Assembly: GCA_041651195.1 (NCBI GenBank)
Contig: JBAZJR010000001.1
Coordinates: 7,601-71,600, forward strand
Direction: 5' to 3'
Origin: Patescibacteria group bacterium
Lineage (GTDB): Bacteria; Patescibacteriota; Patescibacteriia; Patescibacteriales; UBA12465
Length of the DNA: 64,000 nt
Part shown: positions 1-64,000 of the stretch, in pieces
How positions within the stretch are numbered: position 1 is the stretch's first letter
How the letters are laid out: each line of letters begins with the position of its first letter
Translations under genes and position numbers: made by a program
The notes under the pieces: model-generated
Seen by the model: the letters and a program-made list of their open reading frames with translations, nothing else
The model's database searches: none
Told to the model about the DNA's origin: nothing

Positions 1-70
1 GTCAAGATACGAATTGAAGATAGCGGGGAAAATACTGATCAGATGAAATTGCATATGAGGTTATTATATC

Positions 71-98
71 AAAAAAGTCCTCTTTTGACAGCGGACTT
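71..98 (-). terminator. putative intrinsic terminator downstream of the khpA-like gene
   Basis: Minus strand reads AAGUCC, a 12-nt loop, GGACUU, then UUUUUU. It lies just past the stop of ORF 124..468. Confidence 0.5.
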
Positions 99-123
99 CT
101 TTGTTTATCTTATTTATCTGATT

Positions 124-468
124 TTAGATTTTTAAATCGTCAATCGCGGAGGTGTCGATTTCATCGCGGCTATCGCGGCGTTCGCTGCGACCCTCGCTCC
201 GATGGCTACCCCCCTCCGGGTCATAGATCTTCAAGTTGACGCGGGAGTTATTTTTGGCGCCGATGATCTTGAGTAAGGTGCGGATGGACTGCGCGGTCTG
301 ACCTTTGCGGCCGATGACGTAACCCATGTCAGCCGGATTGGTTTTGAGGGTCAATAAGACGCCTCTTTCATCAATCGTCCGGTCGACGACCACATCGTTC
401 GGATTGCCTACGATGCTCTTGACTACCATTTCCAAGAACTCTTTGTCTTGTTCTACCATAGTTTTCAT
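124..468 (-). CDS. khpA: KH-domain RNA-binding protein (KhpA/UPF0109-like) with an Arg/Ser/Glu-rich C-terminal tail
   Basis: 114-aa ORF. It has a GxxG-type KH core (VIGRKGQTAQSIRTLL) and sits next to rpsP, the usual synteny. Confidence 0.8.
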   Translation of the reverse strand: MKTMVEQDKEFLEMVVKSIVGNPNDVVVDRTIDERGVLLTLKTNPADMGYVIGRKGQTAQSIRTLLKIIGAKNNSRVNLKIYDPEGGSHRSEGRSERRDSRDEIDTSAIDDLKI

Positions 469-600
469 TCGTCCTTCGTATTTTGAGCGGCTTTTCGTCC
501 GGTCAAAGTCGAAAGAAATTTTATTAGATAACTGCCATATCAGCAGTTTTATGTTTTAATCTTACTACTTTTTTAAAATTTGTCAATGTTTTTCTATCGA

Positions 601-1038
601 TTACGCATTTTCAGCCGTTGCTTCCGCCGCTTTTTCAGGGGCAGCTTCCGACGGAGTTTCTGGTTCGGCCGACGCTTCCGTTTCCTTCGCCGCCGTTTCG
701 GCCGGGATCGTTTCCTTCGCCGCTTTTTTGTCAGCCTTAGCTTTGATCTGGGCCAAGCGCTTTTCGCTCGGCTTGCCGGCCTTAGAGGCTTTTATTTTTT
801 GGCCATCGATTACTTTCTTCTCTACTAATAAATTGTTGACCGTGCTGGTCATCTGCGCCCCCTTAGATAGCCAGTATTTGACCTTATCGCCTTTAGCGGC
901 CAATTCCTTGGTGTGGGGGTTATAAGAACCCAGGATTTCTAAGACCTCTCCGAACGGATCGCGGCTTTTTTCCGAGATTACCAAACGGAACATCTTCTTA
1001 TTAGTTTTTCCGGTCTGTGCTAATTTGATCACTAACAT
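601..1038 (-). CDS. rpsP: 30S ribosomal protein S16 with an Ala/Glu/Lys-rich C-terminal extension
   Basis: N-terminus MLVIKLAQTGKTNKKMFRLV...GSYNP is typical of S16. Confidence 0.9.
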   Translation of the reverse strand: MLVIKLAQTGKTNKKMFRLVISEKSRDPFGEVLEILGSYNPHTKELAAKGDKVKYWLSKGAQMTSTVNNLLVEKKVIDGQKIKASKAGKPSEKRLAQIKAKADKKAAKETIPAETAAKETEASAEPETPSEAAPEKAAEATAENA

Positions 1039-1112
1039 ATTTTTTCGTTATTTCAGATTATTTTATATGGGGAAATATTATCTGAATGTTAAATAAAAGT
1101 CAATATTTCTAA

Positions 1113-3401
1113 TTAGAAACGGCTGGGACGGCTTGGTCCGCGGCGGCTATCGCTGTGCCCGCGGGAGCCGAAGCTCGGCCGGCCGCCGGCCGGCCGGCCG
1201 CCACCAAATGATCCGCCGAAGCTGGAACCGTTAGACTTGCCTTTTTCATCCTTCCATAAAGCAGCATTCTCTTCCAACCCTTTCATGGTCAGATTGACGC
1301 GGCCTTGGTCATCGATCTCCTTAATCTTGACGGTCACGATATCGCCGATATTCAAGAAATCGCCTGGCTTTTCGATCCGGTAAGGAGCGAGTTCGCTCAC
1401 ATGGACCATGCCGTCCTGGCTGGAATTTAAGGCGACGAAAGCGCCGAAATCTAGGAGCCGGACAACTTTGCCTTTGACGATTTCGCCCGGTCCGAAGACA
1501 TGGACGATCTCTTTCACTTGCCGGACCGCTTCTTCAACCATCGCTGCGTCCGTGCCGCAAACGACGACTAAGCCGCTGTCTTCGATATCGATGCTAACGC
1601 CGGTTTCGTCGATTATCTTATTGATAACTTTACCGCCCGGCCCGATGATCGCGCCGATCTTCTCCGGATCGACGTTAAAGCTGACGAGGCGCGGCGCATA
1701 CTTTGATAATTCGGCGCGCGGCGCGGGAATCGCCGTCGTGATGACGTCTAAGATCTGGTTCAGAGCTTGGCGTCCTTGTTTTAAGGTCTGGGCGATTATC
1801 GCCTCAGTCAAGCCGTCAGTCTTGGTGTCTAATTGGATGGCGGTCAGGCCGCTGTCGGTGCCCGTGATCTTGAAATCCATGCCGCCGTTACCGTCTTCCA
1901 GATCCTGGATATCGGTCAGGACTTCCCATTTGCTCATATCTGCATTGGAAGCTAAGCCCATGGCGATACCCGCTACCGGCTTCTTGATCGGAACGCCGGC
2001 GTCCATGAGAGCCAAGGTCGAAGCGCAAGTCGAGGCCATAGAGGAGGAACCGTTCGAACCTAAGGTTTCGCTGACGATCCGGACGGTATAAGGGAATTCT
2101 TCCTTATTCGGAACCATCGGCATCAGAGCCTTTTCTGCCAGGGCGCCATGGCCGATTTCGCGCCGACCAGTGCCGCGCAGCGGCGAAGCTTCGCCAACGG
2201 AATAAGGCGGGAAATTATAGTGGTGCATGTAGCGTTTTTTGCTTTGGCCTTCGAGTCCTTCCAGTGATTGTTCCAAGCCAGGTGCGCCCAGAGTAACAAT
2301 AGACATGACCTGGGTTTCGCCGCGTGAGAATAGGGAAGTGCCGTGATCGCGAGGCAGGATCGCCACTTCCGCTGATAAGGGGCGGATTTCATCCAGGGCG
2401 CGGCCATCAACGCGTTTTTTCTCTTCGGTAATCGCGCGGGTGATTTCCGCGTCGATCGCCTGGTCAACGGTTTTTTTGATGATCTGAGCACGCTTGTCGC
2501 TGTCTACTCCTTGGGCGGTCAGATAGACATTCAGCTGATCCTTGATCGCCGTAACGGCTAGTTTCCGTTCGCCTTTAGTATAGTAAGCTTTATCGAATAA
2601 AATCTTATGGACATTCTCTTTCAGCCAGCTTTGGCCGAGCGCCAAGAGTTCTTTCTGCTTCTTTTCTTCCTCGATTTCTGCCGCGGTTTCCGGTTTTTTT
2701 GCGGTTAGCGGGCTTAATTTCGGGGTGACGGCCTGCTTTAGTTCTTTGATCAATTCGATTGCCGTTTGCATCTTTTCTTGGCCGGACATTATTGCCTTAA
2801 GAACAGTCTCTTCGGGAATCTCTTGAGCGCCGGATTCGATCATGATTACTTTCTGGTCTGTTCCGGCGACGATCAGATCAAGCGAACTCTTCGCTTGTTC
2901 GACATAGGTCGGATTGAAGACGAACTCTCCTTCTACTAGTCCGACACGGATGCCGCCGATCGGCCCGTCCCAGGCTAAACCGGAAATCGCCAGGGCCGCG
3001 GAAGCGGCCAGCAATGAGACGATATCGTAATCATTTTCTTGGTCGACAGCTAAGACGGTAATGATGACCTGGACATCTCGGTTATCGCCAGCGGCGAATA
3101 AAGGGCGGATCGAGCGGTCGATCATCCGGCCGGTCAGGACAGATTGGTCAGTCGGACGGCCTTCGCGCTTTACCCAGCGCGAACCCTTGATGATGCCGGC
3201 GGCGTAGAGCTTTTCTTCAAAATCAACCATGAGCGGGAAGAAATCTATCCCGACCCGTTCGACGCGCGCTTGGACGACCGTCGCTTGGACGACTGTTTCG
3301 CCATATTGGACCCAGACGGCCGCGTCTGCCTGCTTGGCGACGTGTCCGGTCTTAATAGTGAGAGGGCGGCCTAGCCACTCCCGAGTGAATACTTTTTCCA
3401 T
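1113..3401 (-). CDS. pnp: polyribonucleotide nucleotidyltransferase (PNPase)
   Basis: 762 aa. Two RNase PH-like halves are followed by KH (GPGGKVINKIIDETG) and S1 (GEIVKGKVVRLLDFGAFV) domains and a Gly/Arg-rich tail. Confidence 0.95.
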   Translation of the reverse strand: MEKVFTREWLGRPLTIKTGHVAKQADAAVWVQYGETVVQATVVQARVERVGIDFFPLMVDFEEKLYAAGIIKGSRWVKREGRPTDQSVLTGRMIDRSIRPLFAAGDNRDVQVIITVLAVDQENDYDIVSLLAASAALAISGLAWDGPIGGIRVGLVEGEFVFNPTYVEQAKSSLDLIVAGTDQKVIMIESGAQEIPEETVLKAIMSGQEKMQTAIELIKELKQAVTPKLSPLTAKKPETAAEIEEEKKQKELLALGQSWLKENVHKILFDKAYYTKGERKLAVTAIKDQLNVYLTAQGVDSDKRAQIIKKTVDQAIDAEITRAITEEKKRVDGRALDEIRPLSAEVAILPRDHGTSLFSRGETQVMSIVTLGAPGLEQSLEGLEGQSKKRYMHHYNFPPYSVGEASPLRGTGRREIGHGALAEKALMPMVPNKEEFPYTVRIVSETLGSNGSSSMASTCASTLALMDAGVPIKKPVAGIAMGLASNADMSKWEVLTDIQDLEDGNGGMDFKITGTDSGLTAIQLDTKTDGLTEAIIAQTLKQGRQALNQILDVITTAIPAPRAELSKYAPRLVSFNVDPEKIGAIIGPGGKVINKIIDETGVSIDIEDSGLVVVCGTDAAMVEEAVRQVKEIVHVFGPGEIVKGKVVRLLDFGAFVALNSSQDGMVHVSELAPYRIEKPGDFLNIGDIVTVKIKEIDDQGRVNLTMKGLEENAALWKDEKGKSNGSSFGGSFGGGRPAGGRPSFGSRGHSDSRRGPSRPSRF

Positions 3402-3513
3402 AATTTTGTGAGGACTGGCCGCTAAATTACAGGACTGTATTTGATATATACAGTGCTATCTATTTAACGGTCAGCGCCTGATAGGGCCGTTTCCGCATCA
3501 GCGGGAAAGGCGT

Positions 3514-4020
3514 TTAATATTTACTGTAAATTAGAAATTTTTTATTGGCGCCCAGATCGGTGAAATCATCCGCCTCTTCAACTAATTTTGAAGAACAAGT
3601 TTTGCGGAAAGCCATTATTTCTACCAGGCAGCCTTTATTGTTTTGTAGGTAAGAGACCAGCGGTAGGTAGTCGCCGTCGCCAGAAACGATGACGATCACG
3701 TCCAGCTTGTCGGCCAACTTGATCGCGTCGATCGCGATGCCGACATCCCAATCAGCCTTTTTGGCGCCACCGGCGAAAATCTGCAGATCCTTCATCTTTA
3801 CTTCGAAGCCCTGTTGTTCCAAAGCTTCGACAAAAGGCGCCTCTTCTTTGTTTTCAGTCCGGATAGCATAAGCAGTGGCTCGGATCAATTTTCGGCCAGC
3901 CACTGCTTTGACTAAGATTTCTTTGAAGTTGACTTTTTTCCCGTATAGATTCTTCGCCGAGTGGTACATGTTGGAAACATCTACCAGGATTCCCACCCTT
4001 TGTTCCTTATGTTTGATCAT
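3514..4020 (-). CDS. NYN/LabA-like (DUF88) domain protein
   Basis: 168 aa. Motifs VGILVDVSNMY and IVIVSGDGDYLPLV are typical of NYN/LabA nuclease-like proteins. Confidence 0.7.
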   Translation of the reverse strand: MIKHKEQRVGILVDVSNMYHSAKNLYGKKVNFKEILVKAVAGRKLIRATAYAIRTENKEEAPFVEALEQQGFEVKMKDLQIFAGGAKKADWDVGIAIDAIKLADKLDVIVIVSGDGDYLPLVSYLQNNKGCLVEIMAFRKTCSSKLVEEADDFTDLGANKKFLIYSKY

Positions 4021-4026
4021 AAATGA

Positions 4027-4404
4027 TTATTTCTCTTCTTCCGTCGCCGTTTCCTTTATCTCCAGATCTTCCTCGTCGTTATCGATATATTTTTTCTCTT
4101 TCTTCTTTTCCTCCTCTTCCTCTTCCTGCAGTTTCTGGGCGATCTTTAATTTTAATTTTTCCGCCAATTCTTTGAATTGTTCAGCGCTTTCTTTCTGTAA
4201 GAATTTTAAGAGCTTGCGCCGTTCACTTACTTTTTTGAGCAAGCCGCGGCGGGAAGAGAAGTCGTGTTTATGCTTTTTCAAGTGCTCGGTGAGCTCTTTG
4301 ATCTCTTCGGTCAGGATCGCGATCTGGACTTGCGGCGAACCGGTATCCGTATCATGGACGCGGAATTTCTTAATGATTCTTTCTTTAGCTTTTTTATCTA
4401 ACAT
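4027..4404 (-). CDS. rpsO: 30S ribosomal protein S15 with an acidic/lysine-rich C-terminal extension
   Basis: Contains [48 protein letters not shown], the S15 signature. Confidence 0.9.
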
Positions 4405-4493
4405 TTTTTTTGGCGCTTATCCGAGCGGCGGCTCGACCCTTGGTATCAGGGTTTCGGTCTCCGCGGCCAAGATAAGTACATTAATTATATTAT

Positions 4494-4754
4494 TTATTTA
4501 AGCGTGTTGATCTTCTTCATGAGGCGCGATTTCTTGCGCGCGGCGGTATTTTTTTTGATGACGCCTTTTTTAGCCGCCTTATCGATCGCTTTGATAGTTT
4601 TAGTATATTCTTCTTTGATCTTTTGATCATTAGCCTTTATTTGTTTTAGGCTGATTTTCGTTAAATTCTTTAGTTTGTCGGCGACTTTTTTGTTGGCCGC
4701 GTTCCTTTTTACGGCTTTGCGTAGTTCTTTAGCCGCTGATTTCTTGTTTGGCAT
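4494..4754 (-). CDS. rpsT: 30S ribosomal protein S20
   Basis: 86-aa basic protein. MPNKKSAAKELRKAVKRNAANKK is typical of S20. Confidence 0.85.
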   Translation of the reverse strand: MPNKKSAAKELRKAVKRNAANKKVADKLKNLTKISLKQIKANDQKIKEEYTKTIKAIDKAAKKGVIKKNTAARKKSRLMKKINTLK

Positions 4755-4879
4755 ACGGAATTTCTAAATAATGAGTTAATTAATAATGACTGAATACTAA
4801 CACGATAATAAATAAAAATCAAGGCCTGGTTGATAGGCAGGATTATAAATTTTGTATATACTATTATTATAAAATCGAT

Positions 4880-5647
4880 ATGAGAATAAGAATTATCAAG
4901 AGCCGGACTAGCGTTTTAGGAGCATCCATCTTTTTTTTAATTTTGATCGGGCTTTATCTGAATCGCGCTTATGCTCGTATCTATGATACGATCGGCGGCG
5001 CCAACTTGACGGCGGTCAGCTCCCCTGCTCGTTTTACTGTTGACATCGAAGGAGCGACCAGCAGCTTGAACTATGTCGCCCTGGGGGACAGCCTGAGCGC
5101 CGGCGTCGGCACGGAGGAAGCAGCCGCGTCATTGCCGCGCCTCTTAGCCGGCAAGATGTTGGCGACTAGGCGGGATATTAATTTAGAAAATTACGCCGTG
5201 CCGGGATATCGGACAGCGGACCTATTAATCAGCGCTCTGCCAAACGCTATTGCCGCCCGTCCGGACATTATTACGGTCTTGATCGGCGTCAACGATATCC
5301 ATAATCAAGTCGCCGCTGCGGAATTCCGGAAAAATTATGATTTAATCCTAAAAGGGCTGACCACGGAAACGGCTGCCAAGATATATGCCATCAATTTGCC
5401 CTTTATCGGGGCGGGGCGGATGATGTGGCCGCCTTATCAATTCTATTTTGATGCCCGGACTAGAGAATTCAACGGAATTATCAGAGAATTAGCCGTTAAA
5501 TATCAAGTAAGTTACATTGATCTATATACGCCGACCGTTTCTTTATTTAAAAAATCGGGGGAACATTATTCCGCCGACCTATTTCATCCCTCCGCCGCGG
5601 GCTATCGGATCTGGGCGGACATAATTTATGATCGTTTCTATCACTAA
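4880..5647 (+). CDS. SGNH/GDSL hydrolase with an N-terminal membrane anchor
   Basis: GDS block (ALGDSLSAGVG), GVND block and a C-terminal DLFHPS (DxxH) block. Confidence 0.8.
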   Translation: MRIRIIKSRTSVLGASIFFLILIGLYLNRAYARIYDTIGGANLTAVSSPARFTVDIEGATSSLNYVALGDSLSAGVGTEEAAASLPRLLAGKMLATRRDINLENYAVPGYRTADLLISALPNAIAARPDIITVLIGVNDIHNQVAAAEFRKNYDLILKGLTTETAAKIYAINLPFIGAGRMMWPPYQFYFDARTREFNGIIRELAVKYQVSYIDLYTPTVSLFKKSGEHYSADLFHPSAAGYRIWADIIYDRFYH

Positions 5648-6752
5648 TCCAGTCATCGCGACCTGGATATTTTCTTCGGTCTTTTTTATAGCTCTGGCAT
5701 TATCTATCAGGCCGCGCATTATCGCTGCTTGGTTTCCGTCGTCTGTTAGCGCTGAGCTCAAAGGCTTGGCTATCTTGATGATCGTCTTATCGCATATCGG
5801 ATATTTTTTGGTCAGCGATACCCGTTTCTTATGGCCGCTCTCTATCGCCGCCGGCGTCGGGGTTAACCTCTTCCTGTTCTTATCCGGTTTCGGCTTGACA
5901 GTGAGCCAATTGCAGAAAGATTTATCGATCTGGCAATTTTATAAACGCCGCTTATGGAAACTGTTTGTCCCATTCTGGCTGATGTTGCTTACTTTCCTAG
6001 TTTTAGATTTTTTTGTCTTGCATCTCACTTATCCTTGGTCTTATATCGGCCGCGCGGTAAGCGGCATATTCAACCGCGCCGATTTGTATCAGGATATCAA
6101 CTCGCCGCTTTGGTATCTGACATTTATCTTAGGCTATTATATATTGTTTCCTCTGGTTTTTTCCCGACGTCGGGCTTGGCTATCAGCCCTACTCCTATAC
6201 TTGGCCGGCTACCTGTTTGTTTATTTTGAGCCCGCATTTTTTAATAATGTTTTTCATCTCTACAAGATCCATATTATCGCTTTCCCGCTGGGGGTTCTGG
6301 CCGCCTGGGGCCTGGGTCGCTTGCCCGCCGCTGAAAGTTTATCCGGCTGGTCGCGCGGTCGAACGGCCATCTTATATTATGCAGCTCTGTCTGCCTGTCT
6401 GGCAATCTTTGTCTACGCCAATATTAATTCCGGCATCGGCGGCAGCGCTAATTTCGAACAGGGTATGAGCCTTATCGCCGTTTTGGCGATTGTCGGAGTG
6501 TTTATCTTGAAGAAGGTGGAATTCCGCCTGCTATATTGGTTCGGCATTTATTCTTATGAAATTTATCTGTGGCATTGGCCGATTCTATACCGCTATGACA
6601 TTTTTTATCGCTTTTTACCGGATACTTGGGGCTGGTTGGCTACTATATTATATCTCGCCTTATTCCTCGGCCTCGGTCGGCTGATGTCTGGCGCGGTGGA
6701 GTATATTTCTTGGCTATGGTCGGCCGCGCGCCAGGTACCGGCTAAAAAATAA
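5628..6752 (+). CDS. acyltransferase family 3 (OafA-like) integral membrane protein
   Basis: 374-aa polytopic protein. LKGLAILMIVLSHIG is the acyltransferase_3 N-terminal His motif. It overlaps the SGNH gene end. Confidence 0.75.
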   Translation: MIVSITNPVIATWIFSSVFFIALALSIRPRIIAAWFPSSVSAELKGLAILMIVLSHIGYFLVSDTRFLWPLSIAAGVGVNLFLFLSGFGLTVSQLQKDLSIWQFYKRRLWKLFVPFWLMLLTFLVLDFFVLHLTYPWSYIGRAVSGIFNRADLYQDINSPLWYLTFILGYYILFPLVFSRRRAWLSALLLYLAGYLFVYFEPAFFNNVFHLYKIHIIAFPLGVLAAWGLGRLPAAESLSGWSRGRTAILYYAALSACLAIFVYANINSGIGGSANFEQGMSLIAVLAIVGVFILKKVEFRLLYWFGIYSYEIYLWHWPILYRYDIFYRFLPDTWGWLATILYLALFLGLGRLMSGAVEYISWLWSAARQVPAKK

Positions 6753-6795
6753 AAAAAGCGAGAATATTTAATTCCCGCTTATAAGCTACTTTAAG

Positions 6796-6966
6796 CTACT
6801 TTGTTCCGGCATGTACATGTTTGTCCGGCCCCTTGAATATCCCGATTAAGCAGGCGAATGAGGCTAAGCCAGTGACGATCGCCCAGCCAGATCCCTGTTC
6901 CCAGATATGCCAGGTAGCGACGCCAGTTATGACAAAGATTACTAATAATACTATTTTGCTTTTCAT
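6796..6966 (-). CDS. small two-TM membrane protein (56 aa, not in the ORF track)
   Basis: My own translation: MKSKIVLLVIFVITGVATWHIWEQGSGWAIVTGLASFACLIGIFKGPDKHVHAGTK. A strong SD (GGAGGAG) lies 3 nt upstream of the ATG at 6966. Confidence 0.5.
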   Translation of the reverse strand: MKSKIVLLVIFVITGVATWHIWEQGSGWAIVTGLASFACLIGIFKGPDKHVHAGTK

Positions 6967-7058
6967 TGCTCCTCCGAGGGTTGTTTAGAAATGATCGGAT
7001 ATTGATATTGATAGATTACGGCTTTTCTGCGGTTTAGTCAAATTGTCGCCAGTAATAT

Positions 7059-7086
7059 AAAAACTCGCCTGGACGGCGAGTTTTTT
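7059..7086. terminator. bidirectional intrinsic terminator (A-tract, CTCGCC/GGCGAG hairpin, T-tract)
   Basis: AAAAACTCGCC-TGGAC-GGCGAGTTTTTT lies immediately downstream of tRNA-Pro on the minus strand. Confidence 0.75.
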
Positions 7087-7087
7087 G

Positions 7088-7158
7088 TCGGGGCGCTGGG
7101 AATTGAACCCAGTCAACATGCTCCCAAAGCATGCGTACTACCGGTATACGACGCCCCG
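7088..7158 (-). tRNA. tRNA-Pro (UGG)
   Basis: Hand-folded cloverleaf: acceptor CGGGGCG/CGCCCCG, anticodon stem CAUGC/GCAUG with loop UUUGGGA, T-arm CUGGG-UUCAAUU-CCCAG. CCA is not encoded. Confidence 0.85.
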
Positions 7159-7222
7159 TGGCAGCCTTTAAAAAAATAAACCCATAAATAATAACCTGGG
7201 TTAATTTTTTATATATATCATG

Positions 7223-7294
7223 TGCCCCGGGTCAGAATCGAACTGACGACACAAGGATTTTCAGTCCTTTGCTCTACCACTGAGCTACCGAGGC
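7223..7294 (-). tRNA. tRNA-Phe (GAA)
   Basis: Acceptor GCCUCGG/CCGGGGC, D-arm GCUCAGUGGUAGAGC, anticodon loop CUGAAAA, T-arm GUCAG-UUCGAUU-CUGAC. Confidence 0.85.
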
Positions 7295-7322
7295 CCGGAA
7301 AATTATATTGTTAAAGTCTATC

Positions 7323-7398
7323 TGGTTGCGGGGGTCGGACTCGAACCGACGACCTCTAGGTTATGGGCCTAGCGAGCTGCCAACTGCTCTACCCCGCT
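7323..7398 (-). tRNA. tRNA-Met (CAU), possibly the initiator
   Basis: Anticodon loop CCCAUAA. It has a 1:72 A-A mismatch and an A11:U24 pair, both initiator-like, but only 2 of the 3 G:C pairs in the anticodon stem. It is the only tRNA here with an encoded CCA. Confidence 0.8.
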
Positions 7399-7412
7399 AT
7401 AATAAGAAACCG

Positions 7413-7486
7413 TGGGCAATGGAGGACTCGAACCTCCGACCTCAACATTATCAGTGTTGCGCTCTAACCAACTGAGCTAATTGCCC
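7413..7486 (-). tRNA. tRNA-Ile (GAU)
   Basis: Acceptor GGGCAAU/AUUGCCC, anticodon stem CAACA/UGUUG with loop CUGAUAA, T-arm GGAGG-UUCGAGU-CCUCC. Confidence 0.85.
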
Positions 7487-7555
7487 AATTTTTAACTGAC
7501 AAGAATATAACAAATATTAAATGAAAAAGCAAGGGACGAATTAGGGTAAGCGAGC

Positions 7556-8524
7556 CTATAGCCCGGAGATTAGCAAAGTTAATTCAGTTTTGATATCGCC
7601 CCGTCCGGTTTTGTTTAAAAAATCTAAGCGGACTAAGCGGTTTAAATAATTTTTTAAGGCCGTGATGCTAAAATTCCGAGCTTGAGCGAGCCCCTTTTTG
7701 ACTACGAAAGGGTGGAGCCGGAGTTGAGAAGCTAAATCGGCCGGATTGGCCTTATCATCGAGAGCGGAGCGGAGCTGCAGTAAGATTTTGAATTGACGGA
7801 TTAGCATCGTAATCAGGTATTCATCGCTTAAGCCAGCCGAATATTGTCTATGCAATAAGCTGATAGCCGTTTTTTTATCTTTTGCGCTTAAAGCGTCGGT
7901 CAGGCCGAAGATATCTTCATCGTAGGAGCCGGAGACCATCTCTTTGACATCGCTGGTAGCAATGGTCTTAGTGCTGACAGCGAAGGCTAGTTTTTTTAAG
8001 CTGCTGGCGATGATCCAGAGGTCGCCGCCGCTCAGGTTGATTAAGAGGGAAGCGGCGGAAACGCCGATTTCTTTTTGGTAAGAATTAGCCTCTTTCTTGA
8101 TGAAAGTAGAGAGTTGACTGTCGGAGAGGGGTTTGAATTCCTGGGAGTATGGCTGTTTGGCCAGATAGGCGAATAATTTTTTAGCTTCAACCTTCAGCTT
8201 ATTATTTTTGGCGTCTAATTCGGTATCGCGGAAGATGATTACATCGTCATCACGGTGTTCTAGCCTTTTTAAATAATCAGTCAGCGTCGTGAAGATCTGG
8301 TCTTTTTTGTTCTTGAAGATATCTTCTATGACGACTAGCCTTTTCCTGACGAAGAGAGAGCCGGTATTAAGTTTTTCGCTGATTTCTTTCAAGCTCGCCG
8401 TCGCACCATCCACCACGCTCAAGCTGCTGGCGCCCGGGTCGACGTCACGGGTGAATTTGGCTTGTAATTCGCGGAGGAAACGTCGGGAACGGAAAGTGTC
8501 GCTACCATGCAAGAAGATAATCAT
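7556..8524 (-). CDS. holA: DNA polymerase III delta subunit
   Basis: 322 aa. N-terminus MIIFLHGSDTFRSRRFLRELQAKF and overall length and architecture are typical of HolA. Confidence 0.75.
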   Translation of the reverse strand: MIIFLHGSDTFRSRRFLRELQAKFTRDVDPGASSLSVVDGATASLKEISEKLNTGSLFVRKRLVVIEDIFKNKKDQIFTTLTDYLKRLEHRDDDVIIFRDTELDAKNNKLKVEAKKLFAYLAKQPYSQEFKPLSDSQLSTFIKKEANSYQKEIGVSAASLLINLSGGDLWIIASSLKKLAFAVSTKTIATSDVKEMVSGSYDEDIFGLTDALSAKDKKTAISLLHRQYSAGLSDEYLITMLIRQFKILLQLRSALDDKANPADLASQLRLHPFVVKKGLAQARNFSITALKNYLNRLVRLDFLNKTGRGDIKTELTLLISGL

Positions 8525-8542
8525 ATTTAATGGTTAGTCTTA

Positions 8543-9394
8543 TTATTCAGCTATCCTAGCTTGAGACAGGCCGGTAATCCGTCGTCCCAAGAATTTTCCT
8601 CCTAATTTCCGGAAGCGTTCTGGAGAGTCGGTCGTATAATAATTAATTGTCGCGGCGGTTGCCGGCCGCAAGCCTAATTCTGGATGGCGGTATAGGTAGT
8701 CTTTTAAGGCAGCAGCGATAATCGTTCCGGGTTGCGGCACGTCTACGCGCCGGCCCATTATTTGCTTGATTTCGGGGTAGAGGAAGGGATAATGCGTGCA
8801 ACCTAGGATCAGACTATCTACTTTTTTCATTTTCAAGGGCCGCAGATATTTCTTCAAGATCATCTTAGTTTCCGGCTTAGCGGCCCAGCCCTCTTCGATT
8901 AGGGGAACCAGCAAGGGTGCGCTTATCTGTTCAACGTCCAGGCTCGGCCGCAATTTCTTGATTTCCAGGGTATAAGCTCCGGAATTGACCGTGGCCTTAG
9001 TGCCGATGATGCCGACGGATCTTATTTTCTTATCCTGGGCGACATATTCGATAAGCGGCCGAATTACCCCCAAGATCCGGCGCTCGGGATAAGCAACAGG
9101 CAAGTATTCTTGTTGCAGCCGGCGTAAGGCTTGGCTAGAAGCGGTATGACAGGCGATGATGATCAGGCTGCAGCCGGCACGGAAGAGAAAATCTGTGGCT
9201 TGGCGGGTGTAATGATAGATCGTCTCCGCTGATTTTTCGCCGTAAGGCAAGCGGGCGTTGTCGCCCAGATAAATATAGTTATAATCCGACAGGTCTGATA
9301 GGAAGTATTTTAAGACAGTTAGCCCGCCCAAGCCTGAATCGAAGATCCCGATAGTATTTTTAAGAGTGCCCTCTTTATTTTTTTTGCCGGGCAT
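8543..9394 (-). CDS. murI: glutamate racemase
   Basis: IGIFDSGLGGLTVLK, IIIACHTAS and LILGCTHYP motifs, including both catalytic Cys blocks. Confidence 0.9.
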   Translation of the reverse strand: MPGKKNKEGTLKNTIGIFDSGLGGLTVLKYFLSDLSDYNYIYLGDNARLPYGEKSAETIYHYTRQATDFLFRAGCSLIIIACHTASSQALRRLQQEYLPVAYPERRILGVIRPLIEYVAQDKKIRSVGIIGTKATVNSGAYTLEIKKLRPSLDVEQISAPLLVPLIEEGWAAKPETKMILKKYLRPLKMKKVDSLILGCTHYPFLYPEIKQIMGRRVDVPQPGTIIAAALKDYLYRHPELGLRPATAATINYYTTDSPERFRKLGGKFLGRRITGLSQARIAE

Positions 9395-10730
9395 AGTATT
9401 TGAATTGTTCTCCCCGATCCTTATAATTTTTAAATAGCCCGAAACTGGCGCAAGCGGTAGACAGCAGGATGACGTCGCCGCGCGCGCTATGCGTCCGGGC
9501 TAAAGCGACCGCTTCTTCCATGCCCTTTGCCGATGCGAGCTTCTCTTTAGGGAATTTTAGAGCGGTTAATGCTTTTTTTATCCGCGGCGTCGCTTGGCCG
9601 TCCAGTAAGATTAAAAATTTTACTTTATCTTTTATAGCTTTGGCCAGAGTCCGGAAATTCGCGCCTTTATCCGCGCCGCCGGCGATAAGGATCAACGGCG
9701 CCCGGAAAGATTCCAAGTCCAGAATCGTGCTCTCCGGCGTCGTGGAGAAGCTGTTGTCGAAATATTTTATACCATTTATCGTCGCCGCTAATTCCAGGCG
9801 ATGCTCCAGATTACGGAAAGAAGCGACTGTTTTTTCATAAATGGCCGGAGCAATCTTCAGGACCTTGGCGATAGCGACGGCCGCGCCGATATTTTCCTGG
9901 TTATAAACGCCGGTTAATCTTGATGGCAGGGAGTTTGCTCGGAAATAAATTATTTTACTCTTTATGTCAGCCGCCCTTAATTTATTTTTTAAACTCTGAT
10001 TCGCGACTAGATAGCGGTTAGACGGCGTCCGGGCGATATTTAATTTGGCTCGCCAGTAGGTAGCCGGGGAATTATGAAAATTAGGATTATGAGGATCGGC
10101 CGGAGCCAGGTGTTCTGGGAACAGGTTCGTAATCACCGCCCAGCGCGGCGCGTATTTTAGATCTTCCAGCTGGAAACTGGACAGTTCTAAGACCACGTAA
10201 TCGTCGGGCTTGATCCGATCGATGAAGGATAGGGGGGAGACGCCGATATTTCCGCCCAGCCAGACCCGGGCTTTTGTCCAGCGTTTATTGTGGCTTGAGG
10301 CGTCTTTTAGGATCCGGTAGATCAGACTAGCCGTCGTCCCCTTGCCTTTAGTGCCGGTGACGCCGATGATGTTCTTAGTCGGAGAAAGAGCGAAGAATAA
10401 ATTTAGCGGGTTCGTGATTTCTGTCTGGCCTTTCTGGCGAGCCGCCTTAATGCCCGGACAGGCCAGCGGCCATCCGGGCGAACGGAACAATCGATCGAAG
10501 CGATCCAGATCCTTATTAAAGTCGGCGCCCAGTTGATAATTAATTTTTAAATTCTTGGCTTTGATCCGGGGTAATTTATTCCTGGGCCGGAAATCGCAGA
10601 TCGTTATCGCGAGCGGCAGCTTAGTCCGATCTAGGACGGATAAAAGAGCCTGGTTATCCAAGCCTAAACCTAAGAGCGCGATCTTCTGGCCGCGCAGCTT
10701 CCGCAGTTCTTTCATTTGCGCTGTCGTCAT
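9375..10730 (-). CDS. murD: UDP-N-acetylmuramoylalanine--D-glutamate ligase
   Basis: Mur ligase P-loop GVTGTKGKGTTASLI, a MurD-type N-terminal Rossmann region, and a position adjacent to murI. Confidence 0.85.
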   Translation of the reverse strand: MTTAQMKELRKLRGQKIALLGLGLDNQALLSVLDRTKLPLAITICDFRPRNKLPRIKAKNLKINYQLGADFNKDLDRFDRLFRSPGWPLACPGIKAARQKGQTEITNPLNLFFALSPTKNIIGVTGTKGKGTTASLIYRILKDASSHNKRWTKARVWLGGNIGVSPLSFIDRIKPDDYVVLELSSFQLEDLKYAPRWAVITNLFPEHLAPADPHNPNFHNSPATYWRAKLNIARTPSNRYLVANQSLKNKLRAADIKSKIIYFRANSLPSRLTGVYNQENIGAAVAIAKVLKIAPAIYEKTVASFRNLEHRLELAATINGIKYFDNSFSTTPESTILDLESFRAPLILIAGGADKGANFRTLAKAIKDKVKFLILLDGQATPRIKKALTALKFPKEKLASAKGMEEAVALARTHSARGDVILLSTACASFGLFKNYKDRGEQFKYYARQKK

Positions 10731-10748
10731 TATTTTAACCTTTATATT

Positions 10749-13547
10749 TTACTTCAATTCGCCCCAATTATCGCCGCGGGCTTCTTCTACGATGATAGGG
10801 ACCCTCAATGCCAAGACTTCTTGCATGATCGTCTTGATCCGCGGCGCGTAAGCCCCAATCTTATCCTTTTTGATCTCAAAAATCAATTCATCATGGACCT
10901 GCAAGAGCAGTCGGATTTCCTCCTCTCTCCCTTTAATCAGCGCAGCGATTTTAACCATCGCCGCCTTGATGATGTCGGCCGCTGTCCCCTGGAGCGGCGT
11001 ATTGATCGCCATCCGTTCGGCGCTTTTGCGGACGACCGGGATCGTGGAATTAATTTCCGGGAGCGGCCTTTTACGGCCGAAGAGAGTTATCGCATAGCCA
11101 TTTTTTTGCGCTTCTCGGACGAAACGGTCGGTCATCTTCTTGATGCCGGGATAAGCGGCCAGATATTTTTTGATGAATTCGTTCGCCTGCCAGTAAGGGA
11201 TGCCGGCCGTTTGGCTCAGGCCATGCGGCCCCTGGCCGTAGAGGATGCCGAAGTTGATAGCTTTGGCTTCGCGGCGCATGTTTTTCGTGACCGTTGCCAA
11301 GTCGACATCATTTATTTCGGCTGCGGTCGCGCGATGGATGTCTTCCTCGTGCTTGAAGGCCTGGATCATCTTCTGGTCTCCGGACATATGGGCGGCCAGC
11401 CGGAGCTCTATTTGCGAATAATCGAAACCGACCAGTTGATAGCCCTTAGCCGCGACGAAAGCGCCGCGGATCTTCTGTCCCTCGGCGGTCCGGGTCGGGA
11501 TATTCTGCAAATTCGGATCAGCGGAAGAGAGGCGCCCGGTCGCCGCGATGGTCTGATTGAAACTAGTATGGATCCGTCCAGTCTTCGGGTTGACCAGTGC
11601 CGGGAGAGCGTTCAGGTAAGTCGTCTGTAATTTATTCAATTCCCGATAGTCTTGGAGCAGGGGGATGATCGGATGCAGGTCGCGCAACTTCACGAGCTCA
11701 TCTTCCGCCGTAGAAAAGCCGGTTTTGGTCTTTTTCAGGTTAGCCGTCGGGATTTCTAATTTTACGAATAAGATCTCTTTTAGTTGCTTGGTGGAATTGA
11801 CATTGAATCGGCTCTTAGCTAGCTTATGGATGGCTTTTTCCAGTTGTGCTAATTTTGTCCCGACTTCCTTATCCAGGCGAGCGAGCGGCGCGGTCTCTAG
11901 CTCGATGCCGTTATTTTCCATTTCCCCCAAGACCGGTACGAGCGGCATCTCGATCTTTTCAAAAAGCTCGTTCAGCTGTTCCGCTTTGAGCTTTTTTTTC
12001 AGGATATCGACTAGGCGATTGGTAAAGTCCGCATCCTCGCAGGAATAGAGGCTGAGCTTTTCCGGATCCAGGCTCTTAAAGTCAATCGTCAATTGTCCGG
12101 GCTGGGTGTCAGCCAGATTTACCTTACTGATCTTTTCAAAGCCCAACTCGGTAAAAACTAGGGCGTCCAAATTATGCTGGCGGTTAGAGGGGTTGATCAG
12201 ATAAGAGGCGATCATAGTATCGAAAGCCAAGCCTTGCAAGGCGACGCCTTGATTCTTTAAGACCCGCCAATCAAATTTTAGGTTATGGCCGTATTTTTTT
12301 ATTTTCTTATCCTCTAAGATCGGTTTTAACTCGGCTAAACGCTTCTTATTGATCAGGACGAAATAGGCTTCGCCCGTCCGCCAAGAGAAACTTAAGCCGA
12401 GCAGTTCGGCTGTGAGCGTGTCCAGGCCGGAAGTTTCACTGTCTATAGTGAAAGCTTTTTGAGTTTTTAATTTCTTTAAGAAGCTGGCGAATTTCTTATC
12501 GTCATCTACGAGCTGGTAATTGAATTTTTTCGCGTTGCGGGCAAATTTAGCCGCGCCGGATCCGCGAGCCAGGTCAACTGCCGCTATCTTTTTAGTCCCG
12601 GTTCTGGCCGCGGCGCTTGGTTCCGCATCCTTATCATGCGCTTTATTGATATTATCTCTTAGTTCTTTCACTTTTACCAAGAGTGATTTGAATTCTAATT
12701 CACTGAAGAGAGCCAGGACGCGGTCCAGCTGGAAAGCGGAAAATTTGATGTCATCCAGGGAAAATTTTAAAGGCGCCGCTTTATTGATCGTGGCCAGCTC
12801 TTGGCTCAGGTAGGCGTTAGCTTTACTGGCTTTTAATAATTCCAAGATCCGCGGCTTAATCTTAGGATCATTCTTTTTTACTGCGGCGTAGACGCCGTCC
12901 AAGTTTTTAAATTCCACGAGGAGTTCGCTCGCCGTCTTTTCGCCGATGCCTTTGACGCCCGGGATATTATCGCTCGGATCGCCGCGCAGGGCTTTATAGT
13001 CGATAATCTGGTCGGGATCCAGACTATAACGTTCTTTGACTTGCGGCGCGCCGTATAGGACGCTATCGGACAGGCCGCGGCTCATCGTATAGACCTTGGT
13101 TTTATCATCGATCAATTGGAGCGTATCCAGGTCGCCGGTGATGATTATTTTTTCCAACTTCTTTTCTCTATTTGCCTGGGCGCAGATCGTGCCGATCAGG
13201 TCATCAGCTTCGTAGCCGCTTAGCTCAAAGATCGGGATATTGAAAGCTTCCGCGACGCGTTTCACGAGCGGGATCTGTTCGTATAATTCATCCGGCGCCT
13301 TGACGCGGGTCGCTTTATAGTCGGCATAAACCTCATGGCGGAAGGTCGGCCCTTTCTTATCCAGGGTCAGGACGACATACTCGGGATGGAACTCATTCAG
13401 GGCTTTTAAGAGGAAAGCCGTAAAGCCGTAGACCGCGTTGACTAATAAGCCGTCTTTAGTGCGTAAAGTCGGCGGCAGAGCATGGAAACTACGATGGATA
13501 AGGGCGTTTCCGTCAATGATGATGAGTTTTGGCTTGGTCTTGGACAT
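10749..13547 (-). CDS. polA: DNA polymerase I (5'-3' exonuclease, 3'-5' exonuclease-like and polymerase domains)
   Basis: 932 aa. IIDGNALIHRSFHA (5' nuclease), DYSQIELRLAAHMSGD (motif A) and QVHDELIFE (motif C). Confidence 0.95.
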   Translation of the reverse strand: MSKTKPKLIIIDGNALIHRSFHALPPTLRTKDGLLVNAVYGFTAFLLKALNEFHPEYVVLTLDKKGPTFRHEVYADYKATRVKAPDELYEQIPLVKRVAEAFNIPIFELSGYEADDLIGTICAQANREKKLEKIIITGDLDTLQLIDDKTKVYTMSRGLSDSVLYGAPQVKERYSLDPDQIIDYKALRGDPSDNIPGVKGIGEKTASELLVEFKNLDGVYAAVKKNDPKIKPRILELLKASKANAYLSQELATINKAAPLKFSLDDIKFSAFQLDRVLALFSELEFKSLLVKVKELRDNINKAHDKDAEPSAAARTGTKKIAAVDLARGSGAAKFARNAKKFNYQLVDDDKKFASFLKKLKTQKAFTIDSETSGLDTLTAELLGLSFSWRTGEAYFVLINKKRLAELKPILEDKKIKKYGHNLKFDWRVLKNQGVALQGLAFDTMIASYLINPSNRQHNLDALVFTELGFEKISKVNLADTQPGQLTIDFKSLDPEKLSLYSCEDADFTNRLVDILKKKLKAEQLNELFEKIEMPLVPVLGEMENNGIELETAPLARLDKEVGTKLAQLEKAIHKLAKSRFNVNSTKQLKEILFVKLEIPTANLKKTKTGFSTAEDELVKLRDLHPIIPLLQDYRELNKLQTTYLNALPALVNPKTGRIHTSFNQTIAATGRLSSADPNLQNIPTRTAEGQKIRGAFVAAKGYQLVGFDYSQIELRLAAHMSGDQKMIQAFKHEEDIHRATAAEINDVDLATVTKNMRREAKAINFGILYGQGPHGLSQTAGIPYWQANEFIKKYLAAYPGIKKMTDRFVREAQKNGYAITLFGRKRPLPEINSTIPVVRKSAERMAINTPLQGTAADIIKAAMVKIAALIKGREEEIRLLLQVHDELIFEIKKDKIGAYAPRIKTIMQEVLALRVPIIVEEARGDNWGELK

Positions 13548-13851
13548 GTCTTGATTTTATCATTTTTAAAGCCAGCGGGCAAAGCCGAGAAAAAATCGGA
13601 AAATAAAAAAACGGCTCCTGACAAGAAACATCAGAAAGCCGTTTTGAGGGGGTCGTGTAAAAATTTTAAAATGTGATTGAAAGAACGGGAACCCGCCTCA
13701 AGAAAATAGTATGGCGGACCCACCGCGTTAGCCTGGCTGTAAATAACAACCAAACATAAAATCTAAATACTTAAATGCATCGATTCAAATATCCAGACTA
13801 TTCCTAGGACACGGCAGGAATTAGGAGTGTGTCCAGGCGATGGGCCCATAG

Positions 13852-13989
13852 TTAAGCGAAAGAAGTTATGTGGGGATTTGGTGAAACATCCCCAAGCTCC
13901 AGTTTATTTAGCGGAGCGAATTGGGCCTGTCTTTCGCCAACTACGAAGAAGATAACTGTAATGAACGAGGAAAAAACGTATAGTCTCAT
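13852..13989 (-). CDS. possible small hydrophobic peptide (45 aa, not in the ORF track)
   Basis: My own translation: MRLYVFSSFITVIFFVVGERQAQFAPLNKLELGDVSPNPHITSFA. AAGGAG lies 5 nt upstream of the ATG. It sits in an otherwise ORF-poor 0.8-kb spacer. Confidence 0.3.
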   Translation of the reverse strand: MRLYVFSSFITVIFFVVGERQAQFAPLNKLELGDVSPNPHITSFA

Positions 13990-14361
13990 AAAATCTCCTT
14001 GTGTTGGTTCGTGTTGGTAATGGTGATATTATGATGGCCGTACCGAACTTTTACCGTTTGTTAACCTGAGCAATATGCTTTCGGTCTTTGTGTTCTTGTT
14101 TGGTAAATTTCAGTATCGGACCGCTGATAAAGGAAAGGTGAGCCGGCGCACTGTGTCATGTGCAGTATCTCCCGCTGGGAAATGGTGGTATCCCGTCTTG
14201 GGGATTTTTTTATTTTGGGCTGCCCCTGTTGTTTATTTTGGGTTGTCCCTATCCTTTATATATCCTGTATATTACTCGTCCGCTTTTAAAAGTCAATACC
14301 CCCTATTTAGGATTTGTGGAAAAGCCTATTTTTTAGTAAAATTATATAGAAAAGCTATCTT

Positions 14362-15114
14362 ATGTCCATGGAGAAGAAAACAATCATCATTGCCGGCCGG
14401 AGTGTAAGCTATCTGGTCAGTCCCGGTCTTAAAAATGATCAGACCATAGTATTTTTGCCGGGCTGGAAGTCTCCGGTCGATTTATTCTGCTCGGTGATGG
14501 GTGATATGCCCAATCTGCTAGCGGTCAATTTTCCGGGTTGGCCGGGCAGCGAAGCGCCGGATAAAGCCTGGGGCTTGGCGGAGTATGCTGATTTTTTAAA
14601 GACTTTTTTAGAGAAAATAAATATTCGACCCGCCATCCTAATCGCCCATAGCGTCGGCGCCGCTATCGCCATTGAATATCTGAGTCGCGGCGGCCAAGCC
14701 AAAAAATTAATCCTAGTAGACGGCGCCGTCATCCGGGAGAAGTCAGGGAAGGCGAACGCGCTTTTTGTCGGCGCCAAGATTTTTCGTTTTTTATTCCCCT
14801 TCGTGGGCAGGAAATGGCGGCAGCGTCTAGGCGGCAAATTGTTGAGCGTGGACTATCGCGAAGCGGGTGAGTTAGAGAAAACCTATAAGCGCCTGATCAC
14901 TGAAGATCGGCAAGCTTTTTTCCGAGCCTTAGACTTGCCAATCGCTATGGTTTGGGGTCAAGATGATCAAGACACTCCTTTGGATCAGGCGAGAAGATTA
15001 GAGCGCCTGCGTCCGCAGACCGCCCTAGAAATCATCCCCGGCGCCGGCCATTATTGTTTTTTAGACAAGCCCCGGGAGTTTAAAGCTATCTTAGCTAAAT
15101 TATTATGGATATAA
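14362..15114 (+). CDS. alpha/beta-fold hydrolase
   Basis: Nucleophile elbow IAHSVGAA (GxSxG-like). A C-terminal GAGHYCFLD supplies the His of the triad. Confidence 0.75.
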   Translation: MSMEKKTIIIAGRSVSYLVSPGLKNDQTIVFLPGWKSPVDLFCSVMGDMPNLLAVNFPGWPGSEAPDKAWGLAEYADFLKTFLEKINIRPAILIAHSVGAAIAIEYLSRGGQAKKLILVDGAVIREKSGKANALFVGAKIFRFLFPFVGRKWRQRLGGKLLSVDYREAGELEKTYKRLITEDRQAFFRALDLPIAMVWGQDDQDTPLDQARRLERLRPQTALEIIPGAGHYCFLDKPREFKAILAKLLWI

Positions 15115-16475
15115 TCCGCGGCTTAATCTATATCTTGCAGCGCGAGTCTTATGATGCGCGGCGCTTCTTATCTTTTGTCTATCAGGATTGGCGCTGGTGG
15201 TCGCTAGAGAAGAGACAGGCGATAACTTGGACCAATAAGGCAAGAGTCTTATATTTTGCTGTCTGGTTTTTTGGCCTAGTCTTGATTATCGCCCTGATTT
15301 ACTGGTTGCGCGTTTGGGCGCTCGTTCCGCTTTTGGCTATGGCCCCCTTGTTGCCAGTCTTTGTCTTATTGGTTCTATTAGTCGTCTGGCCCTTAGACTA
15401 TATATTAAAGAAGAGGATAATCCTCCTGGCCGGCAGGGAATTGCGAAGAATGCCTGTCAAAGTGATCGGCATTACCGGCAGTTATGGTAAGACCAGCCTA
15501 AAAGAGATCTTATTAGTCACCCTTAACTCCGGTTTCAAGGTCATCGCCACGCCCGATAACGTCAATACTGACCTCGGCATCGCCAATTTTATCTTAGCCC
15601 AGCGGAAAGATATCGCCGCGGCGGATTTTTTTATCGTAGAGATGGGCGCTTATCAGGTCGGCGATATCGCCAAGATTTGTAGTTTAGTCCGACCCGCCTA
15701 TTCTTTTTTGACCGGCATTAATGAATCGCATCTGGAGAGATTCGGGAGCCTGGCCAACACGATCCAGGCGAAATTTGAATTAGCCGAACGGACTGGTAAA
15801 AAAGTTATCTTGAATCTGAACGATATTAATATCCGAGAGAATTATCCTAAATTTAAATTACCAGCGATGAGCGGCGTAGATTATGCCGCTGTATCGGCAA
15901 TCGCCAGCCTGCCTGATTTTGCCGGCTGGTCTTTTAAGTATAAACAGCATAGTTTCACTACCCGCCTCCTAGCTAGGCATAATATCATCCTGATCGCTAT
16001 GGCCCTGGTCTTAGCGGAAGAATTGGGCCTAGACTTAGGTCGAGCCGTACTCCCCCTAGCCTCGCTGCCTTATATCAAGCATCGTCTAGAACCTATCCGG
16101 AACGCCCAGTCGCGGCTCTTAGTCATCGACGACAGCTATAACGGCAACTTCCAAGGTTTCGTCAGCGGGGTCGAAGTCTTAAGCCGTGCCGCTGGCCGAA
16201 AATTAGTCATCACGCCAGGTTTAGTTGAACTCGGAGACAAGAAGGAAGAGCGCCATCGCGAGATTGCCCGGCTATACGCGGAGAACCATTTAGATCTCGT
16301 CCTCTTGATCAAGAATAGCGCAACGCAGTATATTATTGATGAGTTCATAAAGATCGGATTCACCGGCTACCAAGTTTATCCCGATACGGTTTCCGCCCAT
16401 CAGGCCTTGGGCGCGGTCTTGAAAGAAGGCGATACCATTGTCTTCCAGAATGATTGGCCGGATAATTATAAATAA
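15105..16475 (+). CDS. murF: UDP-MurNAc-tripeptide--D-alanyl-D-alanine ligase with an N-terminal ~100-aa membrane extension
   Basis: Mur ligase P-loop VIGITGSYGKTSLKE and a DDSYNGN block, immediately upstream of ddl. Confidence 0.75.
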   Translation: MDIIRGLIYILQRESYDARRFLSFVYQDWRWWSLEKRQAITWTNKARVLYFAVWFFGLVLIIALIYWLRVWALVPLLAMAPLLPVFVLLVLLVVWPLDYILKKRIILLAGRELRRMPVKVIGITGSYGKTSLKEILLVTLNSGFKVIATPDNVNTDLGIANFILAQRKDIAAADFFIVEMGAYQVGDIAKICSLVRPAYSFLTGINESHLERFGSLANTIQAKFELAERTGKKVILNLNDINIRENYPKFKLPAMSGVDYAAVSAIASLPDFAGWSFKYKQHSFTTRLLARHNIILIAMALVLAEELGLDLGRAVLPLASLPYIKHRLEPIRNAQSRLLVIDDSYNGNFQGFVSGVEVLSRAAGRKLVITPGLVELGDKKEERHREIARLYAENHLDLVLLIKNSATQYIIDEFIKIGFTGYQVYPDTVSAHQALGAVLKEGDTIVFQNDWPDNYK

Positions 16476-16484
16476 TTTAAATAT

Positions 16485-17666
16485 ATGAAGACCATAAGAA
16501 ATATCGGCGTTTTTTTCGGCGGAAAGAGCCCAGAACACGACATCTCAATCATCACCGGCCAGCTCATGATCGCGGAATTGAAGAAGATGCCGGAGTATCA
16601 CGTTATCCCAGTTTATCTGGATAAACAGGAAAGATTCTTTATCGGCGATAAATTGGGGAGCCTCGCTTTTTTCAGCGCCGATGATTATCAGTCCGATTTG
16701 GCCGGTTGCGGCGGCTATCTTCTTAATTTGGACGCTTCTGATGGCATCTTGTGTTTTGAGAAGAAGAGCTTGTTTTCTAAGACCGCGGTCGTGATCGATT
16801 TAGTCCTGCCCGCCTTCCACGGTAATCTGGGCGAAGACGGATCGATGCAAGGATTCTGGGATATCTTCGGCATCCCTTACGCCGGTTGCGAAGTGGCCGC
16901 TTCCAGCCTGGCGATGGATAAGGTGTTGACGAAAATATTTTATCGCGGCTTAGGCGTACCAACGACTAAATTCTTAAGTTATAGCCGGTCGGAATGGGCG
17001 GAGCGGAAAGATCAGATTTTGGTCGAGATCAAAGATTCTTTAAAGTGGCCGGTTTTCGTCAAGCCGCCGCATCTCGGCTCCTCTATCGGGATCACTAAGG
17101 TCAAAGAGTTCGCTGATCTGGAACAAGCTTGCGAAGTCGCTTTGCATTATGATGAGAAACTTTTAGTGGAAGAAGGCGTGGAGAATTTAGTTGATCTGAC
17201 CTGCGCGGTGCGCGGTTATCATGAGCCGCAAGCTTCATTGATCCAAGAATCTTCTTTCGCGACCGACCTCTTCAGTTATGAGGATAAATATCTGAGCGAC
17301 GGCGGCGCGCAGCTTGGCCAAGCAGAACAGAAAATCACTATTCCGGCGGATATCGATCCAGCTATCGCCACCGCCATCCAGGCCGCTTCCCGGAAAATAT
17401 TCAGCGCCCTAGGTTGTGTCGGTATCGCGCGTTTTGATTTTTTATACAACCGGGCGACCAAGGAATATTTCGCTAATGAGATCAATCCTTTGCCCGGTAC
17501 CTTATATCATCATCTCTGGCAGAAGAGCGGCGTCGCGATCAGCGATCTGATCCGCGGCCTGATCGCCGATGCTTTGGCGCGCCATGCGGAGAAGGAGGCG
17601 ACGGCGCGCACTTTCTCTTCCGAGGTCTTAGGACGCCTCAAGGGCTTAAAATTAGTCCAGAAATAA
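16485..17666 (+). CDS. ddl: D-alanine--D-alanine ligase
   Basis: FFGGKSPEHDISIITG N-terminus, ATP-grasp core, and a C-terminal NEINPLPG block. Confidence 0.9.
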   Translation: MKTIRNIGVFFGGKSPEHDISIITGQLMIAELKKMPEYHVIPVYLDKQERFFIGDKLGSLAFFSADDYQSDLAGCGGYLLNLDASDGILCFEKKSLFSKTAVVIDLVLPAFHGNLGEDGSMQGFWDIFGIPYAGCEVAASSLAMDKVLTKIFYRGLGVPTTKFLSYSRSEWAERKDQILVEIKDSLKWPVFVKPPHLGSSIGITKVKEFADLEQACEVALHYDEKLLVEEGVENLVDLTCAVRGYHEPQASLIQESSFATDLFSYEDKYLSDGGAQLGQAEQKITIPADIDPAIATAIQAASRKIFSALGCVGIARFDFLYNRATKEYFANEINPLPGTLYHHLWQKSGVAISDLIRGLIADALARHAEKEATARTFSSEVLGRLKGLKLVQK

Positions 17667-17684
17667 AAGCTTAGGCGGGGCCTT

Positions 17685-19835
17685 ATGTTCAAGAGAAAAA
17701 AATTATTATATTTTTCGGCCTTGGTCGGCGCTTTAACCATCTTTAACGCGCTGTTCTTTTTTTATTATTATACCCGGATCAATCTCCAGCTGTCCGGCCT
17801 GACCGTCCTCTTCATCTTTTTATTTTCCTTGAATTTCGTTTTAGCCTTCCATCTATTTAAGAATAAGCTCTGGCGCATTTCCTATGCCTTGTCGTTCGTA
17901 CTCTTCACCCTTTACTTCCTTGTCAATTTTGCTTATTACGACGTTTTTCGGATTTTCTGGCAGGCTAATACTGGGCAGCTGGGCGCGCTGAACAGTTCGG
18001 AGCTTGACCTGCTCTTGAGTTATTATAACCTGATCCCGCTCGGCCTGTATATTTCGGCCGGCGCTTTACTGATACTCACCGGTCTTAGTTTATTTCTTTA
18101 TGCGAAAACTAGACGGCGGCTTTACCAAAAGATCGTCCGTTCGATAGATTTTTTGCAAGGTCGGAGAAATAGCCGGTCGACGCCGGTTTGGCTGATCTTT
18201 TTCTTGATCATCGTCATTAATACTTCCGCCGTCGGCCTACTTAACGTTTATAAGCACCAGATCAGCTTGGCTGGCTTCCAAAAGACCCAGTATTATTCTG
18301 ACCTTGGTCCCTATGGTTTCCTGTTTGACCGCCTGATTGTCAGGCTCGGACAATTGCCGCGCCTTTTTGCCCAGCCGGAAGCGACCGCCAAGATCAGCGA
18401 TATTGATAGCCTGAAATCAAGCCTGCAGAAATTAGCCGCCCTGTCTTTAAATAGCGAGATAACGCCGACACCTTTAAGATTAACGAATAAGCTAGACCAG
18501 CCCCACATCATCATCTACCAGATGGAATCGGTTGGCGCTTGGGCTTTAAAGCAAGAACCATCGCCCATGCCTTTCTTGTCTAAATTGATCGCTGAAAATA
18601 TCAGTGTCGGCCATTTTTTTTCCAATAGCTGTACGACGATCAACTCCGAACTCGCCGCGAATTGCAGTTTCTATCCCGAGTCGACCGGCCCGGTGAGCGA
18701 TCTTTTCGCTTATAATAATTATTATTGCCTGCCGGAAATCCTGAAAGATGAATTCGATTATACGACCGCGGTCTATCATGCCAATGAGGCCAGCTTCTGG
18801 CATCGCGATATCTTGGATCCGAAGTGGGGATATAATCGCCTCTACTTCACGCCGGATTACCGCTTACGGGCGAGTGACGGCGAAGTCCTGGCTGATGTCC
18901 TTATTAAGATCAAGCAGTCGCCTAGACCGACTTTCAATTATATCATCGGCTTTACTAGCCATGGGCCGCATAATCAGGATTTTATTGATCTGAACCATTA
19001 TGAAAATAACCTGAACATCTCTCCCTATCTCCAGCCTTTGAGCGCGAATAGCCTTTCAGCCGCGACAGATGAAGTTAGCCTCCGGAATTATTTCGGTTTC
19101 CTGAAGGCGGTAGATAATGATATTAAAAAATTATTCTCTGATTTGGCAGCTAACGGCTTATTGGATAAGACCGTCGTCATCATTTACGGCGACCATCGTT
19201 ATTATCCCTTCGCTTCTGGCGACGTGGCGGCGGACTTTTATAATTATAACGAGATCCCCTTCGTGATGTATGTGCCAGGCGGGGTAAGCGGCCAAGCGCA
19301 GTCAGTGGCCAGCCAGGCGGATATCGCGCCGACTCTTTTGGATATCGTCGCTGGAGAGGGCTACGAGCGGCCGCCCTATTTTATCGGTACCAGTTTATTT
19401 TCGCCGGATCATCCTAATAACGCCATCAGCAAATGCCTGGGAGAAAATGATTATATCGATGATAATATCGTGATCCAGAACGAAAAATTATTAAATACTT
19501 TCCAGCCCTTGGTCTTCAGCCAGAAATATGCCGGCCTGAAGTATGAGCAGTATGTCGCGGCTTTTTCCGAGGTCATCGCCAAGAGTGATCGGATCTTAGT
19601 TAATAACGAGCTTACGGGACCGAGCGATTCCCTGACGGCGACGAGCACTGGCCCGGCCAAGGAATTAGACCTGAATCAGGCGACTGATTCTGATAAAGAC
19701 GGCTTGTCTGACCTGCGCGAGAAGGCACTCGGCCTGGATCCGCATAATCTGGACACCGATGGCGACGGCTATCTGGACGGAGTAGAAGTCATTAACGGCT
19801 ATAACCCGAAAGGCCCGGGAAAACTAGCTCCCTAG
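17685..19835 (+). CDS. LTA-synthase/sulfatase-family membrane protein with C-terminal thrombospondin-type-3-like Ca-binding repeats
   Basis: About 5 N-terminal TM helices, then a sulfatase-like domain (IIIYQMESVG, GFTSHGPH, VIIYGDH). The tail is DSDKDGLSDLRE...DTDGDGYLDGVE. Confidence 0.65.
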   Translation: MFKRKKLLYFSALVGALTIFNALFFFYYYTRINLQLSGLTVLFIFLFSLNFVLAFHLFKNKLWRISYALSFVLFTLYFLVNFAYYDVFRIFWQANTGQLGALNSSELDLLLSYYNLIPLGLYISAGALLILTGLSLFLYAKTRRRLYQKIVRSIDFLQGRRNSRSTPVWLIFFLIIVINTSAVGLLNVYKHQISLAGFQKTQYYSDLGPYGFLFDRLIVRLGQLPRLFAQPEATAKISDIDSLKSSLQKLAALSLNSEITPTPLRLTNKLDQPHIIIYQMESVGAWALKQEPSPMPFLSKLIAENISVGHFFSNSCTTINSELAANCSFYPESTGPVSDLFAYNNYYCLPEILKDEFDYTTAVYHANEASFWHRDILDPKWGYNRLYFTPDYRLRASDGEVLADVLIKIKQSPRPTFNYIIGFTSHGPHNQDFIDLNHYENNLNISPYLQPLSANSLSAATDEVSLRNYFGFLKAVDNDIKKLFSDLAANGLLDKTVVIIYGDHRYYPFASGDVAADFYNYNEIPFVMYVPGGVSGQAQSVASQADIAPTLLDIVAGEGYERPPYFIGTSLFSPDHPNNAISKCLGENDYIDDNIVIQNEKLLNTFQPLVFSQKYAGLKYEQYVAAFSEVIAKSDRILVNNELTGPSDSLTATSTGPAKELDLNQATDSDKDGLSDLREKALGLDPHNLDTDGDGYLDGVEVINGYNPKGPGKLAP

Positions 19836-19939
19836 GCGGAAAAGTCCGGGATAATTTTATTTTGACAGATCATCCCTGATATATTAATATAAGTTATTAT
19901 TTTTAACTGTCCTTTTATCAATGAAATAGGAGAAATGCA

Positions 19940-20512
19940 ATGAAAAAGACTTTAGTTATCAAAGGCGACGAATATCGCGTGGCTTTCAGCCAAGAGTCGA
20001 TCCAGATTAAGATTGCCACCATTGCCGATCAGCTTTTAGCTGACTATTCAGGGAGGGAGCAGCCGCCGATATTACTCTTGGTCTTAACGGGCGGCACTTA
20101 TTTTACCGTTGACCTATCTCGCAAGTTAGAAGAAATTGGCTTATTGCATCATCTGGACACCATCGGCCTCAAGCGCTATACGCAAGATGAATGCGGCGGA
20201 GCGGTTGAATTAATTAGTAAGCCGCACGCGGACTTGGGCGGACGCGATATCATCGTCGTCGAAGACGTCGTAGAAAATGGGGCGACTATGAATTTTTTGA
20301 ACGATTATCTAAAAAATTTAAGCGTTCCGCCGCGCTCCGTAGAATATTGCGTCCTGGGTCTCAAAGAGAACCATGGCCCTTTGAAGTTTTCAATCAAGTA
20401 TTGCTGTTTTTTGATGAAACCGGCCTGGATAGTCGGTTACGGCCTGGATTCGGATCAAGCTTATCGCGGCCTAGCCGACATTTATGAAAAAGTCGGGCCG
20501 GTCACAGGCTGA
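19940..20512 (+). CDS. hpt: hypoxanthine/guanine phosphoribosyltransferase
   Basis: PRPP-binding motif IIVVEDVVENGATM, with HPRT-like length and layout. Confidence 0.8.
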   Translation: MKKTLVIKGDEYRVAFSQESIQIKIATIADQLLADYSGREQPPILLLVLTGGTYFTVDLSRKLEEIGLLHHLDTIGLKRYTQDECGGAVELISKPHADLGGRDIIVVEDVVENGATMNFLNDYLKNLSVPPRSVEYCVLGLKENHGPLKFSIKYCCFLMKPAWIVGYGLDSDQAYRGLADIYEKVGPVTG

Positions 20513-20568
20513 GCCTAGGGGTAGCCAGGCTACAACTAAGACCCCGCCTTAGATATGTGGTATTTAAA

Positions 20569-20599
20569 AAGAGCTCTTGAATAAGAGCTCTTCTTTTTT
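20569..20599. terminator. intrinsic terminator shared by hpt (+) and tRNA-Ala (-)
   Basis: AAGAGCUCUU-GAAU-AAGAGCUCUU forms a perfect 10-bp stem flanked by an A-tract and CUUUUUU. Confidence 0.8.
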
Positions 20600-20601
20600 A
20601 G

Positions 20602-20675
20602 TGGACCCTAAGGGATTCGAACCCTTGACCCCCTGCTTGCAAAGCAGGTGCTCTGACCAGCTGAGCTAAGGGCCC
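20602..20675 (-). tRNA. tRNA-Ala (UGC)
   Basis: Acceptor GGGCCCU/AGGGUCC with the G3:U70 identity pair, anticodon loop UUUGCAA, T-arm AAGGG-UUCGAAU-CCCUU. Confidence 0.9.
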
Positions 20676-20680
20676 GCAAA

Positions 20681-20944
20681 TCAGTCTAATGATGGCGGTT
20701 GGCTGAATTTTAAGAGTGGACCGAGGAGCCAGCGCACGAAAGCCTCACCGCTACCGGTCAATGTTATGATTCCGATGAATAATAGCCCGACGCCGATCAG
20801 CTTATAGCCGAGACGTGAGCCGCCGTCAGAGCCCATCTTTTCCTCGAACCAGGCGATGCGGCCAAAGTTATTGATGAACCATTCGGTCTTGATGACCAGG
20901 GCGGCGCCGGCGGCGATAGATAGGATACCGATGACTATGGACAT
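20681..20944 (-). CDS. small membrane protein (2-3 TM), unknown function
   Basis: 87-aa ORF with hydrophobic segments at both ends. No family recognised. Confidence 0.5.
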   Translation of the reverse strand: MSIVIGILSIAAGAALVIKTEWFINNFGRIAWFEEKMGSDGGSRLGYKLIGVGLLFIGIITLTGSGEAFVRWLLGPLLKFSQPPSLD

Positions 20945-20949
20945 ATATT

Positions 20950-22245
20950 TTATCTGATATAATTAAGCGGATTATAGCGCCGACCGTTAATGATTATTTC
21001 GAAGTGGAGATGGGGGCCGGTCGAACGTCCGGTCGAGCCCATGGCCGCGATATGTTCGCCCTTACTGACCTCTTCTCCTACTTTAACAAAAAGTTTGGAG
21101 GCGTGTCCATAGCGGGTTTTTTTGCCGCCGCCATGATTAATGACTATCGTATTGCCATAACCGCCGTTCCAGCCGCTGCTCGCGATTTCAACGATACCGT
21201 CATCCGCCGCATAAATCGGCGTCCCGACCTTATTTCCGATGTCCAGTCCGTTATGGCGCCAGGAGAAGTATTGCGTGATCCGATGCCCGACAGTCGGCCA
21301 GACCATGCTGCCGCCGCTTGATTTGACGGTCGGGGTCTTCAGGAGGTTGCTGATGACATCGAGGCCAGTGTAGCTACTGGCGCTGCGGGCGATCGCGGCT
21401 GTTTCTGTAATTTTGCGGGCGCCTGGCAGGATTATCTTCTGTCCGATTTTTAGTCCGGAGCCGAGGCTATTATGGCTGATGATTTCTTCCATCCCTACGT
21501 TGTAACGGGCGGCAATCTTGGAGACCGTATCGCCGGATTTGACCGTATAAAGGACGCCGCTATATGGCAGGATAGTCAGCGTATCGCCAGGGCGGATTAA
21601 AGAATAGGCGCTCAGATTATTGGCCCAGAGGATCGTATTGACAGTCAGGCCGAAACGGTTAGCGATGGAGCTGGCTGTGTCGCCATTCTGTACGGTATAA
21701 TAGACGATTTCCGTCCGCTGCGCTACCGAACCGCCGCTTAAACCAATGGGGGCTCCAGCGCCCAATGGCTTGAAGACCATATCGTTGTCTTCGTTAAAAG
21801 CTAGCGGCTCCGTTTGACTGGAATTTTCTATAGTTAGCAGTCCGGCTTGCTTATCCAGGGTATCTTCGTCTAGATATTTCCCTTTATCAGCCGCGGTTCG
21901 GCTAGGGGCGGCCGTTTCCTCTATCAATTCTTCTTCCGCCGCCGCGAATTCCGTAGTGATCAGATTAGCCATAATGGTCCTGGAAATTGCCTTTTCCAGC
22001 AGCCCAGGCTTATTCTGATCAGTCAAGTTGGCGACAATGAATCCAGTGGTGAGAATGAATATGAACCAATAGACAGATTGATTATCGATGATCTCCCGGA
22101 GCGCCTTACGCGCCAGCTCGCTTTTTTTTAAACGGAAAATGTTATAGTATATTTTTACTAATATTCTGTAAAAAAATCCTCCGAAGAGCAAACGAAAAAA
22201 ACCGGCGTTGATCCGGAATAATCGTTTGAGCAGATTGCCTGCCAA
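20950..22245 (-). CDS. M23 family metallopeptidase with two LysM domains
   Basis: LysM repeats (YTVQNGDTASSIANRFG and YTVKSGDTVSKIAARYN). M23 motifs HNGLDI and GSTGRSTGPHLHFEI. Confidence 0.9.
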   Translation of the reverse strand: MAGNLLKRLFRINAGFFRLLFGGFFYRILVKIYYNIFRLKKSELARKALREIIDNQSVYWFIFILTTGFIVANLTDQNKPGLLEKAISRTIMANLITTEFAAAEEELIEETAAPSRTAADKGKYLDEDTLDKQAGLLTIENSSQTEPLAFNEDNDMVFKPLGAGAPIGLSGGSVAQRTEIVYYTVQNGDTASSIANRFGLTVNTILWANNLSAYSLIRPGDTLTILPYSGVLYTVKSGDTVSKIAARYNVGMEEIISHNSLGSGLKIGQKIILPGARKITETAAIARSASSYTGLDVISNLLKTPTVKSSGGSMVWPTVGHRITQYFSWRHNGLDIGNKVGTPIYAADDGIVEIASSGWNGGYGNTIVINHGGGKKTRYGHASKLFVKVGEEVSKGEHIAAMGSTGRSTGPHLHFEIIINGRRYNPLNYIR

Positions 22246-22425
22246 GCGCAGGGCCTTGATGCCGGCTAATCCGGCCTCGATCTTTAATTTTTTAAGTTGT
22301 GAATTTATGGAGGGGCTGATATGTTTTAAACTAAGCTCTTACTTATACTATCATTTTTGAACTTTTATCGTCAATTTATGATATAATTATAAAAATCGAG
22401 CTGACAAGATAATATTAAAAGGTTT

Positions 22426-23166
22426 ATGTATAAGATAGTTTTTTTACGGCACGGAGAAAGCACTTGGAATAAGAAAGGATTATTTACCGGCTGGACCGAC
22501 GTCGGTTTGACGAAACGAGGAGAAGCCGAGGCGCGGGCGGGCGGCCGAGCTTTGAAAAAGGGCGGCTTTGTCTTTGATCTGGCTTATACTTCGATGTTGA
22601 GACGGGCGAGCCGGACTTTGCGTCTAGTTTTACGGGAGATGAAAGAAAAAAATATACCAGTGACAGCGGATTGGCGCCTTAATGAGAGGCATTACGGTAA
22701 CCTGCAAGGCCTGGATAAAAAAGAGATGGCTAAAAAATTCGGCGAAGGCCAGGTGCTTATCTGGCGGCGCAGTTATGATATCCGGCCCCCGAAGATTAAT
22801 AGTCGGAATAAATATGATCAAAGATCCAATAAAAAATATAAAGGGATCAGGGTGCCGGTTACCGAGAGCCTGAAAGACGTGGTCGCGCGGGTGATGCCTC
22901 TATGGCGGGAGGAGATTGTGCCGCAGATCAAGGCCGGCAAGAAGATAATCATCGCGGCGAGCGGCAATAGCTTGCGCGCCATCGTTAAATATTTAGATAA
23001 GGTCGCGCCGCAGGACATCGTCGGCTTGAATATCCCGACCGGCATACCCTTGGTTTATGAATTAGATAAAAATTTGAAACCGTTACGGCATTATTATTTA
23101 GCTTCTCCCCGGGAGCTCAAGATGGCTCTGGAGAGAGTCAAGAACCAGGGGAAGGCGAAGTCCTGA
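22426..23166 (+). CDS. gpmA: 2,3-bisphosphoglycerate-dependent phosphoglycerate mutase
   Basis: LRHGESTWNKKGLFTGWTDVGL and ERHYG motifs. Confidence 0.9.
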   Translation: MYKIVFLRHGESTWNKKGLFTGWTDVGLTKRGEAEARAGGRALKKGGFVFDLAYTSMLRRASRTLRLVLREMKEKNIPVTADWRLNERHYGNLQGLDKKEMAKKFGEGQVLIWRRSYDIRPPKINSRNKYDQRSNKKYKGIRVPVTESLKDVVARVMPLWREEIVPQIKAGKKIIIAASGNSLRAIVKYLDKVAPQDIVGLNIPTGIPLVYELDKNLKPLRHYYLASPRELKMALERVKNQGKAKS

Positions 23167-23212
23167 TCTAATCTAAAAAACGCCTTTAATCATAAGGCGT
23201 TTTTTAATCGGT

Positions 23213-24127
23213 CTATTGTACGATGATCGGGAAAGGTTTCTTTCGGCCGTAGGGCTTCGGTCCGGTCTTGAGACAATAATCCGCCAAGCCTTTCTTGAAA
23301 TAAGGCGGACGGCTCGCCTGGATAAAGCCGATGAGATAGTAACTGGCGGAGATCAGCGTCGCGAAATCCGCGTCTTTCGGTAATTTAATATCCCAGCGGT
23401 TTTTAGGCAGTCCGAAGAATTTATTCTGGCCGAAAGCGATCACCAGTTCCCGCGTTGATTGGCAGATGAACTTAGCGTGCCGGGCGTTGCCTTCGGAGTA
23501 GGCGCGTAAGCTGGAATAAGGTCCGAATAATTCATCGTCTTTGACATTGATCATGTCGACTATCGGCCGGTAGCGGTCGGGCAGGATGAAAGTAAAATAG
23601 CGATAAGCGCTGAAATTTCTCGGTAACTTTATTTTTTTCAAGAAGGCCTTGATAGCCGCGGGTTTTTCCCCGGTCGCGTCAAGGATCATGCCTAGGTAAG
23701 TGGAGAAATTATAAGAATAAGGTTCCGGAGATTTAGGGAAAGAGAAAGTTCGATCGGCTAGTCGGGCGCCGGTCGAGTCCGGGTTGCAAGTTAAGAGAGC
23801 GGTTCGTAGCCCGGCTCGTTTAGCCGCTTTGATTTCCCAAATCGCGTCTTTCTCGCCGGAAGCGGAAATAATGGTGGCCTCTTTGATCGTGCCATTCTTG
23901 ATCAGAGAGCCGTATATCTTGAGTTGTCGCAAGAAATTTCCTTCATCGGCAAAGAAAGCGGCGCGGTCGCCAAAGAGCATCCGGCCAGTATTATAAGCAT
24001 TGACGCTGCCGATAACAAAACCGGCTGAACTTTTCTTCAGCTTAAGGCCGGGCAGCTTATTTTTTATAAAAAAATCAAGTCCCCTTAAGACACTTTCGTT
24101 TAGATTAGGTAAATTATCATTCTTCAT
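23213..24127 (-). CDS. SIS-domain-like sugar phosphate-binding protein (tentative)
   Basis: IISASGEKDAIWEIKAAKRAGLRTALLTCNPDS resembles the SIS SxSG...AK..G...ITxxxxS pattern. Confidence 0.4.
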   Translation of the reverse strand: MKNDNLPNLNESVLRGLDFFIKNKLPGLKLKKSSAGFVIGSVNAYNTGRMLFGDRAAFFADEGNFLRQLKIYGSLIKNGTIKEATIISASGEKDAIWEIKAAKRAGLRTALLTCNPDSTGARLADRTFSFPKSPEPYSYNFSTYLGMILDATGEKPAAIKAFLKKIKLPRNFSAYRYFTFILPDRYRPIVDMINVKDDELFGPYSSLRAYSEGNARHAKFICQSTRELVIAFGQNKFFGLPKNRWDIKLPKDADFATLISASYYLIGFIQASRPPYFKKGLADYCLKTGPKPYGRKKPFPIIVQ

Positions 24128-24249
24128 AGATTTTGCTTTATTTTAGAGCTATTTTTATTATAATTCATCTTGATTTTTATTTCAATTTTTGGTAGGATAA
24201 AGCCAGGACGACCGCTTGTCGCCCTAATTTTAAGAATCACTATTAGTTT

Positions 24250-24969
24250 ATGTCCGGACACTCCAAATGGGCGACAACGCATCGCCAGAAAGAATTAGTT
24301 GACGCGAAACGCGGCGCTATCTTTACTAAGTTAGCCAATATCATAACGATTGCCGCCAAGAAGGGCGGCGATCCGAACTCTAACCCGTCTCTGCGGGCGG
24401 CCGTCGACCGGGCGCGCGATGCCAGCATGCCGAAAGATAATATCGAGCGGGCAATCAAGAAAGGCACCGGCGAATTGGCCGGCGACCAGATCGAAGAGCT
24501 GTATTATGAAGGAATCGTCCCGCCTGGCGTACAAATAGTAGTCAAATGCGTGACGGATAATAAGAACCGTTCCGGTTCGACGATTCGCCATCTCTTTACT
24601 AAAAACGGCGGTGCGTTCAGCGCGGTCTTATGGAATTTTTCGCAGCTCGGAGTCATCAGGATCGCGAGCGATGAGGTCAGGGACAAGAAACTGAGCAATG
24701 AAGATCTGGAATTAGCCTTGATCGATCAGGGCGTCGTGGATTTCCAGAAAGAAGCCGAAGGGTTGACGGTCTATACCGAAGTGAAAGATTTGCAGGTTAT
24801 CCGTGAATTTTTAGAACAGAAAGGATTGAAGCTGGCTGCCGTAGAAATCGAATACGTCGCCAAAGACAAGATGAACCTGGCGCCTGCCGAACAAGAAAAG
24901 CTGGATAAGTTTTTTGACGAGCTGGACGCGAATGAAGATGTCAGCGATTATTATTCTAATTTATCATAG
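24250..24969 (+). CDS. yebC: YebC/PmpR family DNA-binding regulator
   Basis: MSGHSKWATTHRQKELVDAKRGAIFTKL is the family signature. Confidence 0.9.
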   Translation: MSGHSKWATTHRQKELVDAKRGAIFTKLANIITIAAKKGGDPNSNPSLRAAVDRARDASMPKDNIERAIKKGTGELAGDQIEELYYEGIVPPGVQIVVKCVTDNKNRSGSTIRHLFTKNGGAFSAVLWNFSQLGVIRIASDEVRDKKLSNEDLELALIDQGVVDFQKEAEGLTVYTEVKDLQVIREFLEQKGLKLAAVEIEYVAKDKMNLAPAEQEKLDKFFDELDANEDVSDYYSNLS

Positions 24970-24980
24970 CCGGCGTCCGT

Positions 24981-25469
24981 ATGGCGAAAATAATCTTAGG
25001 TCTGGATCCCGGCATCGCTGATACCGGGTATGGCGTCATCAAAGCCGAGGGGTCCAAGCTCACTTGCTTGGCTTATGGTTCCATCAAGACCAAGGCCGGT
25101 GAAGATCTGGTCAAGCGCTTGGACACCCTCCATCTAGAACTCGACAAGATTATCAAGAAGTACCGGCCGCAATCGGCCGCGGTAGAAGCTTTATTTTTCA
25201 ATAAGAATGTCCGGACGGCGCTCATTGTCGGCCAGGCGCGCGGCGTCGTCTTGCTGACGCTTAGCCAGAATAAATTGGCGATGATCGATGTGACCCCATC
25301 GCAAGTTAAGCAGGCTGTTGCCGCTTACGGCCAAGCCTCTAAATTACAAGTGCAGAAGATGGTTAAATTGATTTTGAATTTAAAAGAATTGCCGCGCCCT
25401 GATGACGCGGCCGATGCTTTAGCGGTCGCTATCTGCGCGTTAAATTCCCGCCTATGCCCAGGAAATTGA
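24981..25469 (+). CDS. ruvC: crossover junction endodeoxyribonuclease RuvC
   Basis: ILGLDPGIADTGYGVI and a C-terminal PDDAADALAVAIC. It follows yebC, the usual synteny. Confidence 0.9.
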   Translation: MAKIILGLDPGIADTGYGVIKAEGSKLTCLAYGSIKTKAGEDLVKRLDTLHLELDKIIKKYRPQSAAVEALFFNKNVRTALIVGQARGVVLLTLSQNKLAMIDVTPSQVKQAVAAYGQASKLQVQKMVKLILNLKELPRPDDAADALAVAICALNSRLCPGN

Positions 25470-26926
25470 AAATCGTCCATATCGCTTCAGAGGTCGCTCC
25501 TTTTTCCAAGACTGGCGGCTTGGGCAGCGTCGCGCGCAGCTTACCGAAGGCTTTGAGCCGCTTAGGCCAAGAAGTGATTATCATCACGCCGCTTTACGGT
25601 CGGCTGATCGATAAGCAGGCTCATAAATTAGAATTACTCTTTCCGAATATCAGCTTGCGCCTTAATTCGCAGGAAAAGATCAGGGTCAATTATTGGCGCG
25701 GCTATTTATTGCCGGATCTTCCGGTATATTTCGTCGAATATAAGAAATTTTTTTCCAAGCATCGCCGGCTTTACGGTTCCACGCGCGAAAACGCGCGTTT
25801 TTTAGTCTTTAATGTGGCCGCTCTTAAATTATTATCCCTGTTGAAATTCTCCGCTGACATCATCCAGTGCCATGATTGGCAGGCTGGCCTGATCCCTTAT
25901 TATCTGAAGACCGACTTCCGCTATTCTAAGACTTTAAAGCAAGCGCGGACGATATTTACGATCCATAACCTCTCCTTCCAGTTCGGGCATGATTGGTGGA
26001 CGGTCGCGCCTAAGAACAAGGATTATGGCCGCGGGAAATTGCCGCATCTGGACGACCCGAAATTGGAATATATTAATTTCGCCAAACGGGGAATTCTGGC
26101 CGCGGACTTCATCAATACGGTCAGCGAGCAGTATCGGGATGAGATCATGACTAAGAAATTCGGCCAGAATCTGCACCGTATCCTTCAACATCGCGCCGAC
26201 CGTCTCACCGGGATTATCAATGGCATCGATTACAATCTCTATAATCCGGAGCAGGATCGCGCTATCCATCAGCGTTATAGCTTTAAAGATCCCGCTGCCA
26301 AGTTAAGTAATAAGGCTTATCTGCAGAAGCTTTTTAAATTACCGCTCCGTCCCGAGGCGCCTGTGTTCTGTATGACTTCGCGCGTGACTTTCCAGAAGGG
26401 TTTCGGCTTGATTATCGCGACCCTGCCTCGCCTCTTGGAATTAGACGCGCAGTTCATTATTATTGGCGCCGGCGATCGGCAATATATCAAAGAATTGCAA
26501 AAAATTGCCCGCCGTCATCCGCAGAAGCTGGCCGTGATCCCATCGCACGAAGCGAATCAGAAATATGAAACTCAGGTCTATGCCGGCGCGGATTTTTTTC
26601 TCCTGACTTCCAATCATGAGCCATGCGGCATCAACCAATTGATCGCTATGCGCTATGGCTGCGTACCGATCGTCCGGGCGACCGGCGGCCTGCATGATAC
26701 GGTCGAGAATTTTTCACTTCTGCGGCGGCATAGCACCGGATTTACCTTCAAGCACGAAGACCCGGCCGATCTTCAGGCAGCGATCAACCGGGCGCTCAAA
26801 GTCTATTCCCGCCGTAAAATTTGGGCCAGCCTGGTCAAGCAGGTGATGCAGCAGTCGAATGGCTGGGAAATCCCGGCTAAGAAATATCTGGCTTTATATC
26901 GTAAGGTTTTAAAAGATAAGCGTTAA
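25454..26926 (+). CDS. glgA: glycogen/starch synthase (GT5)
   Basis: KIVHIASEVAPFSKTGGLGSV (KTGGL motif) and a C-terminal EPCGINQL block. Confidence 0.9.
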   Translation: MPRKLKIVHIASEVAPFSKTGGLGSVARSLPKALSRLGQEVIIITPLYGRLIDKQAHKLELLFPNISLRLNSQEKIRVNYWRGYLLPDLPVYFVEYKKFFSKHRRLYGSTRENARFLVFNVAALKLLSLLKFSADIIQCHDWQAGLIPYYLKTDFRYSKTLKQARTIFTIHNLSFQFGHDWWTVAPKNKDYGRGKLPHLDDPKLEYINFAKRGILAADFINTVSEQYRDEIMTKKFGQNLHRILQHRADRLTGIINGIDYNLYNPEQDRAIHQRYSFKDPAAKLSNKAYLQKLFKLPLRPEAPVFCMTSRVTFQKGFGLIIATLPRLLELDAQFIIIGAGDRQYIKELQKIARRHPQKLAVIPSHEANQKYETQVYAGADFFLLTSNHEPCGINQLIAMRYGCVPIVRATGGLHDTVENFSLLRRHSTGFTFKHEDPADLQAAINRALKVYSRRKIWASLVKQVMQQSNGWEIPAKKYLALYRKVLKDKR

Positions 26927-26931
26927 CTACT

Positions 26932-28116
26932 ATGCTTTGGATTAATTTTTTACATTTTTATCAGCCGGCTAACGCCGAATATTATAATATCCGCAAAGCG
27001 CTGGACAAAAGCTATTGGCGCCTGCTGCGTTTGATGGAAGAGCGACCTGGCTTGCGGATGACCTGGAATGTGAGCGGCTGCCTTTTAGAGAGGTTGGAGT
27101 CGGACAAAGAGACGGCTTTCCTGGAGCGTTTGAAATTCTTGGTCCGCAAAGGCCGCCTTGAACTCACGGGCTCGGCCGCTTATCATGGCTTCCTTCCGCT
27201 ATTGCCGGAAGACGAGATCGTCAGGCAGATCAAGGCTAACGAGAAGATTTTGCGGCATTTCTTTGGCCGGAGTTTCAAGCCGAGCGGTTTCTTTTTGCCG
27301 GAAATGGCCTATTCCGTGGCGGTAGCTAAAGTTATTAAACGTTTGGGTTATGACTGGATCATCCTGGGCGAGCCGGCTTATAATGGCGGCCAAGCGCGAG
27401 CCGGCCGGCCGGAACCGGATAAATATTATCTTGACGCGGCTAGTGGCCTGAAAGTAGTTTTCCGTAATCGGGAATTTTCCAACTCTTATCCGCCGGATAA
27501 ATTATGGCCGTTATTCAAGAAAGCGGCCGTCGGCACCTATATTACTGCGACTGACGCCGAGCTCTATGGTTTGCGCCATGAAGATCCGACCGCGGAATTA
27601 GAGAAGATGACTAGGGTTAAAAACTTGCAGACCATGACCGTCTCCCGCTTTATCAAGCGCGCCGGCGGCCGGCCAGCCGCGACGATCAAGGTCTGGCCCT
27701 CTTCCTGGGAATCGACGCCAGAAGAAATCCGCTCCGGCCGGCCCTATCAGCTTTGGCTCGACAAGAGCAATAAGATCCAGGTCGTCCTTTGGAAATTAGC
27801 TGCTTTGGCCTTGGCTATGGGTCGGAAATATCCGGCGGATAAGAACTATTATTGGTACCGCTGGCATCTGTCGCGCGGTTTAGCCAGTTGCACTTTCTGG
27901 TGGGCGAGCGCCCGGGATTTTTCCAAGGTCTATGGTCCTTACGCCTGGAGCCCGGACGACATTATCCGCGGCTTAGAAGACCTGATCCGGGCGGTCCGTT
28001 CTTTCGTCAACCCTAAGACTAAGAAACAGAAGCTGGAAGCGGAGAAATATTATTTGCGCGCGCAGAAGCTGATCTGGGAAAAGCATTGGAAAAAATATTG
28101 GCAGAAGATCATATGA
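26932..28116 (+). CDS. glycoside hydrolase family 57-like protein (tentative)
   Basis: N-terminal INFLHFYQP block and a position in the glycogen cluster. Called by eye only. Confidence 0.5.
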   Translation: MLWINFLHFYQPANAEYYNIRKALDKSYWRLLRLMEERPGLRMTWNVSGCLLERLESDKETAFLERLKFLVRKGRLELTGSAAYHGFLPLLPEDEIVRQIKANEKILRHFFGRSFKPSGFFLPEMAYSVAVAKVIKRLGYDWIILGEPAYNGGQARAGRPEPDKYYLDAASGLKVVFRNREFSNSYPPDKLWPLFKKAAVGTYITATDAELYGLRHEDPTAELEKMTRVKNLQTMTVSRFIKRAGGRPAATIKVWPSSWESTPEEIRSGRPYQLWLDKSNKIQVVLWKLAALALAMGRKYPADKNYYWYRWHLSRGLASCTFWWASARDFSKVYGPYAWSPDDIIRGLEDLIRAVRSFVNPKTKKQKLEAEKYYLRAQKLIWEKHWKKYWQKII

Positions 28117-29135
28117 ATAAAATATTATCATTATTCGACGAATCCTTCGTGATTGATCTATTTACTAAGGAGGTTCTCCCTCATTATCCAGCCTTCAAGT
28201 CGGTCAGCCGGGTTAAGATCAAGGCGCACAAGAATCTGATCTGGGAGACGACTTACCATGTGGTCATCGGTTTTAGCACTTATTTTTTGAAAGCGAACGG
28301 GGAAGAGGTTAAGATTCCGATCTTCTGTTCCGCCCATAGCGAGGAGACGCGAGATAATGTCTATCAGGCGCTTAAATATTTGTGGCGGGCGCATCTGCCG
28401 ACTAAGTTTATCGATATCCCCGACCCCTTATTTTATTCGGAATATTTCCAGGGGACTTTTTATCGCGGTCTGCGCGGCCATAATCTGCTCCATTACATCA
28501 AGCAGCAGGATTTTCGGGCCGTCAAGCAATTGGTGCCGCTAGCCGCCAAATTATTCGCCCGCCTGCACCGCTTGCCGACGGCGGAAGCCGTTAATTTTAA
28601 TCCGCTCAATTCCCGGATCGCGACCGTCGTGCCGGGCGTAAACCGGATCCAGGAAGAAGTCCTGGCGCGCTACCACGGCAAATATCAGCCGGTCTTGCGG
28701 CAATTTTATGATTATTTCATCGCCCGAGAAGAAAAATATTTCGTCGACGGCGGCGCGAGCGCGCTGATTCACGGCGACGCGCATCCGGAAAACATCCTGG
28801 CAACCGGCATCAAGCGCTTGGGCCTGATTGATTTTACGGATATGTGCTTGGGCGATCCGGCCCGCGATGTCGGCAGTTTCTTGCAGCAGCTGGATTATAA
28901 GATCATCGGCAAGACCGGCGAAGCTGGCCAGGCCAAAGCCGTCAAGAAATTATTTTTGGATACTTATCTGAGCGCCGCCAAACAGGAGCTTACTCCGGAA
29001 TTCCAGGCCCGGATCGACCTTTATTATAATTGGACGACCCTGCGGACGGCGATTTTCTGGTTGCTCAAGTTTGAGCACGATGAAGCGCGGGCGAATGTCC
29101 TGCTAGAGCAGATTAAGAATAATTTGCCGATGTAA
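28113..29135 (+). CDS. aminoglycoside-phosphotransferase-fold kinase (possibly a sugar kinase of the glycogen cluster)
   Basis: HGDAHPENIL and IDFTDMCLGDPARDV (Brenner and DFG-like motifs). I chose the ATG at 28113 because it overlaps the upstream stop (ATGA). Confidence 0.65.
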   Translation: MNKILSLFDESFVIDLFTKEVLPHYPAFKSVSRVKIKAHKNLIWETTYHVVIGFSTYFLKANGEEVKIPIFCSAHSEETRDNVYQALKYLWRAHLPTKFIDIPDPLFYSEYFQGTFYRGLRGHNLLHYIKQQDFRAVKQLVPLAAKLFARLHRLPTAEAVNFNPLNSRIATVVPGVNRIQEEVLARYHGKYQPVLRQFYDYFIAREEKYFVDGGASALIHGDAHPENILATGIKRLGLIDFTDMCLGDPARDVGSFLQQLDYKIIGKTGEAGQAKAVKKLFLDTYLSAAKQELTPEFQARIDLYYNWTTLRTAIFWLLKFEHDEARANVLLEQIKNNLPM

Positions 29136-29142
29136 TAATCAT

Positions 29143-29709
29143 ATGGTTCACCATCTCATTTTCGAAGGAGCGGAGTTGGCCGGCAAGAGCTGGGTCATGT
29201 CGCAAATCTATCATGACCTGGAACCGCGCGCCGCCGCCAGCGCTAATGTGCTGGATGGCTGCTATTGGCTTAACTGCGATCTCGGATTCTTCGGAACCGA
29301 ACTGGCCGCGCCAATGGTCCAGAATTATTTGGAGATTTTTCGGACTTTGCATGGAAAAAATCTGCTGATAGAGAAATTCAGCCTTTCCGCCCAGGTATAT
29401 AGCGAGCTCTATGGCGCCGGCTCTATAGATCGCCCGGCGATCGAGAAGGAATTAGGCAAGTCAGGATTTAGAACCATCCTTCTGACCTTTCCGGAGGATC
29501 AAGCGCTGATCCAGGATCGTCTTGATGACCGCCTCAGGCTTTACCCGGATTATCGGCGGATCGCCAAAGCGCCGGAATTCTATATCCGCCAGCAGCGGCT
29601 CTATCTAGAAAGAGCCAAAGACAGCTTCCTGGATTATCTGGTTTTGGAGGTAGAGAAGTTCCCCGACGAGAGGGCGGTCGCGCAGATTAAGGCGTGGATC
29701 AACGGCTAG
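29143..29709 (+). CDS. P-loop nucleotide-kinase-like protein, unknown specificity
   Basis: Walker A-like FEGAELAGKS near the N-terminus, with the ~190-aa size typical of dNK/TMPK-like kinases. Confidence 0.45.
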   Translation: MVHHLIFEGAELAGKSWVMSQIYHDLEPRAAASANVLDGCYWLNCDLGFFGTELAAPMVQNYLEIFRTLHGKNLLIEKFSLSAQVYSELYGAGSIDRPAIEKELGKSGFRTILLTFPEDQALIQDRLDDRLRLYPDYRRIAKAPEFYIRQQRLYLERAKDSFLDYLVLEVEKFPDERAVAQIKAWING

Positions 29710-29852
29710 GCCTTGCGGTGAGGCTATTTCCAAGGTTAAGCGGTTTACTATATTAATATATTTGGCTTTTATTAGAAGATTATTTTAAATTGTCTAGACA
29801 AAATTGTAATATTGTGGTATTATATTTAGATGTAAAAATAAGTTTAGAGCAT

Positions 29853-32435
29853 ATGTATAGAGAGAAAATTAATCAACAGGAAGAAGATAAGATGGCTCTT
29901 TCGGAGAATCAAATCCAAGAATCTGAGATAAAAGATAGGATTTGGGAGACGGTAGATAATTTTGATCAGGAAAAAGATAATAAAGAACTGGAAGAAATAT
30001 GGAGGGCGAAGTATAAGGGGGATGCCCAATCTTTTTTTAATGACGACAATCTAGAAAGTCTCGCCGCCTTAACCGGCGGACAAAGATTAAATCTATTAGC
30101 TGATGTTGCGTCGTCTATTTTTGCGACCCCGCAGTTGGTAGAAAAATATTATCAGAAATTTCCCGAAGACTTGCAGGCAGTAGATAAAATTTTCAGGATC
30201 AACCGTCACAATTTAGACATGAAAAAATACCATCTATTTAGTTTAAGCGCTCTATCAATGGACCAGTCCGGTTTACAGGTAGTAGAATGTCCGGATAGGT
30301 ATAACTATATGATGGGAGATCTAGAGCAGTTTTATGGTATCGCTCGGCGTCGTCAGGAAGCGCCAAAATTTCTGCTCAGTAATTTTAAGGATATTCCCAT
30401 GGCGGAAGATTTTGCCGAATTTGGCGCCGCTAAAGAAGGTTTATTTAAGACGCTCAGCCAGGCTTCTGACTATGAGTATACCGCCCGTTATTCTCTTAAT
30501 ACGGATAAGATGTTCTCGGGGGCATTTGAAGAATTATCTGAGGAAAATAAGGCTAGGTTCCTGCATAAATGTTTAGCTCATTTTCAGTATTTTTTGTTGT
30601 TTAACGAAACCTATAACAGTCGTTTCTCTCCGGAGAGCGCGGCTTACGAAGAAAAACAAAGCAAGAGCGACCATCGTCCTTGGGGGTATAATGTCGCTCA
30701 TTCCATGATCTATAAGACTTATCAGCCAGGGAAAGCTTACGAGTTGAGTCAAGATTTTTTTAATCACGATATGTCCAGCACCGCCGCCGGTGGCGGAGAT
30801 GTCGAAGAATATGCCGATCACAAGATGCTTTTAGCTACCCTCGATAGGTTAAAGGATGTTATGGCAGATAAAGATGAAACGACTCGGCTAGTAGTTGAAC
30901 TGTGGAATAAAAATCGTAACCCCATTTTCGCTAATGTGATTGCGGAAGTCCTTTCTAAGCAGAATGTCAACCTGGCCGCTGCCCAATTATTAGAATTATT
31001 GCATTCTGAAAAAGATAAAAAAGAGCCTTTGGCGGCGATGCTCTACCGCTTAGAATTCGGGCGCATCGGCGTCTCTCAGGAGGGGATTAAGTATTTGGAA
31101 AAGATCTATGATTTAGGTGAATATAATAACCCTGGTTATCATGCTAGCCGCCTGACGGCCGACGGAGAAGTCGGAGTATTCAATGAAGAATTAGAACTAA
31201 TTAAGTATTTCCACCTGGGCCGCTTGGATACAGAGGAAAAAAAGGTAAAGGCCAAAGTCATGGATTTTACTTATGACACTTTATTCATCGGACGGCCAGA
31301 TGAAAGTGCTGAGGAAAGAAAGAGTCGGGAAGCGTATTTGGCGGAATTTAAGAAAAATTATTATAAGATTTCCGAAGATCAAGTCTTCCAGGCGACCGGC
31401 GCGCGTTTAAATAATCTTTCTTTTAAAGAGCAAGGCTGGTTTTTGATCTATTATAATCAAGCGACGAGCGACGAGCAAAAAAAGTTGCAGGATTTCGTGG
31501 CTGATTTCAAGGAAGACGGCATCAAGTCTTTTCTATCATTAGAAATCGACCAGGGGTTGGGGAGTAAGATCATAGACTTAGGTCATAAGGTTGACCGGGA
31601 TTCGGCGCGCCTCATCTTCCAGCGGATAGCGGAAATAGTCAGCTTAGTCGAGAAAGAAAACAATGAACTGAACAAGCTGTTCTTATTAGGCCAAGGAGAA
31701 GATAAATTTGATTGGCGCGCGGTCCGTTTAACTTTATTGCAAAAAACCAAGAAGATAATCACTGATTTTCATTCGGATCCACCAGCGTTAGCGGAACCAG
31801 AAGCTGTCGCCGAGCTATTAAAAGATTTGGAGAGAAGCCATTCCGAGGTCTCGCTATTAGCCGCAGTCTTGAAAGAAGCTAAACAAGCCGGCCAGAAGAT
31901 TAATTTTGAAAAGATCAAGGATCTGAGATTGGAAAAGAAAATAATCAATCCAACGAACAACCTCAGCGTTGCCGAAAGAGAAGAATTAAAGGAAATATCG
32001 GCTGAAAATTATAAACGGATTTTCTTGAGTGACCCGGCGGCGACTAATCAAGCCGCCTACGAAAGAGTAACGGCAGAATTCGCAAAAGAAGTAGAGAGTC
32101 TTAATGGGCAATTAGTATATCTTTTAAAATATCAGAACCGGATTATTTCTTTTATTCGTTTTAAGCCGCTTTCCGGCACGGAAGTATATGGCGGCTCGCT
32201 TAATGTGGCCCAGGAAGTCCAAGGCCTGTCTATCGGCAATCATTTTATGAATTCCACTATCGCCGAAGTAGCCAAGAGTTATAATATCCGGGTTAAGAGC
32301 CGGAAAGATAATCCAGCTAATGACAATTATCAACGTCGGGGGTTTGTGATCGTTGATGAACATCGCGAGGCGGACGGCATAGAATATTATGATATGGTTA
32401 AGCCGAGCGATAAGGAGAGCCAAAAGGCGGCCTAG
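29853..32435 (+). CDS. large (~860 aa) AT-rich-encoded protein with a C-terminal GNAT-like acetyltransferase domain
   Basis: C-terminal VQGLSIGNHFMNSTIAEVAKS resembles GNAT motif A. The start is uncertain: ATG at 29853 or 29892, and the ORF opens at 29790. Confidence 0.6.
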   Translation: MYREKINQQEEDKMALSENQIQESEIKDRIWETVDNFDQEKDNKELEEIWRAKYKGDAQSFFNDDNLESLAALTGGQRLNLLADVASSIFATPQLVEKYYQKFPEDLQAVDKIFRINRHNLDMKKYHLFSLSALSMDQSGLQVVECPDRYNYMMGDLEQFYGIARRRQEAPKFLLSNFKDIPMAEDFAEFGAAKEGLFKTLSQASDYEYTARYSLNTDKMFSGAFEELSEENKARFLHKCLAHFQYFLLFNETYNSRFSPESAAYEEKQSKSDHRPWGYNVAHSMIYKTYQPGKAYELSQDFFNHDMSSTAAGGGDVEEYADHKMLLATLDRLKDVMADKDETTRLVVELWNKNRNPIFANVIAEVLSKQNVNLAAAQLLELLHSEKDKKEPLAAMLYRLEFGRIGVSQEGIKYLEKIYDLGEYNNPGYHASRLTADGEVGVFNEELELIKYFHLGRLDTEEKKVKAKVMDFTYDTLFIGRPDESAEERKSREAYLAEFKKNYYKISEDQVFQATGARLNNLSFKEQGWFLIYYNQATSDEQKKLQDFVADFKEDGIKSFLSLEIDQGLGSKIIDLGHKVDRDSARLIFQRIAEIVSLVEKENNELNKLFLLGQGEDKFDWRAVRLTLLQKTKKIITDFHSDPPALAEPEAVAELLKDLERSHSEVSLLAAVLKEAKQAGQKINFEKIKDLRLEKKIINPTNNLSVAEREELKEISAENYKRIFLSDPAATNQAAYERVTAEFAKEVESLNGQLVYLLKYQNRIISFIRFKPLSGTEVYGGSLNVAQEVQGLSIGNHFMNSTIAEVAKSYNIRVKSRKDNPANDNYQRRGFVIVDEHREADGIEYYDMVKPSDKESQKAA

Positions 32436-32436
32436 C

Positions 32437-33201
32437 CTATTCTTTGCTGATGCTCCAGAGCGTTTCAAACATCAGCCTGTTCATCTCATAAATATCTTTA
32501 TTTTCGATCAGTATGGAGATTATTTTTCCCTTATTGATAACCTGGAAAGATATTTTGCCGTCATAAATCTGGATAGAAGTCTTGAAGGTGGCGGACAGAT
32601 TCTCTAAATAACGGATAGCCGTTATTTTTTCATATTCAGAATTTTGTTCACTCCCTTGATCGGGCCGTTCACCGACACGGATAATTTTTTTCTTTATTCC
32701 GAGCTTCTCTCGTTTTTGTTTATATTCCAGATTGGCTTCTTGAAATTCACCCTCTTCATTAAGGGCTTGTTTATTCAGGAGAAGATAGATTTCCGTTTTG
32801 CTCGATAAAGTGTCTTCTAAAATTTTTCGCAGCCCTTCTTCTCCCTCATAAAATCTCACTCCCGGCTTATTGCTGATCAGGCTATAAGCGGAAATCAGGT
32901 CGGGCAGGGCGTTGATGAATTCCTGTTTATGCTTGATCGCTTCTTTTTCTTTCTGCTCAGCAATTGTCTCTAAATTATAGGGGTGTTCGGCGGCAAAAAT
33001 AGTGATACCCTTAACTTCCTCGGTCTTGGAGACTAAATTGAGCCTAATTAACTCATCCAAGCCTTTATAAGCGACCCCGCGGGGCCGTTTTATTTTTTTA
33101 GCGATATTACTGGCCTTGTCAGGGCCGGAATTCAGCAGGGAATCCAGGATTTCCGCCTGGACCTTGGATAAGCCGAGATTATAAAGAGTTTTTTCGTACA
33201 T
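32437..33201 (-). CDS. TrmB-family transcriptional regulator
   Basis: N-terminal wHTH (LGLSKVQAEILDSLLNSGPDKASNIAKKIKRPRGVAYKGLDELIRLNLV) followed by a TrmB-like C-terminal domain. Confidence 0.75.
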   Translation of the reverse strand: MYEKTLYNLGLSKVQAEILDSLLNSGPDKASNIAKKIKRPRGVAYKGLDELIRLNLVSKTEEVKGITIFAAEHPYNLETIAEQKEKEAIKHKQEFINALPDLISAYSLISNKPGVRFYEGEEGLRKILEDTLSSKTEIYLLLNKQALNEEGEFQEANLEYKQKREKLGIKKKIIRVGERPDQGSEQNSEYEKITAIRYLENLSATFKTSIQIYDGKISFQVINKGKIISILIENKDIYEMNRLMFETLWSISKE

Positions 33202-33441
33202 ATATTTGTTTTTTATTGTTTTAATAGTGGCTAGGGGGGATTCTTCCTGTGGATAACTTTACAAAAATTAAGTTTTATTTTGTTAGTAGTTTAAGGGTCA
33301 CATTAATCCATAGTCATATTATAGCGCATATTAAATATAGTGTCAACTCTTAAAATGACAAAAAAAGAAAATAAATATGCGTATTTAAAGCATTTCTGTC
33401 TATATTTTAATAACATTTGCCAAAAATAGTCTTTTTAAGTC

Positions 33442-33470
33442 TTGACAATTATCTCAGAGCGTGCTAAACT
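33442..33470 (+). promoter_or_regulatory. near-consensus sigma70-type promoter at the head of the island
   Basis: TTGACA (33442-47), a 17-nt spacer ending in TGc (extended -10), then TAAACT (33465-70). The predicted TSS is about 33477. Confidence 0.7.
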
Positions 33471-33584
33471 TAAGTTATCGAAAATGAGAAAGGAAAGAAA
33501 CGGGCAAAACGCAGTACATTACATTCAAATAAAATAATGGAAGGAGAGAGCCATTATCAACTTAGTTTACTACGATCTTTATAT

Positions 33585-33651
33585 AAAGGGGTATTAGGCG
33601 GGTTAAGCTTTCTCATTCTATTAGAAAGTTTTTCCGCTTAGTACCCTTTTT
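33585..33651 (+). terminator. long three-tier hairpin ending in a U-run (attenuator/terminator candidate)
   Basis: Pairings AAAGGG/CCCUUU, GGCGG/CCGCU and AAGCUUUCU/AGAAAGUUU, with U47-U51 at the 3' side. It lies about 110-175 nt after the predicted TSS. Confidence 0.45.
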
Positions 33652-34265
33652 GGTTGGAAGAGAGCGGATAGTCATGGAGAGGAGAGAGATTTAGTCCCTG
33701 CGCTAGCGCCCACAGCCTAGAGCAGCTCTAAATAAGAAGCGCGGCCGATCGGAACTAAAAATATCATTTGGAAACGCCACCCCATGCCGTTTCCCAAAAT
33801 TCCTTCAAGGACGCCGAATAAACTCCCCTTCATAACTATCCGCTTTGAGCGGAACCGAAGCGATTGCGGCACAATTGCCCCAATTATTTAGGGAATAAAT
33901 AAATCAGTTAGATCAGCTTATCGATTTTAGGAGATCAAATGGACACATAAGCTTTAAGAATAAAGCGGAGAGGGTTCATCTCCTGAGATTAATAAAGATT
34001 TAACAGTTTGCTTCCGGGATCAACCCGGGATCAGGCGGGAAGTGAGTCAGAGCCGAGTAGCGTCGCAAACCGCCGCGGAGCCGAGACGATCCTAGTAGCG
34101 CGTGGCCCAGTTATCCTTAACGGGATGAGCAAGCTCCGGGAACGGCACGAACGCCACCGTCTTCTTACGAGGAGATCGGCTGAGCCCCAAGCCTTGAACA
34201 AGCTTAGGCCCAGAAATTTCCTCGGAAAAGTATAATTAGCCGAGAAAAAGTTCTTTGAAACTAAT
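33652..34265 (+). ncRNA. candidate large structured non-coding leader RNA (class unknown)
   Basis: About 600 nt with no credible ORF. It is more GC-rich than the flanks and dense in local hairpins (for example GGAAACG/CGUUUCC at 33770-94 and GGAGA-GGGUUCA-UCUCC at 33967-84). It is co-oriented with the operon. Confidence 0.3.
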
Positions 34266-34289
34266 TTGAAAACAAAAAAGGAGTCCCGC

Positions 34290-34517
34290 GTGAGTAAAGT
34301 AAGCGCGGGAAAGGATATGAGTGATATTCAAATTCAATTGGTAAATGCTGGTCTAACCACCCAGCAAAAAATTGACGAAATCAATCGCCAGAAGGCGATT
34401 GATAAAAATTTTGTCCGGGTTGCGCGAAAAGCAAAACCCGGAGTTTCTCCCAAAATTTGGGAGAAATATGCCCGCTTGAAAAGGCAGGCGTCAAAAGATT
34501 TACAGTTTGTATACTAA
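34290..34517 (+). CDS. small basic protein (75 aa), unknown function
   Basis: The GTG at 34290 lies 6 nt after AAGGAG (34278-83). The ORF track opens at an upstream TTG (34266) that lacks an SD. Confidence 0.55.
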   Translation: MSKVSAGKDMSDIQIQLVNAGLTTQQKIDEINRQKAIDKNFVRVARKAKPGVSPKIWEKYARLKRQASKDLQFVY

Positions 34518-34631
34518 ACTGTAAATCAAGTTTCAAATTGGTTTAGCTTATCCCAAATCAAAAAATAAGCAGGCTATCCCACCGGATCGCCGGAGCTATT
34601 TCTACGCTCGAAGCGTCCATAAAAAGTTTAA

Positions 34632-34710
34632 AGAGCAGTGTCGTTCAAACATTGCTCTCCCTCCCGGGATGCGTGTTCCGGCTGATGAGTCCGAAAGGAC
34701 GAAAGGGAAG
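34632..34710 (+). ncRNA. hammerhead ribozyme copy 1 (type III) with 5' P0 hairpin
   Basis: P0 AGAGCAGUG/CAUUGCUCU. CCCUC with cleavage predicted after C34663. Stem I CCGGGA-UGCGUG-UUCCGG. Core CUGAUGA. Stem II GUCC-GAAA-GGAC. Then GAAA and GGGA. Confidence 0.9.
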
Positions 34711-34745
34711 TTCTTTGAAATTAAATTCATTAAATAAAATGCGGC

Positions 34746-34766
34746 TCCGACGTATTCGGGCAAGGA
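34746..34766 (+). promoter_or_regulatory. conserved leader hairpin plus SD (copy A)
   Basis: UCCGA-CGUAU-UCGGG hairpin, then cAAGGA, with the ATG 5 nt later. It is preceded by an A-rich tract and GCGGC. Confidence 0.7.
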
Positions 34767-34771
34767 ATAAG

Positions 34772-34990
34772 ATGGAAGAATTATTGAAGCAGCTCGGTTT
34801 TTCTAAAAGTCATAATCAATATGATTATGACAAGCATATAAAAAATAGAATATACATAACAGTTTATCCCAGCGGTGAAGGCTGGGAGGTGGCTGTTAGT
34901 TCTGAAAATTCGGACGGGAGCGCCAATACCATTTTTCTCGGCGCAACCACTGAGAAGAAAATAAGCCTCTTAGTTGAAGCGTTATTCTAA
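34772..34990 (+). CDS. small protein (72 aa), unknown function
   Basis: The ATG at 34772 is correctly spaced from the SD of leader copy A. The longer tracked ORF (from 34652) would read through the ribozyme. Confidence 0.6.
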   Translation: MEELLKQLGFSKSHNQYDYDKHIKNRIYITVYPSGEGWEVAVSSENSDGSANTIFLGATTEKKISLLVEALF

Positions 34991-35173
34991 GTAGACTTTA
35001 AATTTGGCAACGCAGCGGATTCTGCGGGATATACTTTTGACTCAAGTTGAGTTAAAAGCGGTTAGTTGATTATCCTTTAAAATCAGCGAGACTAGAAATT
35101 TAAATACTCATATAAATCTAAGTGAGTTCTTAGAGGAAACTGAGGAGATACTAATTTCTAGGGGAGAAGCGTC

Positions 35174-35485
35174 ATGTTTTTACTTAACGCTTTTTCCCTC
35201 AACATGATTTCTATCTTTCCGATAGCCATCAAGGTTGAGGAAATCTCTTTAGAGCAGGCTAAAGCCCTAGCCGCTGAAACTATTTCAGCAGTCGGTCACG
35301 CTGATACAGCTAATGTATTCAGCAGTGTTCTTGGGGTTAATGTGCCGACAAACAGAACGACCGTCGTCCTTAAAAAAGACGATCAAGCTCTCGTTGGTCA
35401 GTATATTGGGCCTCGTCTTCCGGAAGGGGCAACAACCTTACCGGAAGGCGCCACCATCAAGTGGCTCTTAGTTACCTTAGGGTAA
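35174..35485 (+). CDS. DUF1874 / AcrIII-1 (Crn2)-family ring-nuclease-like protein
   Basis: LLNAFSLNM N-terminus, AVGHADTA (conserved GH), NRTTVVLKKDDQALV and GPRLPEG. This matches the pattern I recall for STIV B116 / SIRV1 gp29. Confidence 0.7.
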   Translation: MFLLNAFSLNMISIFPIAIKVEEISLEQAKALAAETISAVGHADTANVFSSVLGVNVPTNRTTVVLKKDDQALVGQYIGPRLPEGATTLPEGATIKWLLVTLG

Positions 35486-35579
35486 TTAAGAAGAGATTGG
35501 GTGCGATTCGGGATTAAACCTTGAGGTTATGCTGTTAACCTTGCCGAATAAAAGCGGATCACCGCGACAGTAAGTTCAC

Positions 35580-35660
35580 GAGGGATGGCGTCAGTTCAAA
35601 CGTTGTCCTCCCTCCCGAGATGCGTGTCTCGGCTGATGAGTCCGAAAGGACGAAAGGGAA
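35580..35660 (+). ncRNA. hammerhead ribozyme copy 2 (type III) with 5' P0 hairpin
   Basis: P0 AGGGAUGGCG/CGUUGUCCU. CCCUC with cleavage after C35614. Stem I CCGAGA-UGCGUG-UCUCGG, a compensatory G:C to A:U change relative to copies 1, 3 and 4. Canonical core. Confidence 0.9.
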
Positions 35661-35789
35661 GTTCTTTAAAACCAGGCATTAATGGATTTAATTATTTTTT
35701 GAGATGTTTTTATAATTGTGTTCGTTCCGTCCAGATGATTTAAAGACGAATCGGATAATAATTAAATTCATTAAGTAAAAAAATGCGGC

Positions 35790-35810
35790 TCCGACGTATT
35801 CGGGCAAGGA
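35790..35810 (+). promoter_or_regulatory. conserved leader hairpin plus SD (copy B)
   Basis: Identical to copy A (UCCGA-CGUAU-UCGGG-cAAGGA). About 50 nt of upstream sequence (ttaaattcattaa.taaaa..atgcggc) is also shared with copy A. Confidence 0.7.
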
Positions 35811-35816
35811 TGAAAG

Positions 35817-37538
35817 TTGAAAAGGATTATAGTTTGCGGGCCACCCCATAGTGGAAAATCAGTGTTTTTAGCGAATCTGATGCGGCTGCTACCGCCAGAT
35901 TCGTTTTATTTAGCCTTCGCCGCTCCGGACGGCGAATGGCATTGGAGTAATTTCGGTGACCAGGATCTCGTATCCGTAGTTCGCCAGAAAGGAAAGTTCT
36001 CCGAGGATTTCGTTTCCTCAATGGAGAACGCCATTCGGAACAACCAGCAGCCGCTCGTGTTGGTTGACACCGGGGGAGTAATGTCCCCGGAAAACGGGCG
36101 GATATTTGATGTTTGCGAAGGGTGCATCATCCTCGCAAACAGCGAGAAAAGTAATGACGCAATTCCTGCCTGGCGTGAATTTGCCGCTAGCCATAGCGTG
36201 CAGGTTCTGGCCGAAATCGTTAGTGACCTTCATGGCACTAATGAACTCATCTCGTCGGGAGATGGGGATGGCGGGAAAATTATCGGTCGGATTGCCGGCC
36301 TTGAGCGCGGGCAGACAATTAATTCGCCCGTGCTGGAGGCGGTGGCAAACCGCCTGCGGGAAGTTATCCGGAGCAATTCGGAACTGACCGAAGGCGAGCT
36401 TCTTTGTAATGTGAACGGCGCCACTCTCGTGGACCGTATCGGCATTACCGAAAAGAATGACCCTTTCCTGGGGGTCAGGCCGATTCATCTCCAGGATGCC
36501 CTGCGTCTGACTAGTGCAGTGGCAAAATTAGAGACTGTGCGCATTTGGAATGTGCGCGCAGCTATCCTGGCCTGTGCTATGGCGAGCAGGTTCTCTGGCA
36601 ACATTGAACTATATGATGTTGCTAAGGGATATTTTCGTATCCCGGATGCGGTTCCGCAAGGCGCAGGGTGCAAGGATTGCGGTGTCGAATGGGAAGTGTT
36701 AGAGCTCCCCGAATTTACACTGGTTAGATTCCGTCCAACGCGGTTTATTACCGAGCGCGATTTGCCTAATATTTATCCTCCGGTAGTTGACACCACCAAA
36801 CCGGTCGTGATTGCTCACGACGGACCGCCGATGTGGCTTGATGCCACGGTAGTTCGTGCTTATTGGCGCTCGGGCGTGCCATACGTGGCTATGCTTTGGC
36901 CCGTGGAAAGTGCCCGCTCCCAAAAGCATCTTGGCGGGAAAAAATGGGATAAGGTATACCCGTTTGCTGGACCGGCCGTGGTAGTTGCTGGATCGGCAGA
37001 GAAAATCGGAGACATTATTCCAGTCTCCTTTGACCTCTTGAAATGGGACGCGCCGGTTGTTGGAAAATTAGCGTCTGGGCAAATAGTGATTGATCGCAAG
37101 GACAGCCATGTCCAAGGCCATTCCGAAGTCCTTCCTCTTCTTGTGGAAGCGCTTGCAAAGATCCATGCTATGGACCGTAAGAGTTTCTGTGAAGAGATAA
37201 GATTTTGTCGTACCATAGGCGAAACAATCTGCATTAATACAACTGACGCTGATGAAATTATTTATGCTCAACGCCCAAATCGCCGCGGGTTGACGCGGTT
37301 TGTCAAAAATCGTCAGCCCGAAGCAACCAGTTCAGTGGTTGCTTGCTTCATGAAAAATGATGGTATGGGAGGAGCCTATCTTCTCACAACCGCATTTATT
37401 GGGAGTCGCGCTCCTGCCGAGCCGTGGGACAAGCAGTGGGCGACCGAGGAATCGGCTACTTTCTGGAATACCCATGCTTTGATTTTTGAGAAATCAGAGA
37501 TCGTTGATGGGACTGAAACTGATAAGTGCCCATGGTAA
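35817..37538 (+). CDS. P-loop NTPase fused to a large C-terminal region with possible Csx3-like segments
   Basis: The TTG start lies 6 nt after the leader SD. Walker A is CGPPHSGKS and Walker B-like is LVLVDTGG. Segments RIWNVRAAILACAMA...ELYDVAKGYFRI and HDGPPMWLDATVV...VAMLWP...GPAVVVAGS are present. Confidence 0.7.
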   Translation: MKRIIVCGPPHSGKSVFLANLMRLLPPDSFYLAFAAPDGEWHWSNFGDQDLVSVVRQKGKFSEDFVSSMENAIRNNQQPLVLVDTGGVMSPENGRIFDVCEGCIILANSEKSNDAIPAWREFAASHSVQVLAEIVSDLHGTNELISSGDGDGGKIIGRIAGLERGQTINSPVLEAVANRLREVIRSNSELTEGELLCNVNGATLVDRIGITEKNDPFLGVRPIHLQDALRLTSAVAKLETVRIWNVRAAILACAMASRFSGNIELYDVAKGYFRIPDAVPQGAGCKDCGVEWEVLELPEFTLVRFRPTRFITERDLPNIYPPVVDTTKPVVIAHDGPPMWLDATVVRAYWRSGVPYVAMLWPVESARSQKHLGGKKWDKVYPFAGPAVVVAGSAEKIGDIIPVSFDLLKWDAPVVGKLASGQIVIDRKDSHVQGHSEVLPLLVEALAKIHAMDRKSFCEEIRFCRTIGETICINTTDADEIIYAQRPNRRGLTRFVKNRQPEATSSVVACFMKNDGMGGAYLLTTAFIGSRAPAEPWDKQWATEESATFWNTHALIFEKSEIVDGTETDKCPW

Positions 37539-37579
37539 TAATCAGTATAAACCAATAGATAAATCATAAAAACCGCGGC

Positions 37580-37604
37580 CCCGACGGTCAAATCGGGCAA
37601 GGAG
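37580..37604 (+). promoter_or_regulatory. conserved leader hairpin plus SD (copy C)
   Basis: CCCGA-CGGUCAAA-UCGGG, then cAAGGAG, with the ATG 5 nt later. It is preceded by aaaaaCCGCGGC. Confidence 0.65.
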
Positions 37605-37609
37605 AATTA

Positions 37610-38005
37610 ATGATGAAAACTACAAAATTTTTTGCAAGTTTAGGTGTTGTCCCTGGTTATGGCCACGATAACGCGACTGACGCCAGTGCGGTTGATATTG
37701 CTGGCAACGCCTGGCAAGCAGCTGCTGCAGGCGTGTTCGCTGAACAAAAAGTTTACGTCGGGGCGATAATTACGCCAGCCCGTACGGTTTACCATAAAGA
37801 CTGGGGTTGCCCAGTCGGTGGCGAATTAACGGTTTTGATTACTGGGGAACGCAACCCCCAGTATACGGCGGAAGAAAACTTCAAGACGGCCGTAGTTGAA
37901 ACTTTAAAAAGGACTGCTCAAGCGTTGAAGCAGTCTACCACGCAGGTAACTTTTCAGGAAGTCGATATGGAATATCTTGACTTTCGTGAAAAGAAGCCTG
38001 AATAA
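37610..38005 (+). CDS. hypothetical protein (131 aa)
   Basis: Good SD and spacing. No recognisable motif. Confidence 0.6.
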   Translation: MMKTTKFFASLGVVPGYGHDNATDASAVDIAGNAWQAAAAGVFAEQKVYVGAIITPARTVYHKDWGCPVGGELTVLITGERNPQYTAEENFKTAVVETLKRTAQALKQSTTQVTFQEVDMEYLDFREKKPE

Positions 38006-38064
38006 AGTTGCGGATCCTCTAGTCCACGGAGGAATTGGCTAAGCCAGTGGAAAGTTCATGAGAC

Positions 38065-38144
38065 AGAGCAATGATAGTTCAAGCATTGCTCTCCCTCCCG
38101 GGATGCGTGTCCCGGCTGATGAGTCCGAAAGGACGAAAGGGAAG
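38065..38144 (+). ncRNA. hammerhead ribozyme copy 3 (type III) with 5' P0 hairpin
   Basis: P0 AGAGCAAUG/CAUUGCUCU, a perfect 9 bp. CCCUC with cleavage after C38097. Stem I CCGGGA-UGCGUG-UCCCGG. Canonical core and GAAA-capped stem II. Confidence 0.9.
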
Positions 38145-38164
38145 AACATTAAAAACTTAATAGG

Positions 38165-38236
38165 GTTTGACTGCGAACCGAGTCTCGGTGCGCCAGTTTT
38201 TGATTTAGCTGGCCGAGATTGAGTTAGCAGTCAAAC
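38165..38236 (+). promoter_or_regulatory. structured 5' UTR of the MoxR-like gene
   Basis: Outer 10-bp helix GUUUGACUGC/GCAGUCAAAC encloses CCGAG / CUCGG / CCAG...CUGG / CCGAG segments. The central CUCGG can pair with either CCGAG. Confidence 0.5.
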
Positions 38237-38266
38237 TTAAACAAAAAACAAGAGGAGGAGTTAATC

Positions 38267-39493
38267 ATGGATGCTATAGTAAAAAAGTTGCAAAATAATG
38301 AGACGGAAATTTGCCGTCTCTTAATTGGACGGAAAGAAGAAGTCCGAGGTATTTTCTTGGCGGTTTTAGCCCGCCAGCATGCGATTCTATTCGGGCCGCA
38401 CGGTGAAGCAAAATCAATGCTTTTGGATTACTTTGTAGAAGGTATTGATGGCGCGTCGGTATTTACTAAAACCGTAGCGCAGGATACTTTACCGGATGAT
38501 CTCTTTGTAGCCGCTTACGATTTTCTCATGGAAAATCTGGAAGGCGGCAAACAACGCAACATTACGGAGCCGATTACGACCGGTATGATGCCGGAAGCGC
38601 ACTTTGCAATGTTGCGGGAATTATTCCGATGTTCCGGGCCTACTTTAAATGCTTTATTAACCGCTATCAACGAACGCTATTATGAGGTTCGCGGCCAGCG
38701 GAAGAAAATGCCTTTAATTTCTGTCTTTGGGGACACTAATAATCTCCCCGGCGAGGATTTGGAAGCTTTCTATGATCGCTTCATGCTCCGGTATGTAGTG
38801 GATCGTATTGCCGAAAAATCCGAAAGGATCCGGATGCGCCAGTTATCTCATCAGCGTCGCCAAGGCAACCCGAGCGCTAAACCTAAATTGAGCAAGGTCA
38901 CTTTAGAAGAACTTGCTTCAGTTCAGGAAACAGTGCTCGCCGTTGACATTAATGAGCGGATTGATGATCTTATTGAAACCATAATTGAAAAACTTTACAG
39001 CGAAGGAGTGATCATTTATGGCCGACGTGATGTTCGTCTTAATCCATTGCTTCAAGCCAACGCCTATTTAGAGGGTCGGGACGAAGTAACGGAAGCGGAT
39101 CTCGTCGATGTTCTCCCGCATGTGCTCTGGGATAATCCGGATCATCAAAAGTTGGTTCGCAAAGTTATCTTATCGGTCGCTAATCCGCTTGGTTTATTAG
39201 TCCAAGAACTATTGGACGAAGCCAAGGAATTACGTGATGCCGCCATCAGTCGCAAGAAAGATGACGGAAGCGATAAGAACGACGCGGAATATAATCGCGG
39301 TGGGTCAGAAGCTAACGCTAAACTTAAAAAGTTAATTTCTGGCGACGATAACGCCGGCATTAAAGGAATAACTCAACTTTTTGAGGAAGCAAAAAAATCT
39401 GGCTTCCCAACCAAAAGCATCCAGGACGCTTTAGATACAGTTAAGCGCTATCAGCGCGATGTGGCTAAAGAGGTTATGGGTTTTGACGTTTAG
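38267..39493 (+). CDS. RavA-like MoxR-family AAA+ ATPase (atypical Walker B)
   Basis: Walker A is [35 protein letters not shown] aligns with my recollection of RavA ([23 protein letters not shown]), so the Walker B Asp is Arg here. An [10 protein letters not shown] block is also present. Confidence 0.8.
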   Translation: [408 protein letters not shown]

Positions 39494-39506
39494 GAGAGGA
39501 GGGGCC

Positions 39507-41096
39507 ATGAAAAAGACTGAAAACGTCGTATATTCTGACCGCTACGATAAAAGGACTTTTGAGTCTATAAAGTCGCGGGCGGCCAGAATACAAGAATTGG
39601 AAAATAAAGGTCTGGAGAAGTTGCCAAGTTATTCGCCTTTACTTATGGATTTGTATTCAATTCTGTACAAGACAGATCCGATTTTGAAGTCTAAAGAAAA
39701 AGTAAAGGCGAGCGAACTCATCAACAGGAATATAATTGAAAAAGTTATGGATACCAAGCAGTATCCAGAACTACGAAGTTATACCTATTTGGATGAATTC
39801 GCTAGCTCCATGGCTGTCCTGTCGTTGGGCGAAGCGGTCTTAGAATTGATTCCTGAAGATGCAAAGCAGAAAATGCAAAACATTAAAAGTCAGGAAGATA
39901 ATCAGTTACAAGGTCTGCAAGATCAAGCAGAGCGGGCGCAGGAAGCAGCAGATTGGGCAAGCGATGAGGCCCAGGAAGCAGCCGATGCCGCTCGCGAAGC
40001 AAAGAAAAGTAATAGTTCGCAAGCTAGCAAATTTCAGCAACGGGCGCAACAAGCTAAAGATAGAGCGCAGCAAATGTCCGATCAAGCCGAACAAGCTCAA
40101 ATGACATTTGAAGAGGCGCAACAGAAGCTGGCCGAGCAGGCGGAAGCAATTGAGCAGGAACTGGAGGATGGAGCGGGCGAGAAAATGCGCCAAGCGATTC
40201 GTAAGGCGGCTAAGCAGTCACGCGACCAAGCGGAAGAGCAGACTGAAACTTTAGAAGCTTGGGGCACGGAGCCCGGTGAGATCCAGAAGTTATCTTATGA
40301 GGATAAGATGGCTTTAGCCGAAAGGCTGAAGAACAATAAAAAACTTCGTGAGATAGCTAAAATCGTCGGGCGTTTCCGTCGGATGGCTATTGCCAAACAA
40401 AAGGAGAAAATAAATTCTCGGACTGGCGTCGTCACTAACGTGAAACGAGGTAATGATTTGCGGAGATTAGTTCCGGCTGAACGCTCTAAATTCGCTCATC
40501 CGTCGATGCGATTAGATTTCATCCGTCGCTTTGCTTCTAAGCAATTATTTGTCTTCGAAACCGAAGAAAAACAAAGTTTGGGACAAGGTCCGGTGATAGT
40601 CGGCATTGATAATTCTGGATCAATCACTTCCGAACAGGAAATTTGGGAAAAAGGTTTAGCGCTTGGATTATATCAATGCGCTGATTATCAGAACCGCCAT
40701 TTCATATTCATTCAATATGGCGGACCCAGCGATCCTCTCAAAGTGATTGAGATTAAAAAGGGTGAAGCGAGCTATTTGAAGCTCCTAGAAGTAGCTGAAT
40801 ATTTTTTGGGCGGTGGCACTGACTTTGAAAAGCCGTTGAAGAAAGCACAAGAATATATTGAGAAAGGACTAAAAGCCGATATCGTTTTTATTACGGATGG
40901 CGAATGCGCGGTTTCCAGCGAATTCTTAATAGAATTCAATGAAGCGCGCAAGAAAATCCCTTTTAACGTATTCTCCGTTCTGCTTAATATCGGCGGTCGG
41001 ACCAGTTCGGCCAGCCTGGAAAAGTTTAGTGACGAATTATTCAATGTCAGCGAGCTCACGGTTGAGCAAGCTGGCGCGGTGTTTGCCCGGGTTTAA
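39507..41096 (+). CDS. VWA-domain protein (ViaA/CobT-like) with a central Gln/Ala/Glu-rich coiled-coil
   Basis: The ATG at 39507 follows GGAGAGGAGG. The MIDAS motif is VGIDNSGS, followed by GGGTDF and VFITDGE. The tracked ORF start (39459) overlaps the upstream gene. Confidence 0.8.
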   Translation: MKKTENVVYSDRYDKRTFESIKSRAARIQELENKGLEKLPSYSPLLMDLYSILYKTDPILKSKEKVKASELINRNIIEKVMDTKQYPELRSYTYLDEFASSMAVLSLGEAVLELIPEDAKQKMQNIKSQEDNQLQGLQDQAERAQEAADWASDEAQEAADAAREAKKSNSSQASKFQQRAQQAKDRAQQMSDQAEQAQMTFEEAQQKLAEQAEAIEQELEDGAGEKMRQAIRKAAKQSRDQAEEQTETLEAWGTEPGEIQKLSYEDKMALAERLKNNKKLREIAKIVGRFRRMAIAKQKEKINSRTGVVTNVKRGNDLRRLVPAERSKFAHPSMRLDFIRRFASKQLFVFETEEKQSLGQGPVIVGIDNSGSITSEQEIWEKGLALGLYQCADYQNRHFIFIQYGGPSDPLKVIEIKKGEASYLKLLEVAEYFLGGGTDFEKPLKKAQEYIEKGLKADIVFITDGECAVSSEFLIEFNEARKKIPFNVFSVLLNIGGRTSSASLEKFSDELFNVSELTVEQAGAVFARV

Positions 41097-41141
41097 TGCG
41101 GGCAACGCCGTTAATCTAATAAATATAACTAAATAATAAAT

Positions 41142-41175
41142 CCGGTCCGCGGTGAGACGCGGCAGCATTTACCGG
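41142..41175 (+). promoter_or_regulatory. nested hairpin in the 5' UTR of the 407-aa gene
   Basis: CCGG...CCGCG-GUGAGA-CGCGG...CCGG, followed by an A-tract and AAGGAGG. The inner hairpin resembles the one over the 34290 start codon. Confidence 0.45.
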
Positions 41176-41194
41176 AAAAAACAAGGAGGAAATA

Positions 41195-42418
41195 ATGCGA
41201 TATATTAGTTTTTCTGATATTAAGTCCGCCGTAGATTTATATCATGGTTTACCGGCCGCCACCTTTTTCAAAGGGTTGACCGGTTATGGGTTAGTTTCCG
41301 AAGACGGAGTGGAGAGTATTGGCAAGATCGGACCTTGGTCCGGTATTTGGAAGCCGATGTATTTCTTTATTTCTGGCGGACAGCAACAAGCTTCTAAAAT
41401 TTTAACTGCTGATGATATTAAAAAATCAGTAGAAAAATTTTTAGGAAATGAGCTGTTTGCTCTGTTGCGAGTAAAAACCGGAAAAGGAATTAGATTGAAT
41501 TCTGGGTTTCCAGAAGTAGTTGATTCCGCCAAATCTGAAACAGAAATCAGCTATGAGTTAAATCATTTCGGCGGACGGTCAATTACACCACGGCTGGAAG
41601 TCGGACTTAACTCCTTGCAGGATCCCAATATAAAATGGCAGTCGGGATTCCTGTATCAAGATAAAAATCATGTTGCCCCAAAAATAAATAAGCGATTGTT
41701 GCTTAGTCGCGTTTTGGTGCAAAGTGATTTTGCTGATCAGGCTAGTTATGAGATAGCCTGGCAGGAAGTGGAGAAAGAAATAAAAAGATTGCTTTTTATG
41801 CACTGTGAGGGCAATCTGGTGAAGGTCGCGACTAATGGTGGCGATCGCGTTAGAACGTTTTTTTCACAGGAACTGACTGGTCTGTTGCCGCACAGTCAGA
41901 TAGACAAAAAAAAGGGTTTTGATTATTCTCAACGTTCGGACGGAACGGTAGTAATTCAAAAATCCGTTCAGCCTCGGGAATATCAAGATGCCGGAACATT
42001 CGAAAAGTATATGGAAGATTTTACGAAAGAATGTTCTCGCGTTTACACCCTTTATTGCCAGCCGCTATCCGATGCTCAAAGGAAAAAACTAGGCAAGCCA
42101 GGCAATGAAGAAGGCGAACTAGTTTTTACCGCCAACGGCGATTTTGAACGCGATGAAAGACGTTCAAATGAAGATAATGAACAGCTGATTATGTGGCGTC
42201 ATCGTCGCGGTGCGCCCCATTTCCCTTATGAAGGCTGGCAGCCGGAGAAGGGAAAAGATTACTATGTAATCTGCCATAAGTGGGGGAATGGTTATCGAGT
42301 ATCTCCTGGCTCGGCTCGCTATGAGCAAAGAACAGGGGAAAAATTCATTGAAAAAATTAAAAAGGAGTTTGACGGCAGCGAGAATGTGATTGCCCAGACT
42401 CCAATCGTTAGTTCTTAA
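41195..42418 (+). CDS. hypothetical protein (407 aa), third gene of the MoxR-VWA block
   Basis: Strong SD (AAGGAGG). No motif recognised. Confidence 0.65.
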   Translation: MRYISFSDIKSAVDLYHGLPAATFFKGLTGYGLVSEDGVESIGKIGPWSGIWKPMYFFISGGQQQASKILTADDIKKSVEKFLGNELFALLRVKTGKGIRLNSGFPEVVDSAKSETEISYELNHFGGRSITPRLEVGLNSLQDPNIKWQSGFLYQDKNHVAPKINKRLLLSRVLVQSDFADQASYEIAWQEVEKEIKRLLFMHCEGNLVKVATNGGDRVRTFFSQELTGLLPHSQIDKKKGFDYSQRSDGTVVIQKSVQPREYQDAGTFEKYMEDFTKECSRVYTLYCQPLSDAQRKKLGKPGNEEGELVFTANGDFERDERRSNEDNEQLIMWRHRRGAPHFPYEGWQPEKGKDYYVICHKWGNGYRVSPGSARYEQRTGEKFIEKIKKEFDGSENVIAQTPIVSS

Positions 42419-42430
42419 AAAAGTTCAAAA

Positions 42431-42506
42431 AAGTGAATAGCATAGTTCCTTTAGGTCTATTCACTTCTTTTCTGAAATCAGCAAGTGATTGGTGATTTCA
42501 GAGAAG
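42431..42506 (+). terminator. two tandem hairpins downstream of the 407-aa gene (weak terminator or processing site)
   Basis: AAGUGAAUAG/CUAUUCACUU (10 bp, loop contains UAGUUCC) is followed by CUUUUCU. Then CUUUUCUGAAAUCA/UGAUUUCAGAGAAG (14 bp with one G:U). Confidence 0.4.
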
Positions 42507-42610
42507 AAAATAAAGGCGGAGGAGAATATTTTATAATTTCTCTCCTATAATTCTGTTCTTTTCCGCTTTTTCTTCTAGTTCATTAAAAGTTGAATAAGGC
42601 CAAGATTTTT

Positions 42611-42657
42611 TAGCTACTATTTCTGGGGTTCGGATAAAACTCTAGAAATAGTAGCTA
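42611..42657 (+). other. perfect 14-bp hairpin with a GUUC-containing loop (ribozyme-less P0-like element)
   Basis: UAGCUACUAUUUCU, a 19-nt loop GGGGUUCGGAUAAAACUCU, then AGAAAUAGUAGCUA. It lies 30 nt upstream of leader copy D. Confidence 0.6.
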
Positions 42658-42687
42658 AACAAATTAAACCAATAAAAAAATCGCGGC

Positions 42688-42710
42688 CCCGACGTATTCG
42701 GGCAAGGGGA
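42688..42710 (+). promoter_or_regulatory. conserved leader hairpin plus SD (copy D)
   Basis: CCCGA-CGUAU-UCGGG, then cAAGGGGA, with the ATG 4 nt later. It is preceded by aaaaaaaUCGCGGC. Confidence 0.7.
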
Positions 42711-42714
42711 AATA

Positions 42715-43095
42715 ATGAAAAAAATAGTAATTTTTTCTTTACTGTTATTGCTGTTGCCGGCCTGCCGGGATAGCCAAGTTGACTTAGAAAAATCTGGCAT
42801 CAAAATTGGCGGAATAGTAAAGTCGGAATACGGAAATATAGCTATAACCGACATTAGTAGTCGCGCGGAAACGGCAGATTTTTCCGTATTTCGATTGACA
42901 GGGATTCTGTATGTTGACTCCATCGTGGCTTATACATCGTGGAGCTCAAGATACTTCAATGGCCCCGCCTGGCATGTCCTAAACAATGGACGCAGCTACT
43001 TTATCAGGGGTGACAACGGGAATTATTCATATTACGATATGGATCTCGATTATGCGAGATTTTATACAATAATTTCTGAGGTTCGCCAGAACTAA
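42715..43095 (+). CDS. putative lipoprotein (126 aa)
   Basis: Signal peptide with a lipobox: MKKIVIFSLLLLLLPAC. Confidence 0.65.
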   Translation: MKKIVIFSLLLLLLPACRDSQVDLEKSGIKIGGIVKSEYGNIAITDISSRAETADFSVFRLTGILYVDSIVAYTSWSSRYFNGPAWHVLNNGRSYFIRGDNGNYSYYDMDLDYARFYTIISEVRQN

Positions 43096-43120
43096 AAAGG
43101 GAAGCGTTAAGTTTTTAGCA

Positions 43121-43200
43121 AGGGTGGCACTCGTTCTATTGCCGCCCTACCCTCCCGGGATGCGTGTCCCGGCTGATGAGTCCGAAAGGACGAAAGGGTA
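43121..43200 (+). ncRNA. hammerhead ribozyme copy 4 (type III) with 5' P0 hairpin
   Basis: P0 AGGGUGGCA/UGCCGCCCU. ACCCUC with cleavage after C43154. Stem I CCGGGA-UGCGUG-UCCCGG. Canonical core. The outermost stem III pair is flipped to A:U (ACCCU/AGGGU), where the other copies have U:A. Confidence 0.9.
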
Positions 43201-43245
43201 ATCTACTAAAAATTATATCAACGCAATAAAAAAAATAAAACCGTG

Positions 43246-43268
43246 CTCGACGGTTATCGAGTAAGGAG
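43246..43268 (+). promoter_or_regulatory. conserved leader hairpin plus SD (copy E)
   Basis: CUCGA-CGGUUA-UCGAG, a compensatory C:G to U:A change, then uAAGGAG, with the ATG 5 nt later. It is preceded by aaaaaauaaaaCCGUGC. Confidence 0.65.
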
Positions 43269-43273
43269 AGATT

Positions 43274-43480
43274 ATGGATATCCAAGAATTTAAATATTTG
43301 TTATCCACTGAGCTTAATAGTGCTGGAATAAAGAACGTCCTCATTAAAGAGGACGGGATAACAATAATTAGGGGCGTTGTTAATGTCCCTAACGAAGAGA
43401 TACAAAACTTTATCGATCGTTATGGGGATAATCCCCTGCCGATTGAGAAGTTATTTGTTTGTGTAAGAGTGCTTCAATAG
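43274..43480 (+). CDS. small protein (68 aa), unknown function
   Basis: Good SD and spacing. It lies entirely between ribozyme copies 4 and 5. Confidence 0.55.
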   Translation: MDIQEFKYLLSTELNSAGIKNVLIKEDGITIIRGVVNVPNEEIQNFIDRYGDNPLPIEKLFVCVRVLQ

Positions 43481-43488
43481 TGTTCAAG

Positions 43489-43587
43489 AGGGATGACGTC
43501 AGTTCAAACGTTGTCCTCCCTCTCAGGATTATATCCTGACTGATGAGTCCTCGTTTTGCCACTAGGGCGGACAAAGGACGAAAGGGA
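43489..43587 (+). ncRNA. hammerhead ribozyme copy 5 (divergent type III)
   Basis: P0 AGGGAUGACG/CGUUGUCCU. CCCUC with cleavage after C43522. Stem I is fully replaced but still paired (UCAGGA-UUAUA-UCCUGA). Core CUGAUGA. Stem II GUCC...GGAC carries a 25-nt insertion. Then GAAA-GGGA. Confidence 0.85.
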
Positions 43588-43595
43588 AAATCGAG

Positions 43596-43638
43596 ACGGC
43601 CGGAATTATGTTATAAACGGCCGGGAATTATGCTATAA
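43596..43638 (+). repeat. tandem direct repeat (21 + 22 nt)
   Basis: ACGGCCGGAATTATGTTATAA / ACGGCCGGGAATTATGCTATAA. Each ends in an extended -10-like TGnTATAA. Confidence 0.8.
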
Positions 43639-43645
43639 TATGATT

Positions 43646-43753
43646 AACCGCCTTTGAAGCGTAGAGCGTAAAAGACAGAACATTATTAAAACTCTCTCTC
43701 CTTAATACTGTACTTTCTTTTTACAACGCTCTACACTTGAAGGGCGGTTTTTG
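43646..43753 (+). terminator. long inverted repeat plus U-run: probable terminator of the island operon
   Basis: 24-nt arms (43646-69 and 43726-49) with 21 Watson-Crick pairs, 1 G:U and 2 mismatches. The loop is 56 nt and is followed by UUUUU. Confidence 0.6.
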
Positions 43754-43760
43754 CTATAAT
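43752..43760 (+). promoter_or_regulatory. extended -10 element (TGCTATAAT), candidate ftsK promoter
   Basis: A perfect TGnTATAAT 55 nt upstream of the ftsK ATG. An identical copy lies at 43631-39. Confidence 0.5.
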
Positions 43761-43814
43761 AAAAGCAGATTAATAAGAAACCGCCTAAAATAATGGTTTT
43801 TCCATTTTTTATTT

Positions 43815-46478
43815 ATGTCTAGACGAAAAAAGACTAACCCCTTGGATTATATCGCTCTGCCGGAATTCAATCTGGACGAGAAAGCGAAGCGCAGCATCTT
43901 GATCGTGATCCTGCTCGTTTTCGGGCTGATCAGCCTGCTCGGGTTATTTAATTTAGCCGGCCATTTCGGCCTCTTTATCTCTAAATGGCTCACGCTTATC
44001 TTCGGTTTCGGCAAATGGCTCGTGCCCTTCATCTTCTTATATTGGGCCCTGGTCTTAGTTCGGAAAGCCAAGCGGCCTCTGAAATTTACGGATTCTCTCG
44101 GCCTATTCCTATTATTCATCTCCTATCAGACTCTTTTCCATTTTTTCCTGGAACCGGCGCGCTGGGAGAGCGCAGTCGCGATCGGGACGGGCGGCGGCTA
44201 TATCGGCTGGTATCTGAGCCGTCTTTTCTTTTACGTTTTCGGTTTTTGGGGCGGAGTTTTGGTCTTAGCCGCCTGCCTCTTGATTTCTCTAGTCTTGGTC
44301 TTCAATACTTCATTATCCCGTCTGATTGGCCAGGATAGTTTTTTCGCTAAGCTCTTCCGCCCCTTCGTCTGGTTTTTTAGGAGCCTGTTCAGCGATTCTG
44401 GCGCGACAGAGGAAAGAGAGAACGAAGGGAAAAAATATATTGATGAGGCGCGTGAAGAGATTTTGGAAGCCTGGCAGAAGAAAGAGGTACCGGCGAGCCT
44501 GGAAATAATCGAGGAAGAAATCGAAGAAGAACCGAGTCCGGCCGCAGCCAAAAAAGATAAGCCGAAAGTCCAGGAAAAGATCGTCTGGCCGAAGCGTTCG
44601 ATCAAGATTGATATGCCGCTCGAACTCCTGAATAATAAATCAGGGAAGGCCATCGGCGGCGATACGGAACTCAATGCCCAGCGGATCCAGAAGACGCTAG
44701 AAAAATTCGGCATCAATGTCGAGATGGGTGAGACTAAAGTCGGTCCGACCGTGACCCAATATACTTTCCGGCCGGCCGAAGGCGTAAAATTATCCCGCAT
44801 CACGACTTTGAATAATGATTTATCGCTAGCCCTAGCGGCGCATCCGATCCGGATCGAAGCGCCGATTCCCGGCAAATCTTTAGTCGGCGTGGAAGTGCCG
44901 AATCGCGCGAAGGCGATCGTCGGTCTGCGAGAAATCTTGGAAGATAGCGCTTTCAAGAGCCGGAAGAATAATCTTTTCATCGCTCTCGGCAAAGACGTGG
45001 CTGGCACGGCTTGGCTCTATGACTTGACCAAGATGCCGCACCTGCTTGTCGCTGGCGCCACCAATTCCGGCAAGTCGGTCTGTTTGAACGCGATCATCGT
45101 CAGCCTGCTCTATCAGAATAATCCGGACGATCTGCGTTTTATCATGGTCGATCCGAAGCGGGTGGAGCTCCCGACCTATAACGGCATCCCGCATCTTTTG
45201 ACGCCGGTCATCACCGATGTCAATAAGACGATCAACGCCTTGAAATGGTGCTTGAACGAGATGGAACGGCGCTATGATGTTTTAAATAAAGCGGGAAAGC
45301 GCAATATCCAATCGTATAACGCGGTGAGCAAGGAAAAATTACCCTATATAGTCTTCATCATCGACGAACTGGCCGACTTCATGATGACTTCCGGCAAGGA
45401 CATGGAAGCGGCGATTATCCGTCTGGCGCAGATGTCGCGCGCTATCGGCATCCATTTGATCCTGGCGACCCAGCGGCCGAGCGTCGATGTCATCACGGGC
45501 TTGATCAAAGCCAACGTGCCGACGCGCATCGCTTTTTCCGTCGCTTCTCTAGTCGATTCAAAGACGATCTTAGATTCTTCCGGTGCGGAAAAACTATTGG
45601 GCCAGGGCGATATGCTGTTTATGTGCGCGGAATTCGCCAAGCCGAAACGCATCCAGGGGGCTTATCTGAGCGATGGCGAAATCAACGATGTTGTGAATTA
45701 TATCAAGGATAAGAGCGGTCCGGCTGAATATCTGGAGGGCGTCACCGACCGCCAGAAAGTCGGCGGCAATGCCGGCGTCGGCCTAGACGGCAACCACGGC
45801 GATGAGGATGAATTATTTGAAGAAGCAAAAGCGATCATCATCAAGGCCGGTAAGGCTTCAACCTCTATGTTGCAGCGCCGCCTGTCTATCGGTTATGGCC
45901 GCGCCGCTAAGATCCTCGATATGCTAGAAGAGGCGGGCATCATCGGTCCGTCTAACGGCGCCAAACCGCGCGAAGTGATGATCAGCCAGGAACAATACGA
46001 AGCGATGGGCGCGAGCCCGCTCAGCGGTTTGCCGGTGCATAATCGAAATGAGGCCGTTGCGCCGGATAGTTATTTAGGCGAAGATGAAGAGGAGGAGGGC
46101 GATGACGGTACTCTGGTCTTTAAAGGCGAGGACAATCGCGTCGCGGAGATTGACGAGGAGGCTGACGAGGAAGAAGCGGCAGAAGGCATTGCCCAAGAAG
46201 AGGAAGAAATAATTAAAGAAAGTTTTGCGGAGGAGCTGGAAGACGCAGAAGAAGCCGATGACGATCTGCCGGCAGAAAAAATAGAAGCTGAAAAGATCAA
46301 GGAAGAATTGCTATTAACGCCGGATGAGCAGGATGAAGTGATCGAGGATGAAGATGAGATCTTGGCGGAAATCAGGGAGAAGAAAAGCGCGCCGGCGTCT
46401 CCGGCAGCCAAGTCTTCAAATCCGGCCAAGAAGCATAATCCGCTTGAAGATGATGACGAGATGTTTTTCGCGAAATAA
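43815..46478 (+). CDS. ftsK: DNA translocase FtsK/SpoIIIE with an acidic linker and tail
   Basis: N-terminal TM helices, Walker A VAGATNSGKS, IIDELADFMM, and a gamma-domain-like SMLQRRLSIGYGRAAKILDMLE. Confidence 0.95.
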   Translation: MSRRKKTNPLDYIALPEFNLDEKAKRSILIVILLVFGLISLLGLFNLAGHFGLFISKWLTLIFGFGKWLVPFIFLYWALVLVRKAKRPLKFTDSLGLFLLFISYQTLFHFFLEPARWESAVAIGTGGGYIGWYLSRLFFYVFGFWGGVLVLAACLLISLVLVFNTSLSRLIGQDSFFAKLFRPFVWFFRSLFSDSGATEERENEGKKYIDEAREEILEAWQKKEVPASLEIIEEEIEEEPSPAAAKKDKPKVQEKIVWPKRSIKIDMPLELLNNKSGKAIGGDTELNAQRIQKTLEKFGINVEMGETKVGPTVTQYTFRPAEGVKLSRITTLNNDLSLALAAHPIRIEAPIPGKSLVGVEVPNRAKAIVGLREILEDSAFKSRKNNLFIALGKDVAGTAWLYDLTKMPHLLVAGATNSGKSVCLNAIIVSLLYQNNPDDLRFIMVDPKRVELPTYNGIPHLLTPVITDVNKTINALKWCLNEMERRYDVLNKAGKRNIQSYNAVSKEKLPYIVFIIDELADFMMTSGKDMEAAIIRLAQMSRAIGIHLILATQRPSVDVITGLIKANVPTRIAFSVASLVDSKTILDSSGAEKLLGQGDMLFMCAEFAKPKRIQGAYLSDGEINDVVNYIKDKSGPAEYLEGVTDRQKVGGNAGVGLDGNHGDEDELFEEAKAIIIKAGKASTSMLQRRLSIGYGRAAKILDMLEEAGIIGPSNGAKPREVMISQEQYEAMGASPLSGLPVHNRNEAVAPDSYLGEDEEEEGDDGTLVFKGEDNRVAEIDEEADEEEAAEGIAQEEEEIIKESFAEELEDAEEADDDLPAEKIEAEKIKEELLLTPDEQDEVIEDEDEILAEIREKKSAPASPAAKSSNPAKKHNPLEDDDEMFFAK

Positions 46479-46480
46479 AT

Positions 46481-47917
46481 ATGTTAGAACAGATAAAAAA
46501 AATTATTCCGACAAGGATCTTCAAAGCTCTCCAGCCGCCCTACCATTTTCTGATGGCCTGGCTGGCGGCTTTAGTTTACGGCTTTCCCAGTCGGAAACTA
46601 GTGATCATCGGCGTGACCGGGACAGCCGGCAAGACTTCGGTCGTCTATCTGATCGCCCGGATGCTGACGGAGGCCGGTTATAAGACCGGATTCACGTCAA
46701 CGGCAGCGATATCCGACGGCCAGCGAGAATGGCTCAACGCCAAGAAGATGACGATGCCCGGCCGGTTTTTTATCCAGAAGCTCTTGCGGAGCATGGTTAA
46801 GAATAATTGTTGTTACGCGGTCGTTGAAACGACCTCTGAAGGTATCAAACAGTTCCGCCATCGTTTCATCAGCTACGATCTCCTGGTCTTCACCGGTCTG
46901 TATCCGGAACATATTGATTCGCACGGCTCTTTCGATAAATACCGGGCGGCCAAAGGGAAGCTATTTACGCATCTCAAAAGGAGCCGCACTAAATATATCG
47001 ATAGCGATCATCGGGTCGTCGAACCAAAGAGCGAACTCAGGAAATTAGATTTGACCCGGGTCGCCAAGACGATCATCGTCAATGGCGACGACGCTCAGGC
47101 CGATTATTTTTTGAATTTTTGGAGCGAGGCGAAGATGGCCTGCTCTTTCAATCCTGAAGCGGACGCCGATCTATTTTTGAAAAAGTTGAATAGTGAGACG
47201 ATCGTAAAGGATTTCGTACTCGTCCGCGGCGAGGGCGTCTCTGCTAGCGCGAGCGGGACCGTCGTAACGATCGACGGCCAGCGCGTCAATTTAAAGTTAT
47301 TAGGAGAATTTAACGCGGCGAACGCCTTGCTGGCCGCGGCTGTCGGCTTGAATCAGGGTTTGAGCCTGCCCGGCATCAAGATCGGCTTAGAGGAAGTCCG
47401 CGGCTTGGCCGGTAAATTAGAGAAGATAGAGGCGGGGCAGGATTTTTCCGTTATCGTCGATTACTCTTTCGAGCCTAAAGCCTTAGAAAAACTCTATCAG
47501 ACCCTAGAACTGATCCCGCATCAGAAGCTGATCCATCTCTTAGGTTCGGCCGGTGGCGGCCGAGATAAGGCGCGGCGTCCGATCCTAGGCCGTTTAGCCG
47601 CGGAAAAGGCCGCTTTTGTTATAGTCACCGATGAAGATCCTTATGATGAGGACCCCGCTACTATCATCAATCAGGTCGCGTCTGGGGCAGAAATGGCTGG
47701 GAAGCGGATAAATATTGACCTGTTTAAGATCCTTGATCGGCGTGAAGCCATAAGAAAAGCGCTATCTTTAGCCAAAGAAGGTGATTTAGTCCTGTTTACC
47801 GGCAAAGGGGCGGAACAGTCTATTTGTCTGGCCGCTGGCCAGAAAATGCCTTGGGACGAGAGGGAGGCCGTTCGAGAGGAATTGGTGGAGTTGATGCGTA
47901 TTGACAAGCGGGAATAA
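46481..47917 (+). CDS. murE: Mur ligase, probably UDP-MurNAc-L-Ala-D-Glu--diamino acid ligase
   Basis: IGVTGTAGKTSVVYL P-loop and a DYSFEP / GSAGGGRD block (MurE-type). Confidence 0.75.
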   Translation: MLEQIKKIIPTRIFKALQPPYHFLMAWLAALVYGFPSRKLVIIGVTGTAGKTSVVYLIARMLTEAGYKTGFTSTAAISDGQREWLNAKKMTMPGRFFIQKLLRSMVKNNCCYAVVETTSEGIKQFRHRFISYDLLVFTGLYPEHIDSHGSFDKYRAAKGKLFTHLKRSRTKYIDSDHRVVEPKSELRKLDLTRVAKTIIVNGDDAQADYFLNFWSEAKMACSFNPEADADLFLKKLNSETIVKDFVLVRGEGVSASASGTVVTIDGQRVNLKLLGEFNAANALLAAAVGLNQGLSLPGIKIGLEEVRGLAGKLEKIEAGQDFSVIVDYSFEPKALEKLYQTLELIPHQKLIHLLGSAGGGRDKARRPILGRLAAEKAAFVIVTDEDPYDEDPATIINQVASGAEMAGKRINIDLFKILDRREAIRKALSLAKEGDLVLFTGKGAEQSICLAAGQKMPWDEREAVREELVELMRIDKRE

Positions 47918-48182
47918 GTATAATATACTCAGAATATCTTAACACTTTTTTGTTTAAAAAAAGTGATTTATCAAAAAATAAATTAATTTAATAAGACTGA
48001 AACTCAAACCAATTTGGGATTGGGATTTTTTTGTTAAATTAGCTAGATATTAGGTTTTTAAATCAACATAAATAGTCGGGACGGGTCAGTCTAGCCGGCT
48101 ATTTTTTCCCTCTTAAAATATAATTTAAACTTCCGCTTTCCGCTTTTTTGTTGTCCGGAAATGCGGCAACGTCCATTTACTT

Positions 48183-51100
48183 ATGCTAAAACGAAAATCT
48201 TTTTCGGAGTTGAATGAGATCATGCCCATCCCGGATTTAATCGAGATCCAGACAGAAAGTTATAAATGGTTCCTCAAGGAAGGTTTAGCCGAGCTTTTCG
48301 ATGAGATCAATCCAGTCGTCGATTTTATCGGCCGCGACTTGGAATTATATTTTGAAGATTATTATCTCGATGAGCCGAAATTTTCGGAAGTGGAAAGCCG
48401 GGAAAAGAATATCACTTACGAGGCTCCGCTGCGCGTCAAGGTCCGTTTAGTCAATAAGAAAACCGGCCGGGCTTTGAATCAGGAGGTTTTCTTGGGCGAT
48501 TTTCCGCTCATGACCGAAAAAGGCACTTTTATCATCAACGGCATCGAACGGGTCGTTGTTTCGCAGCTGATCCGCTCGGCCGGAGTCATGTTTACCGCCG
48601 AGTTCATCAAAGGCAAGAAATGCTATGGCGCGAAGATCATCCCGAATCGCGGCGCTTGGCTGGAAATCGAGACGGATGCCAATAAGGTGCTCTGGGTGCG
48701 CATTGATCGGAAGCGCAAGGTTGCGGTCACTTCTTTGATGCGCGCTTTAGGTTATGGTAACGACGAGGAGCTTTTGAAACTATTTACCGATGTCGACCTG
48801 GTCAAGAGCGATGATGAAAAGACTTATATCGAAGCGACGATCGAGAAAGACGCCGCCAAAACCGAAGCGGAGGGTTTGCAGGAAGTCTATCGCCGCATTC
48901 GGCCGGGCGACCTGGCCTCGGTCGATAACGCCCGCCAGCTCATCCATTCCATGTTTTTCCGTTTTGACCGCTATGATTTCGGCCGCGTCGGCCGCTATAA
49001 GCTGAATCGGCGCTTTAACCTTGATCTGCCGGCCAATAAGAAAGAAAACCGGATCTTAAGGAAAGAAGATCTGCTTTTGATCGTGAAAGAAGTGATCCGC
49101 TTGAACATCGTTAAGGAGCCGGAAGATGATATCGACCATCTCGGCAACCGGCGGATCCGCGCCGTGGGCGGCCTGATTCAGAATCGTTTCCGCGTGGGCC
49201 TCGCCCGCATGGAACGCATCATCAAGGACCGGATGTCCACGACCGATATCGCCTCTTTGACCCCGTCCAAGCTCGTCAACGCCCGTCCGGTCATCGGCGT
49301 GGTCCGGGAGTTTTTCATGTCTTCCCAGTTATCGCAGTTCATGGATCAGACTAATCCGCTCGCGGAGCTGGAGCATAAGCGTCGTTTGTCGGCGATGGGT
49401 CCGGGCGGCTTGACGCGGGAACGCGCCGGTTTCGATGTCCGCGATGTGCACGCTACCCACTACGGCCGCATCTGCCCGATCGCGACGCCGGAAGGCCCGA
49501 ATATCGGCCTGGTCGGCCATCTGGCCAGCTATGCCCATCTGAATAGTTATGGTTTTTTGGAAACGCCGTATCGCAAAGTCGCTCATGACAAGAAGGGCAG
49601 CCGGGTGACGGATGAAATTATTTATATCGATGCTTTTGAAGAGGAGAAATATGTTACCGCGGACGCGACTATCCCGGTCGATCAGAACGGCTATATCTTG
49701 GTTAGTAAATACGAAGTGCGCAAGAATGGCCAGCCGGGCATGGAAGAGACCGGGAAAATAGACTTTGTCGGCTTAGCCGCCAATCAGATCATCTCGATCG
49801 CGACCAGCTTGATTCCGTTTATGGAACATAACGACGGACAGCGTTCCTTGATGGGTACGAACATGCAACGCCAGGCCGTCCCGCTCATCAAGAGCGAGGC
49901 GCCGATCGTCGGAACTGGCGTCGAGGAAAAGGCGGCGCGCGATAGCGGCCATGTCGTCATCGCGAAAGACGACGGGGTGATTACGAAAGCCGATGCCAGC
50001 CTGATCGAACTCACTGACAAGAAGGGGCAGGTGACGACCTATCATCTGAATAAATTTTTGCGCTCCAATTCTTCCACCTGTATTAACCAGCATCCGATCG
50101 TGGAAGTCGGGCAGAAAGTCAAGAAAGGCGAGATCCTCTCGGACGGGCCGGCGATCGATAACGGCGAGTTATCACTGGGCCGCAATGTGCTCGTCGCTTT
50201 CATGACCTGGGAAGGCTTCAATTATGAAGACGCCGTCATTATTTCCGACCGCATGGTCAAAGAAGACGTCTATTCTTCCATCCATATTGAAAATTATACG
50301 ATCGATGTCCGCGACACGAAATTAGGCCCGGAAGTGATCACGAACGATATCCCGAATATCAGCGAAGAGAAGCTGAAGAATCTGGATGAAGAAGGGATCA
50401 TCTCCATCGGCGCGGAAGTCTCCTCCGGGGATATCCTGGTCGGCAAGATTACGCCGAAAGGCGAAACGACGCTGTCGGCCGAAGAGAAATTATTGCGCGC
50501 GATCTTCGGCGAGAAAGCCAAAGATGTCCGGGACTCCTCTTTATATCTGGAACACGGCGAGCACGGCAAAGTCGTCGACATCAAGATCTTTTCCCGCGAA
50601 CAAGGCGATAAATTAGCGGCCGGCGTTTTGAAATCTATCCAGGTCGCCGTCGCCAACCTGCGCAAGATCCAAGTCGGTGACAAGATGTCCGGCCGGCACG
50701 GCAATAAGGGGGTTATTTCCCAGGTTGTGCCGATCGAGGATATGCCTTTTATGGCGGACGGGACTTCGATCGACGTTATCTTGTCGCCGCTCGGCATCAT
50801 TTCCCGTATGAACTTGGGTCAGCTCTTGGAAACCCATATGGGCTTTGCCGCCAAGAAGCTAGGCTATAAGGTCGTGACGCCAGCTTTGAACGGGATTACC
50901 GAAGAACAGATCCGGAATGAGTTGCGGGCCGCTGGTTTGCCGGAGAACGGCAAGGTGACTCTGTATGACGGGAAGACCGGCGAGGCCTATGACCATCAGA
51001 TCACGGTCGGCTATAAATATGTCTTGAAATTGAACCATATGGTGGAAGATAAGATCCACCAGCGCTCGATTGGCCCTTATTCCTTGATTACCCAGCAGCC

Positions 51101-51482
51101 TTTAGGCGGCAAGGCACAATTCGGCGGGCAGCGTTTCGGGGAAATGGAAGTCTGGGCTCTCGAAGGCTACGGCGCGGCGCATACGCTCCAGGAAATGCTG
51201 ACGATCAAGTCAGACGATGTCCCCGGCCGCAGCAAGGCTTATGAAGCGATCATCAAGGGCGAGGAGATTGAAAAATTGAACGTGCCGGAATCATTCAATG
51301 TCCTTATCCGCGAGCTCAAAGGCTTGGGCTTGAATGTGGAGCTTTTGGACGGCACCGGCGGTCAGCCCGCTTCGGAAGTAGTGACTGAGATCGACGAAGA
51401 GCTCCAGGCCGATGAAAAATTAGCTTATGACAAGCCGGAGATCGTTGCCGCTTTGAACGAGGACGCTAAGGATGAGGACTAA
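48183..51482 (+). CDS. rpoB: DNA-directed RNA polymerase beta subunit
   Basis: 1099 aa. GRHGNKGVIS, NMQRQAVPL and EVWALEGYGAA motifs. Confidence 0.97.
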   Translation: MLKRKSFSELNEIMPIPDLIEIQTESYKWFLKEGLAELFDEINPVVDFIGRDLELYFEDYYLDEPKFSEVESREKNITYEAPLRVKVRLVNKKTGRALNQEVFLGDFPLMTEKGTFIINGIERVVVSQLIRSAGVMFTAEFIKGKKCYGAKIIPNRGAWLEIETDANKVLWVRIDRKRKVAVTSLMRALGYGNDEELLKLFTDVDLVKSDDEKTYIEATIEKDAAKTEAEGLQEVYRRIRPGDLASVDNARQLIHSMFFRFDRYDFGRVGRYKLNRRFNLDLPANKKENRILRKEDLLLIVKEVIRLNIVKEPEDDIDHLGNRRIRAVGGLIQNRFRVGLARMERIIKDRMSTTDIASLTPSKLVNARPVIGVVREFFMSSQLSQFMDQTNPLAELEHKRRLSAMGPGGLTRERAGFDVRDVHATHYGRICPIATPEGPNIGLVGHLASYAHLNSYGFLETPYRKVAHDKKGSRVTDEIIYIDAFEEEKYVTADATIPVDQNGYILVSKYEVRKNGQPGMEETGKIDFVGLAANQIISIATSLIPFMEHNDGQRSLMGTNMQRQAVPLIKSEAPIVGTGVEEKAARDSGHVVIAKDDGVITKADASLIELTDKKGQVTTYHLNKFLRSNSSTCINQHPIVEVGQKVKKGEILSDGPAIDNGELSLGRNVLVAFMTWEGFNYEDAVIISDRMVKEDVYSSIHIENYTIDVRDTKLGPEVITNDIPNISEEKLKNLDEEGIISIGAEVSSGDILVGKITPKGETTLSAEEKLLRAIFGEKAKDVRDSSLYLEHGEHGKVVDIKIFSREQGDKLAAGVLKSIQVAVANLRKIQVGDKMSGRHGNKGVISQVVPIEDMPFMADGTSIDVILSPLGIISRMNLGQLLETHMGFAAKKLGYKVVTPALNGITEEQIRNELRAAGLPENGKVTLYDGKTGEAYDHQITVGYKYVLKLNHMVEDKIHQRSIGPYSLITQQPLGGKAQFGGQRFGEMEVWALEGYGAAHTLQEMLTIKSDDVPGRSKAYEAIIKGEEIEKLNVPESFNVLIRELKGLGLNVELLDGTGGQPASEVVTEIDEELQADEKLAYDKPEIVAALNEDAKDED

Positions 51483-51505
51483 TCTCTATAAATTTTAAAT
51501 ATTAT

Positions 51506-54500
51506 ATGTTAAATCCGATCAAAACCAGCGATTTCGCCGCCATCCGCCTCCGTCTCGCCAGTCCGGATGAAATCTTAGGCTGGTCGCACGGCGAAGTGAC
51601 CCGGCCGGAAACTATCAACTATCGGACGCAGAAACCGGAGAAGGACGGTTTGTTCTGCGAAAAGATCTTTGGTCCGACCAAGGACTGGGAATGCGCCTGC
51701 GGCAAGTACAAGAAAATCCGCTATAAAGGCATCGTCTGCGACAAATGTGGTGTGGAAGTGACGCGGAGCATCGTGCGCCGCGAACGTCTCGGCAACATCA
51801 CTCTTCAGGTGCCGGTTTCCCATATCTGGTTCTTGCGCGGCCTATCCTCCAAGATCGGCTTGCTGCTTAATCTCGGCATTCAGTCTTTGGAAAAAGTCAT
51901 CTATTACGCCAGTTTTATCGTCACGGAAGTCGATGAGAACCTGAAGGCCACGACTTTGGACCAGGTCAAGGCAGAATATAAATCAAAGCTCAAGAGCATC
52001 GATAACGAATTCAATATGGCTGTCCGGAAGATTAAGGAAGCAGCCAAAGACGCGGGAGATGATCACGCGGAGATCAAGGATGCGGCCAAGCTCAAGGCCG
52101 AACGCTTGGCGCGCTTGGAAGATGATTTCGGCACGGTCCAGAAAGAGCTTAAAGAATTAAAGCCGCTGCTCATCCTGTCGGAACAGCAGTATCAGGAACT
52201 CAGTAAAAAATTCGGCCATATCTTCGAAGCCTCCATCGGCGCGGAAGCGATCCGCCGGCTCTTAGCCAAGATCGATCTGGATAAGAGCATCGAGAATTTG
52301 GAAGAAAAGCTGGCGGGCGCCGTGGACTCTAAAAAAGAAAAACTGGTCAAGCGCTTGAAGCTCTTAAAGAATTTCCGGAATAACAATATTCGCCCGGAGT
52401 GGATGATCTTGACGGTGCTTCCTGTCGTCCCGCCCGATTTGCGCCCGATGGTCGCTTTGGACGGCGGCCGTTTCGCCGCTTCCGACCTGAATGACCTTTA
52501 TCGCCGCATCATCAACCGCAATAACCGCTTGAAGCAGCTGATTGAGCTGAACGCGCCGGAAGTCATCTGCCGCAATGAGAAGCGGATGCTCCAGGAAGCG
52601 GTTGATGCCTTGATCGATAATAGTGCCCGGCATACCAAGACTGTCACGGCTTCGACCGGTCAGAAACGGCAACTCAAATCTTTAGCCGATACCTTGAAGG
52701 GCAAGCAGGGTCGTTTCCGCCAGAATCTGCTCGGCAAGCGCGTGGACTATTCCGGCCGTTCGGTCATCGTCGTCAATCCGCGCCTGAATCTGGACCAATG
52801 CGGCTTGCCTAAGACCATGGCTTTGGAATTATTCAAACCATTTATCATTTCTCAACTCATCAAGCGGGAAATCGTCCATAATGTCCGGAGCGCTTCGCGT
52901 TATATCGAAGCTGGCCATGATGAAGTTTGGGACATCTTAGAAGAGATCATCAAGGAATCCTTCGTGTTATTGAATCGCGCGCCTACTTTGCATCGCCTCG
53001 GCATCCAGGCTTTCCGGCCGATCTTGATCGAAGGCAAAGCGATCCAGATCCATCCGCTCGTTTGTACTGCCTTCAACGCCGACTTCGATGGCGACCAGAT
53101 GGCCGTCCACGTCCCCTTGACCAAGGAAGCCAAGCATGAAGCGGAGACCCTGATGTTATCTTCCCATAATCTCTTAAAGCCGGCGACCGGCGATCCGATC
53201 GTCGCGCCCGCGCAGGATATCGTCTGGGGGACTTACTATATCACGTTGGTCGAAAAAGATTATGACGAGAAGAAGCCGGAAGAACTCCGCAATTTTTATG
53301 ATTTTGACGAAGCGATGCTCGCTTATGATAATGACGGCATCGGTTTGCATGAAGCGATTACTATCCGCCATGAAGGTGCTCGCCTGAAGACGACGATCGG
53401 CCGCTTGATCTTCAATTCCTTGCTGCCGGAAAAATTAAAATATATAAACGACGTGGTCGGCAAAGGCAAGCTGAAAGACCTGATCCGGGAATGTCTGCGG
53501 ATTTATGGCGAAGAGGAAACCGTTAAGTTCATCGATGGCCTGAAGAATCGCAGTTTCGCCTTCATCACCAAGTCCGGCTTATCCTGGGGTTTCGGCGACC
53601 TGCCGGATCTGCCGGAAAAAGATAAGCTGATCGCCGCGGCTAATGAGAAAGTCGAGCTGATCAAGGGGCAATATGAAGACGGCTTGCTGACGGAAAGCGA
53701 ACGTTACGCCAAGGTGATCGAGGAATGGACTAGCACGAAAGATAAGATTGCCGATATTTGCAAGAAAGGCTTGGCTAATATCTTGCCAGTTTTCTCGATG
53801 ATCGACTCCGGCGCCCGCGGTTCCTGGGCTCAGCCGGTCCAGATCTTGGGCATGAAAGGTCTCGTGACCTCTCCTTCCGGCGCCATCTTCGAGCTGCCGG
53901 TCAAAGGAAATTTCAAGGAAGGTTTCGGCGTGCTTGAGTATTTCATTTCAACGCACGGCGTCCGCAAAGGTTTGTCCGATACGGCGCTGCGGACGGCGAA
54001 TGCCGGCTATCTGACCCGTCGGCTTGTCGATGTTTCCCAAGATGTCATCATTTCTGAAGAAGATTGCGGCGATCACGAGGGCCTGCGCCTGAGCCGGACC
54101 GAAGTAGAAGCCAGCGGCGAAGATTTTTTCAAACGGATTACCGGTCGTTATCTGGCGCAAGATATCCTGGATAAGAAAGGGAAGGCCGTCCTTAAAAGTG
54201 GCGAATTATTAAATGAAGAAAATATTAAATTATTGAAGACCAAGGAGATCGACGATGTCGTCGTTCGTTCGGTCTTGAGCTGTAAGTTGCATAAGGGCGT
54301 TTGTGCCAAATGCTATGGCTGGGACTTAGCTTATAACAAGGCGGTCAAGATGGGCTCGACCGTCGGTATCATCGCCGCCCAGTCTATCGGCGAACCGGGC
54401 ACCCAGCTGACGATGCGGACTTTCCATACCGGCGGCGTCGCTGGCCAAGACGATATCACCCAGGGTCTGCCGCGCGTGGAAGAGATCTTTGAAGCGCGCA

Positions 54501-55438
54501 GCCCGAAGAAGAAAGCCCTGATTTCCGATGTGGCCGGGCGGGTCAAGATCGAATTCGCGCAGAAGATCATCAAGGATAAAGACGGCCGGGAAATTTCCGT
54601 GGACAATCCGCAAACCAAGATCTTAAGCATCTATTATAAGGGCAAGGATCATGATAAATATTATTTTTCGGAAAAGATCAATGAATTGAAATTGGCCGGC
54701 GGTCTGACCGCTAAGGACACGAAGAAATTGGAAATCAAGGTTCTGGTCAAAGACGGCGCCACGGTCGCTAAGAACGCGGAATTATTTAAAATCGGAGCGG
54801 AAATCGTCCGAGCTAAATCAGCCGGCACAGCCGCGGTCGCGGAAAAATATATCAGCGTCGCAAAAGAGGTGGAGAAAGTTAAGGAATTCCCGATTTTGAA
54901 GGGGACAATGCTCCTGGTCAAGGACGGCGAAACGATAGAACGGGGCACGCAGCTGACGGAAGGTTCTCTGGATCTGCGCGAATTGTATAAGCTGAAAGGC
55001 CGCTTGGAAACGCAGAAATATATCATCAAGGAGATCCAATATGTTTATTCTTCGCAGGGCCAGCCTCTGAACGATAAGCACGTGGAGATCATCGCCCGCC
55101 AGATGTTCTCACGCTATTTCATTAAGGAAGCGGGTGACACTAGCCTTTTGCCGGGGGAAACCATCGAAGAAGAGGTCCTGGAGACTTCTAATCAAGGTTT
55201 GAAGCATCCGGCGCAAGCCGAACGCCTCTTGCTCGGCATCACCAAGGCTTCGCTGACGACCGACAGTTTCTTATCGGCTGCCTCTTTCCAGGAAACTTCA
55301 CGCGTGCTCATCGATGCGGCAGTCGGCGGCAAGATCGATTATCTGGAAGGGTTGAAAGAGAATGTCATAATCGGCTGCCTGATCCCGGCCGGCACCGGCT
55401 ATAAGGGGAAGAAACAGCGGCTGGATTATAGTAAATAA
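51506..55438 (+). CDS. rpoC: DNA-directed RNA polymerase beta' subunit
   Basis: 1310 aa. Zn-finger CACGKYKKIRYKGIVCDKCGVEV and the catalytic NADFDGDQMAVH. Confidence 0.97.
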   Translation: MLNPIKTSDFAAIRLRLASPDEILGWSHGEVTRPETINYRTQKPEKDGLFCEKIFGPTKDWECACGKYKKIRYKGIVCDKCGVEVTRSIVRRERLGNITLQVPVSHIWFLRGLSSKIGLLLNLGIQSLEKVIYYASFIVTEVDENLKATTLDQVKAEYKSKLKSIDNEFNMAVRKIKEAAKDAGDDHAEIKDAAKLKAERLARLEDDFGTVQKELKELKPLLILSEQQYQELSKKFGHIFEASIGAEAIRRLLAKIDLDKSIENLEEKLAGAVDSKKEKLVKRLKLLKNFRNNNIRPEWMILTVLPVVPPDLRPMVALDGGRFAASDLNDLYRRIINRNNRLKQLIELNAPEVICRNEKRMLQEAVDALIDNSARHTKTVTASTGQKRQLKSLADTLKGKQGRFRQNLLGKRVDYSGRSVIVVNPRLNLDQCGLPKTMALELFKPFIISQLIKREIVHNVRSASRYIEAGHDEVWDILEEIIKESFVLLNRAPTLHRLGIQAFRPILIEGKAIQIHPLVCTAFNADFDGDQMAVHVPLTKEAKHEAETLMLSSHNLLKPATGDPIVAPAQDIVWGTYYITLVEKDYDEKKPEELRNFYDFDEAMLAYDNDGIGLHEAITIRHEGARLKTTIGRLIFNSLLPEKLKYINDVVGKGKLKDLIRECLRIYGEEETVKFIDGLKNRSFAFITKSGLSWGFGDLPDLPEKDKLIAAANEKVELIKGQYEDGLLTESERYAKVIEEWTSTKDKIADICKKGLANILPVFSMIDSGARGSWAQPVQILGMKGLVTSPSGAIFELPVKGNFKEGFGVLEYFISTHGVRKGLSDTALRTANAGYLTRRLVDVSQDVIISEEDCGDHEGLRLSRTEVEASGEDFFKRITGRYLAQDILDKKGKAVLKSGELLNEENIKLLKTKEIDDVVVRSVLSCKLHKGVCAKCYGWDLAYNKAVKMGSTVGIIAAQSIGEPGTQLTMRTFHTGGVAGQDDITQGLPRVEEIFEARSPKKKALISDVAGRVKIEFAQKIIKDKDGREISVDNPQTKILSIYYKGKDHDKYYFSEKINELKLAGGLTAKDTKKLEIKVLVKDGATVAKNAELFKIGAEIVRAKSAGTAAVAEKYISVAKEVEKVKEFPILKGTMLLVKDGETIERGTQLTEGSLDLRELYKLKGRLETQKYIIKEIQYVYSSQGQPLNDKHVEIIARQMFSRYFIKEAGDTSLLPGETIEEEVLETSNQGLKHPAQAERLLLGITKASLTTDSFLSAASFQETSRVLIDAAVGGKIDYLEGLKENVIIGCLIPAGTGYKGKKQRLDYSK

Positions 55439-55460
55439 ATGATTGGTTTTTATCAGCCAG

Positions 55461-55497
55461 AAGACCCGCGCCATAAATCAGCGCGGGTCTTTTTTTA
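55461..55497 (+). terminator. intrinsic terminator after rpoC
   Basis: AGACCCGCGC-CAUAAAUCA-GCGCGGGUCU followed by UUUUUUU. Confidence 0.85.
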
Positions 55498-55530
55498 TTA
55501 TCGAAAATACAGTAAAATATAGGTATATTT

Positions 55531-57027
55531 ATGAGAAAATTGTTTTTGACAAAATGGCCATTTTTGTTTAAGTTGCGCTTATTTTTTGCTTTATCAGCCC
55601 TGATCATCGGCTTGATTTTTTTGTATCTTAAGATTGTTCCCGGCGGCCAGATTTCTTATAGCAAGTCTTGGCCGGGCGGCCTCAGATCGGGGAAGGGATT
55701 CATTTATGATTTTAAACCGGCAGAAAGGATGTCTGCGGCGAGCGAATTCTTGAAGATAGTCGCTGACCCGGTATATTTTTCCTTGTTTACGCCGCGCCGT
55801 TTTGATGAAGCGGTCCTGACTATCCGGTATCGCGACCGGCTGGGGACGACTACGCCGCTGTTTGAAGCCGGCGTTTTGAAAGATAAGCTGACGGGTCATT
55901 ATGAATTACGCCCGCTTCAGAATGACGTCATTGATGATCTGCGTTTCCGTTGGCCGCGTTTAGAAGATAGCGCCGCACTTTTAATTTTACAAGCGGAGCG
56001 GAACTATGATTCAGCGGACGCTTTTTTCAGCGATCTGCAGGCCGGCCAGCTGCGGGATTGCCCGGGCGGGCCAACCGCCTGCGTCGCGGTTTATAATTAT
56101 CCGCTCACCTTTGACTATCGTCTGCCTGACTATGCGCCGCTCAAACCGCTCAAGATTGAGCAGCCTTTGCGCGGCCCTCACCAATTTTATCTTTATCTGA
56201 AAGATGAGTCTTGGCGTTTGAGCCTGGATTTCAGTGACCTCAATCAAGACAAGGAACAGGATCCGATTAGCGTCCAGGTCCGGGGAGCTGGCGGGGTGAT
56301 CGCTCATGAGACGCTGGGCGATAATAACCCGACGCCGGATAACGGCCGGGTCGAGGAGAAGCGGCTGGTCTTAAGCGGCCAATCCCAGCCTACCGGCGTG
56401 TATAAGGTGAGTGTAGATATAAGTTCGGATGTGGTTATTGCCCGGATTATCAGTTCTTCGGATAAATTATCTTTCTTAAATAAGATCTGGCCGGTTTCCG
56501 GAACGGGGAGCCTGACGCTTTTTACGGACGCCGCCTACCTGGAGGCCAGCACTCTTAATCCGGCTAGCCTAGGCGTCATTACTTTCGCCGGCCGGGATCA
56601 AGAATTGTCTCAGACCGGACAGCCATTTGTTTTTTCCGCCCCGGCTGGCGTTAAAGAATTGATCCTGCGCGCTGATGACATCCGCTTGGCGAATAATGGC
56701 GTTTTGGCCTTTTCCCGGGACAGCTTATTCAATCCGGGCTTCAAGAAGCTCGACCGGTATTTATCAACGACGACAAGCGTCCGTTATGTCGTAGCCGATT
56801 ATCAGCAGCCGATTTATGACGAGGGCTGGAAAACCGCGACCGCGCGTTTTTCTTTGGGTGACGCGGATCGTGAAAATGGCCGGTATAGCTTCTTATTATC
56901 AATCCCTGGTTTGAACGGTTCGGCTGATGCGCCGCATTACTTAGAGATAAAAGAAATCGAGGTCAGCTTGCAAGGCAAGACTTTAGGGCGGCGGCTCCTT
57001 GATTTGTTTAAAAGCCTATGGCAGTAA
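55531..57027 (+). CDS. membrane-anchored hypothetical protein (498 aa)
   Basis: A single N-terminal TM helix followed by a large extracytoplasmic region. No motif recognised. Confidence 0.6.
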   Translation: MRKLFLTKWPFLFKLRLFFALSALIIGLIFLYLKIVPGGQISYSKSWPGGLRSGKGFIYDFKPAERMSAASEFLKIVADPVYFSLFTPRRFDEAVLTIRYRDRLGTTTPLFEAGVLKDKLTGHYELRPLQNDVIDDLRFRWPRLEDSAALLILQAERNYDSADAFFSDLQAGQLRDCPGGPTACVAVYNYPLTFDYRLPDYAPLKPLKIEQPLRGPHQFYLYLKDESWRLSLDFSDLNQDKEQDPISVQVRGAGGVIAHETLGDNNPTPDNGRVEEKRLVLSGQSQPTGVYKVSVDISSDVVIARIISSSDKLSFLNKIWPVSGTGSLTLFTDAAYLEASTLNPASLGVITFAGRDQELSQTGQPFVFSAPAGVKELILRADDIRLANNGVLAFSRDSLFNPGFKKLDRYLSTTTSVRYVVADYQQPIYDEGWKTATARFSLGDADRENGRYSFLLSIPGLNGSADAPHYLEIKEIEVSLQGKTLGRRLLDLFKSLWQ

Positions 57028-57200
57028 TGACTAAAAAACAGATTATCCGGCGGGAGATATTTTATTTTATTTCCGGTCTTTTCGTGCTTTTAGCCGGCTT
57101 AGAGATCATCTGGCCGAATATCGTCCTCGCTTATTTTAATTTGAATTGGCTGGCGGTCCTCTGGTTTTTGGCCGGCCTGTATATATTAATTAAAAGATAA
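57018..57200 (+). CDS. small two-TM membrane protein
   Basis: 60-aa ORF that overlaps the upstream stop. It has two hydrophobic helices. Confidence 0.45.
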   Translation: MAVMTKKQIIRREIFYFISGLFVLLAGLEIIWPNIVLAYFNLNWLAVLWFLAGLYILIKR

Positions 57201-57228
57201 TTAGCGGCGCTCTGGCGCCTATCCGCTT

Positions 57229-59217
57229 ATGAAGTCTCTTAAGAATTTTTTTAACCCGCGCGCCGTCGCGGTCATCGGCGCTTCGCGTCGTCCGGAAAAG
57301 TTGGGACGGCAGATCCTAGACAATCTTCTGGCTGGCGGTTTCCGCGGCCCGGTCTATCCGATCAACCTGAAAGAGAAGAAGATCGCCGGCCTTAAGGCCT
57401 ATGCTGGCTTGGAAGAATTATTGCTTCGCGAACGACAAGGGATACTGGTCGTCGTCGCGATTCCAGCCCCTTTCGTCCTGGCGGAAATCAAGAAATGCGC
57501 ATCGCTCGGCCTTAAAGATATTGTGATTATTACCGCCGGTTTTAAAGAGAACGGCGCGGCCGGAGCGAAGATTGAAGAGGAGATCGCGGCCGTCGCGGCG
57601 CGGCATGGCCTGAATATCCTCGGTCCGAATTGCCTGGGGATGATCAATACTTGGCATCGCTTGAATGCGACTTTCGCGGCGGCTGACCAGGACACGGGAA
57701 ATAGCGCTCTCTTATCGCAGTCGGGCGCGATCGGCGCCGCCTCTCTAGATTGGCTGAAGACCATGGATTTTAATTTTGGTTATTTTATCAGCCTGGGCAA
57801 TAAGGCCGTTCTGGATGAAAACAAGATCATGTCCCACCTGGGAGCTGATCCGCGCATCGATATCATCTCAGCTTATCTGGAAGAGATCAAAGACGGCAGA
57901 AAGTTTATGGAAATCGTTTCCCGCCTGGCTAAGCGCAAGCCGGTCGCAATCTTGAAAGCCGGGACGAGCGCCGCGGGCGGCGCGCTAGCCAAATCGCACA
58001 CCGGGTCATTAGCTGGCTCGGCCGCCGCGGTCCGGACCGGAGTAGAACGCGCCGGCGCGATCTGGCTGGAGAATCTGGAAGACCTATTCCATCTCCTTTT
58101 GCTTTTCCGGAAAGAATCCTGGCATAACCAGGGGCCGCAGGAATTATATATCATCACTAACGCCGGCGGCGTCGCGGTCATCACGGTTGACGAAATAAGC
58201 CGGCAGGGACTGCCTTTCGGCCGCAGCCTTGATCTCTTGGGTGACGCGGATGCGGCGCGTTATGAAGCTGCTCTCGCCGATATGCTCGCCGACAAGAAGG
58301 TCAATAATCTCTTAGTCTTATTGACGCCGCAAACTTCCACGGAAGTGCTCAAGACGGCTCGGGCAGTCGTCGCGGCCGCCAAAAAATATCCGCGCAAGCT
58401 GATTATGACTAGCTTTGTGGGCGGTCAGGAAGTCGCGCCGGCCCGCGCGCTATTTTCCCGCTCCGGCGTTCCGACTTTCGGGTATCCGGAAGAGGCAGTC
58501 CGGAGTTTTAAGAAGCTGATCGCCTATAAAGAATCAGCCGCCCGTCTGCGCCCTTATCGCGCCTCTCGCCGCCCCGTCGGCTCGCTTGTCCGCCAGACTG
58601 ATTACCTCGCTTCGCTCCGGCTCCTAGAGAAGTATCAGATTCCGACCATCAAGACTGTCCGTTATGACGCGGCGCGTTTAAAAGACTATCGTTATCCGGC
58701 CGTCTTGAAGACGGTCGGCCCGGATTTCCTGCATAAGACTGATACCGGCGGAGTCGTAGTCAACCTTAAGACGCCGGCGGAATTGCGGGCGGCGGCGCTT
58801 GACCGGCAGGAAAAGAATCGGCGCGCCTTGAGCCGGCCGGAGAATTATCTGGTCGTCCAGCCGCAGGCCGGGCACTTCCAGGAAATTATCTTAGGCTTCA
58901 AACGGGATAGCAGCTTCGGCCCGATCATGATGATCGGCCAAGGAGGCATTTATACGGAAGTTTTTAAAGATTTTAAATTAGCGATCAGCGATCTTAATCT
59001 GAGAGAGGCGCGTTCGCTCATCGCCGGCCTGAAAATATACCCTATCTTAAACGGGGCGCGCGGACAGAAAAAATATGATCTGGCAGCTCTTGCCCGGGCC
59101 TTAGTCCGTTTAGCGAAATTAGCTAATGAGCATCCCGAGATTTCCGAATTGGATATCAATCCGCTTTTTCTCTTTAATCGAGGCCTCGCCGCTGGCGATG
59201 TCCGGATCATCTTATAA
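57229..59217 (+). CDS. acetate--CoA ligase (ADP-forming), fused alpha/beta type
   Basis: CoA-binding N-terminus (PRAVAVIGASRRPEKLGR), LGPNCLG, SQSGA and HTGSLAG motifs, and a C-terminal ATP-grasp domain. Confidence 0.8.
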   Translation: MKSLKNFFNPRAVAVIGASRRPEKLGRQILDNLLAGGFRGPVYPINLKEKKIAGLKAYAGLEELLLRERQGILVVVAIPAPFVLAEIKKCASLGLKDIVIITAGFKENGAAGAKIEEEIAAVAARHGLNILGPNCLGMINTWHRLNATFAAADQDTGNSALLSQSGAIGAASLDWLKTMDFNFGYFISLGNKAVLDENKIMSHLGADPRIDIISAYLEEIKDGRKFMEIVSRLAKRKPVAILKAGTSAAGGALAKSHTGSLAGSAAAVRTGVERAGAIWLENLEDLFHLLLLFRKESWHNQGPQELYIITNAGGVAVITVDEISRQGLPFGRSLDLLGDADAARYEAALADMLADKKVNNLLVLLTPQTSTEVLKTARAVVAAAKKYPRKLIMTSFVGGQEVAPARALFSRSGVPTFGYPEEAVRSFKKLIAYKESAARLRPYRASRRPVGSLVRQTDYLASLRLLEKYQIPTIKTVRYDAARLKDYRYPAVLKTVGPDFLHKTDTGGVVVNLKTPAELRAAALDRQEKNRRALSRPENYLVVQPQAGHFQEIILGFKRDSSFGPIMMIGQGGIYTEVFKDFKLAISDLNLREARSLIAGLKIYPILNGARGQKKYDLAALARALVRLAKLANEHPEISELDINPLFLFNRGLAAGDVRIIL

Positions 59218-59220
59218 CCT

Positions 59221-59934
59221 ATGTATGCCGAGCGTAAAATCATCGTCGTCTTGCCGGCTTATAACGCCGCCCGGACTTTGGAGCGGACAGTTCGAGATTT
59301 GCCGGAGCTGGTCGATGAGATAATCTTGGTCGATGATAAGAGCAGTGATGAGACCGCGGCGGTCGCGCGCCAGCTCGGGCTTTTCGTTTTCGCCCACGAC
59401 CGGAACGGCGGCTACGGAGCGAATCAGAAGACCTGTTATCGCCTGGCCCTGGAACACGGGGCGGATATCGTCGTGATGATCCATCCGGATTATCAATATG
59501 ATCCGAAGCTAGTCAGATATTTCGCCGAATTCATCGCTGCCGATTATTTTGACGTCATGCTTGGGACGCGGGTCAGGAGCCGCCGGGAGACGCTCCAGGG
59601 CGGTATGCCGCTCTATAAGTATCTGGCGAACCGCGTCCTGACGATTTTTGAGAATCTGGTCAGCGGCCAGAATCTGTCAGAGTGGCATACGGGCATGCGC
59701 GCGTATAAGAGAGAGGTGTTGGAGAATATTGATTGGGCTGCGAATTCTGATGATTTTGTTTTTGACAGCCAAGTCTTATTCCAGATCGTGGCGCGTCGCT
59801 ATCGGATCGGCGAGATTCCGGTGCCGGTCCGTTATTTTAAAGAAGCTTCCTCGATCAATTTTATCAGGAGCCTGCGCTATGGTTTTGCGACGGCCGGCGT
59901 TGCTCTTAAATATCTGTTCGGCGGCTATCGATAG
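59221..59934 (+). CDS. family 2 glycosyltransferase (polyprenol-phosphate glycosyltransferase-like)
   Basis: IIVVLPAYNAARTL and ILVDDKSSDET (DxD region). Confidence 0.8.
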   Translation: MYAERKIIVVLPAYNAARTLERTVRDLPELVDEIILVDDKSSDETAAVARQLGLFVFAHDRNGGYGANQKTCYRLALEHGADIVVMIHPDYQYDPKLVRYFAEFIAADYFDVMLGTRVRSRRETLQGGMPLYKYLANRVLTIFENLVSGQNLSEWHTGMRAYKREVLENIDWAANSDDFVFDSQVLFQIVARRYRIGEIPVPVRYFKEASSINFIRSLRYGFATAGVALKYLFGGYR

Positions 59935-59951
59935 GTCGGCGACAGCAAGTT

Positions 59952-61564
59952 ATGAATAAATCTTACGACAACCAGCTAGGCACAAGCGGCCACCCCGCCC
60001 TTGATAACCGCCGAAAATGGCGCACGCTCCAAGGCTGGCGCCCTTATCTCGTCATCTTAGTCCTTGGTTTTTTACTTTATGGCCGGACTATATTTTTTGA
60101 CTTTACCTATCTAGACGACAATTCTTTGATTTTGGAAAATTATCCGATTATCAGCAGCTTTCGGAATATTGGCGCGGTTTTCAGCCAGGACGTTTTTTTC
60201 GGGGCAGATAAGTTTTATTATCGCCCGCTCTTGAACCTGTCTTTCATGATTGATGCGGCCATCGCCGGAGCCTTGCCGGCCATTTTCCATCTGTCCAATA
60301 TCCTATGGCATGTCTTGGCGGCAAGCTTAGTTTTTTCATTATTCCTGAAAGAGCGGCGGCCGCGTCATCTAGCCTTCTTCCTGGCGCTTATTTTTTTAGT
60401 CCATCCGGTCATGTCCCAGGCGGTCGCCTGGATTCCCGGGCGCAATGATTCTCTCTTGGCGGTTTTTGTCTTGGTTTCTTTCCTGTCTTTTTTGAGCTTC
60501 AGCGAACGGCCGCGTCTGGGCGCTTATATCGCATATCTGCTTTTTTTTCTGGCCGCCCTTTTGACCAAGGAAACAGCTATTTTTTTACCGATTCTCGTAG
60601 TTTTTTATTTTTTATTTATTACTCCGAATAAAGTTTCCTTGGCTGACCGTTGGTTGCTCGTCATCGGTTCGGCCGCCACTGGCTTCCTTTGGTTTTTAGC
60701 GCGCCACTTCGCCTTAGGCGGCGAAACGACTAATTATATCGCCGCCGGCCGGAATATCTTCCAGAATGCGCCGGCCTTGCTCGTCTATATCGGGAAATTA
60801 GTCTGGCCTTTTAATTTAGCCGTCTTTCCGATCTTAGCGGACTCCCGTCTATTCTATGGCGCCTTAGCATTGCCAGCCCTGATCATCGCTTGGTGGCGAT
60901 CGCGTTCCGCCCGGCATATTTATTTTGTCTTCGGTAGCCTTTGGTTCATGCTATTTCTTCTGCCTTCCTTTATCCGAGTGAGCGGCCTGCCGGATTTTCT
61001 GGAGCATCGCCTCTATCTGCCGTTTATCGGATTCTTGATATTTTTAGCCGAATTGGCCTGGTTTAATAACCTAGACTTTAGTCGAAAAAATGTTAAGATG
61101 ATAAGCGCGGCTCTGCTTTTGGTCTTGGCGGGCGTAACTTGGCAGCATAGCGCGCTCTTCCGCGACCGCCTAACTTTCTGGCAGGCAGCGGTGCTGGTTC
61201 GTCGCATTCGCCTTTGGCCAATAAGAATCTGGGAGCGATGCATTATTTCAATCAAGATCTGCCTTCAGCCGAAAGGTATTATCGTCGCGCCCTGGAGCTG
61301 AATCCGCAGGAAACATTAGTCCATAATAATCTGGGCGTGATTTATCTGTCGCGTGCGGACTACGCGCGGGCGGAACAAGAATTTAAAGCGGAGTTAAGCC
61401 TTAATCCGCGTTATGACAAGGCTTTATTCAATCTCGGCGATCTCGCCTACCGCCAGAAACGCTATGCCGAGGCCGAGAATTTTTGGTCGCAGGCTTTGGC
61501 CGCCAACCCTTTTTATCGGGAAGCGGCTGAGCGTTTGCAGCTCTTAAAAGTCCAACCGGAATAA
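59952..61564 (+). pseudogene. PMT_2/ArnT-like membrane glycosyltransferase fused to TPR repeats, interrupted by a frameshift near 61190-61200
   Basis: The first frame ends in non-conserved sequence at 61301. The second frame is open from 61151 and reads SPLANKNLGAMHYFNQDLPSAERYYRRALELNP (TPR). The two frames overlap by about 150 nt. Confidence 0.5.
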
Positions 61565-61568
61565 TTTT

Positions 61569-63224
61569 ATGATCAGATTTCAAGACATCTTCAAGCGTCA
61601 GATCAATAGTATAACCGCCGCGGCCAGCTTAGTTGCTTTATCTTCTTTGGCGTCGCGTTTTTTAGGTATCGTGCGCGATCGGATCTTAGCCGGCCAATTC
61701 GGAGCGGGACAGACGCTGGACATCTATTATGCCGCTTTCCGCGTGCCGGACTTGGTTTATAACTTGATCGTCCTTGGCGCCTTATCATCCGGCTTCATTC
61801 CGATCTTTACGGCGCTTATCAAAGATTTTTCTGGCCGGCACGGCGCTATGGATGAGGGGGCGGCTGATCGGAATCAGGCAGCCTGGGATCTGGCCAGCAA
61901 CGTTTTGAATTATTTATTTTTAGGCTTAGGCGTTCTATCGATTATTGGCATAATTTTCGCGCCGGCTTTGACGCGCTTGATTACGCCCGGCTTCGGCTCG
62001 GCGGAACAGGCGGATACGGCCGCCTTGACTCGCATCATGTTCTTATCACCTTTGTTTTTAGGTATTTCCGGAATCTTAGGCGGCATTTTGCAATCTTTTA
62101 AGCGTTTTATCATTTATTCTCTCGCGCCGGTCTTTTATAATTTAGGGATCATCTTCGGAGCCTTATTCCTCGTGCCTTGGTTCGGGCTCTATGGCTTAGC
62201 CTGGGGCGTAGTCTTAGGCGCTTTTCTGCATATGGCTATCCAGATTCCGACCGTCCGGCAGTTAGGCTTCCGCCATCGTTTTAAGATTCGGCGCCATGAC
62301 GCCAATACTTTTAAGATCGGCCAGATGATGGTGCCGCGTACTTTGAGCCTGGCTGTTTCTCAGATTAATCTAGTGGTTGTCACCGCGCTGGCTTCCGGTT
62401 TGGCCGGCGGTTCGCTTGCCATATTTAATTTCGCGAACAATCTACAATCTTTCCCGATCGGGATTTTTGGCGTTTCTTTCGCGATCGCGGCTTTCCCGTC
62501 ACTCGCGGCCACGGCTTTTGATAAAGAAAAGCTCACCGCTAATTTTTCTTCCAGTTTCCGGCAGATCCTTTTTTTCATCATTCCGGCCATGGTCTTGATC
62601 GTCGCGCTCCGGGCTCAGATCATCCGCGTGGTCCTCGGGACGGGTGCCTTCGATTGGCAGGATACGATCTTGACCATGGACACTTTAGGGTTCTTCGCGC
62701 TTAGTCTCTTCGCCCAAGCGACAATCCCGCTTTTAGTCCGGGTATTTTATGCTCGCCATAATTCGGCCACCCCGTTTTATATCGGCGTCTTTACGGTAGC
62801 GGTCAATATCGCCCTGGCTTTCTGGCTGACGCCTCAACTCGGCGTCGCCGGTCTGGCGCTCGCTTTTTCTATCGGGAATATCCTTAATTTTTTACTCCTT
62901 TGGGTCTGGCTATCCCTCAAAATCGGCAATTTGGATATTGGCAATATTTTAAAGTCCGTGTTAAAGTTTAGCCTTAGCGCTGTCGCAGCCGGCGGTGCGG
63001 CGCAGATTATGAAAGTGATCGTTTGGCCGTATATCGATATGACTAGATTTAGCGGAGTATTCATACAATTAGCCGCGGCCAGCTTGGTCGGACTCTTGGT
63101 TTATGGGCTATTCTGCTATTTGCTGGGGAGCGAAGAATTTTTCAGTTTCATATCGGCGCTCGGCCGGCGCTGGCCTTTCAAGAAGGTCGGCATCGATGAC
63201 CAAGGCGAGGCGCGGGGAGTTTAA
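61569..63224 (+). CDS. murJ: lipid II flippase MurJ (MviN)
   Basis: 551 aa and about 14 TM helices. The N-terminal SRFLGIVRDRILAGQFGAG...DIYYAAFRVPD is the MurJ signature. Confidence 0.9.
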   Translation: MIRFQDIFKRQINSITAAASLVALSSLASRFLGIVRDRILAGQFGAGQTLDIYYAAFRVPDLVYNLIVLGALSSGFIPIFTALIKDFSGRHGAMDEGAADRNQAAWDLASNVLNYLFLGLGVLSIIGIIFAPALTRLITPGFGSAEQADTAALTRIMFLSPLFLGISGILGGILQSFKRFIIYSLAPVFYNLGIIFGALFLVPWFGLYGLAWGVVLGAFLHMAIQIPTVRQLGFRHRFKIRRHDANTFKIGQMMVPRTLSLAVSQINLVVVTALASGLAGGSLAIFNFANNLQSFPIGIFGVSFAIAAFPSLAATAFDKEKLTANFSSSFRQILFFIIPAMVLIVALRAQIIRVVLGTGAFDWQDTILTMDTLGFFALSLFAQATIPLLVRVFYARHNSATPFYIGVFTVAVNIALAFWLTPQLGVAGLALAFSIGNILNFLLLWVWLSLKIGNLDIGNILKSVLKFSLSAVAAGGAAQIMKVIVWPYIDMTRFSGVFIQLAAASLVGLLVYGLFCYLLGSEEFFSFISALGRRWPFKKVGIDDQGEARGV

Positions 63225-63256
63225 TCTTAATGAATATCGGTTAGGTAATATTGGCT

Positions 63257-64000
63257 ATGACAGAAGAAACAAATAAAATCAGAAATTTTTGCATCATCGC
63301 CCATATCGATCACGGCAAATCGACCTTGGCCGACCGTATGCTGGAAATAACCGGTACCGTGGAGAAACGGAAGATGAAGGATCAGATTTTGGACGGGATG
63401 GATATCGAGCGGGAGCGGGGGATTACGATCAAGCTGCAGCCGGTCACGATGGATTACCAGGGTTATCAATTGAATCTGATCGATACGCCCGGCCACGTAG
63501 ATTTTTCTTATGAAGTTTCGCGTTCGCTGGCGGCGGTTGAAACCGCCGTCTTATTGGTCGATTGCACCCAGGGTATCCAGGCTCAGACTTTGGCTAATCT
63601 CTATTTAGCTTTAGAACAGAATCTGACAATCATCCCAGTCGTCAATAAGATCGATCTGCCGGCCGCTGATGTGCCGAAGACGAAGCGGGAAATTATCGAT
63701 CTCTTGGGTTGCCGCGAGGATGAGATCATCGCTTCTTCCGGCAAGACCGGCGCCGGGGTGGCCGATATTTTGGCGGCGGTCATCGCGCACGGCCGTTCGC
63801 CGCAGACGCCGGAGCGGCCGTCGGGCGCCTCGCTTAGCGTTGATTATCCGCGCGCCCTAGTCTTTGATTCTAAATATGATATCTATCGCGGCGTCGTCGC
63901 TTATGTCCGAGTGTTTGACGGCCGCTTGAAAAAAGGCGATAAGATCCGCCTGCTTTCCACCGGCGTAGAGAGCGAAATCCTAGATTGCGGGATATTCCGT
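63257..64000 (+). CDS. lepA: elongation factor 4 (LepA), 3'-truncated by the window edge
   Basis: My own translation from ATG 63257: [30 protein letters not shown]...[16 protein letters not shown]...NKIDLP. The frame is open to the end of the window. Confidence 0.9.

Follow-up and report, generated by a model that had tools for sequence, protein, structure and literature searches.

In Gram-positive bacteria, mRNAs are stabilised at the 5' end by the leader stem-loops of aprE and ermC and by the polypurine 'STAB-SD' of cryIIIA, which are thought to block 5'-to-3' decay. H-type pseudoknots adjoin the Shine-Dalgarno sequence (SD) in the preQ1-I/II and SAM-II leaders and, operated by proteins, in T4 gene 32, rpsO and the alpha operon. 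The synthetic insulator RiboJ consists of the sTRSV hammerhead and a 23-nt hairpin placed before the ribosome-binding site (RBS) (PMC6206723). Hammerhead, twister and pistol ribozymes cluster with certain bacterial or phage-like genes, and the reason for the association is unknown (PMC6765202).

The leader described here lies in a 64-kb stretch of patescibacterial DNA, hereafter the window. It is a real RNA leader: strand-specific, anchored on the start codon and without an Rfam entry. Stem-loops in leaders and small pseudoknots beside the RBS are familiar in kind; Rfam has no entry for this sequence family. A recurrent leader of pseudoknot and SD is not described in the ribozyme review PMC6765202, as far as a non-exhaustive literature check extends. 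With the Gram-positive stabilisers the leader would share a stable structure and a strong SD-like polypurine tract near the transcript 5' end. It differs in being repeated before many cistrons and in a second, crossing helix; the stabilisers sit at mapped 5' termini of single genes. With the SD-adjoining pseudoknots it would share the size class and the position at the RBS, along with a pair of short helices that cross and a third loop rich in A. In contrast to them, its SD lies outside the fold and the genes downstream are unrelated. It further differs from them in having neither an Rfam match (E-value up to 5) nor a conserved sequence resembling a ligand pocket.

Leader copies in the island

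Chromosomal genes of the window encode PolA, PNPase, Mur ligases, MurJ and FtsK. The island occupies 33.2-43.8 kb of the window, is mobile and ribozyme-rich, and carries CRISPR-accessory-like genes. Every gene of the island is on the plus strand; credible minus-strand genes are absent from it. Its content includes a Csx16/STIV-B116-like gene, a 573-aa AAA-Csx3 gene, an Mvol_0529-family gene, MoxR, vWA and several orphans. Homologous islands adjoin a divergent TrmB-family gene in several lineages, and one of them carries a serine recombinase. The SD core is found in 3 of 31 host genes of the window, as against a strong SD before every island gene. The same contrast is repeated in the related locus L012 (flanking genes 0/6, island genes 3/3).

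The same layout had been reported before five genes by the sequence-only reading, and all five copies are present at the starts given there. The pattern CGACG-N(2-8)-TCGRG-Y-AAGG has five matches in the window, all on the plus strand, with 0.01 expected from 100 shuffles; these end 4-7 nt 5' of the starts 34772, 35817 (TTG), 37610, 42715 and 43274. The copies are as follows, S2 being the hairpin helix and S1 a second helix formed by its loop.

34729..34774, plus strand: leader copy A, 5' of a 72-aa ORF (ATG 34772); covariance model 49.9 bits. A-rich run; S1 5' strand AUGCG 34739-34743; linker GC; S2 5' arm UCCGA 34746-34750; loop and S1 3' strand CGUAU 34751-34755; S2 3' arm UCGGG 34756-34760; SD AAGGA 34762-34766.
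35774..35819, plus strand: leader copy B, 5' of the 573-aa AAA-Csx3 gene (TTG 35817); covariance model 51.9 bits. S1 AUGCG 35783-35787; S2 arms 35790-35794 and 35800-35804; loop CGUAU; SD AAGGA 35806-35810.
37563..37612, plus strand: leader copy C, 5' of the 131-aa Mvol_0529-family gene (ATG 37610); covariance model 52.5 bits. S1 ACCG 37572-37575 with CGGU 37585-37588; S2 arms CCCGA 37580-37584 and UCGGG 37593-37597; third loop (L3) CAAA; SD AAGGAG 37599-37604.
42672..42717, plus strand: leader copy D, 5' of a 126-aa orphan lipoprotein-like gene (ATG 42715); covariance model 55.1 bits. S1 GCG 42683-42685 with CGU 42693-42695; S2 arms 42688-42692 and 42698-42702; SD-like AAGGGG.
43231..43276, plus strand: leader copy E, 5' of a 68-aa ORF (ATG 43274); 24.6 bits, outside the training set. 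S1 AACCG 43239-43243 with CGGUU 43251-43255; S2 arms CUCGA 43246-43250 and UCGAG 43257-43261; SD AAGGAG 43263-43268.

Copies A and B have about 50 nt in common with one 3-nt indel, in agreement with the likeness first reported for them. An identical 20-nt core is common to A, B and D. In C, D and E the similarity ends abruptly at the motif borders, and the flanks are wholly diverged from those of A. The loop starts with CG in all five. The two consensus boxes proposed earlier are kept in part: the GYGGC box reads GCGGC in the first four copies and GUGC in E; the AAGGAG SD is exact in C and E, with AAGGAA, AAGGAU and AAGGGG in its place in A, B and D respectively. The start codon, placed 4-6 nt past the SD hexamer in that reading, is found 4-5 nt past it.

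Covariance model R1 was trained on A-D and the two L012 copies, with copy E left out. It recovers E independently at 24.6 bits (E-value about 5e-4 to 2e-3); no further copy is found by it in the 64-kb window, and none in 25 related loci except L012. Rfam 15 gives no match at any copy (gathering threshold for the whole window; E-value <= 1 for 30-50 kb), nor in short stretches around copies B and E at E-values up to 5. A homologue search with gene D returns gene D itself as the sole match.

The motif had also been taken to support a TTG start for the 573-aa gene, and the protein sequence agrees. Counted from TTG 35817, residues 8-15 are the Walker A motif GPPHSGKS. Thirty-five full-length AAA-Csx3 homologues align from residue 1, with C7, G8, S12, G13 and K14 invariant. 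With the 558-aa gene call of the database (P0001), the AAA-Csx3 protein would lose its P-loop.

The two helices of the leader

The S2 arms read UCCGA/UCGGG in copies A and B; C and D have CCCGA/UCGGG, and E has CUCGA/UCGAG. The replacement of C-G by U-A claimed for copy E is real and compensatory. Over 11 copies (five of the window, two of L012, four of the related locus L152), 94.5% of cells are paired and double changes occur in three of five pairs, which bears out a hairpin held by compensatory changes; the alignment was fitted to the covariance model, so that these counts lean towards structure. Pair counts from an alignment with 9 junk matches fitted to the model were discarded. The covariation score over the 11 copies is 0.389; shuffles give 0.158, and 1 of the 500 attains the observed score. 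The seven window and L012 copies alone contain one compensatory event, and their value is reached by 73 of 500 shuffles, which is not significant. Independent covariation events are few because many copies are related by descent and the motif is present in three metagenomic genomes only. Pair C20-G33 is invariant, and pairs 21-32 and 22-31 are the same in 9 of 11 copies; the three inner pairs are thus invariant together in 9/11. Such invariance could reflect sequence-specific recognition by a protein instead of a purely structural role.

In all ten distinct copies (four of the window, two of L012, four of L152) the loop opens with 3-5 bases that can pair with a segment 5' of the hairpin. This segment ends 2 nt 5' of the S2 arm in eight copies and 4-5 nt 5' of it in the other two. 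Seven sequence pairs are found: AUGCG:CGUAU (A and B, with GCG:CGU in D), ACCG:CGGU (C), AACCG:CGGUU (E), CCC:GGG (L012), and GCCU:GGGC, AUCCC:GGGAU and UAUCC:GGAUA (L152). When loops are swapped among upstream segments, P = 0.0125; when the upstream segment is shuffled, none of 5,000 shuffles reaches the observed value (P < 0.0002). In alignment A7, the first S1 pair changes from G-C to C-G between the window and L012 families, and the joint score of S1 and S2 on this alignment is reached by 1 of 500 shuffles. The two crossing helices are each backed by complementary variation, in a small sample of related sequences.

The order of elements is S1 5' strand, linker, S2 5' arm, S1 3' strand, A-rich loop, S2 3' arm, which is that of an H-type pseudoknot. 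It follows from this order that the 'GYGGC box' is the S1 5' strand with the 2-nt linker. Of the box and hairpin described earlier, the hairpin is retained; the box is better read as a strand of the second helix, which had been overlooked. The linker L1 is 2 nt long in 8 of 10 copies and sterically adequate. L3 is 0-2 nt long at full-length S1 in A, B, D, L152_564 and L152_2093, and 2-5 nt long with three junction-proximal pairs. An L3 of 0-2 nt is sterically too short, so that only about 3 bp of S1 would form, or the helices would alternate. Because the complementarity extends to 10 of 10 distinct copies, what abuts the purine-rich SD is probably a compact H-type pseudoknot, or else a two-state fold, and not a plain hairpin. 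In the pseudoknot both helices would form together.

Related loci and hammerheads

Thirty-six loci encoding AAA-Csx3 homologues were compared. The exact motif is lineage-specific and modular. Homologous islands are divided: it is absent from the nearest relatives L022, L024, L006 and L149 (78-81% AAA-Csx3 identity), whose leaders are A-rich without an SD or contain other hairpins, but present in L011/L012 (about 52% AAA-Csx3 identity) with two copies and in L152 with four (model R1, E-values 1e-4 to 7e-4). None is found in six further homologous islands (L151, L153, L154, L156, L158, L150). Absence from the closest relatives indicates that the motif is dispensable for the genes themselves. One L012 copy is at the position orthologous to C, before a weakly similar 135-aa gene; the set of motif-bearing genes differs between genomes. 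A second leader type, GCCCAMG-variable stem-CACGGGC-AAG, occurs in L001, L002, L008, L015, L026 and L151. Its variable, covarying stem-loop often includes the stop codon of the preceding ORF, and a purine-rich SD comes after CACGGGC-AAG. Since this type is found in many islands, a GC-rich fold abutting the SD is a theme of the whole family.

Several candidates were rejected. A third hairpin in L012 (14967-14980) is a chance match inside the MoxR coding sequence. Most of an apparent 76-nt 'leader repeat' in L002 is coding sequence, from the 3' end of upstream genes that are duplicated. An exact-pattern scan of IMG/VR with CCGAGGGCAAAGTCGGGYAGAGG gives 0 matches. The pattern CCGACG-N(2-8)-TCGGGCAAGG gives at least 120 matches in IMG/VR; these are taken as chance because they are single, lie inside high-GC phage coding sequence and are without A-run, box or start codon.

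Four hammerhead-like elements are present in the island.

34656..34710, plus strand: HH1 (type III), 39.5 bits, E-value 1.5e-5; about 31 nt 5' of copy A.
About 35608..35665, plus strand: HH2, 23.8 bits, partial match 35615-35654, extent from alignment to HH1; about 120 nt 5' of copy B.
About 43148..43205, plus strand: HH3, 19.5 bits, partial match 43167-43195, extent from alignment; about 36 nt 5' of copy E.
43515..43589, plus strand: HH4, 34.9 bits, at the 3' end of the island past gene E; no leader motif after it.

All four fall short of the 48.5-bit gathering cut-off of Rfam, but each has an intact core, and the stems covary. HH1, HH2 and HH3 precede A, B and E, as the sequence-only reading had it for three copies. 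In the Rfam Hammerhead_3 alignment the predicted cleavage site follows the 5' strand of stem III; with cleavage predicted at its 5' side, the ribozyme would stay on the downstream mRNA, as in RiboJ. A hammerhead lies upstream of three of the five window copies and of one of the six elsewhere, at distances of 14-120 nt. The latter is in L152, an independent genome, where a hammerhead at 4848-4902 (42.3 bits) is followed 14 nt on by a motif copy at 4916-4964. Seven of the 11 copies (C, D, both of L012, three of L152) have no recognisable ribozyme upstream; for the L012 copies, no ribozyme of a known kind is found there. Hammerheads also stand directly before motif-less leaders in L006, L016 and at position 2366 of L152. 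The leader is tied to hammerheads only loosely. The neighbourhood as a whole resembles those described for bacterial ribozymes, in that four hammerheads lie among phage-like and CRISPR-accessory-like genes, and homologous islands have hammerhead-like or other structured elements before the same genes.

RBS accessibility was modelled as ViennaRNA unpaired probabilities over the SD-to-start region, with nested structures only and pseudoknots excluded. The native hairpin does no better than shuffled segments, of which a fraction of 0.23-0.57 equals or exceeds it. Deletion of the hairpin segment lowers the modelled accessibility in 5 of 5 copies, which is a spacer effect. The proposal that the hairpin keeps the RBS accessible is not upheld by this model.

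The suggestion of a natural RiboJ-like insulator is partly supported as an architecture, not as an obligate design. The order of parts agrees in four of 11 copies (A, B, E and L152 4916-4964): a type-III hammerhead with predicted 5'-side cleavage, a small fold, then the RBS. The window element differs from RiboJ in being natural, in a fold that is probably a pseudoknot of about 20-25 nt instead of a 23-nt hairpin, and in lying 14-120 nt from the ribozyme, which is fused to the hairpin in RiboJ. It differs also in the seven copies without a ribozyme, to which the hammerheads before motif-less leaders are to be added, and in showing no predicted gain in RBS accessibility.

Function and significance

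The observations are that the leader recurs, that its strand and position are specific, that both helices covary, that it is confined to the island and that SD use differs between island and host. The distance from leader to SD is constant, 1-2 nt in all 11 copies, and the loop is variable (5-9 nt, including 5, 6 and 8). The variable loop length and the absence of a sigma-70-like promoter argue for a role at the RNA level, not the DNA level. Strand specificity, fixed SD distance, variable loop and lack of promoter features together point to a role of the RNA at translation start.

The favoured reading, held tentatively and somewhat short of an even chance, is a cis-acting leader module that would give island cistrons a protected, defined, SD-driven start in an SD-poor host. 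The module would consist of an A/U-rich single-stranded run; an H-type pseudoknot with S1 of 3-5 bp, a 2-nt linker, S2 of 4-5 bp and an A-rich third loop of 0-5 nt; a purine-rich SD 1-2 nt on; and the start codon 4-7 nt further. It would act on the sense transcript and have spread among unrelated cistrons of the mobile island. A hammerhead may cut the island transcript, leaving a 5'-OH, or a host endonuclease may cut it within the A-rich run. The tight fold beside the SD would be a fixed, nuclease-resistant 5' boundary and would prevent base pairing between the SD and the C-rich strand upstream. With a protected boundary and a free SD, each cistron would obtain a standard, autonomous, SD-driven start. 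That the transcript is processed, that the fold stabilises or insulates and that translation is affected are presumed parts of this proposal. A more specific form, in which the pseudoknot and SD make up a natural, portable expression cassette of ribozyme-rich mobile islands in Patescibacteria, the polycistronic RNA being cut by a ribozyme or an RNase and then trimmed by a 5'-to-3' exonuclease as far as the pseudoknot, a miniature boundary resistant to the enzyme, before the SD drives translation, is doubtful.

The leader may instead be an operator on which a factor of the island or of the host acts in trans, either an RNA-binding protein or a site-specific endoribonuclease, which would co-regulate translation or cleave between cistrons; this is possible, if unlikely. 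Short stems with defined loops are recognised in this way: the MS2 operator and the Cas6f repeats have 5-bp stems and defined loops. As in known protein-binding hairpins, sequence and pairing are both kept, the stem being conserved at C20-G33 and, in 9 of 11 copies, at 21-32 and 22-31, the window loops all starting with CG, and the flanks of C, D and E being wholly diverged from those of A. The second leader type of the relatives, with a conserved internal loop and a covarying inner stem, is also compatible with an operator. However, no RNA-binding regulator or Cas6-like nuclease is recognised among the island proteins, the loops differ widely among copies in length (5-9 nt) and sequence, and the motif-bearing gene set changes between genomes. 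S1 sequences that are wholly different yet complementary indicate a structural constraint, not a sequence-specific one. Quite improbable is a two-state switch, in which the C-rich strand would pair with the SD (OFF) or with the loop (pseudoknot, ON), as set by temperature, a ligand or the passage of a ribosome or ribozyme. The nested minimum-free-energy structure does pair the upstream strand with the SD region in L012_1, L012_2, L152_167, L152_564 and L152_4962 and, more weakly, in C, D and E of the window, and in some copies the S1 and S2 hairpins are comparable in energy (for instance -3.7 vs -4.3 kcal/mol in A, -6.6 vs -5.8 in L152_564). The pairing of the SD itself is nevertheless 2 bp or absent in A-E, a position before unrelated genes is unusual in ligand sensors, and no Rfam riboswitch is matched even at E-values up to 5.

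Four further readings, namely DNA operator, promoter, minus-strand terminator and neutral duplication, rank below the leader module. Neutral or nearly neutral remnants of paralogous leaders, one initiation region having been copied with cassettes or gene-converted and its hairpin being functionless, are fairly improbable. They would account for the stretch of about 50 nt common to A and B, the identical 20-nt core of A, B and D, the nearest relatives without the motif and the S2 covariation that is not significant in the seven window and L012 copies (73/500). They accord poorly with the sharp end of similarity at the borders of C, D and E, with the position relative to the SD fixed in 11/11 copies, and with the double changes by which S1 and S2 both stay paired in three genomes, at an AAA-Csx3 identity to the window protein of only about 52%. 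A DNA-level or antisense element is highly improbable, whether a promoter or operator with its -10 in the A-run or a weak minus-strand intrinsic terminator acting at gene starts against antisense transcription. Hexamers resembling TAAAAT or TAAAAA do stand 3-9 nt before the box, and a terminator scan flags the reverse complements of C (37589-37571) and E (43255-43239). None of the 25 promoter-like sites of 33000-44000 (sigma-70-like -35/-10 pairs with 16-18 nt spacing) is at a copy, however; the nearest, CTGAAA-18-AATAAT, ends 33 nt before hairpin C, and canonical promoters exist nearby at 33442-33470. The spacing of the inverted repeat varies over 5-8 bp, ill-suited to a dimeric DNA binder, and the fixed distance of 1-2 nt to the SD points to translation. 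As to a terminator, the hairpins adjoining the T-run are of only 3-6 bp, two of five copies are flagged, with 6-pair stems that take in G-T pairs, and the island is without credible minus-strand genes. Promoter and terminator readings were rejected on the promoter and terminator scan.

The leader offers a compact layout that can be tested: ribozyme, A-rich spacer, small pseudoknot and strong SD, before unrelated genes in an SD-poor host. If the fold fixes and protects the 5' end or insulates the RBS, synthetic insulators would have a natural equivalent, and the fold would be useful as a small genetic part. If it is a protein operator, it would suggest coordinated translational control of the CRISPR-accessory-like island genes. 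If the cassette reading is true, it would give a first mechanistic reason for the clustering of self-cleaving ribozymes with these gene classes. Either way, the leader adds a small RNA motif that is new and in which both helices covary.

Translation signals and leaders

Strong Shine-Dalgarno (SD) sequences precede every gene of the island (window 34266-43480), whereas an SD core is found in 3 of 31 host genes (window 1-33200 and 43815-64000). The same contrast between island and host is present in L012, a related AAA-Csx3 locus carrying copies of the probable pseudoknot-plus-SD leader. Island genes of L022 (80% related, same chromosomal site) are host-like, without SD. The public call for the AAA-Csx3 gene of the window (P0001, 558 aa) is 15 codons short at its 5' end and lacks the Walker A motif (window 35817-35861). 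TTG at 35817 is supported as the start of this gene.

A second leader type is recurrent in loci encoding AAA-Csx3 homologues. It begins with GCCCAMG, followed by an inner stem-loop that is variable and covarying, by CACGGGC-AAG and by an SD rich in purines. The preceding ORF often has its stop codon inside this loop, which suggests translational coupling.

Leaders of the GCCCAMG type (locus, position)
L001: 4743
L002: 12594, 13444
L008: 4836
L015: 12631
L026: 12658
L151: 3453/4307/7203

Structured elements around AAA-Csx3

Conserved structured elements occur on both sides of the AAA-Csx3 gene in related loci. The 5' element reads CUGAUAGAAG..GUCGC-loop(AAGAGUAA)-GCGAC..UAAA..ACUCUU, its loop being complementary to ACUCUU farther 3'. 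It resembles a pistol ribozyme, but the copies in L007 and L015 have no Rfam match at the gathering threshold. The 3' element follows the AAA-Csx3 stop codon and comprises a long GGCGAGC..GCUCGCC hairpin, ACUUAUUCAGCU, a second hairpin and GUUGAUAGGG, the last of these ahead of the next SD. No Rfam match (E up to 0.5) was obtained for its copies in L001, L002 and L026; those in L015 and L007 were scanned at the gathering threshold only.

Structured elements flanking AAA-Csx3 (locus, positions)
L007: 1-96, 5' element
L015: ~9910-10000, 5' element
L014, L019, L020: 5' element also present
L001: 3790-3900, 3' element
L002: 11695-11800, 3' element
L007: 1810-1940, 3' element
L015: 11715-11840, 3' element
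L026: 11700-11820, 3' element

L012 contains a repeat of about 100 nt (9807-9905 and 12255-12352, 84-89% identical), located upstream of AAA-Csx3 and of a 315-aa gene. A GAGGAGGAGU..ACUCCUCC hairpin lies within the repeat, which has no Rfam match.

Sequences flanking the hammerheads

AGUUCUUURAA is present in three exact copies in the window (34249-34259, 34709-34719, 35660-35670). Two of the three are directly 3' of the hammerhead-like ribozymes HH1 and HH2; the other follows a GC-rich segment (34008-34240). Similar strings are seen in L001, L004/L156, L026 and L152, and in both L001 and L026 the stop codon of AAA-Csx3 is followed by GAAGUUCUUYGG.

HH2 and the hammerhead-like HH4 are preceded by a conserved 5' extension, GAGGGAUGRCGUCAGUUCAAACGUUGUCCUCCCUC (window 35580-35612 and 43488-43520). 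Pairing is possible between GAGGGA of this extension and UCCCUC, a strand of stem III in the hammerhead, and the extension could compete with ribozyme folding.

Island head and border

About 1 kb at the head of the island (window 33202-34265) is devoid of credible ORFs. Just 3' of it, at 34370-34480, a weak, sub-threshold match to 'drum RNA' is seen (31.3 bits, gathering score 43).

Features of the island head and border (window positions)
32437-33201, minus strand: TrmB-family regulator gene
33442-33470: near-consensus promoter, TTGACA-17-TAAACT with TG, in the ORF-less head
34008-34240: GC-rich, structured-looking segment, in the ORF-less head

At least six genomes (the window, L022, L024, L154, L156, L158) have the TrmB-family gene next to the island, in divergent orientation. 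It either marks a conserved insertion site or is the island's own regulator.

Follow-up and report, generated by a model that had tools for sequence, protein, structure and literature searches.

What self-cleaving ribozymes do in bacteria is, glmS excepted, largely unknown (review PMC6765202). The closest described systems are clustered hammerheads, for which in vitro cleavage was observed at every site of three arrays and one array was cleaved in vivo in E. coli (PMC3088659). A role in mRNA processing has already been proposed for such clusters (PMC3088659; review PMC6765202); circles were also raised in 2011, and circular or spliced products were sought but none was detected (PMC3088659). 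Expression increased in engineered cassettes that combine a 5′ ribozyme with a folded 3′ terminus, an effect credited by their authors partly to mRNA stabilization (PMC6993053). An unrelated element, the “DUF1874 motif”, was found in consecutive intergenic regions by Weinberg et al. 2017, who raised an analogy with attC (PMC5737381).

Here we analyzed a 64,000-nucleotide stretch of Patescibacteria DNA (contig JBAZJR010000001.1, positions 7,601–71,600; hereafter the window). It contains a chromosomal island in the form of a ~10 kb array, located between a TrmB-like regulator and FtsK. We propose, with a probability of roughly 60%, that five active type III hammerhead ribozymes, the best explanation of the elements described below, cut a polycistronic RNA of this array into separate linear, hairpin-capped mRNAs.

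Results

Five type III hammerheads in a single array

The motif CTGATGAGTCC-N(3-33)-GGACGAAA occurs five times in the window, on the + strand only, with 0 copies expected from 100 shuffles. Together with a preceding hairpin, termed P0, the five hammerheads span 34630–34710, 35580–35661, 38063–38144, 43119–43201 and 43488–43589 (hammerheads 1 to 5), with predicted cleavage after 34663, 35614, 38097, 43154 and 43522, respectively. Our own covariance model scored them at 95, 98, 100, 88 and 75 bits and detected no sixth copy within the window. The full core is present in all five (CUGAUGA, GAAA, the A15.1-U16.1 pair, which is the U-A pair closing stem III, and C17), in agreement with the type III consensus (C3-U4-G5-A6-N7-G8-A9, G12-A13-A14, A15.1-U16.1, H17). 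The three helices, with loops on stems I and II and an open stem III, are supported by covariation: the window copies differ from one another by compensatory changes in stems I and II, and in 21 distinct sequences 97.5% of the cells in the hammerhead stems are paired, compared with 37–47% in slid controls. In this set, compensatory changes affect 6/7 pairs of stem I, 1/4 of stem II and 3/5 of stem III. All five window copies have the stem III CCCU/AGGG stated in the initial annotation, and a fifth pair is U-A in four of them and A-U in hammerhead 4 (the copy at 43155). Hammerhead 5 has an enlarged stem II and a loop I that deviates from the other copies; a copy in the related locus L074 is altered in the same way.

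The Rfam model Hammerhead_3 (RF00008) matches all five elements, at 39.5, 34.9, 23.8, 20.2 and 19.5 bits, each below the gathering threshold of 48.5 bits; we attribute these scores to the short stem III (the model expects 7 pairs) and to loop lengths, not to the core. In gathering mode the Rfam search returned tRNAs only, and the hammerheads surfaced only in E-value mode, so routine annotation would miss them.

In the window and in 13 related loci, all hammerheads are intergenic and lie on the coding strand. Clustering, with two or more copies flanking genes or gene blocks, is likewise shared: the window has five hammerheads, and L006, L019, L031, L052, L072, L074, L078 and L080 have 2–4 each. 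The L073 array contains no intact hammerhead, which indicates that the ribozyme is dispensable.

A covarying hairpin precedes each ribozyme

P0 is a 9 bp hairpin located directly before each ribozyme and abutting stem III without a spacer. Compensatory changes are found at 9/9 of its pairs in 21 distinct relatives, with 96.8% of cells paired versus ~40% in slid controls; we found no earlier description of this covarying hairpin. Among 69 distinct metagenomic hammerheads with this type of stem III, at least 40 likewise have a stable hairpin, of unrelated sequence, 0–2 nt upstream.

P0 is part of an intergenic module with a conserved order: an AAGUUCA motif, the P0 hairpin, the hammerhead, an AU-rich tail and a shared 5′ UTR. 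One module in the window (42419–42600, + strand) lacks the hammerhead and comprises AAGTTCAAA, a P0-like hairpin, two more hairpins, the usual 3′ tail and the shared 5′ UTR; similar P0-only modules are present in L073. The retention of P0 modules at gene 3′ ends lacking a hammerhead points to a role of P0 on its own. Its presence as an accessory to the ribozyme suggests that the purpose of the cut is to make protected RNA ends. Pairing of the P0 loop with the 3′ tail as a pseudoknot was rejected upon inspection as inconsistent between copies.

Promoter, leader and terminator of a putative array transcript

The transcript of the array likely starts at a promoter-like site at 33442–33470 (+ strand; TTGACA, 17 nt, TG-TAAACT) with a putative function and with hexamers that are conserved in L052. 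Divergent from it is a perfect-consensus promoter for the TrmB-like gene (33346–33318, − strand). The site is followed by a conserved, structured non-coding leader of about 700–740 nt (33535–34232, + strand), which is 79–85% identical to its counterparts in L052 and L006 over 730–1400 nt. Its substitutions lack codon periodicity, stops occur in every frame, and RNAalifold identified 16 compensatory pairs in a three-sequence alignment. No Rfam family matched the leader, lax filters included, and this RNA, about 740 nt long, is undescribed.

The leader ends in a motif, LM (34163–34232, + strand), that forms a long hairpin with the invariant apical loop CCUUGAACAAG. LM was detected at 13 loci, and a single copy heads every syntenic array; 6 of its 16 predicted pairs show compensatory changes. 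The loop is complementary to the GUUCAA of the P0 loops, an arrangement of which we found no earlier description. At L035, the one variant locus, an LM loop UUGAAU goes together with a 5′ motif AAUUCAA, and this change from G-C to A-U would fit genuine loop-loop pairing. GTTCAA itself was rejected as a window-wide enriched site (28 occurrences versus 26.7 expected).

A small basic ORF of 66 aa (34317–34517, + strand) lies between the leader and hammerhead 1, with a homologous ORF at the same position in L052. A match to drum RNA (RF02958) at 34370–34480 overlaps this conserved ORF and, at 31.3 bits versus a gathering score of 43, is probably spurious. The array ends in a terminator-like long hairpin and T-run (43648–43755, hairpin at 43727–43746, + strand; z = -6.6) ahead of FtsK (43815), in a region that is 92% identical in L004. 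No + strand terminator-like site was found in the intergenic regions between the promoter site and the end hairpin; two internal terminator-like listings, at 35450 and 41692, both fall inside coding sequence.

Proposed processing into linear mRNAs

The single strong promoter-like site upstream and the single terminator-like hairpin after the last ribozyme argue for mRNA processing. So do the canonical cores and covarying stems, the coding-strand position between genes, the covarying P0, the pre-cleavage stem III that selection maintains in 26/26 cases, and the published cleavage of clustered arrays (PMC3088659). According to this model, one ~10 kb transcript from the promoter-like site at 33442–33470, punctuated by P0-hammerhead modules, would cleave itself co-transcriptionally into linear mono- or oligocistronic mRNAs. 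The upstream product of each cut would end in the stable P0 followed by ~6 nt (UCCCUC, 2′,3′-cyclic phosphate), a 3′ end of the kind resistant to 3′ exonucleases. The downstream product would carry a 5′-OH and the stem I hairpin from its first nucleotide, leaving no single-stranded 5′ end for 5′-end-dependent RNases. The stability and translation of each cassette would be uncoupled from those of its neighbors, making the array a natural counterpart of engineered ribozyme insulators. The sequences show the anatomy of the ribozymes, P0 covariation, placement between genes on one strand and recurrence in relatives; from these we infer cleavage in vivo, a single transcript and a protective role of the ends. 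In Bacillus, RNase J1 targets the 5′-OH product of the glmS ribozyme; by this precedent the 5′-OH could destabilize rather than protect an RNA where RNase J is present. Hammerhead 5 also speaks against processing, as it lies ~200 nt before the terminator with no ORF between, where separation of cistrons is not needed, and so does the L073 array, in which no hammerhead is intact.

The five cleavage sites and the fragments between them, 34664–35614 (951 nt), 35615–38097 (2483 nt), 38098–43154 (5057 nt) and 43155–43522 (368 nt), were reproduced from the initial annotation, as was the anatomy it described, with a hammerhead body at the 5′ end of each fragment and P0 plus CCCUC at the 3′ end. Its proposal that discrete RNAs with a 5′-OH and a 2′,3′-cyclic phosphate are released holds as a prediction from the paired ribozymes.

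Cargo genes and the hypervariable island

All cargo is encoded on the + strand. The 951-nt fragment (cargo at 34772–35485) contains a 72-aa ORF (34772–34990) and a DUF1874/STIV_B116-like, Csx16-like gene (35174–35485; Pfam PF08960, 2e-14; PADLOC Csx16, 4e-11). The 2483-nt fragment (35817–38005) encodes an AAA-Csx3-like protein (35817–37538; PADLOC AAA-Csx3, 4e-40) and a member of the Mvol_0529 family (37610–38005; PADLOC Mvol_0529-fam, 2e-27). The 5057-nt fragment (38267–43095) carries a MoxR ATPase (38267–39493; Pfam bpMoxR, 1e-30), a vWA protein (39459–41096; VWA_2, 4e-9), a 407-aa ORF (41195–42418) and a 126-aa ORF (42715–43095), with PHROGs matches. Apart from two weak hits to tail proteins on the vWA protein, all PHROGs matches are to ATPase families or families without assigned function. 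The 368-nt fragment has a single 68-codon ORF (43274–43480) with an AAGGAG Shine-Dalgarno sequence, as initially annotated. The cargo thus includes ring-nuclease-like genes (Csx16/DUF1874, AAA-Csx3) and a MoxR-vWA pair, which makes this hypervariable island of Candidate Phyla Radiation bacteria worth flagging in its own right. The flanks are housekeeping genes (RuvC, glycosyltransferase, FtsK, Mur ligase, rpoBC). With regard to a phage origin, megablast found no match in a phage collection, no viral contig carries the hammerhead pattern, and the array lacks the prophage/integrase context of the clusters of Perreault et al.

The cargo differs in every related genome between conserved flanks, which raises the possibility that the near-identical modules of ~150–250 bp act mainly on DNA, as recombination substrates (homologous, or attC-like folded single strands) that shuffle cassettes, with RNA cleavage being secondary. 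Homologues of the Mvol_0529-like and AAA-Csx3 genes recur in other arrays in changed order and with other partners, as does DUF1874, of which a 79% identical copy adjoins a hammerhead in L006. Hammerhead 5 has exactly the P0 that is linked to DUF1874 in L006, one shared 5′ UTR is found ahead of unrelated ORFs, and the cassettes are co-oriented behind one promoter in an integron-like manner, in line with the attC analogy of Weinberg et al. (PMC5737381). Against this, homology breakpoints lie off the hammerhead sites (the DUF1874 unit shared with L006 begins at ~35005, not at a ribozyme). Neither an integrase nor another recombinase was found next to the window array or, up to 10 kb to either side of TrmB, in the Pfam-annotated flanks of six syntenic loci that were anchored by a protein (L072–L075, L078 and L080). 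The array thus falls outside the definition of an integron, which calls for an intI tyrosine recombinase beside the array, with attI and attC sites. A mere recombination repeat would need neither the catalytic nucleotides, all of which are kept, nor the stem covariation. We therefore consider a primarily DNA-level role unlikely.

A further feature that bears on this question is the secondary structure of the cargo. In 7 genomes, folding z-scores reveal unusually strong structure in the coding regions, with a sense z of -3.0 versus an antisense z of -2.6; the near-equal antisense excess makes assignment to mRNA uncertain, and this near strand symmetry would suit a role in DNA. As part of mRNA processing, the excess fits selection for RNase-resistant RNAs. 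The interior of the 368-nt unit has a z of -5 and other cargo coding regions are equally structured, so that we rejected the unit as a specially structured non-coding RNA; the structure is a property of the island. Candidate conserved hairpins inside the Mvol_0529-like gene were also discarded, being mostly not conserved position by position. We found no earlier description of such structured cargo coding regions, and flag the excess, in RNA or DNA and confined to the island, as unexplained.

Stem III is conserved in cis rather than end to end

The initial annotation had put forward circular RNAs: after cleavage at two sites, the P0-UCCCUC 3′ end of a fragment would pair with its own 5′ hammerhead body and be joined by reversal of the ribozyme reaction or by an RtcB-type ligase, yielding circular mRNAs or a circular 368-nt RNA. 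The 5′-OH and 2′,3′-cyclic phosphate chemistry of the ends does suit RtcB. In the window the proposed geometry stands, since 4/4 fragments can rebuild a stem III of 4–5 bp end to end. In silico, the ends of the excised 368-, 951- and 2483-nt RNAs form stem III with a probability of about 0.5, a value from a nearest-neighbor model that leaves out the entropic cost of closing a kilobase loop, and for the 368-nt RNA the structure of minimum free energy has its ends closed. Stacking of P0 on stem III might keep the 5′ product bound, hammerhead 5 shows no obvious role in separating cistrons, and the highly structured cargo recalls viroid-like RNAs. In addition, a derived stem III (UUCCU/AGGAA) is common to all three L074 hammerheads despite diverged P0 and stem I.

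The relatives do not bear this out. Whereas each hammerhead kept its own pre-cleavage (cis) stem III in 26/26 cases, end-to-end compatibility was found in 11/17 adjacent pairs overall and in 4/9 in arrays found without sequence bias via a neighboring protein, compared with 0.52 and 0.26 for random between-genome pairs in the overall and the unbiased set, respectively. Clean compensatory changes in L019, L072, L078 and L080 preserve the stem in cis but disrupt its cross counterpart. Consistent with this, the fifth pair of hammerhead 4 covaries in cis and is mismatched in both cross combinations. Across relatives, the unit ends thus lack the selective maintenance expected of hammerhead circular RNAs, and the window has four unrelated coding units of 368–5057 nt in place of tandem repeats or LTRs with small, mostly non-coding cargo. 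The end-rebuilding geometry arises automatically in any type III array with a common stem III sequence.

A rebuilt hammerhead would also be as active as its parent and would re-cleave the circle; we found no alternative fold to switch it off. The 368-nt unit, initially singled out as the most suggestive case, lost that standing: it is conserved in no relative, and its ORF had no homologue in a word-indexed search. In a full HMMER search the only matches were weak, covered part of far longer proteins, and were not taken as homologues. The sole extra Logan contig in which the 68-aa ORF occurs follows the genome colinearly, and its start within hammerhead 4 is what a break in assembly at a repeat would produce. 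The source samples are those of ENA assembly ERZ27247363, and run SRR8542065 contains the locus too. No permuted or circular contigs of the unit were found, a weak negative based on one short public contig; the 33-mer of the expected back-splice junction (...ACGTTGTCCTCCCTC joined to CCGGGATGCGTGTCCCGG) is absent from viral contigs, again a weak negative. The published search of clustered hammerheads also found no circular or spliced products (PMC3088659). Circularization, although possible from the sequence, thus gained no positive support, and we regard it as quite improbable.

Discussion

Negative regulation or insulation, in which cleavage marks the downstream RNA for glmS-like decay or blocks read-through into ftsK and so keeps cargo expression low or conditional, would suit the last hammerhead just upstream of the ftsK control region, the glmS precedent and the dispensable hammerhead of L073, but is quite improbable given that the 3′ product begins with stem I at its very first nucleotide, which would obstruct a 5′ exonuclease, that a terminator already lies between the array and ftsK, and that productive expression of each cassette is suggested by the conservation of P0 and by the translation-initiation region in common.

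We thus favor processing into linear, hairpin-capped mRNAs. A far more speculative extension, to which we give little credence, is that the promoter, the leader with LM, the P0-hammerhead modules and the structured coding regions form one RNA-“hardening” system of a defence/counter-defence island, in which the GUUCAA loops of P0 pair with the CUUGAACA leader loop or bind a common factor. In such a fast-evolving island of episymbiotic Patescibacteria, the mRNA of each cassette would leave the array transcript hairpin-capped, and the AAGUUCAAG motif before P0 might likewise pair with the CUUGAACA loop of the leader hairpin, drawing RNA ends together non-covalently or as a prelude to circularization by RtcB or the ribozyme. 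If so, messages including those of the ring-nuclease-like genes would survive RNase attack.

With fixed ribozyme positions and a conserved site in one operon, and with differing cargo in many related genomes, the array offers a natural test case. Should the making of protected mRNA ends be confirmed as its role, hammerhead clusters would have a general rationale, and synthetic ribozyme insulators a precedent in nature.

Integron arrays and the DUF1874 motif (PMC5737381) resemble the array in having co-oriented, promoter-less, fast-exchanged cassettes behind one promoter with structured repeats between them. A DUF1874 gene is among the cargo here as well. Unlike integrons, the array has no integrase, its repeats are bona fide ribozymes by anatomy, and its homology breakpoints do not coincide with the repeat.

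Avsunviroidae, plant and animal retrozymes and viroid-like satellites share with the array type III or type I hammerheads that define unit-length RNAs with 5′-OH and 2′,3′-cyclic phosphate ends, closable in those systems by tRNA ligase or RtcB, and a highly structured RNA. Those systems, however, are repeats of one sequence, small, mostly non-coding, and replicating or retrotransposing. Here, a bacterial chromosome harbors unrelated protein-coding segments of 0.4–5 kb, the locus showed no reverse transcriptase, and end compatibility is not conserved.

RiboJ-type insulators (PMC6993053) are similar in that a hammerhead before each gene strips away the preceding sequence context, so that the 5′ end is structured; when 3′ processing sites are added, a folded 3′ end also serves as a stabilizer, akin to P0. 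They are synthetic parts in model bacteria, whereas in the natural array one cut would give both ends, with P0 immediately 5′ of the site.

The clusters of Perreault et al. 2011 (PMC3088659) are the nearest match, with several hammerheads on one strand flanking variable single genes or short blocks, a proposed processing of long transcripts into gene-length mRNAs, and circular or spliced products considered. They occupy prophage regions, whereas this array is in a chromosomal hypervariable island of Patescibacteria between the TrmB-like gene and ftsK, in which no phage genes or phage similarity were found. All its hammerheads are of type III, with a covarying P0 on stem III and a dedicated leader motif; P0 and leader are unmentioned in PMC3088659. 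We did not find P0, the complementarity of the LM and P0 loops or the structured cargo described before, and with these features the array appears as kin of the published clustered hammerheads.

Hammerhead ribozymes and cargo of the island

Within this bacterial chromosome segment of an uncultured Patescibacteria MAG, which carries polA, Mur ligase genes, ddl, ftsK and rpoBC, the hammerhead island spans ~10 kb from a divergent gene for a TrmB-like regulator (32437-33201, - strand) to ftsK (43815). The motif CTGATGAGTCC-N(3-33)-GGACGAAA, for which no match is expected by chance, has five matches in the window, all of them on the + strand. Alignment and folding identified five complete type III hammerheads, each consisting of the stem III 5′ strand UCCCU, C17, the stem I hairpin, CUGAUGA, the stem II hairpin, GAAA and the stem III 3′ strand AGGGA. 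Cleavage is predicted 3′ of C17, after positions 34663, 35614, 38097, 43154 and 43522 (hammerheads 1-5, respectively), in exact agreement with the fragments of 951, 2483, 5057 and 368 nt proposed in the initial annotation. Because their open stem III is short, all five copies fell short of the Rfam Hammerhead_3 gathering score of 48.5 bits, with matches of 39.5 to 19.5 bits. A covariance model built from window and related copies scored them at 75-100 bits and found no further hammerhead in the window.

A strong promoter-like site (33442-33470) lies upstream of the array and a terminator-like hairpin (43727-43746) 3′ of the last ribozyme. Since no intergenic terminator-like site was found between them on the + strand, the two listed sites being within coding sequence, the simplest reading is that the array would be transcribed as a single polycistronic RNA. 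A long hairpin upstream of ftsK with a stem of ~24 bp and a T-run (43648-43755, + strand), 92% identical in the related locus L004, is a possible terminator or regulatory RNA; its FasX-like Rfam match is weak and probably meaningless. Similar AACCGCCCYTCAAGTGTAGAGCG sequences precede ftsK in two other related loci, L073 and L074. The tRNA genes of the window, a cluster of four (7088-7486, - strand) and a separate one (20602-20675, - strand), appear ordinary.

The cargo comprises a DUF1874/STIV-B116, Csx16-like gene, an AAA-Csx3-like gene, an Mvol_0529-family gene, a MoxR-vWA pair and several ORFs without matches. The first two, a ring-nuclease-like pair, cluster with the Mvol_0529-family gene at 35174-38005. 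The usual company of these three families is type III CRISPR loci; the annotated window genes include none for CRISPR-Cas.

Cargo coding regions (34664-43522) are unusually structured, with a mean folding z-score relative to dinucleotide shuffles of -3.0 (14 windows) versus -0.1 for housekeeping genes of the window (33 windows; Mann-Whitney p = 4e-7). The contrast recurs in the arrays of six other genomes (L072-L075, L078 and L080; seven genomes in total), with mean z of ~-3 versus ~0. In the island, perfect hairpins of at least 7 bp occur at ~3-fold higher density. The folding excess is almost equal on the antisense strand, and individual cargo hairpins are poorly conserved.

Related arrays in other genomes

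Scanning metagenomes for the hammerhead pattern yielded 63 loci, and scanning genomes for the exact core yielded 5; homologues of the TrmB-like protein led to six more syntenic loci, which are unbiased as to ribozyme sequence. All six protein-anchored loci have the same flanking genes: one side runs from RuvC via GNAT to TrmB, and the other, where the sequence reaches that far, has ftsK. Between these flanks lie a leader of ~1.2 kb and an array whose gene content differs in each genome, including AbiEii, DEAD helicases and MoxR-vWA; radical SAM and DHH genes come from the pattern-seeded arrays. Hammerhead number ranges from zero to four per array, and every copy is intergenic and on the coding strand. 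Cassette context varies: the Mvol_0529-like gene lies 3′ of AAA-Csx3 in the window, stands alone between two hammerheads in L019, and precedes a ribozyme followed by AAA-Csx3 in L055 and L068. Hammerheads of L072 (8427-8508, 5915-5997) and L078 (8139-8219) carry the core U4 variant CCGAUGA for CUGAUGA with all helices kept; they may be inactive, or natural variants of the core.

A conserved intergenic module and leader RNA

Each window ribozyme is abutted on its 5′ side, with a spacer of 0, by a 9-bp hairpin, P0, whose loop contains GUUCAA. This hairpin, noted in the initial annotation, is borne out by compensatory changes at 9/9 pairs, with 96.8% of cells paired across 21 distinct relatives versus ~40% in slid controls, although fitting the alignment to the model somewhat favours the structure. 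Among 69 distinct metagenomic hammerheads of the same type, at least 40 also have a stable hairpin 0-2 nt 5′ of stem III, with unrelated sequences. The conserved unit is a larger module of a small hairpin, an AAGUUCA motif, P0, the hammerhead and a tail of roughly AAGNNCNUUAAAAAUUNAAUAG. It often ends in a common 5′ UTR and translation-initiation region, GCGGCYCCGACGUAUUCGGGCAAGGA, near-identical at 34741-34771, 35785-35816 and 42683-42716 and in L004 (~785-847) and L006 (~790-863). This region forms a small hairpin right before the Shine-Dalgarno sequence, and unrelated ORFs follow it in several cassettes and genomes. At gene ends lacking a ribozyme (42419-42600, + strand; L073 7054-7126 and 5271-5352, - strand), AAGUUCA and a P0-like hairpin are kept while other hairpins occupy the ribozyme position; the window copy also retains the 3′ tail. 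Such modules may represent degenerate ribozymes or an element of another kind.

A non-coding leader of ~700 nt (33535-34232, + strand), located between the TrmB-like gene and the array, shares 79-85% nucleotide identity with L052 and L006, from two other Patescibacteria MAGs. It has stops in all frames and lacks codon periodicity, matches no Rfam family, and its three-sequence consensus fold contains 16 compensatory pairs, making it a candidate new large structured RNA. Its 3′ domain, the 70-nt leader motif hairpin LM (34163-34232, + strand), heads all 13 arrays with enough sequence as a single copy (also L052, L006, L019, L031, L035, L068, L072-L075, L078 and L080). Of its 16 pairs, six covary. 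The same tail follows it as lies 3′ of every hammerhead. The invariant apical loop CCUUGAACAAG complements the P0-loop GUUCAA as well as the AAGUUCAAG motif 5′ of P0; the single variant locus, L035, has a UUGAAU loop and an AAUUCAA 5′ motif, a matching G-C to A-U change.

A proposed role in defining mRNA ends

We propose, with a probability of about 60%, that the module is a device for providing each cassette mRNA with defined, hairpin-capped ends. Cleavage would leave the upstream RNA terminating in P0 plus ~6 nt and the downstream RNA starting at stem I, and such ends would uncouple the stability and translation of frequently exchanged cassettes. This proposal draws on the recurrence of P0-type hairpins among metagenomic hammerheads and on their persistence without a ribozyme. 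The main uncertainties are that the effect of a 5′-OH is organism-dependent and that hammerhead 5 sits right before a terminator. That the repeats serve mainly to shuffle cassettes at the DNA level, which is compatible with such processing, appears rather unlikely. No integrase was seen in the annotated flanks, breakpoints lie elsewhere than at ribozyme sites, and conservation of the catalytic cores is strict. Destabilisation or insulation by cleavage seems quite improbable.

Limited conservation of end-to-end pairing

The initial annotation had further suggested that the excised RNAs could rebuild a hammerhead end-to-end and circularise, which we consider unsupported and very doubtful. In the window the geometry holds: the 3′ end of each fragment can form 4-5 bp with its own 5′ ribozyme body (the cross stem), and the three fragments short enough to fold have a predicted end-pairing probability of ~0.5 in a thermodynamic model that ignores the entropic cost of long-loop closure. 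As this geometry is automatic in any type III array with a common stem III, the informative question is its evolutionary maintenance, which the related arrays suggest is not consistent. Each ribozyme's own stem III (the cis stem) has at least four contiguous pairs in 26/26 cases, whereas cross pairing is present in 11 of 17 adjacent pairs overall and 4 of 9 in protein-anchored arrays, versus 0.52 and 0.26, respectively, for random between-genome pairing. Clean compensatory substitutions keep the cis helix and lose the cross helix in L019 (CCCU/AGGG adjoining CGGU/ACCG), L072 (CACU/AGUG between CCYU types), L078 (CUGU/ACAG) and L080 (CCGU/ACGG adjoining CCAU/AUGG). Hammerhead 4 has an A-U pair where other window copies have U-A, and both fragments involving it lose that pair. 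In favour of circles, all three L074 ribozymes carry a common derived UUCCU/AGGAA stem III, a pattern for which shared ancestry or gene conversion is as good an explanation as selection for compatible ends. The 368-nt unit (43155-43522), singled out as the most suggestive case, is found in no relative, its ORF has no homologue in very large protein searches, and the sole additional public contig containing it is colinear with the genome. Once rebuilt, a hammerhead would be no less competent than its parent, and a circle lacking protection would therefore be cut open again. Perreault et al. 2011 (PMC3088659), who demonstrated cleavage at all sites of clustered hammerheads flanking genes, raised spliced or circular products and could detect neither.

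Relation to known systems

Clustered bacterial hammerheads and the ideas of processing and circles are already published. In the accessible literature, we found no description of such arrays in a Patescibacteria chromosomal island, of the covarying accessory hairpin P0, of the leader motif and its loop complementarity or of the structured cargo coding regions. The proposed end-defining module follows the same principle as engineered cassettes in which a 5′ ribozyme and a folded 3′ end frame each gene (PMC6993053).
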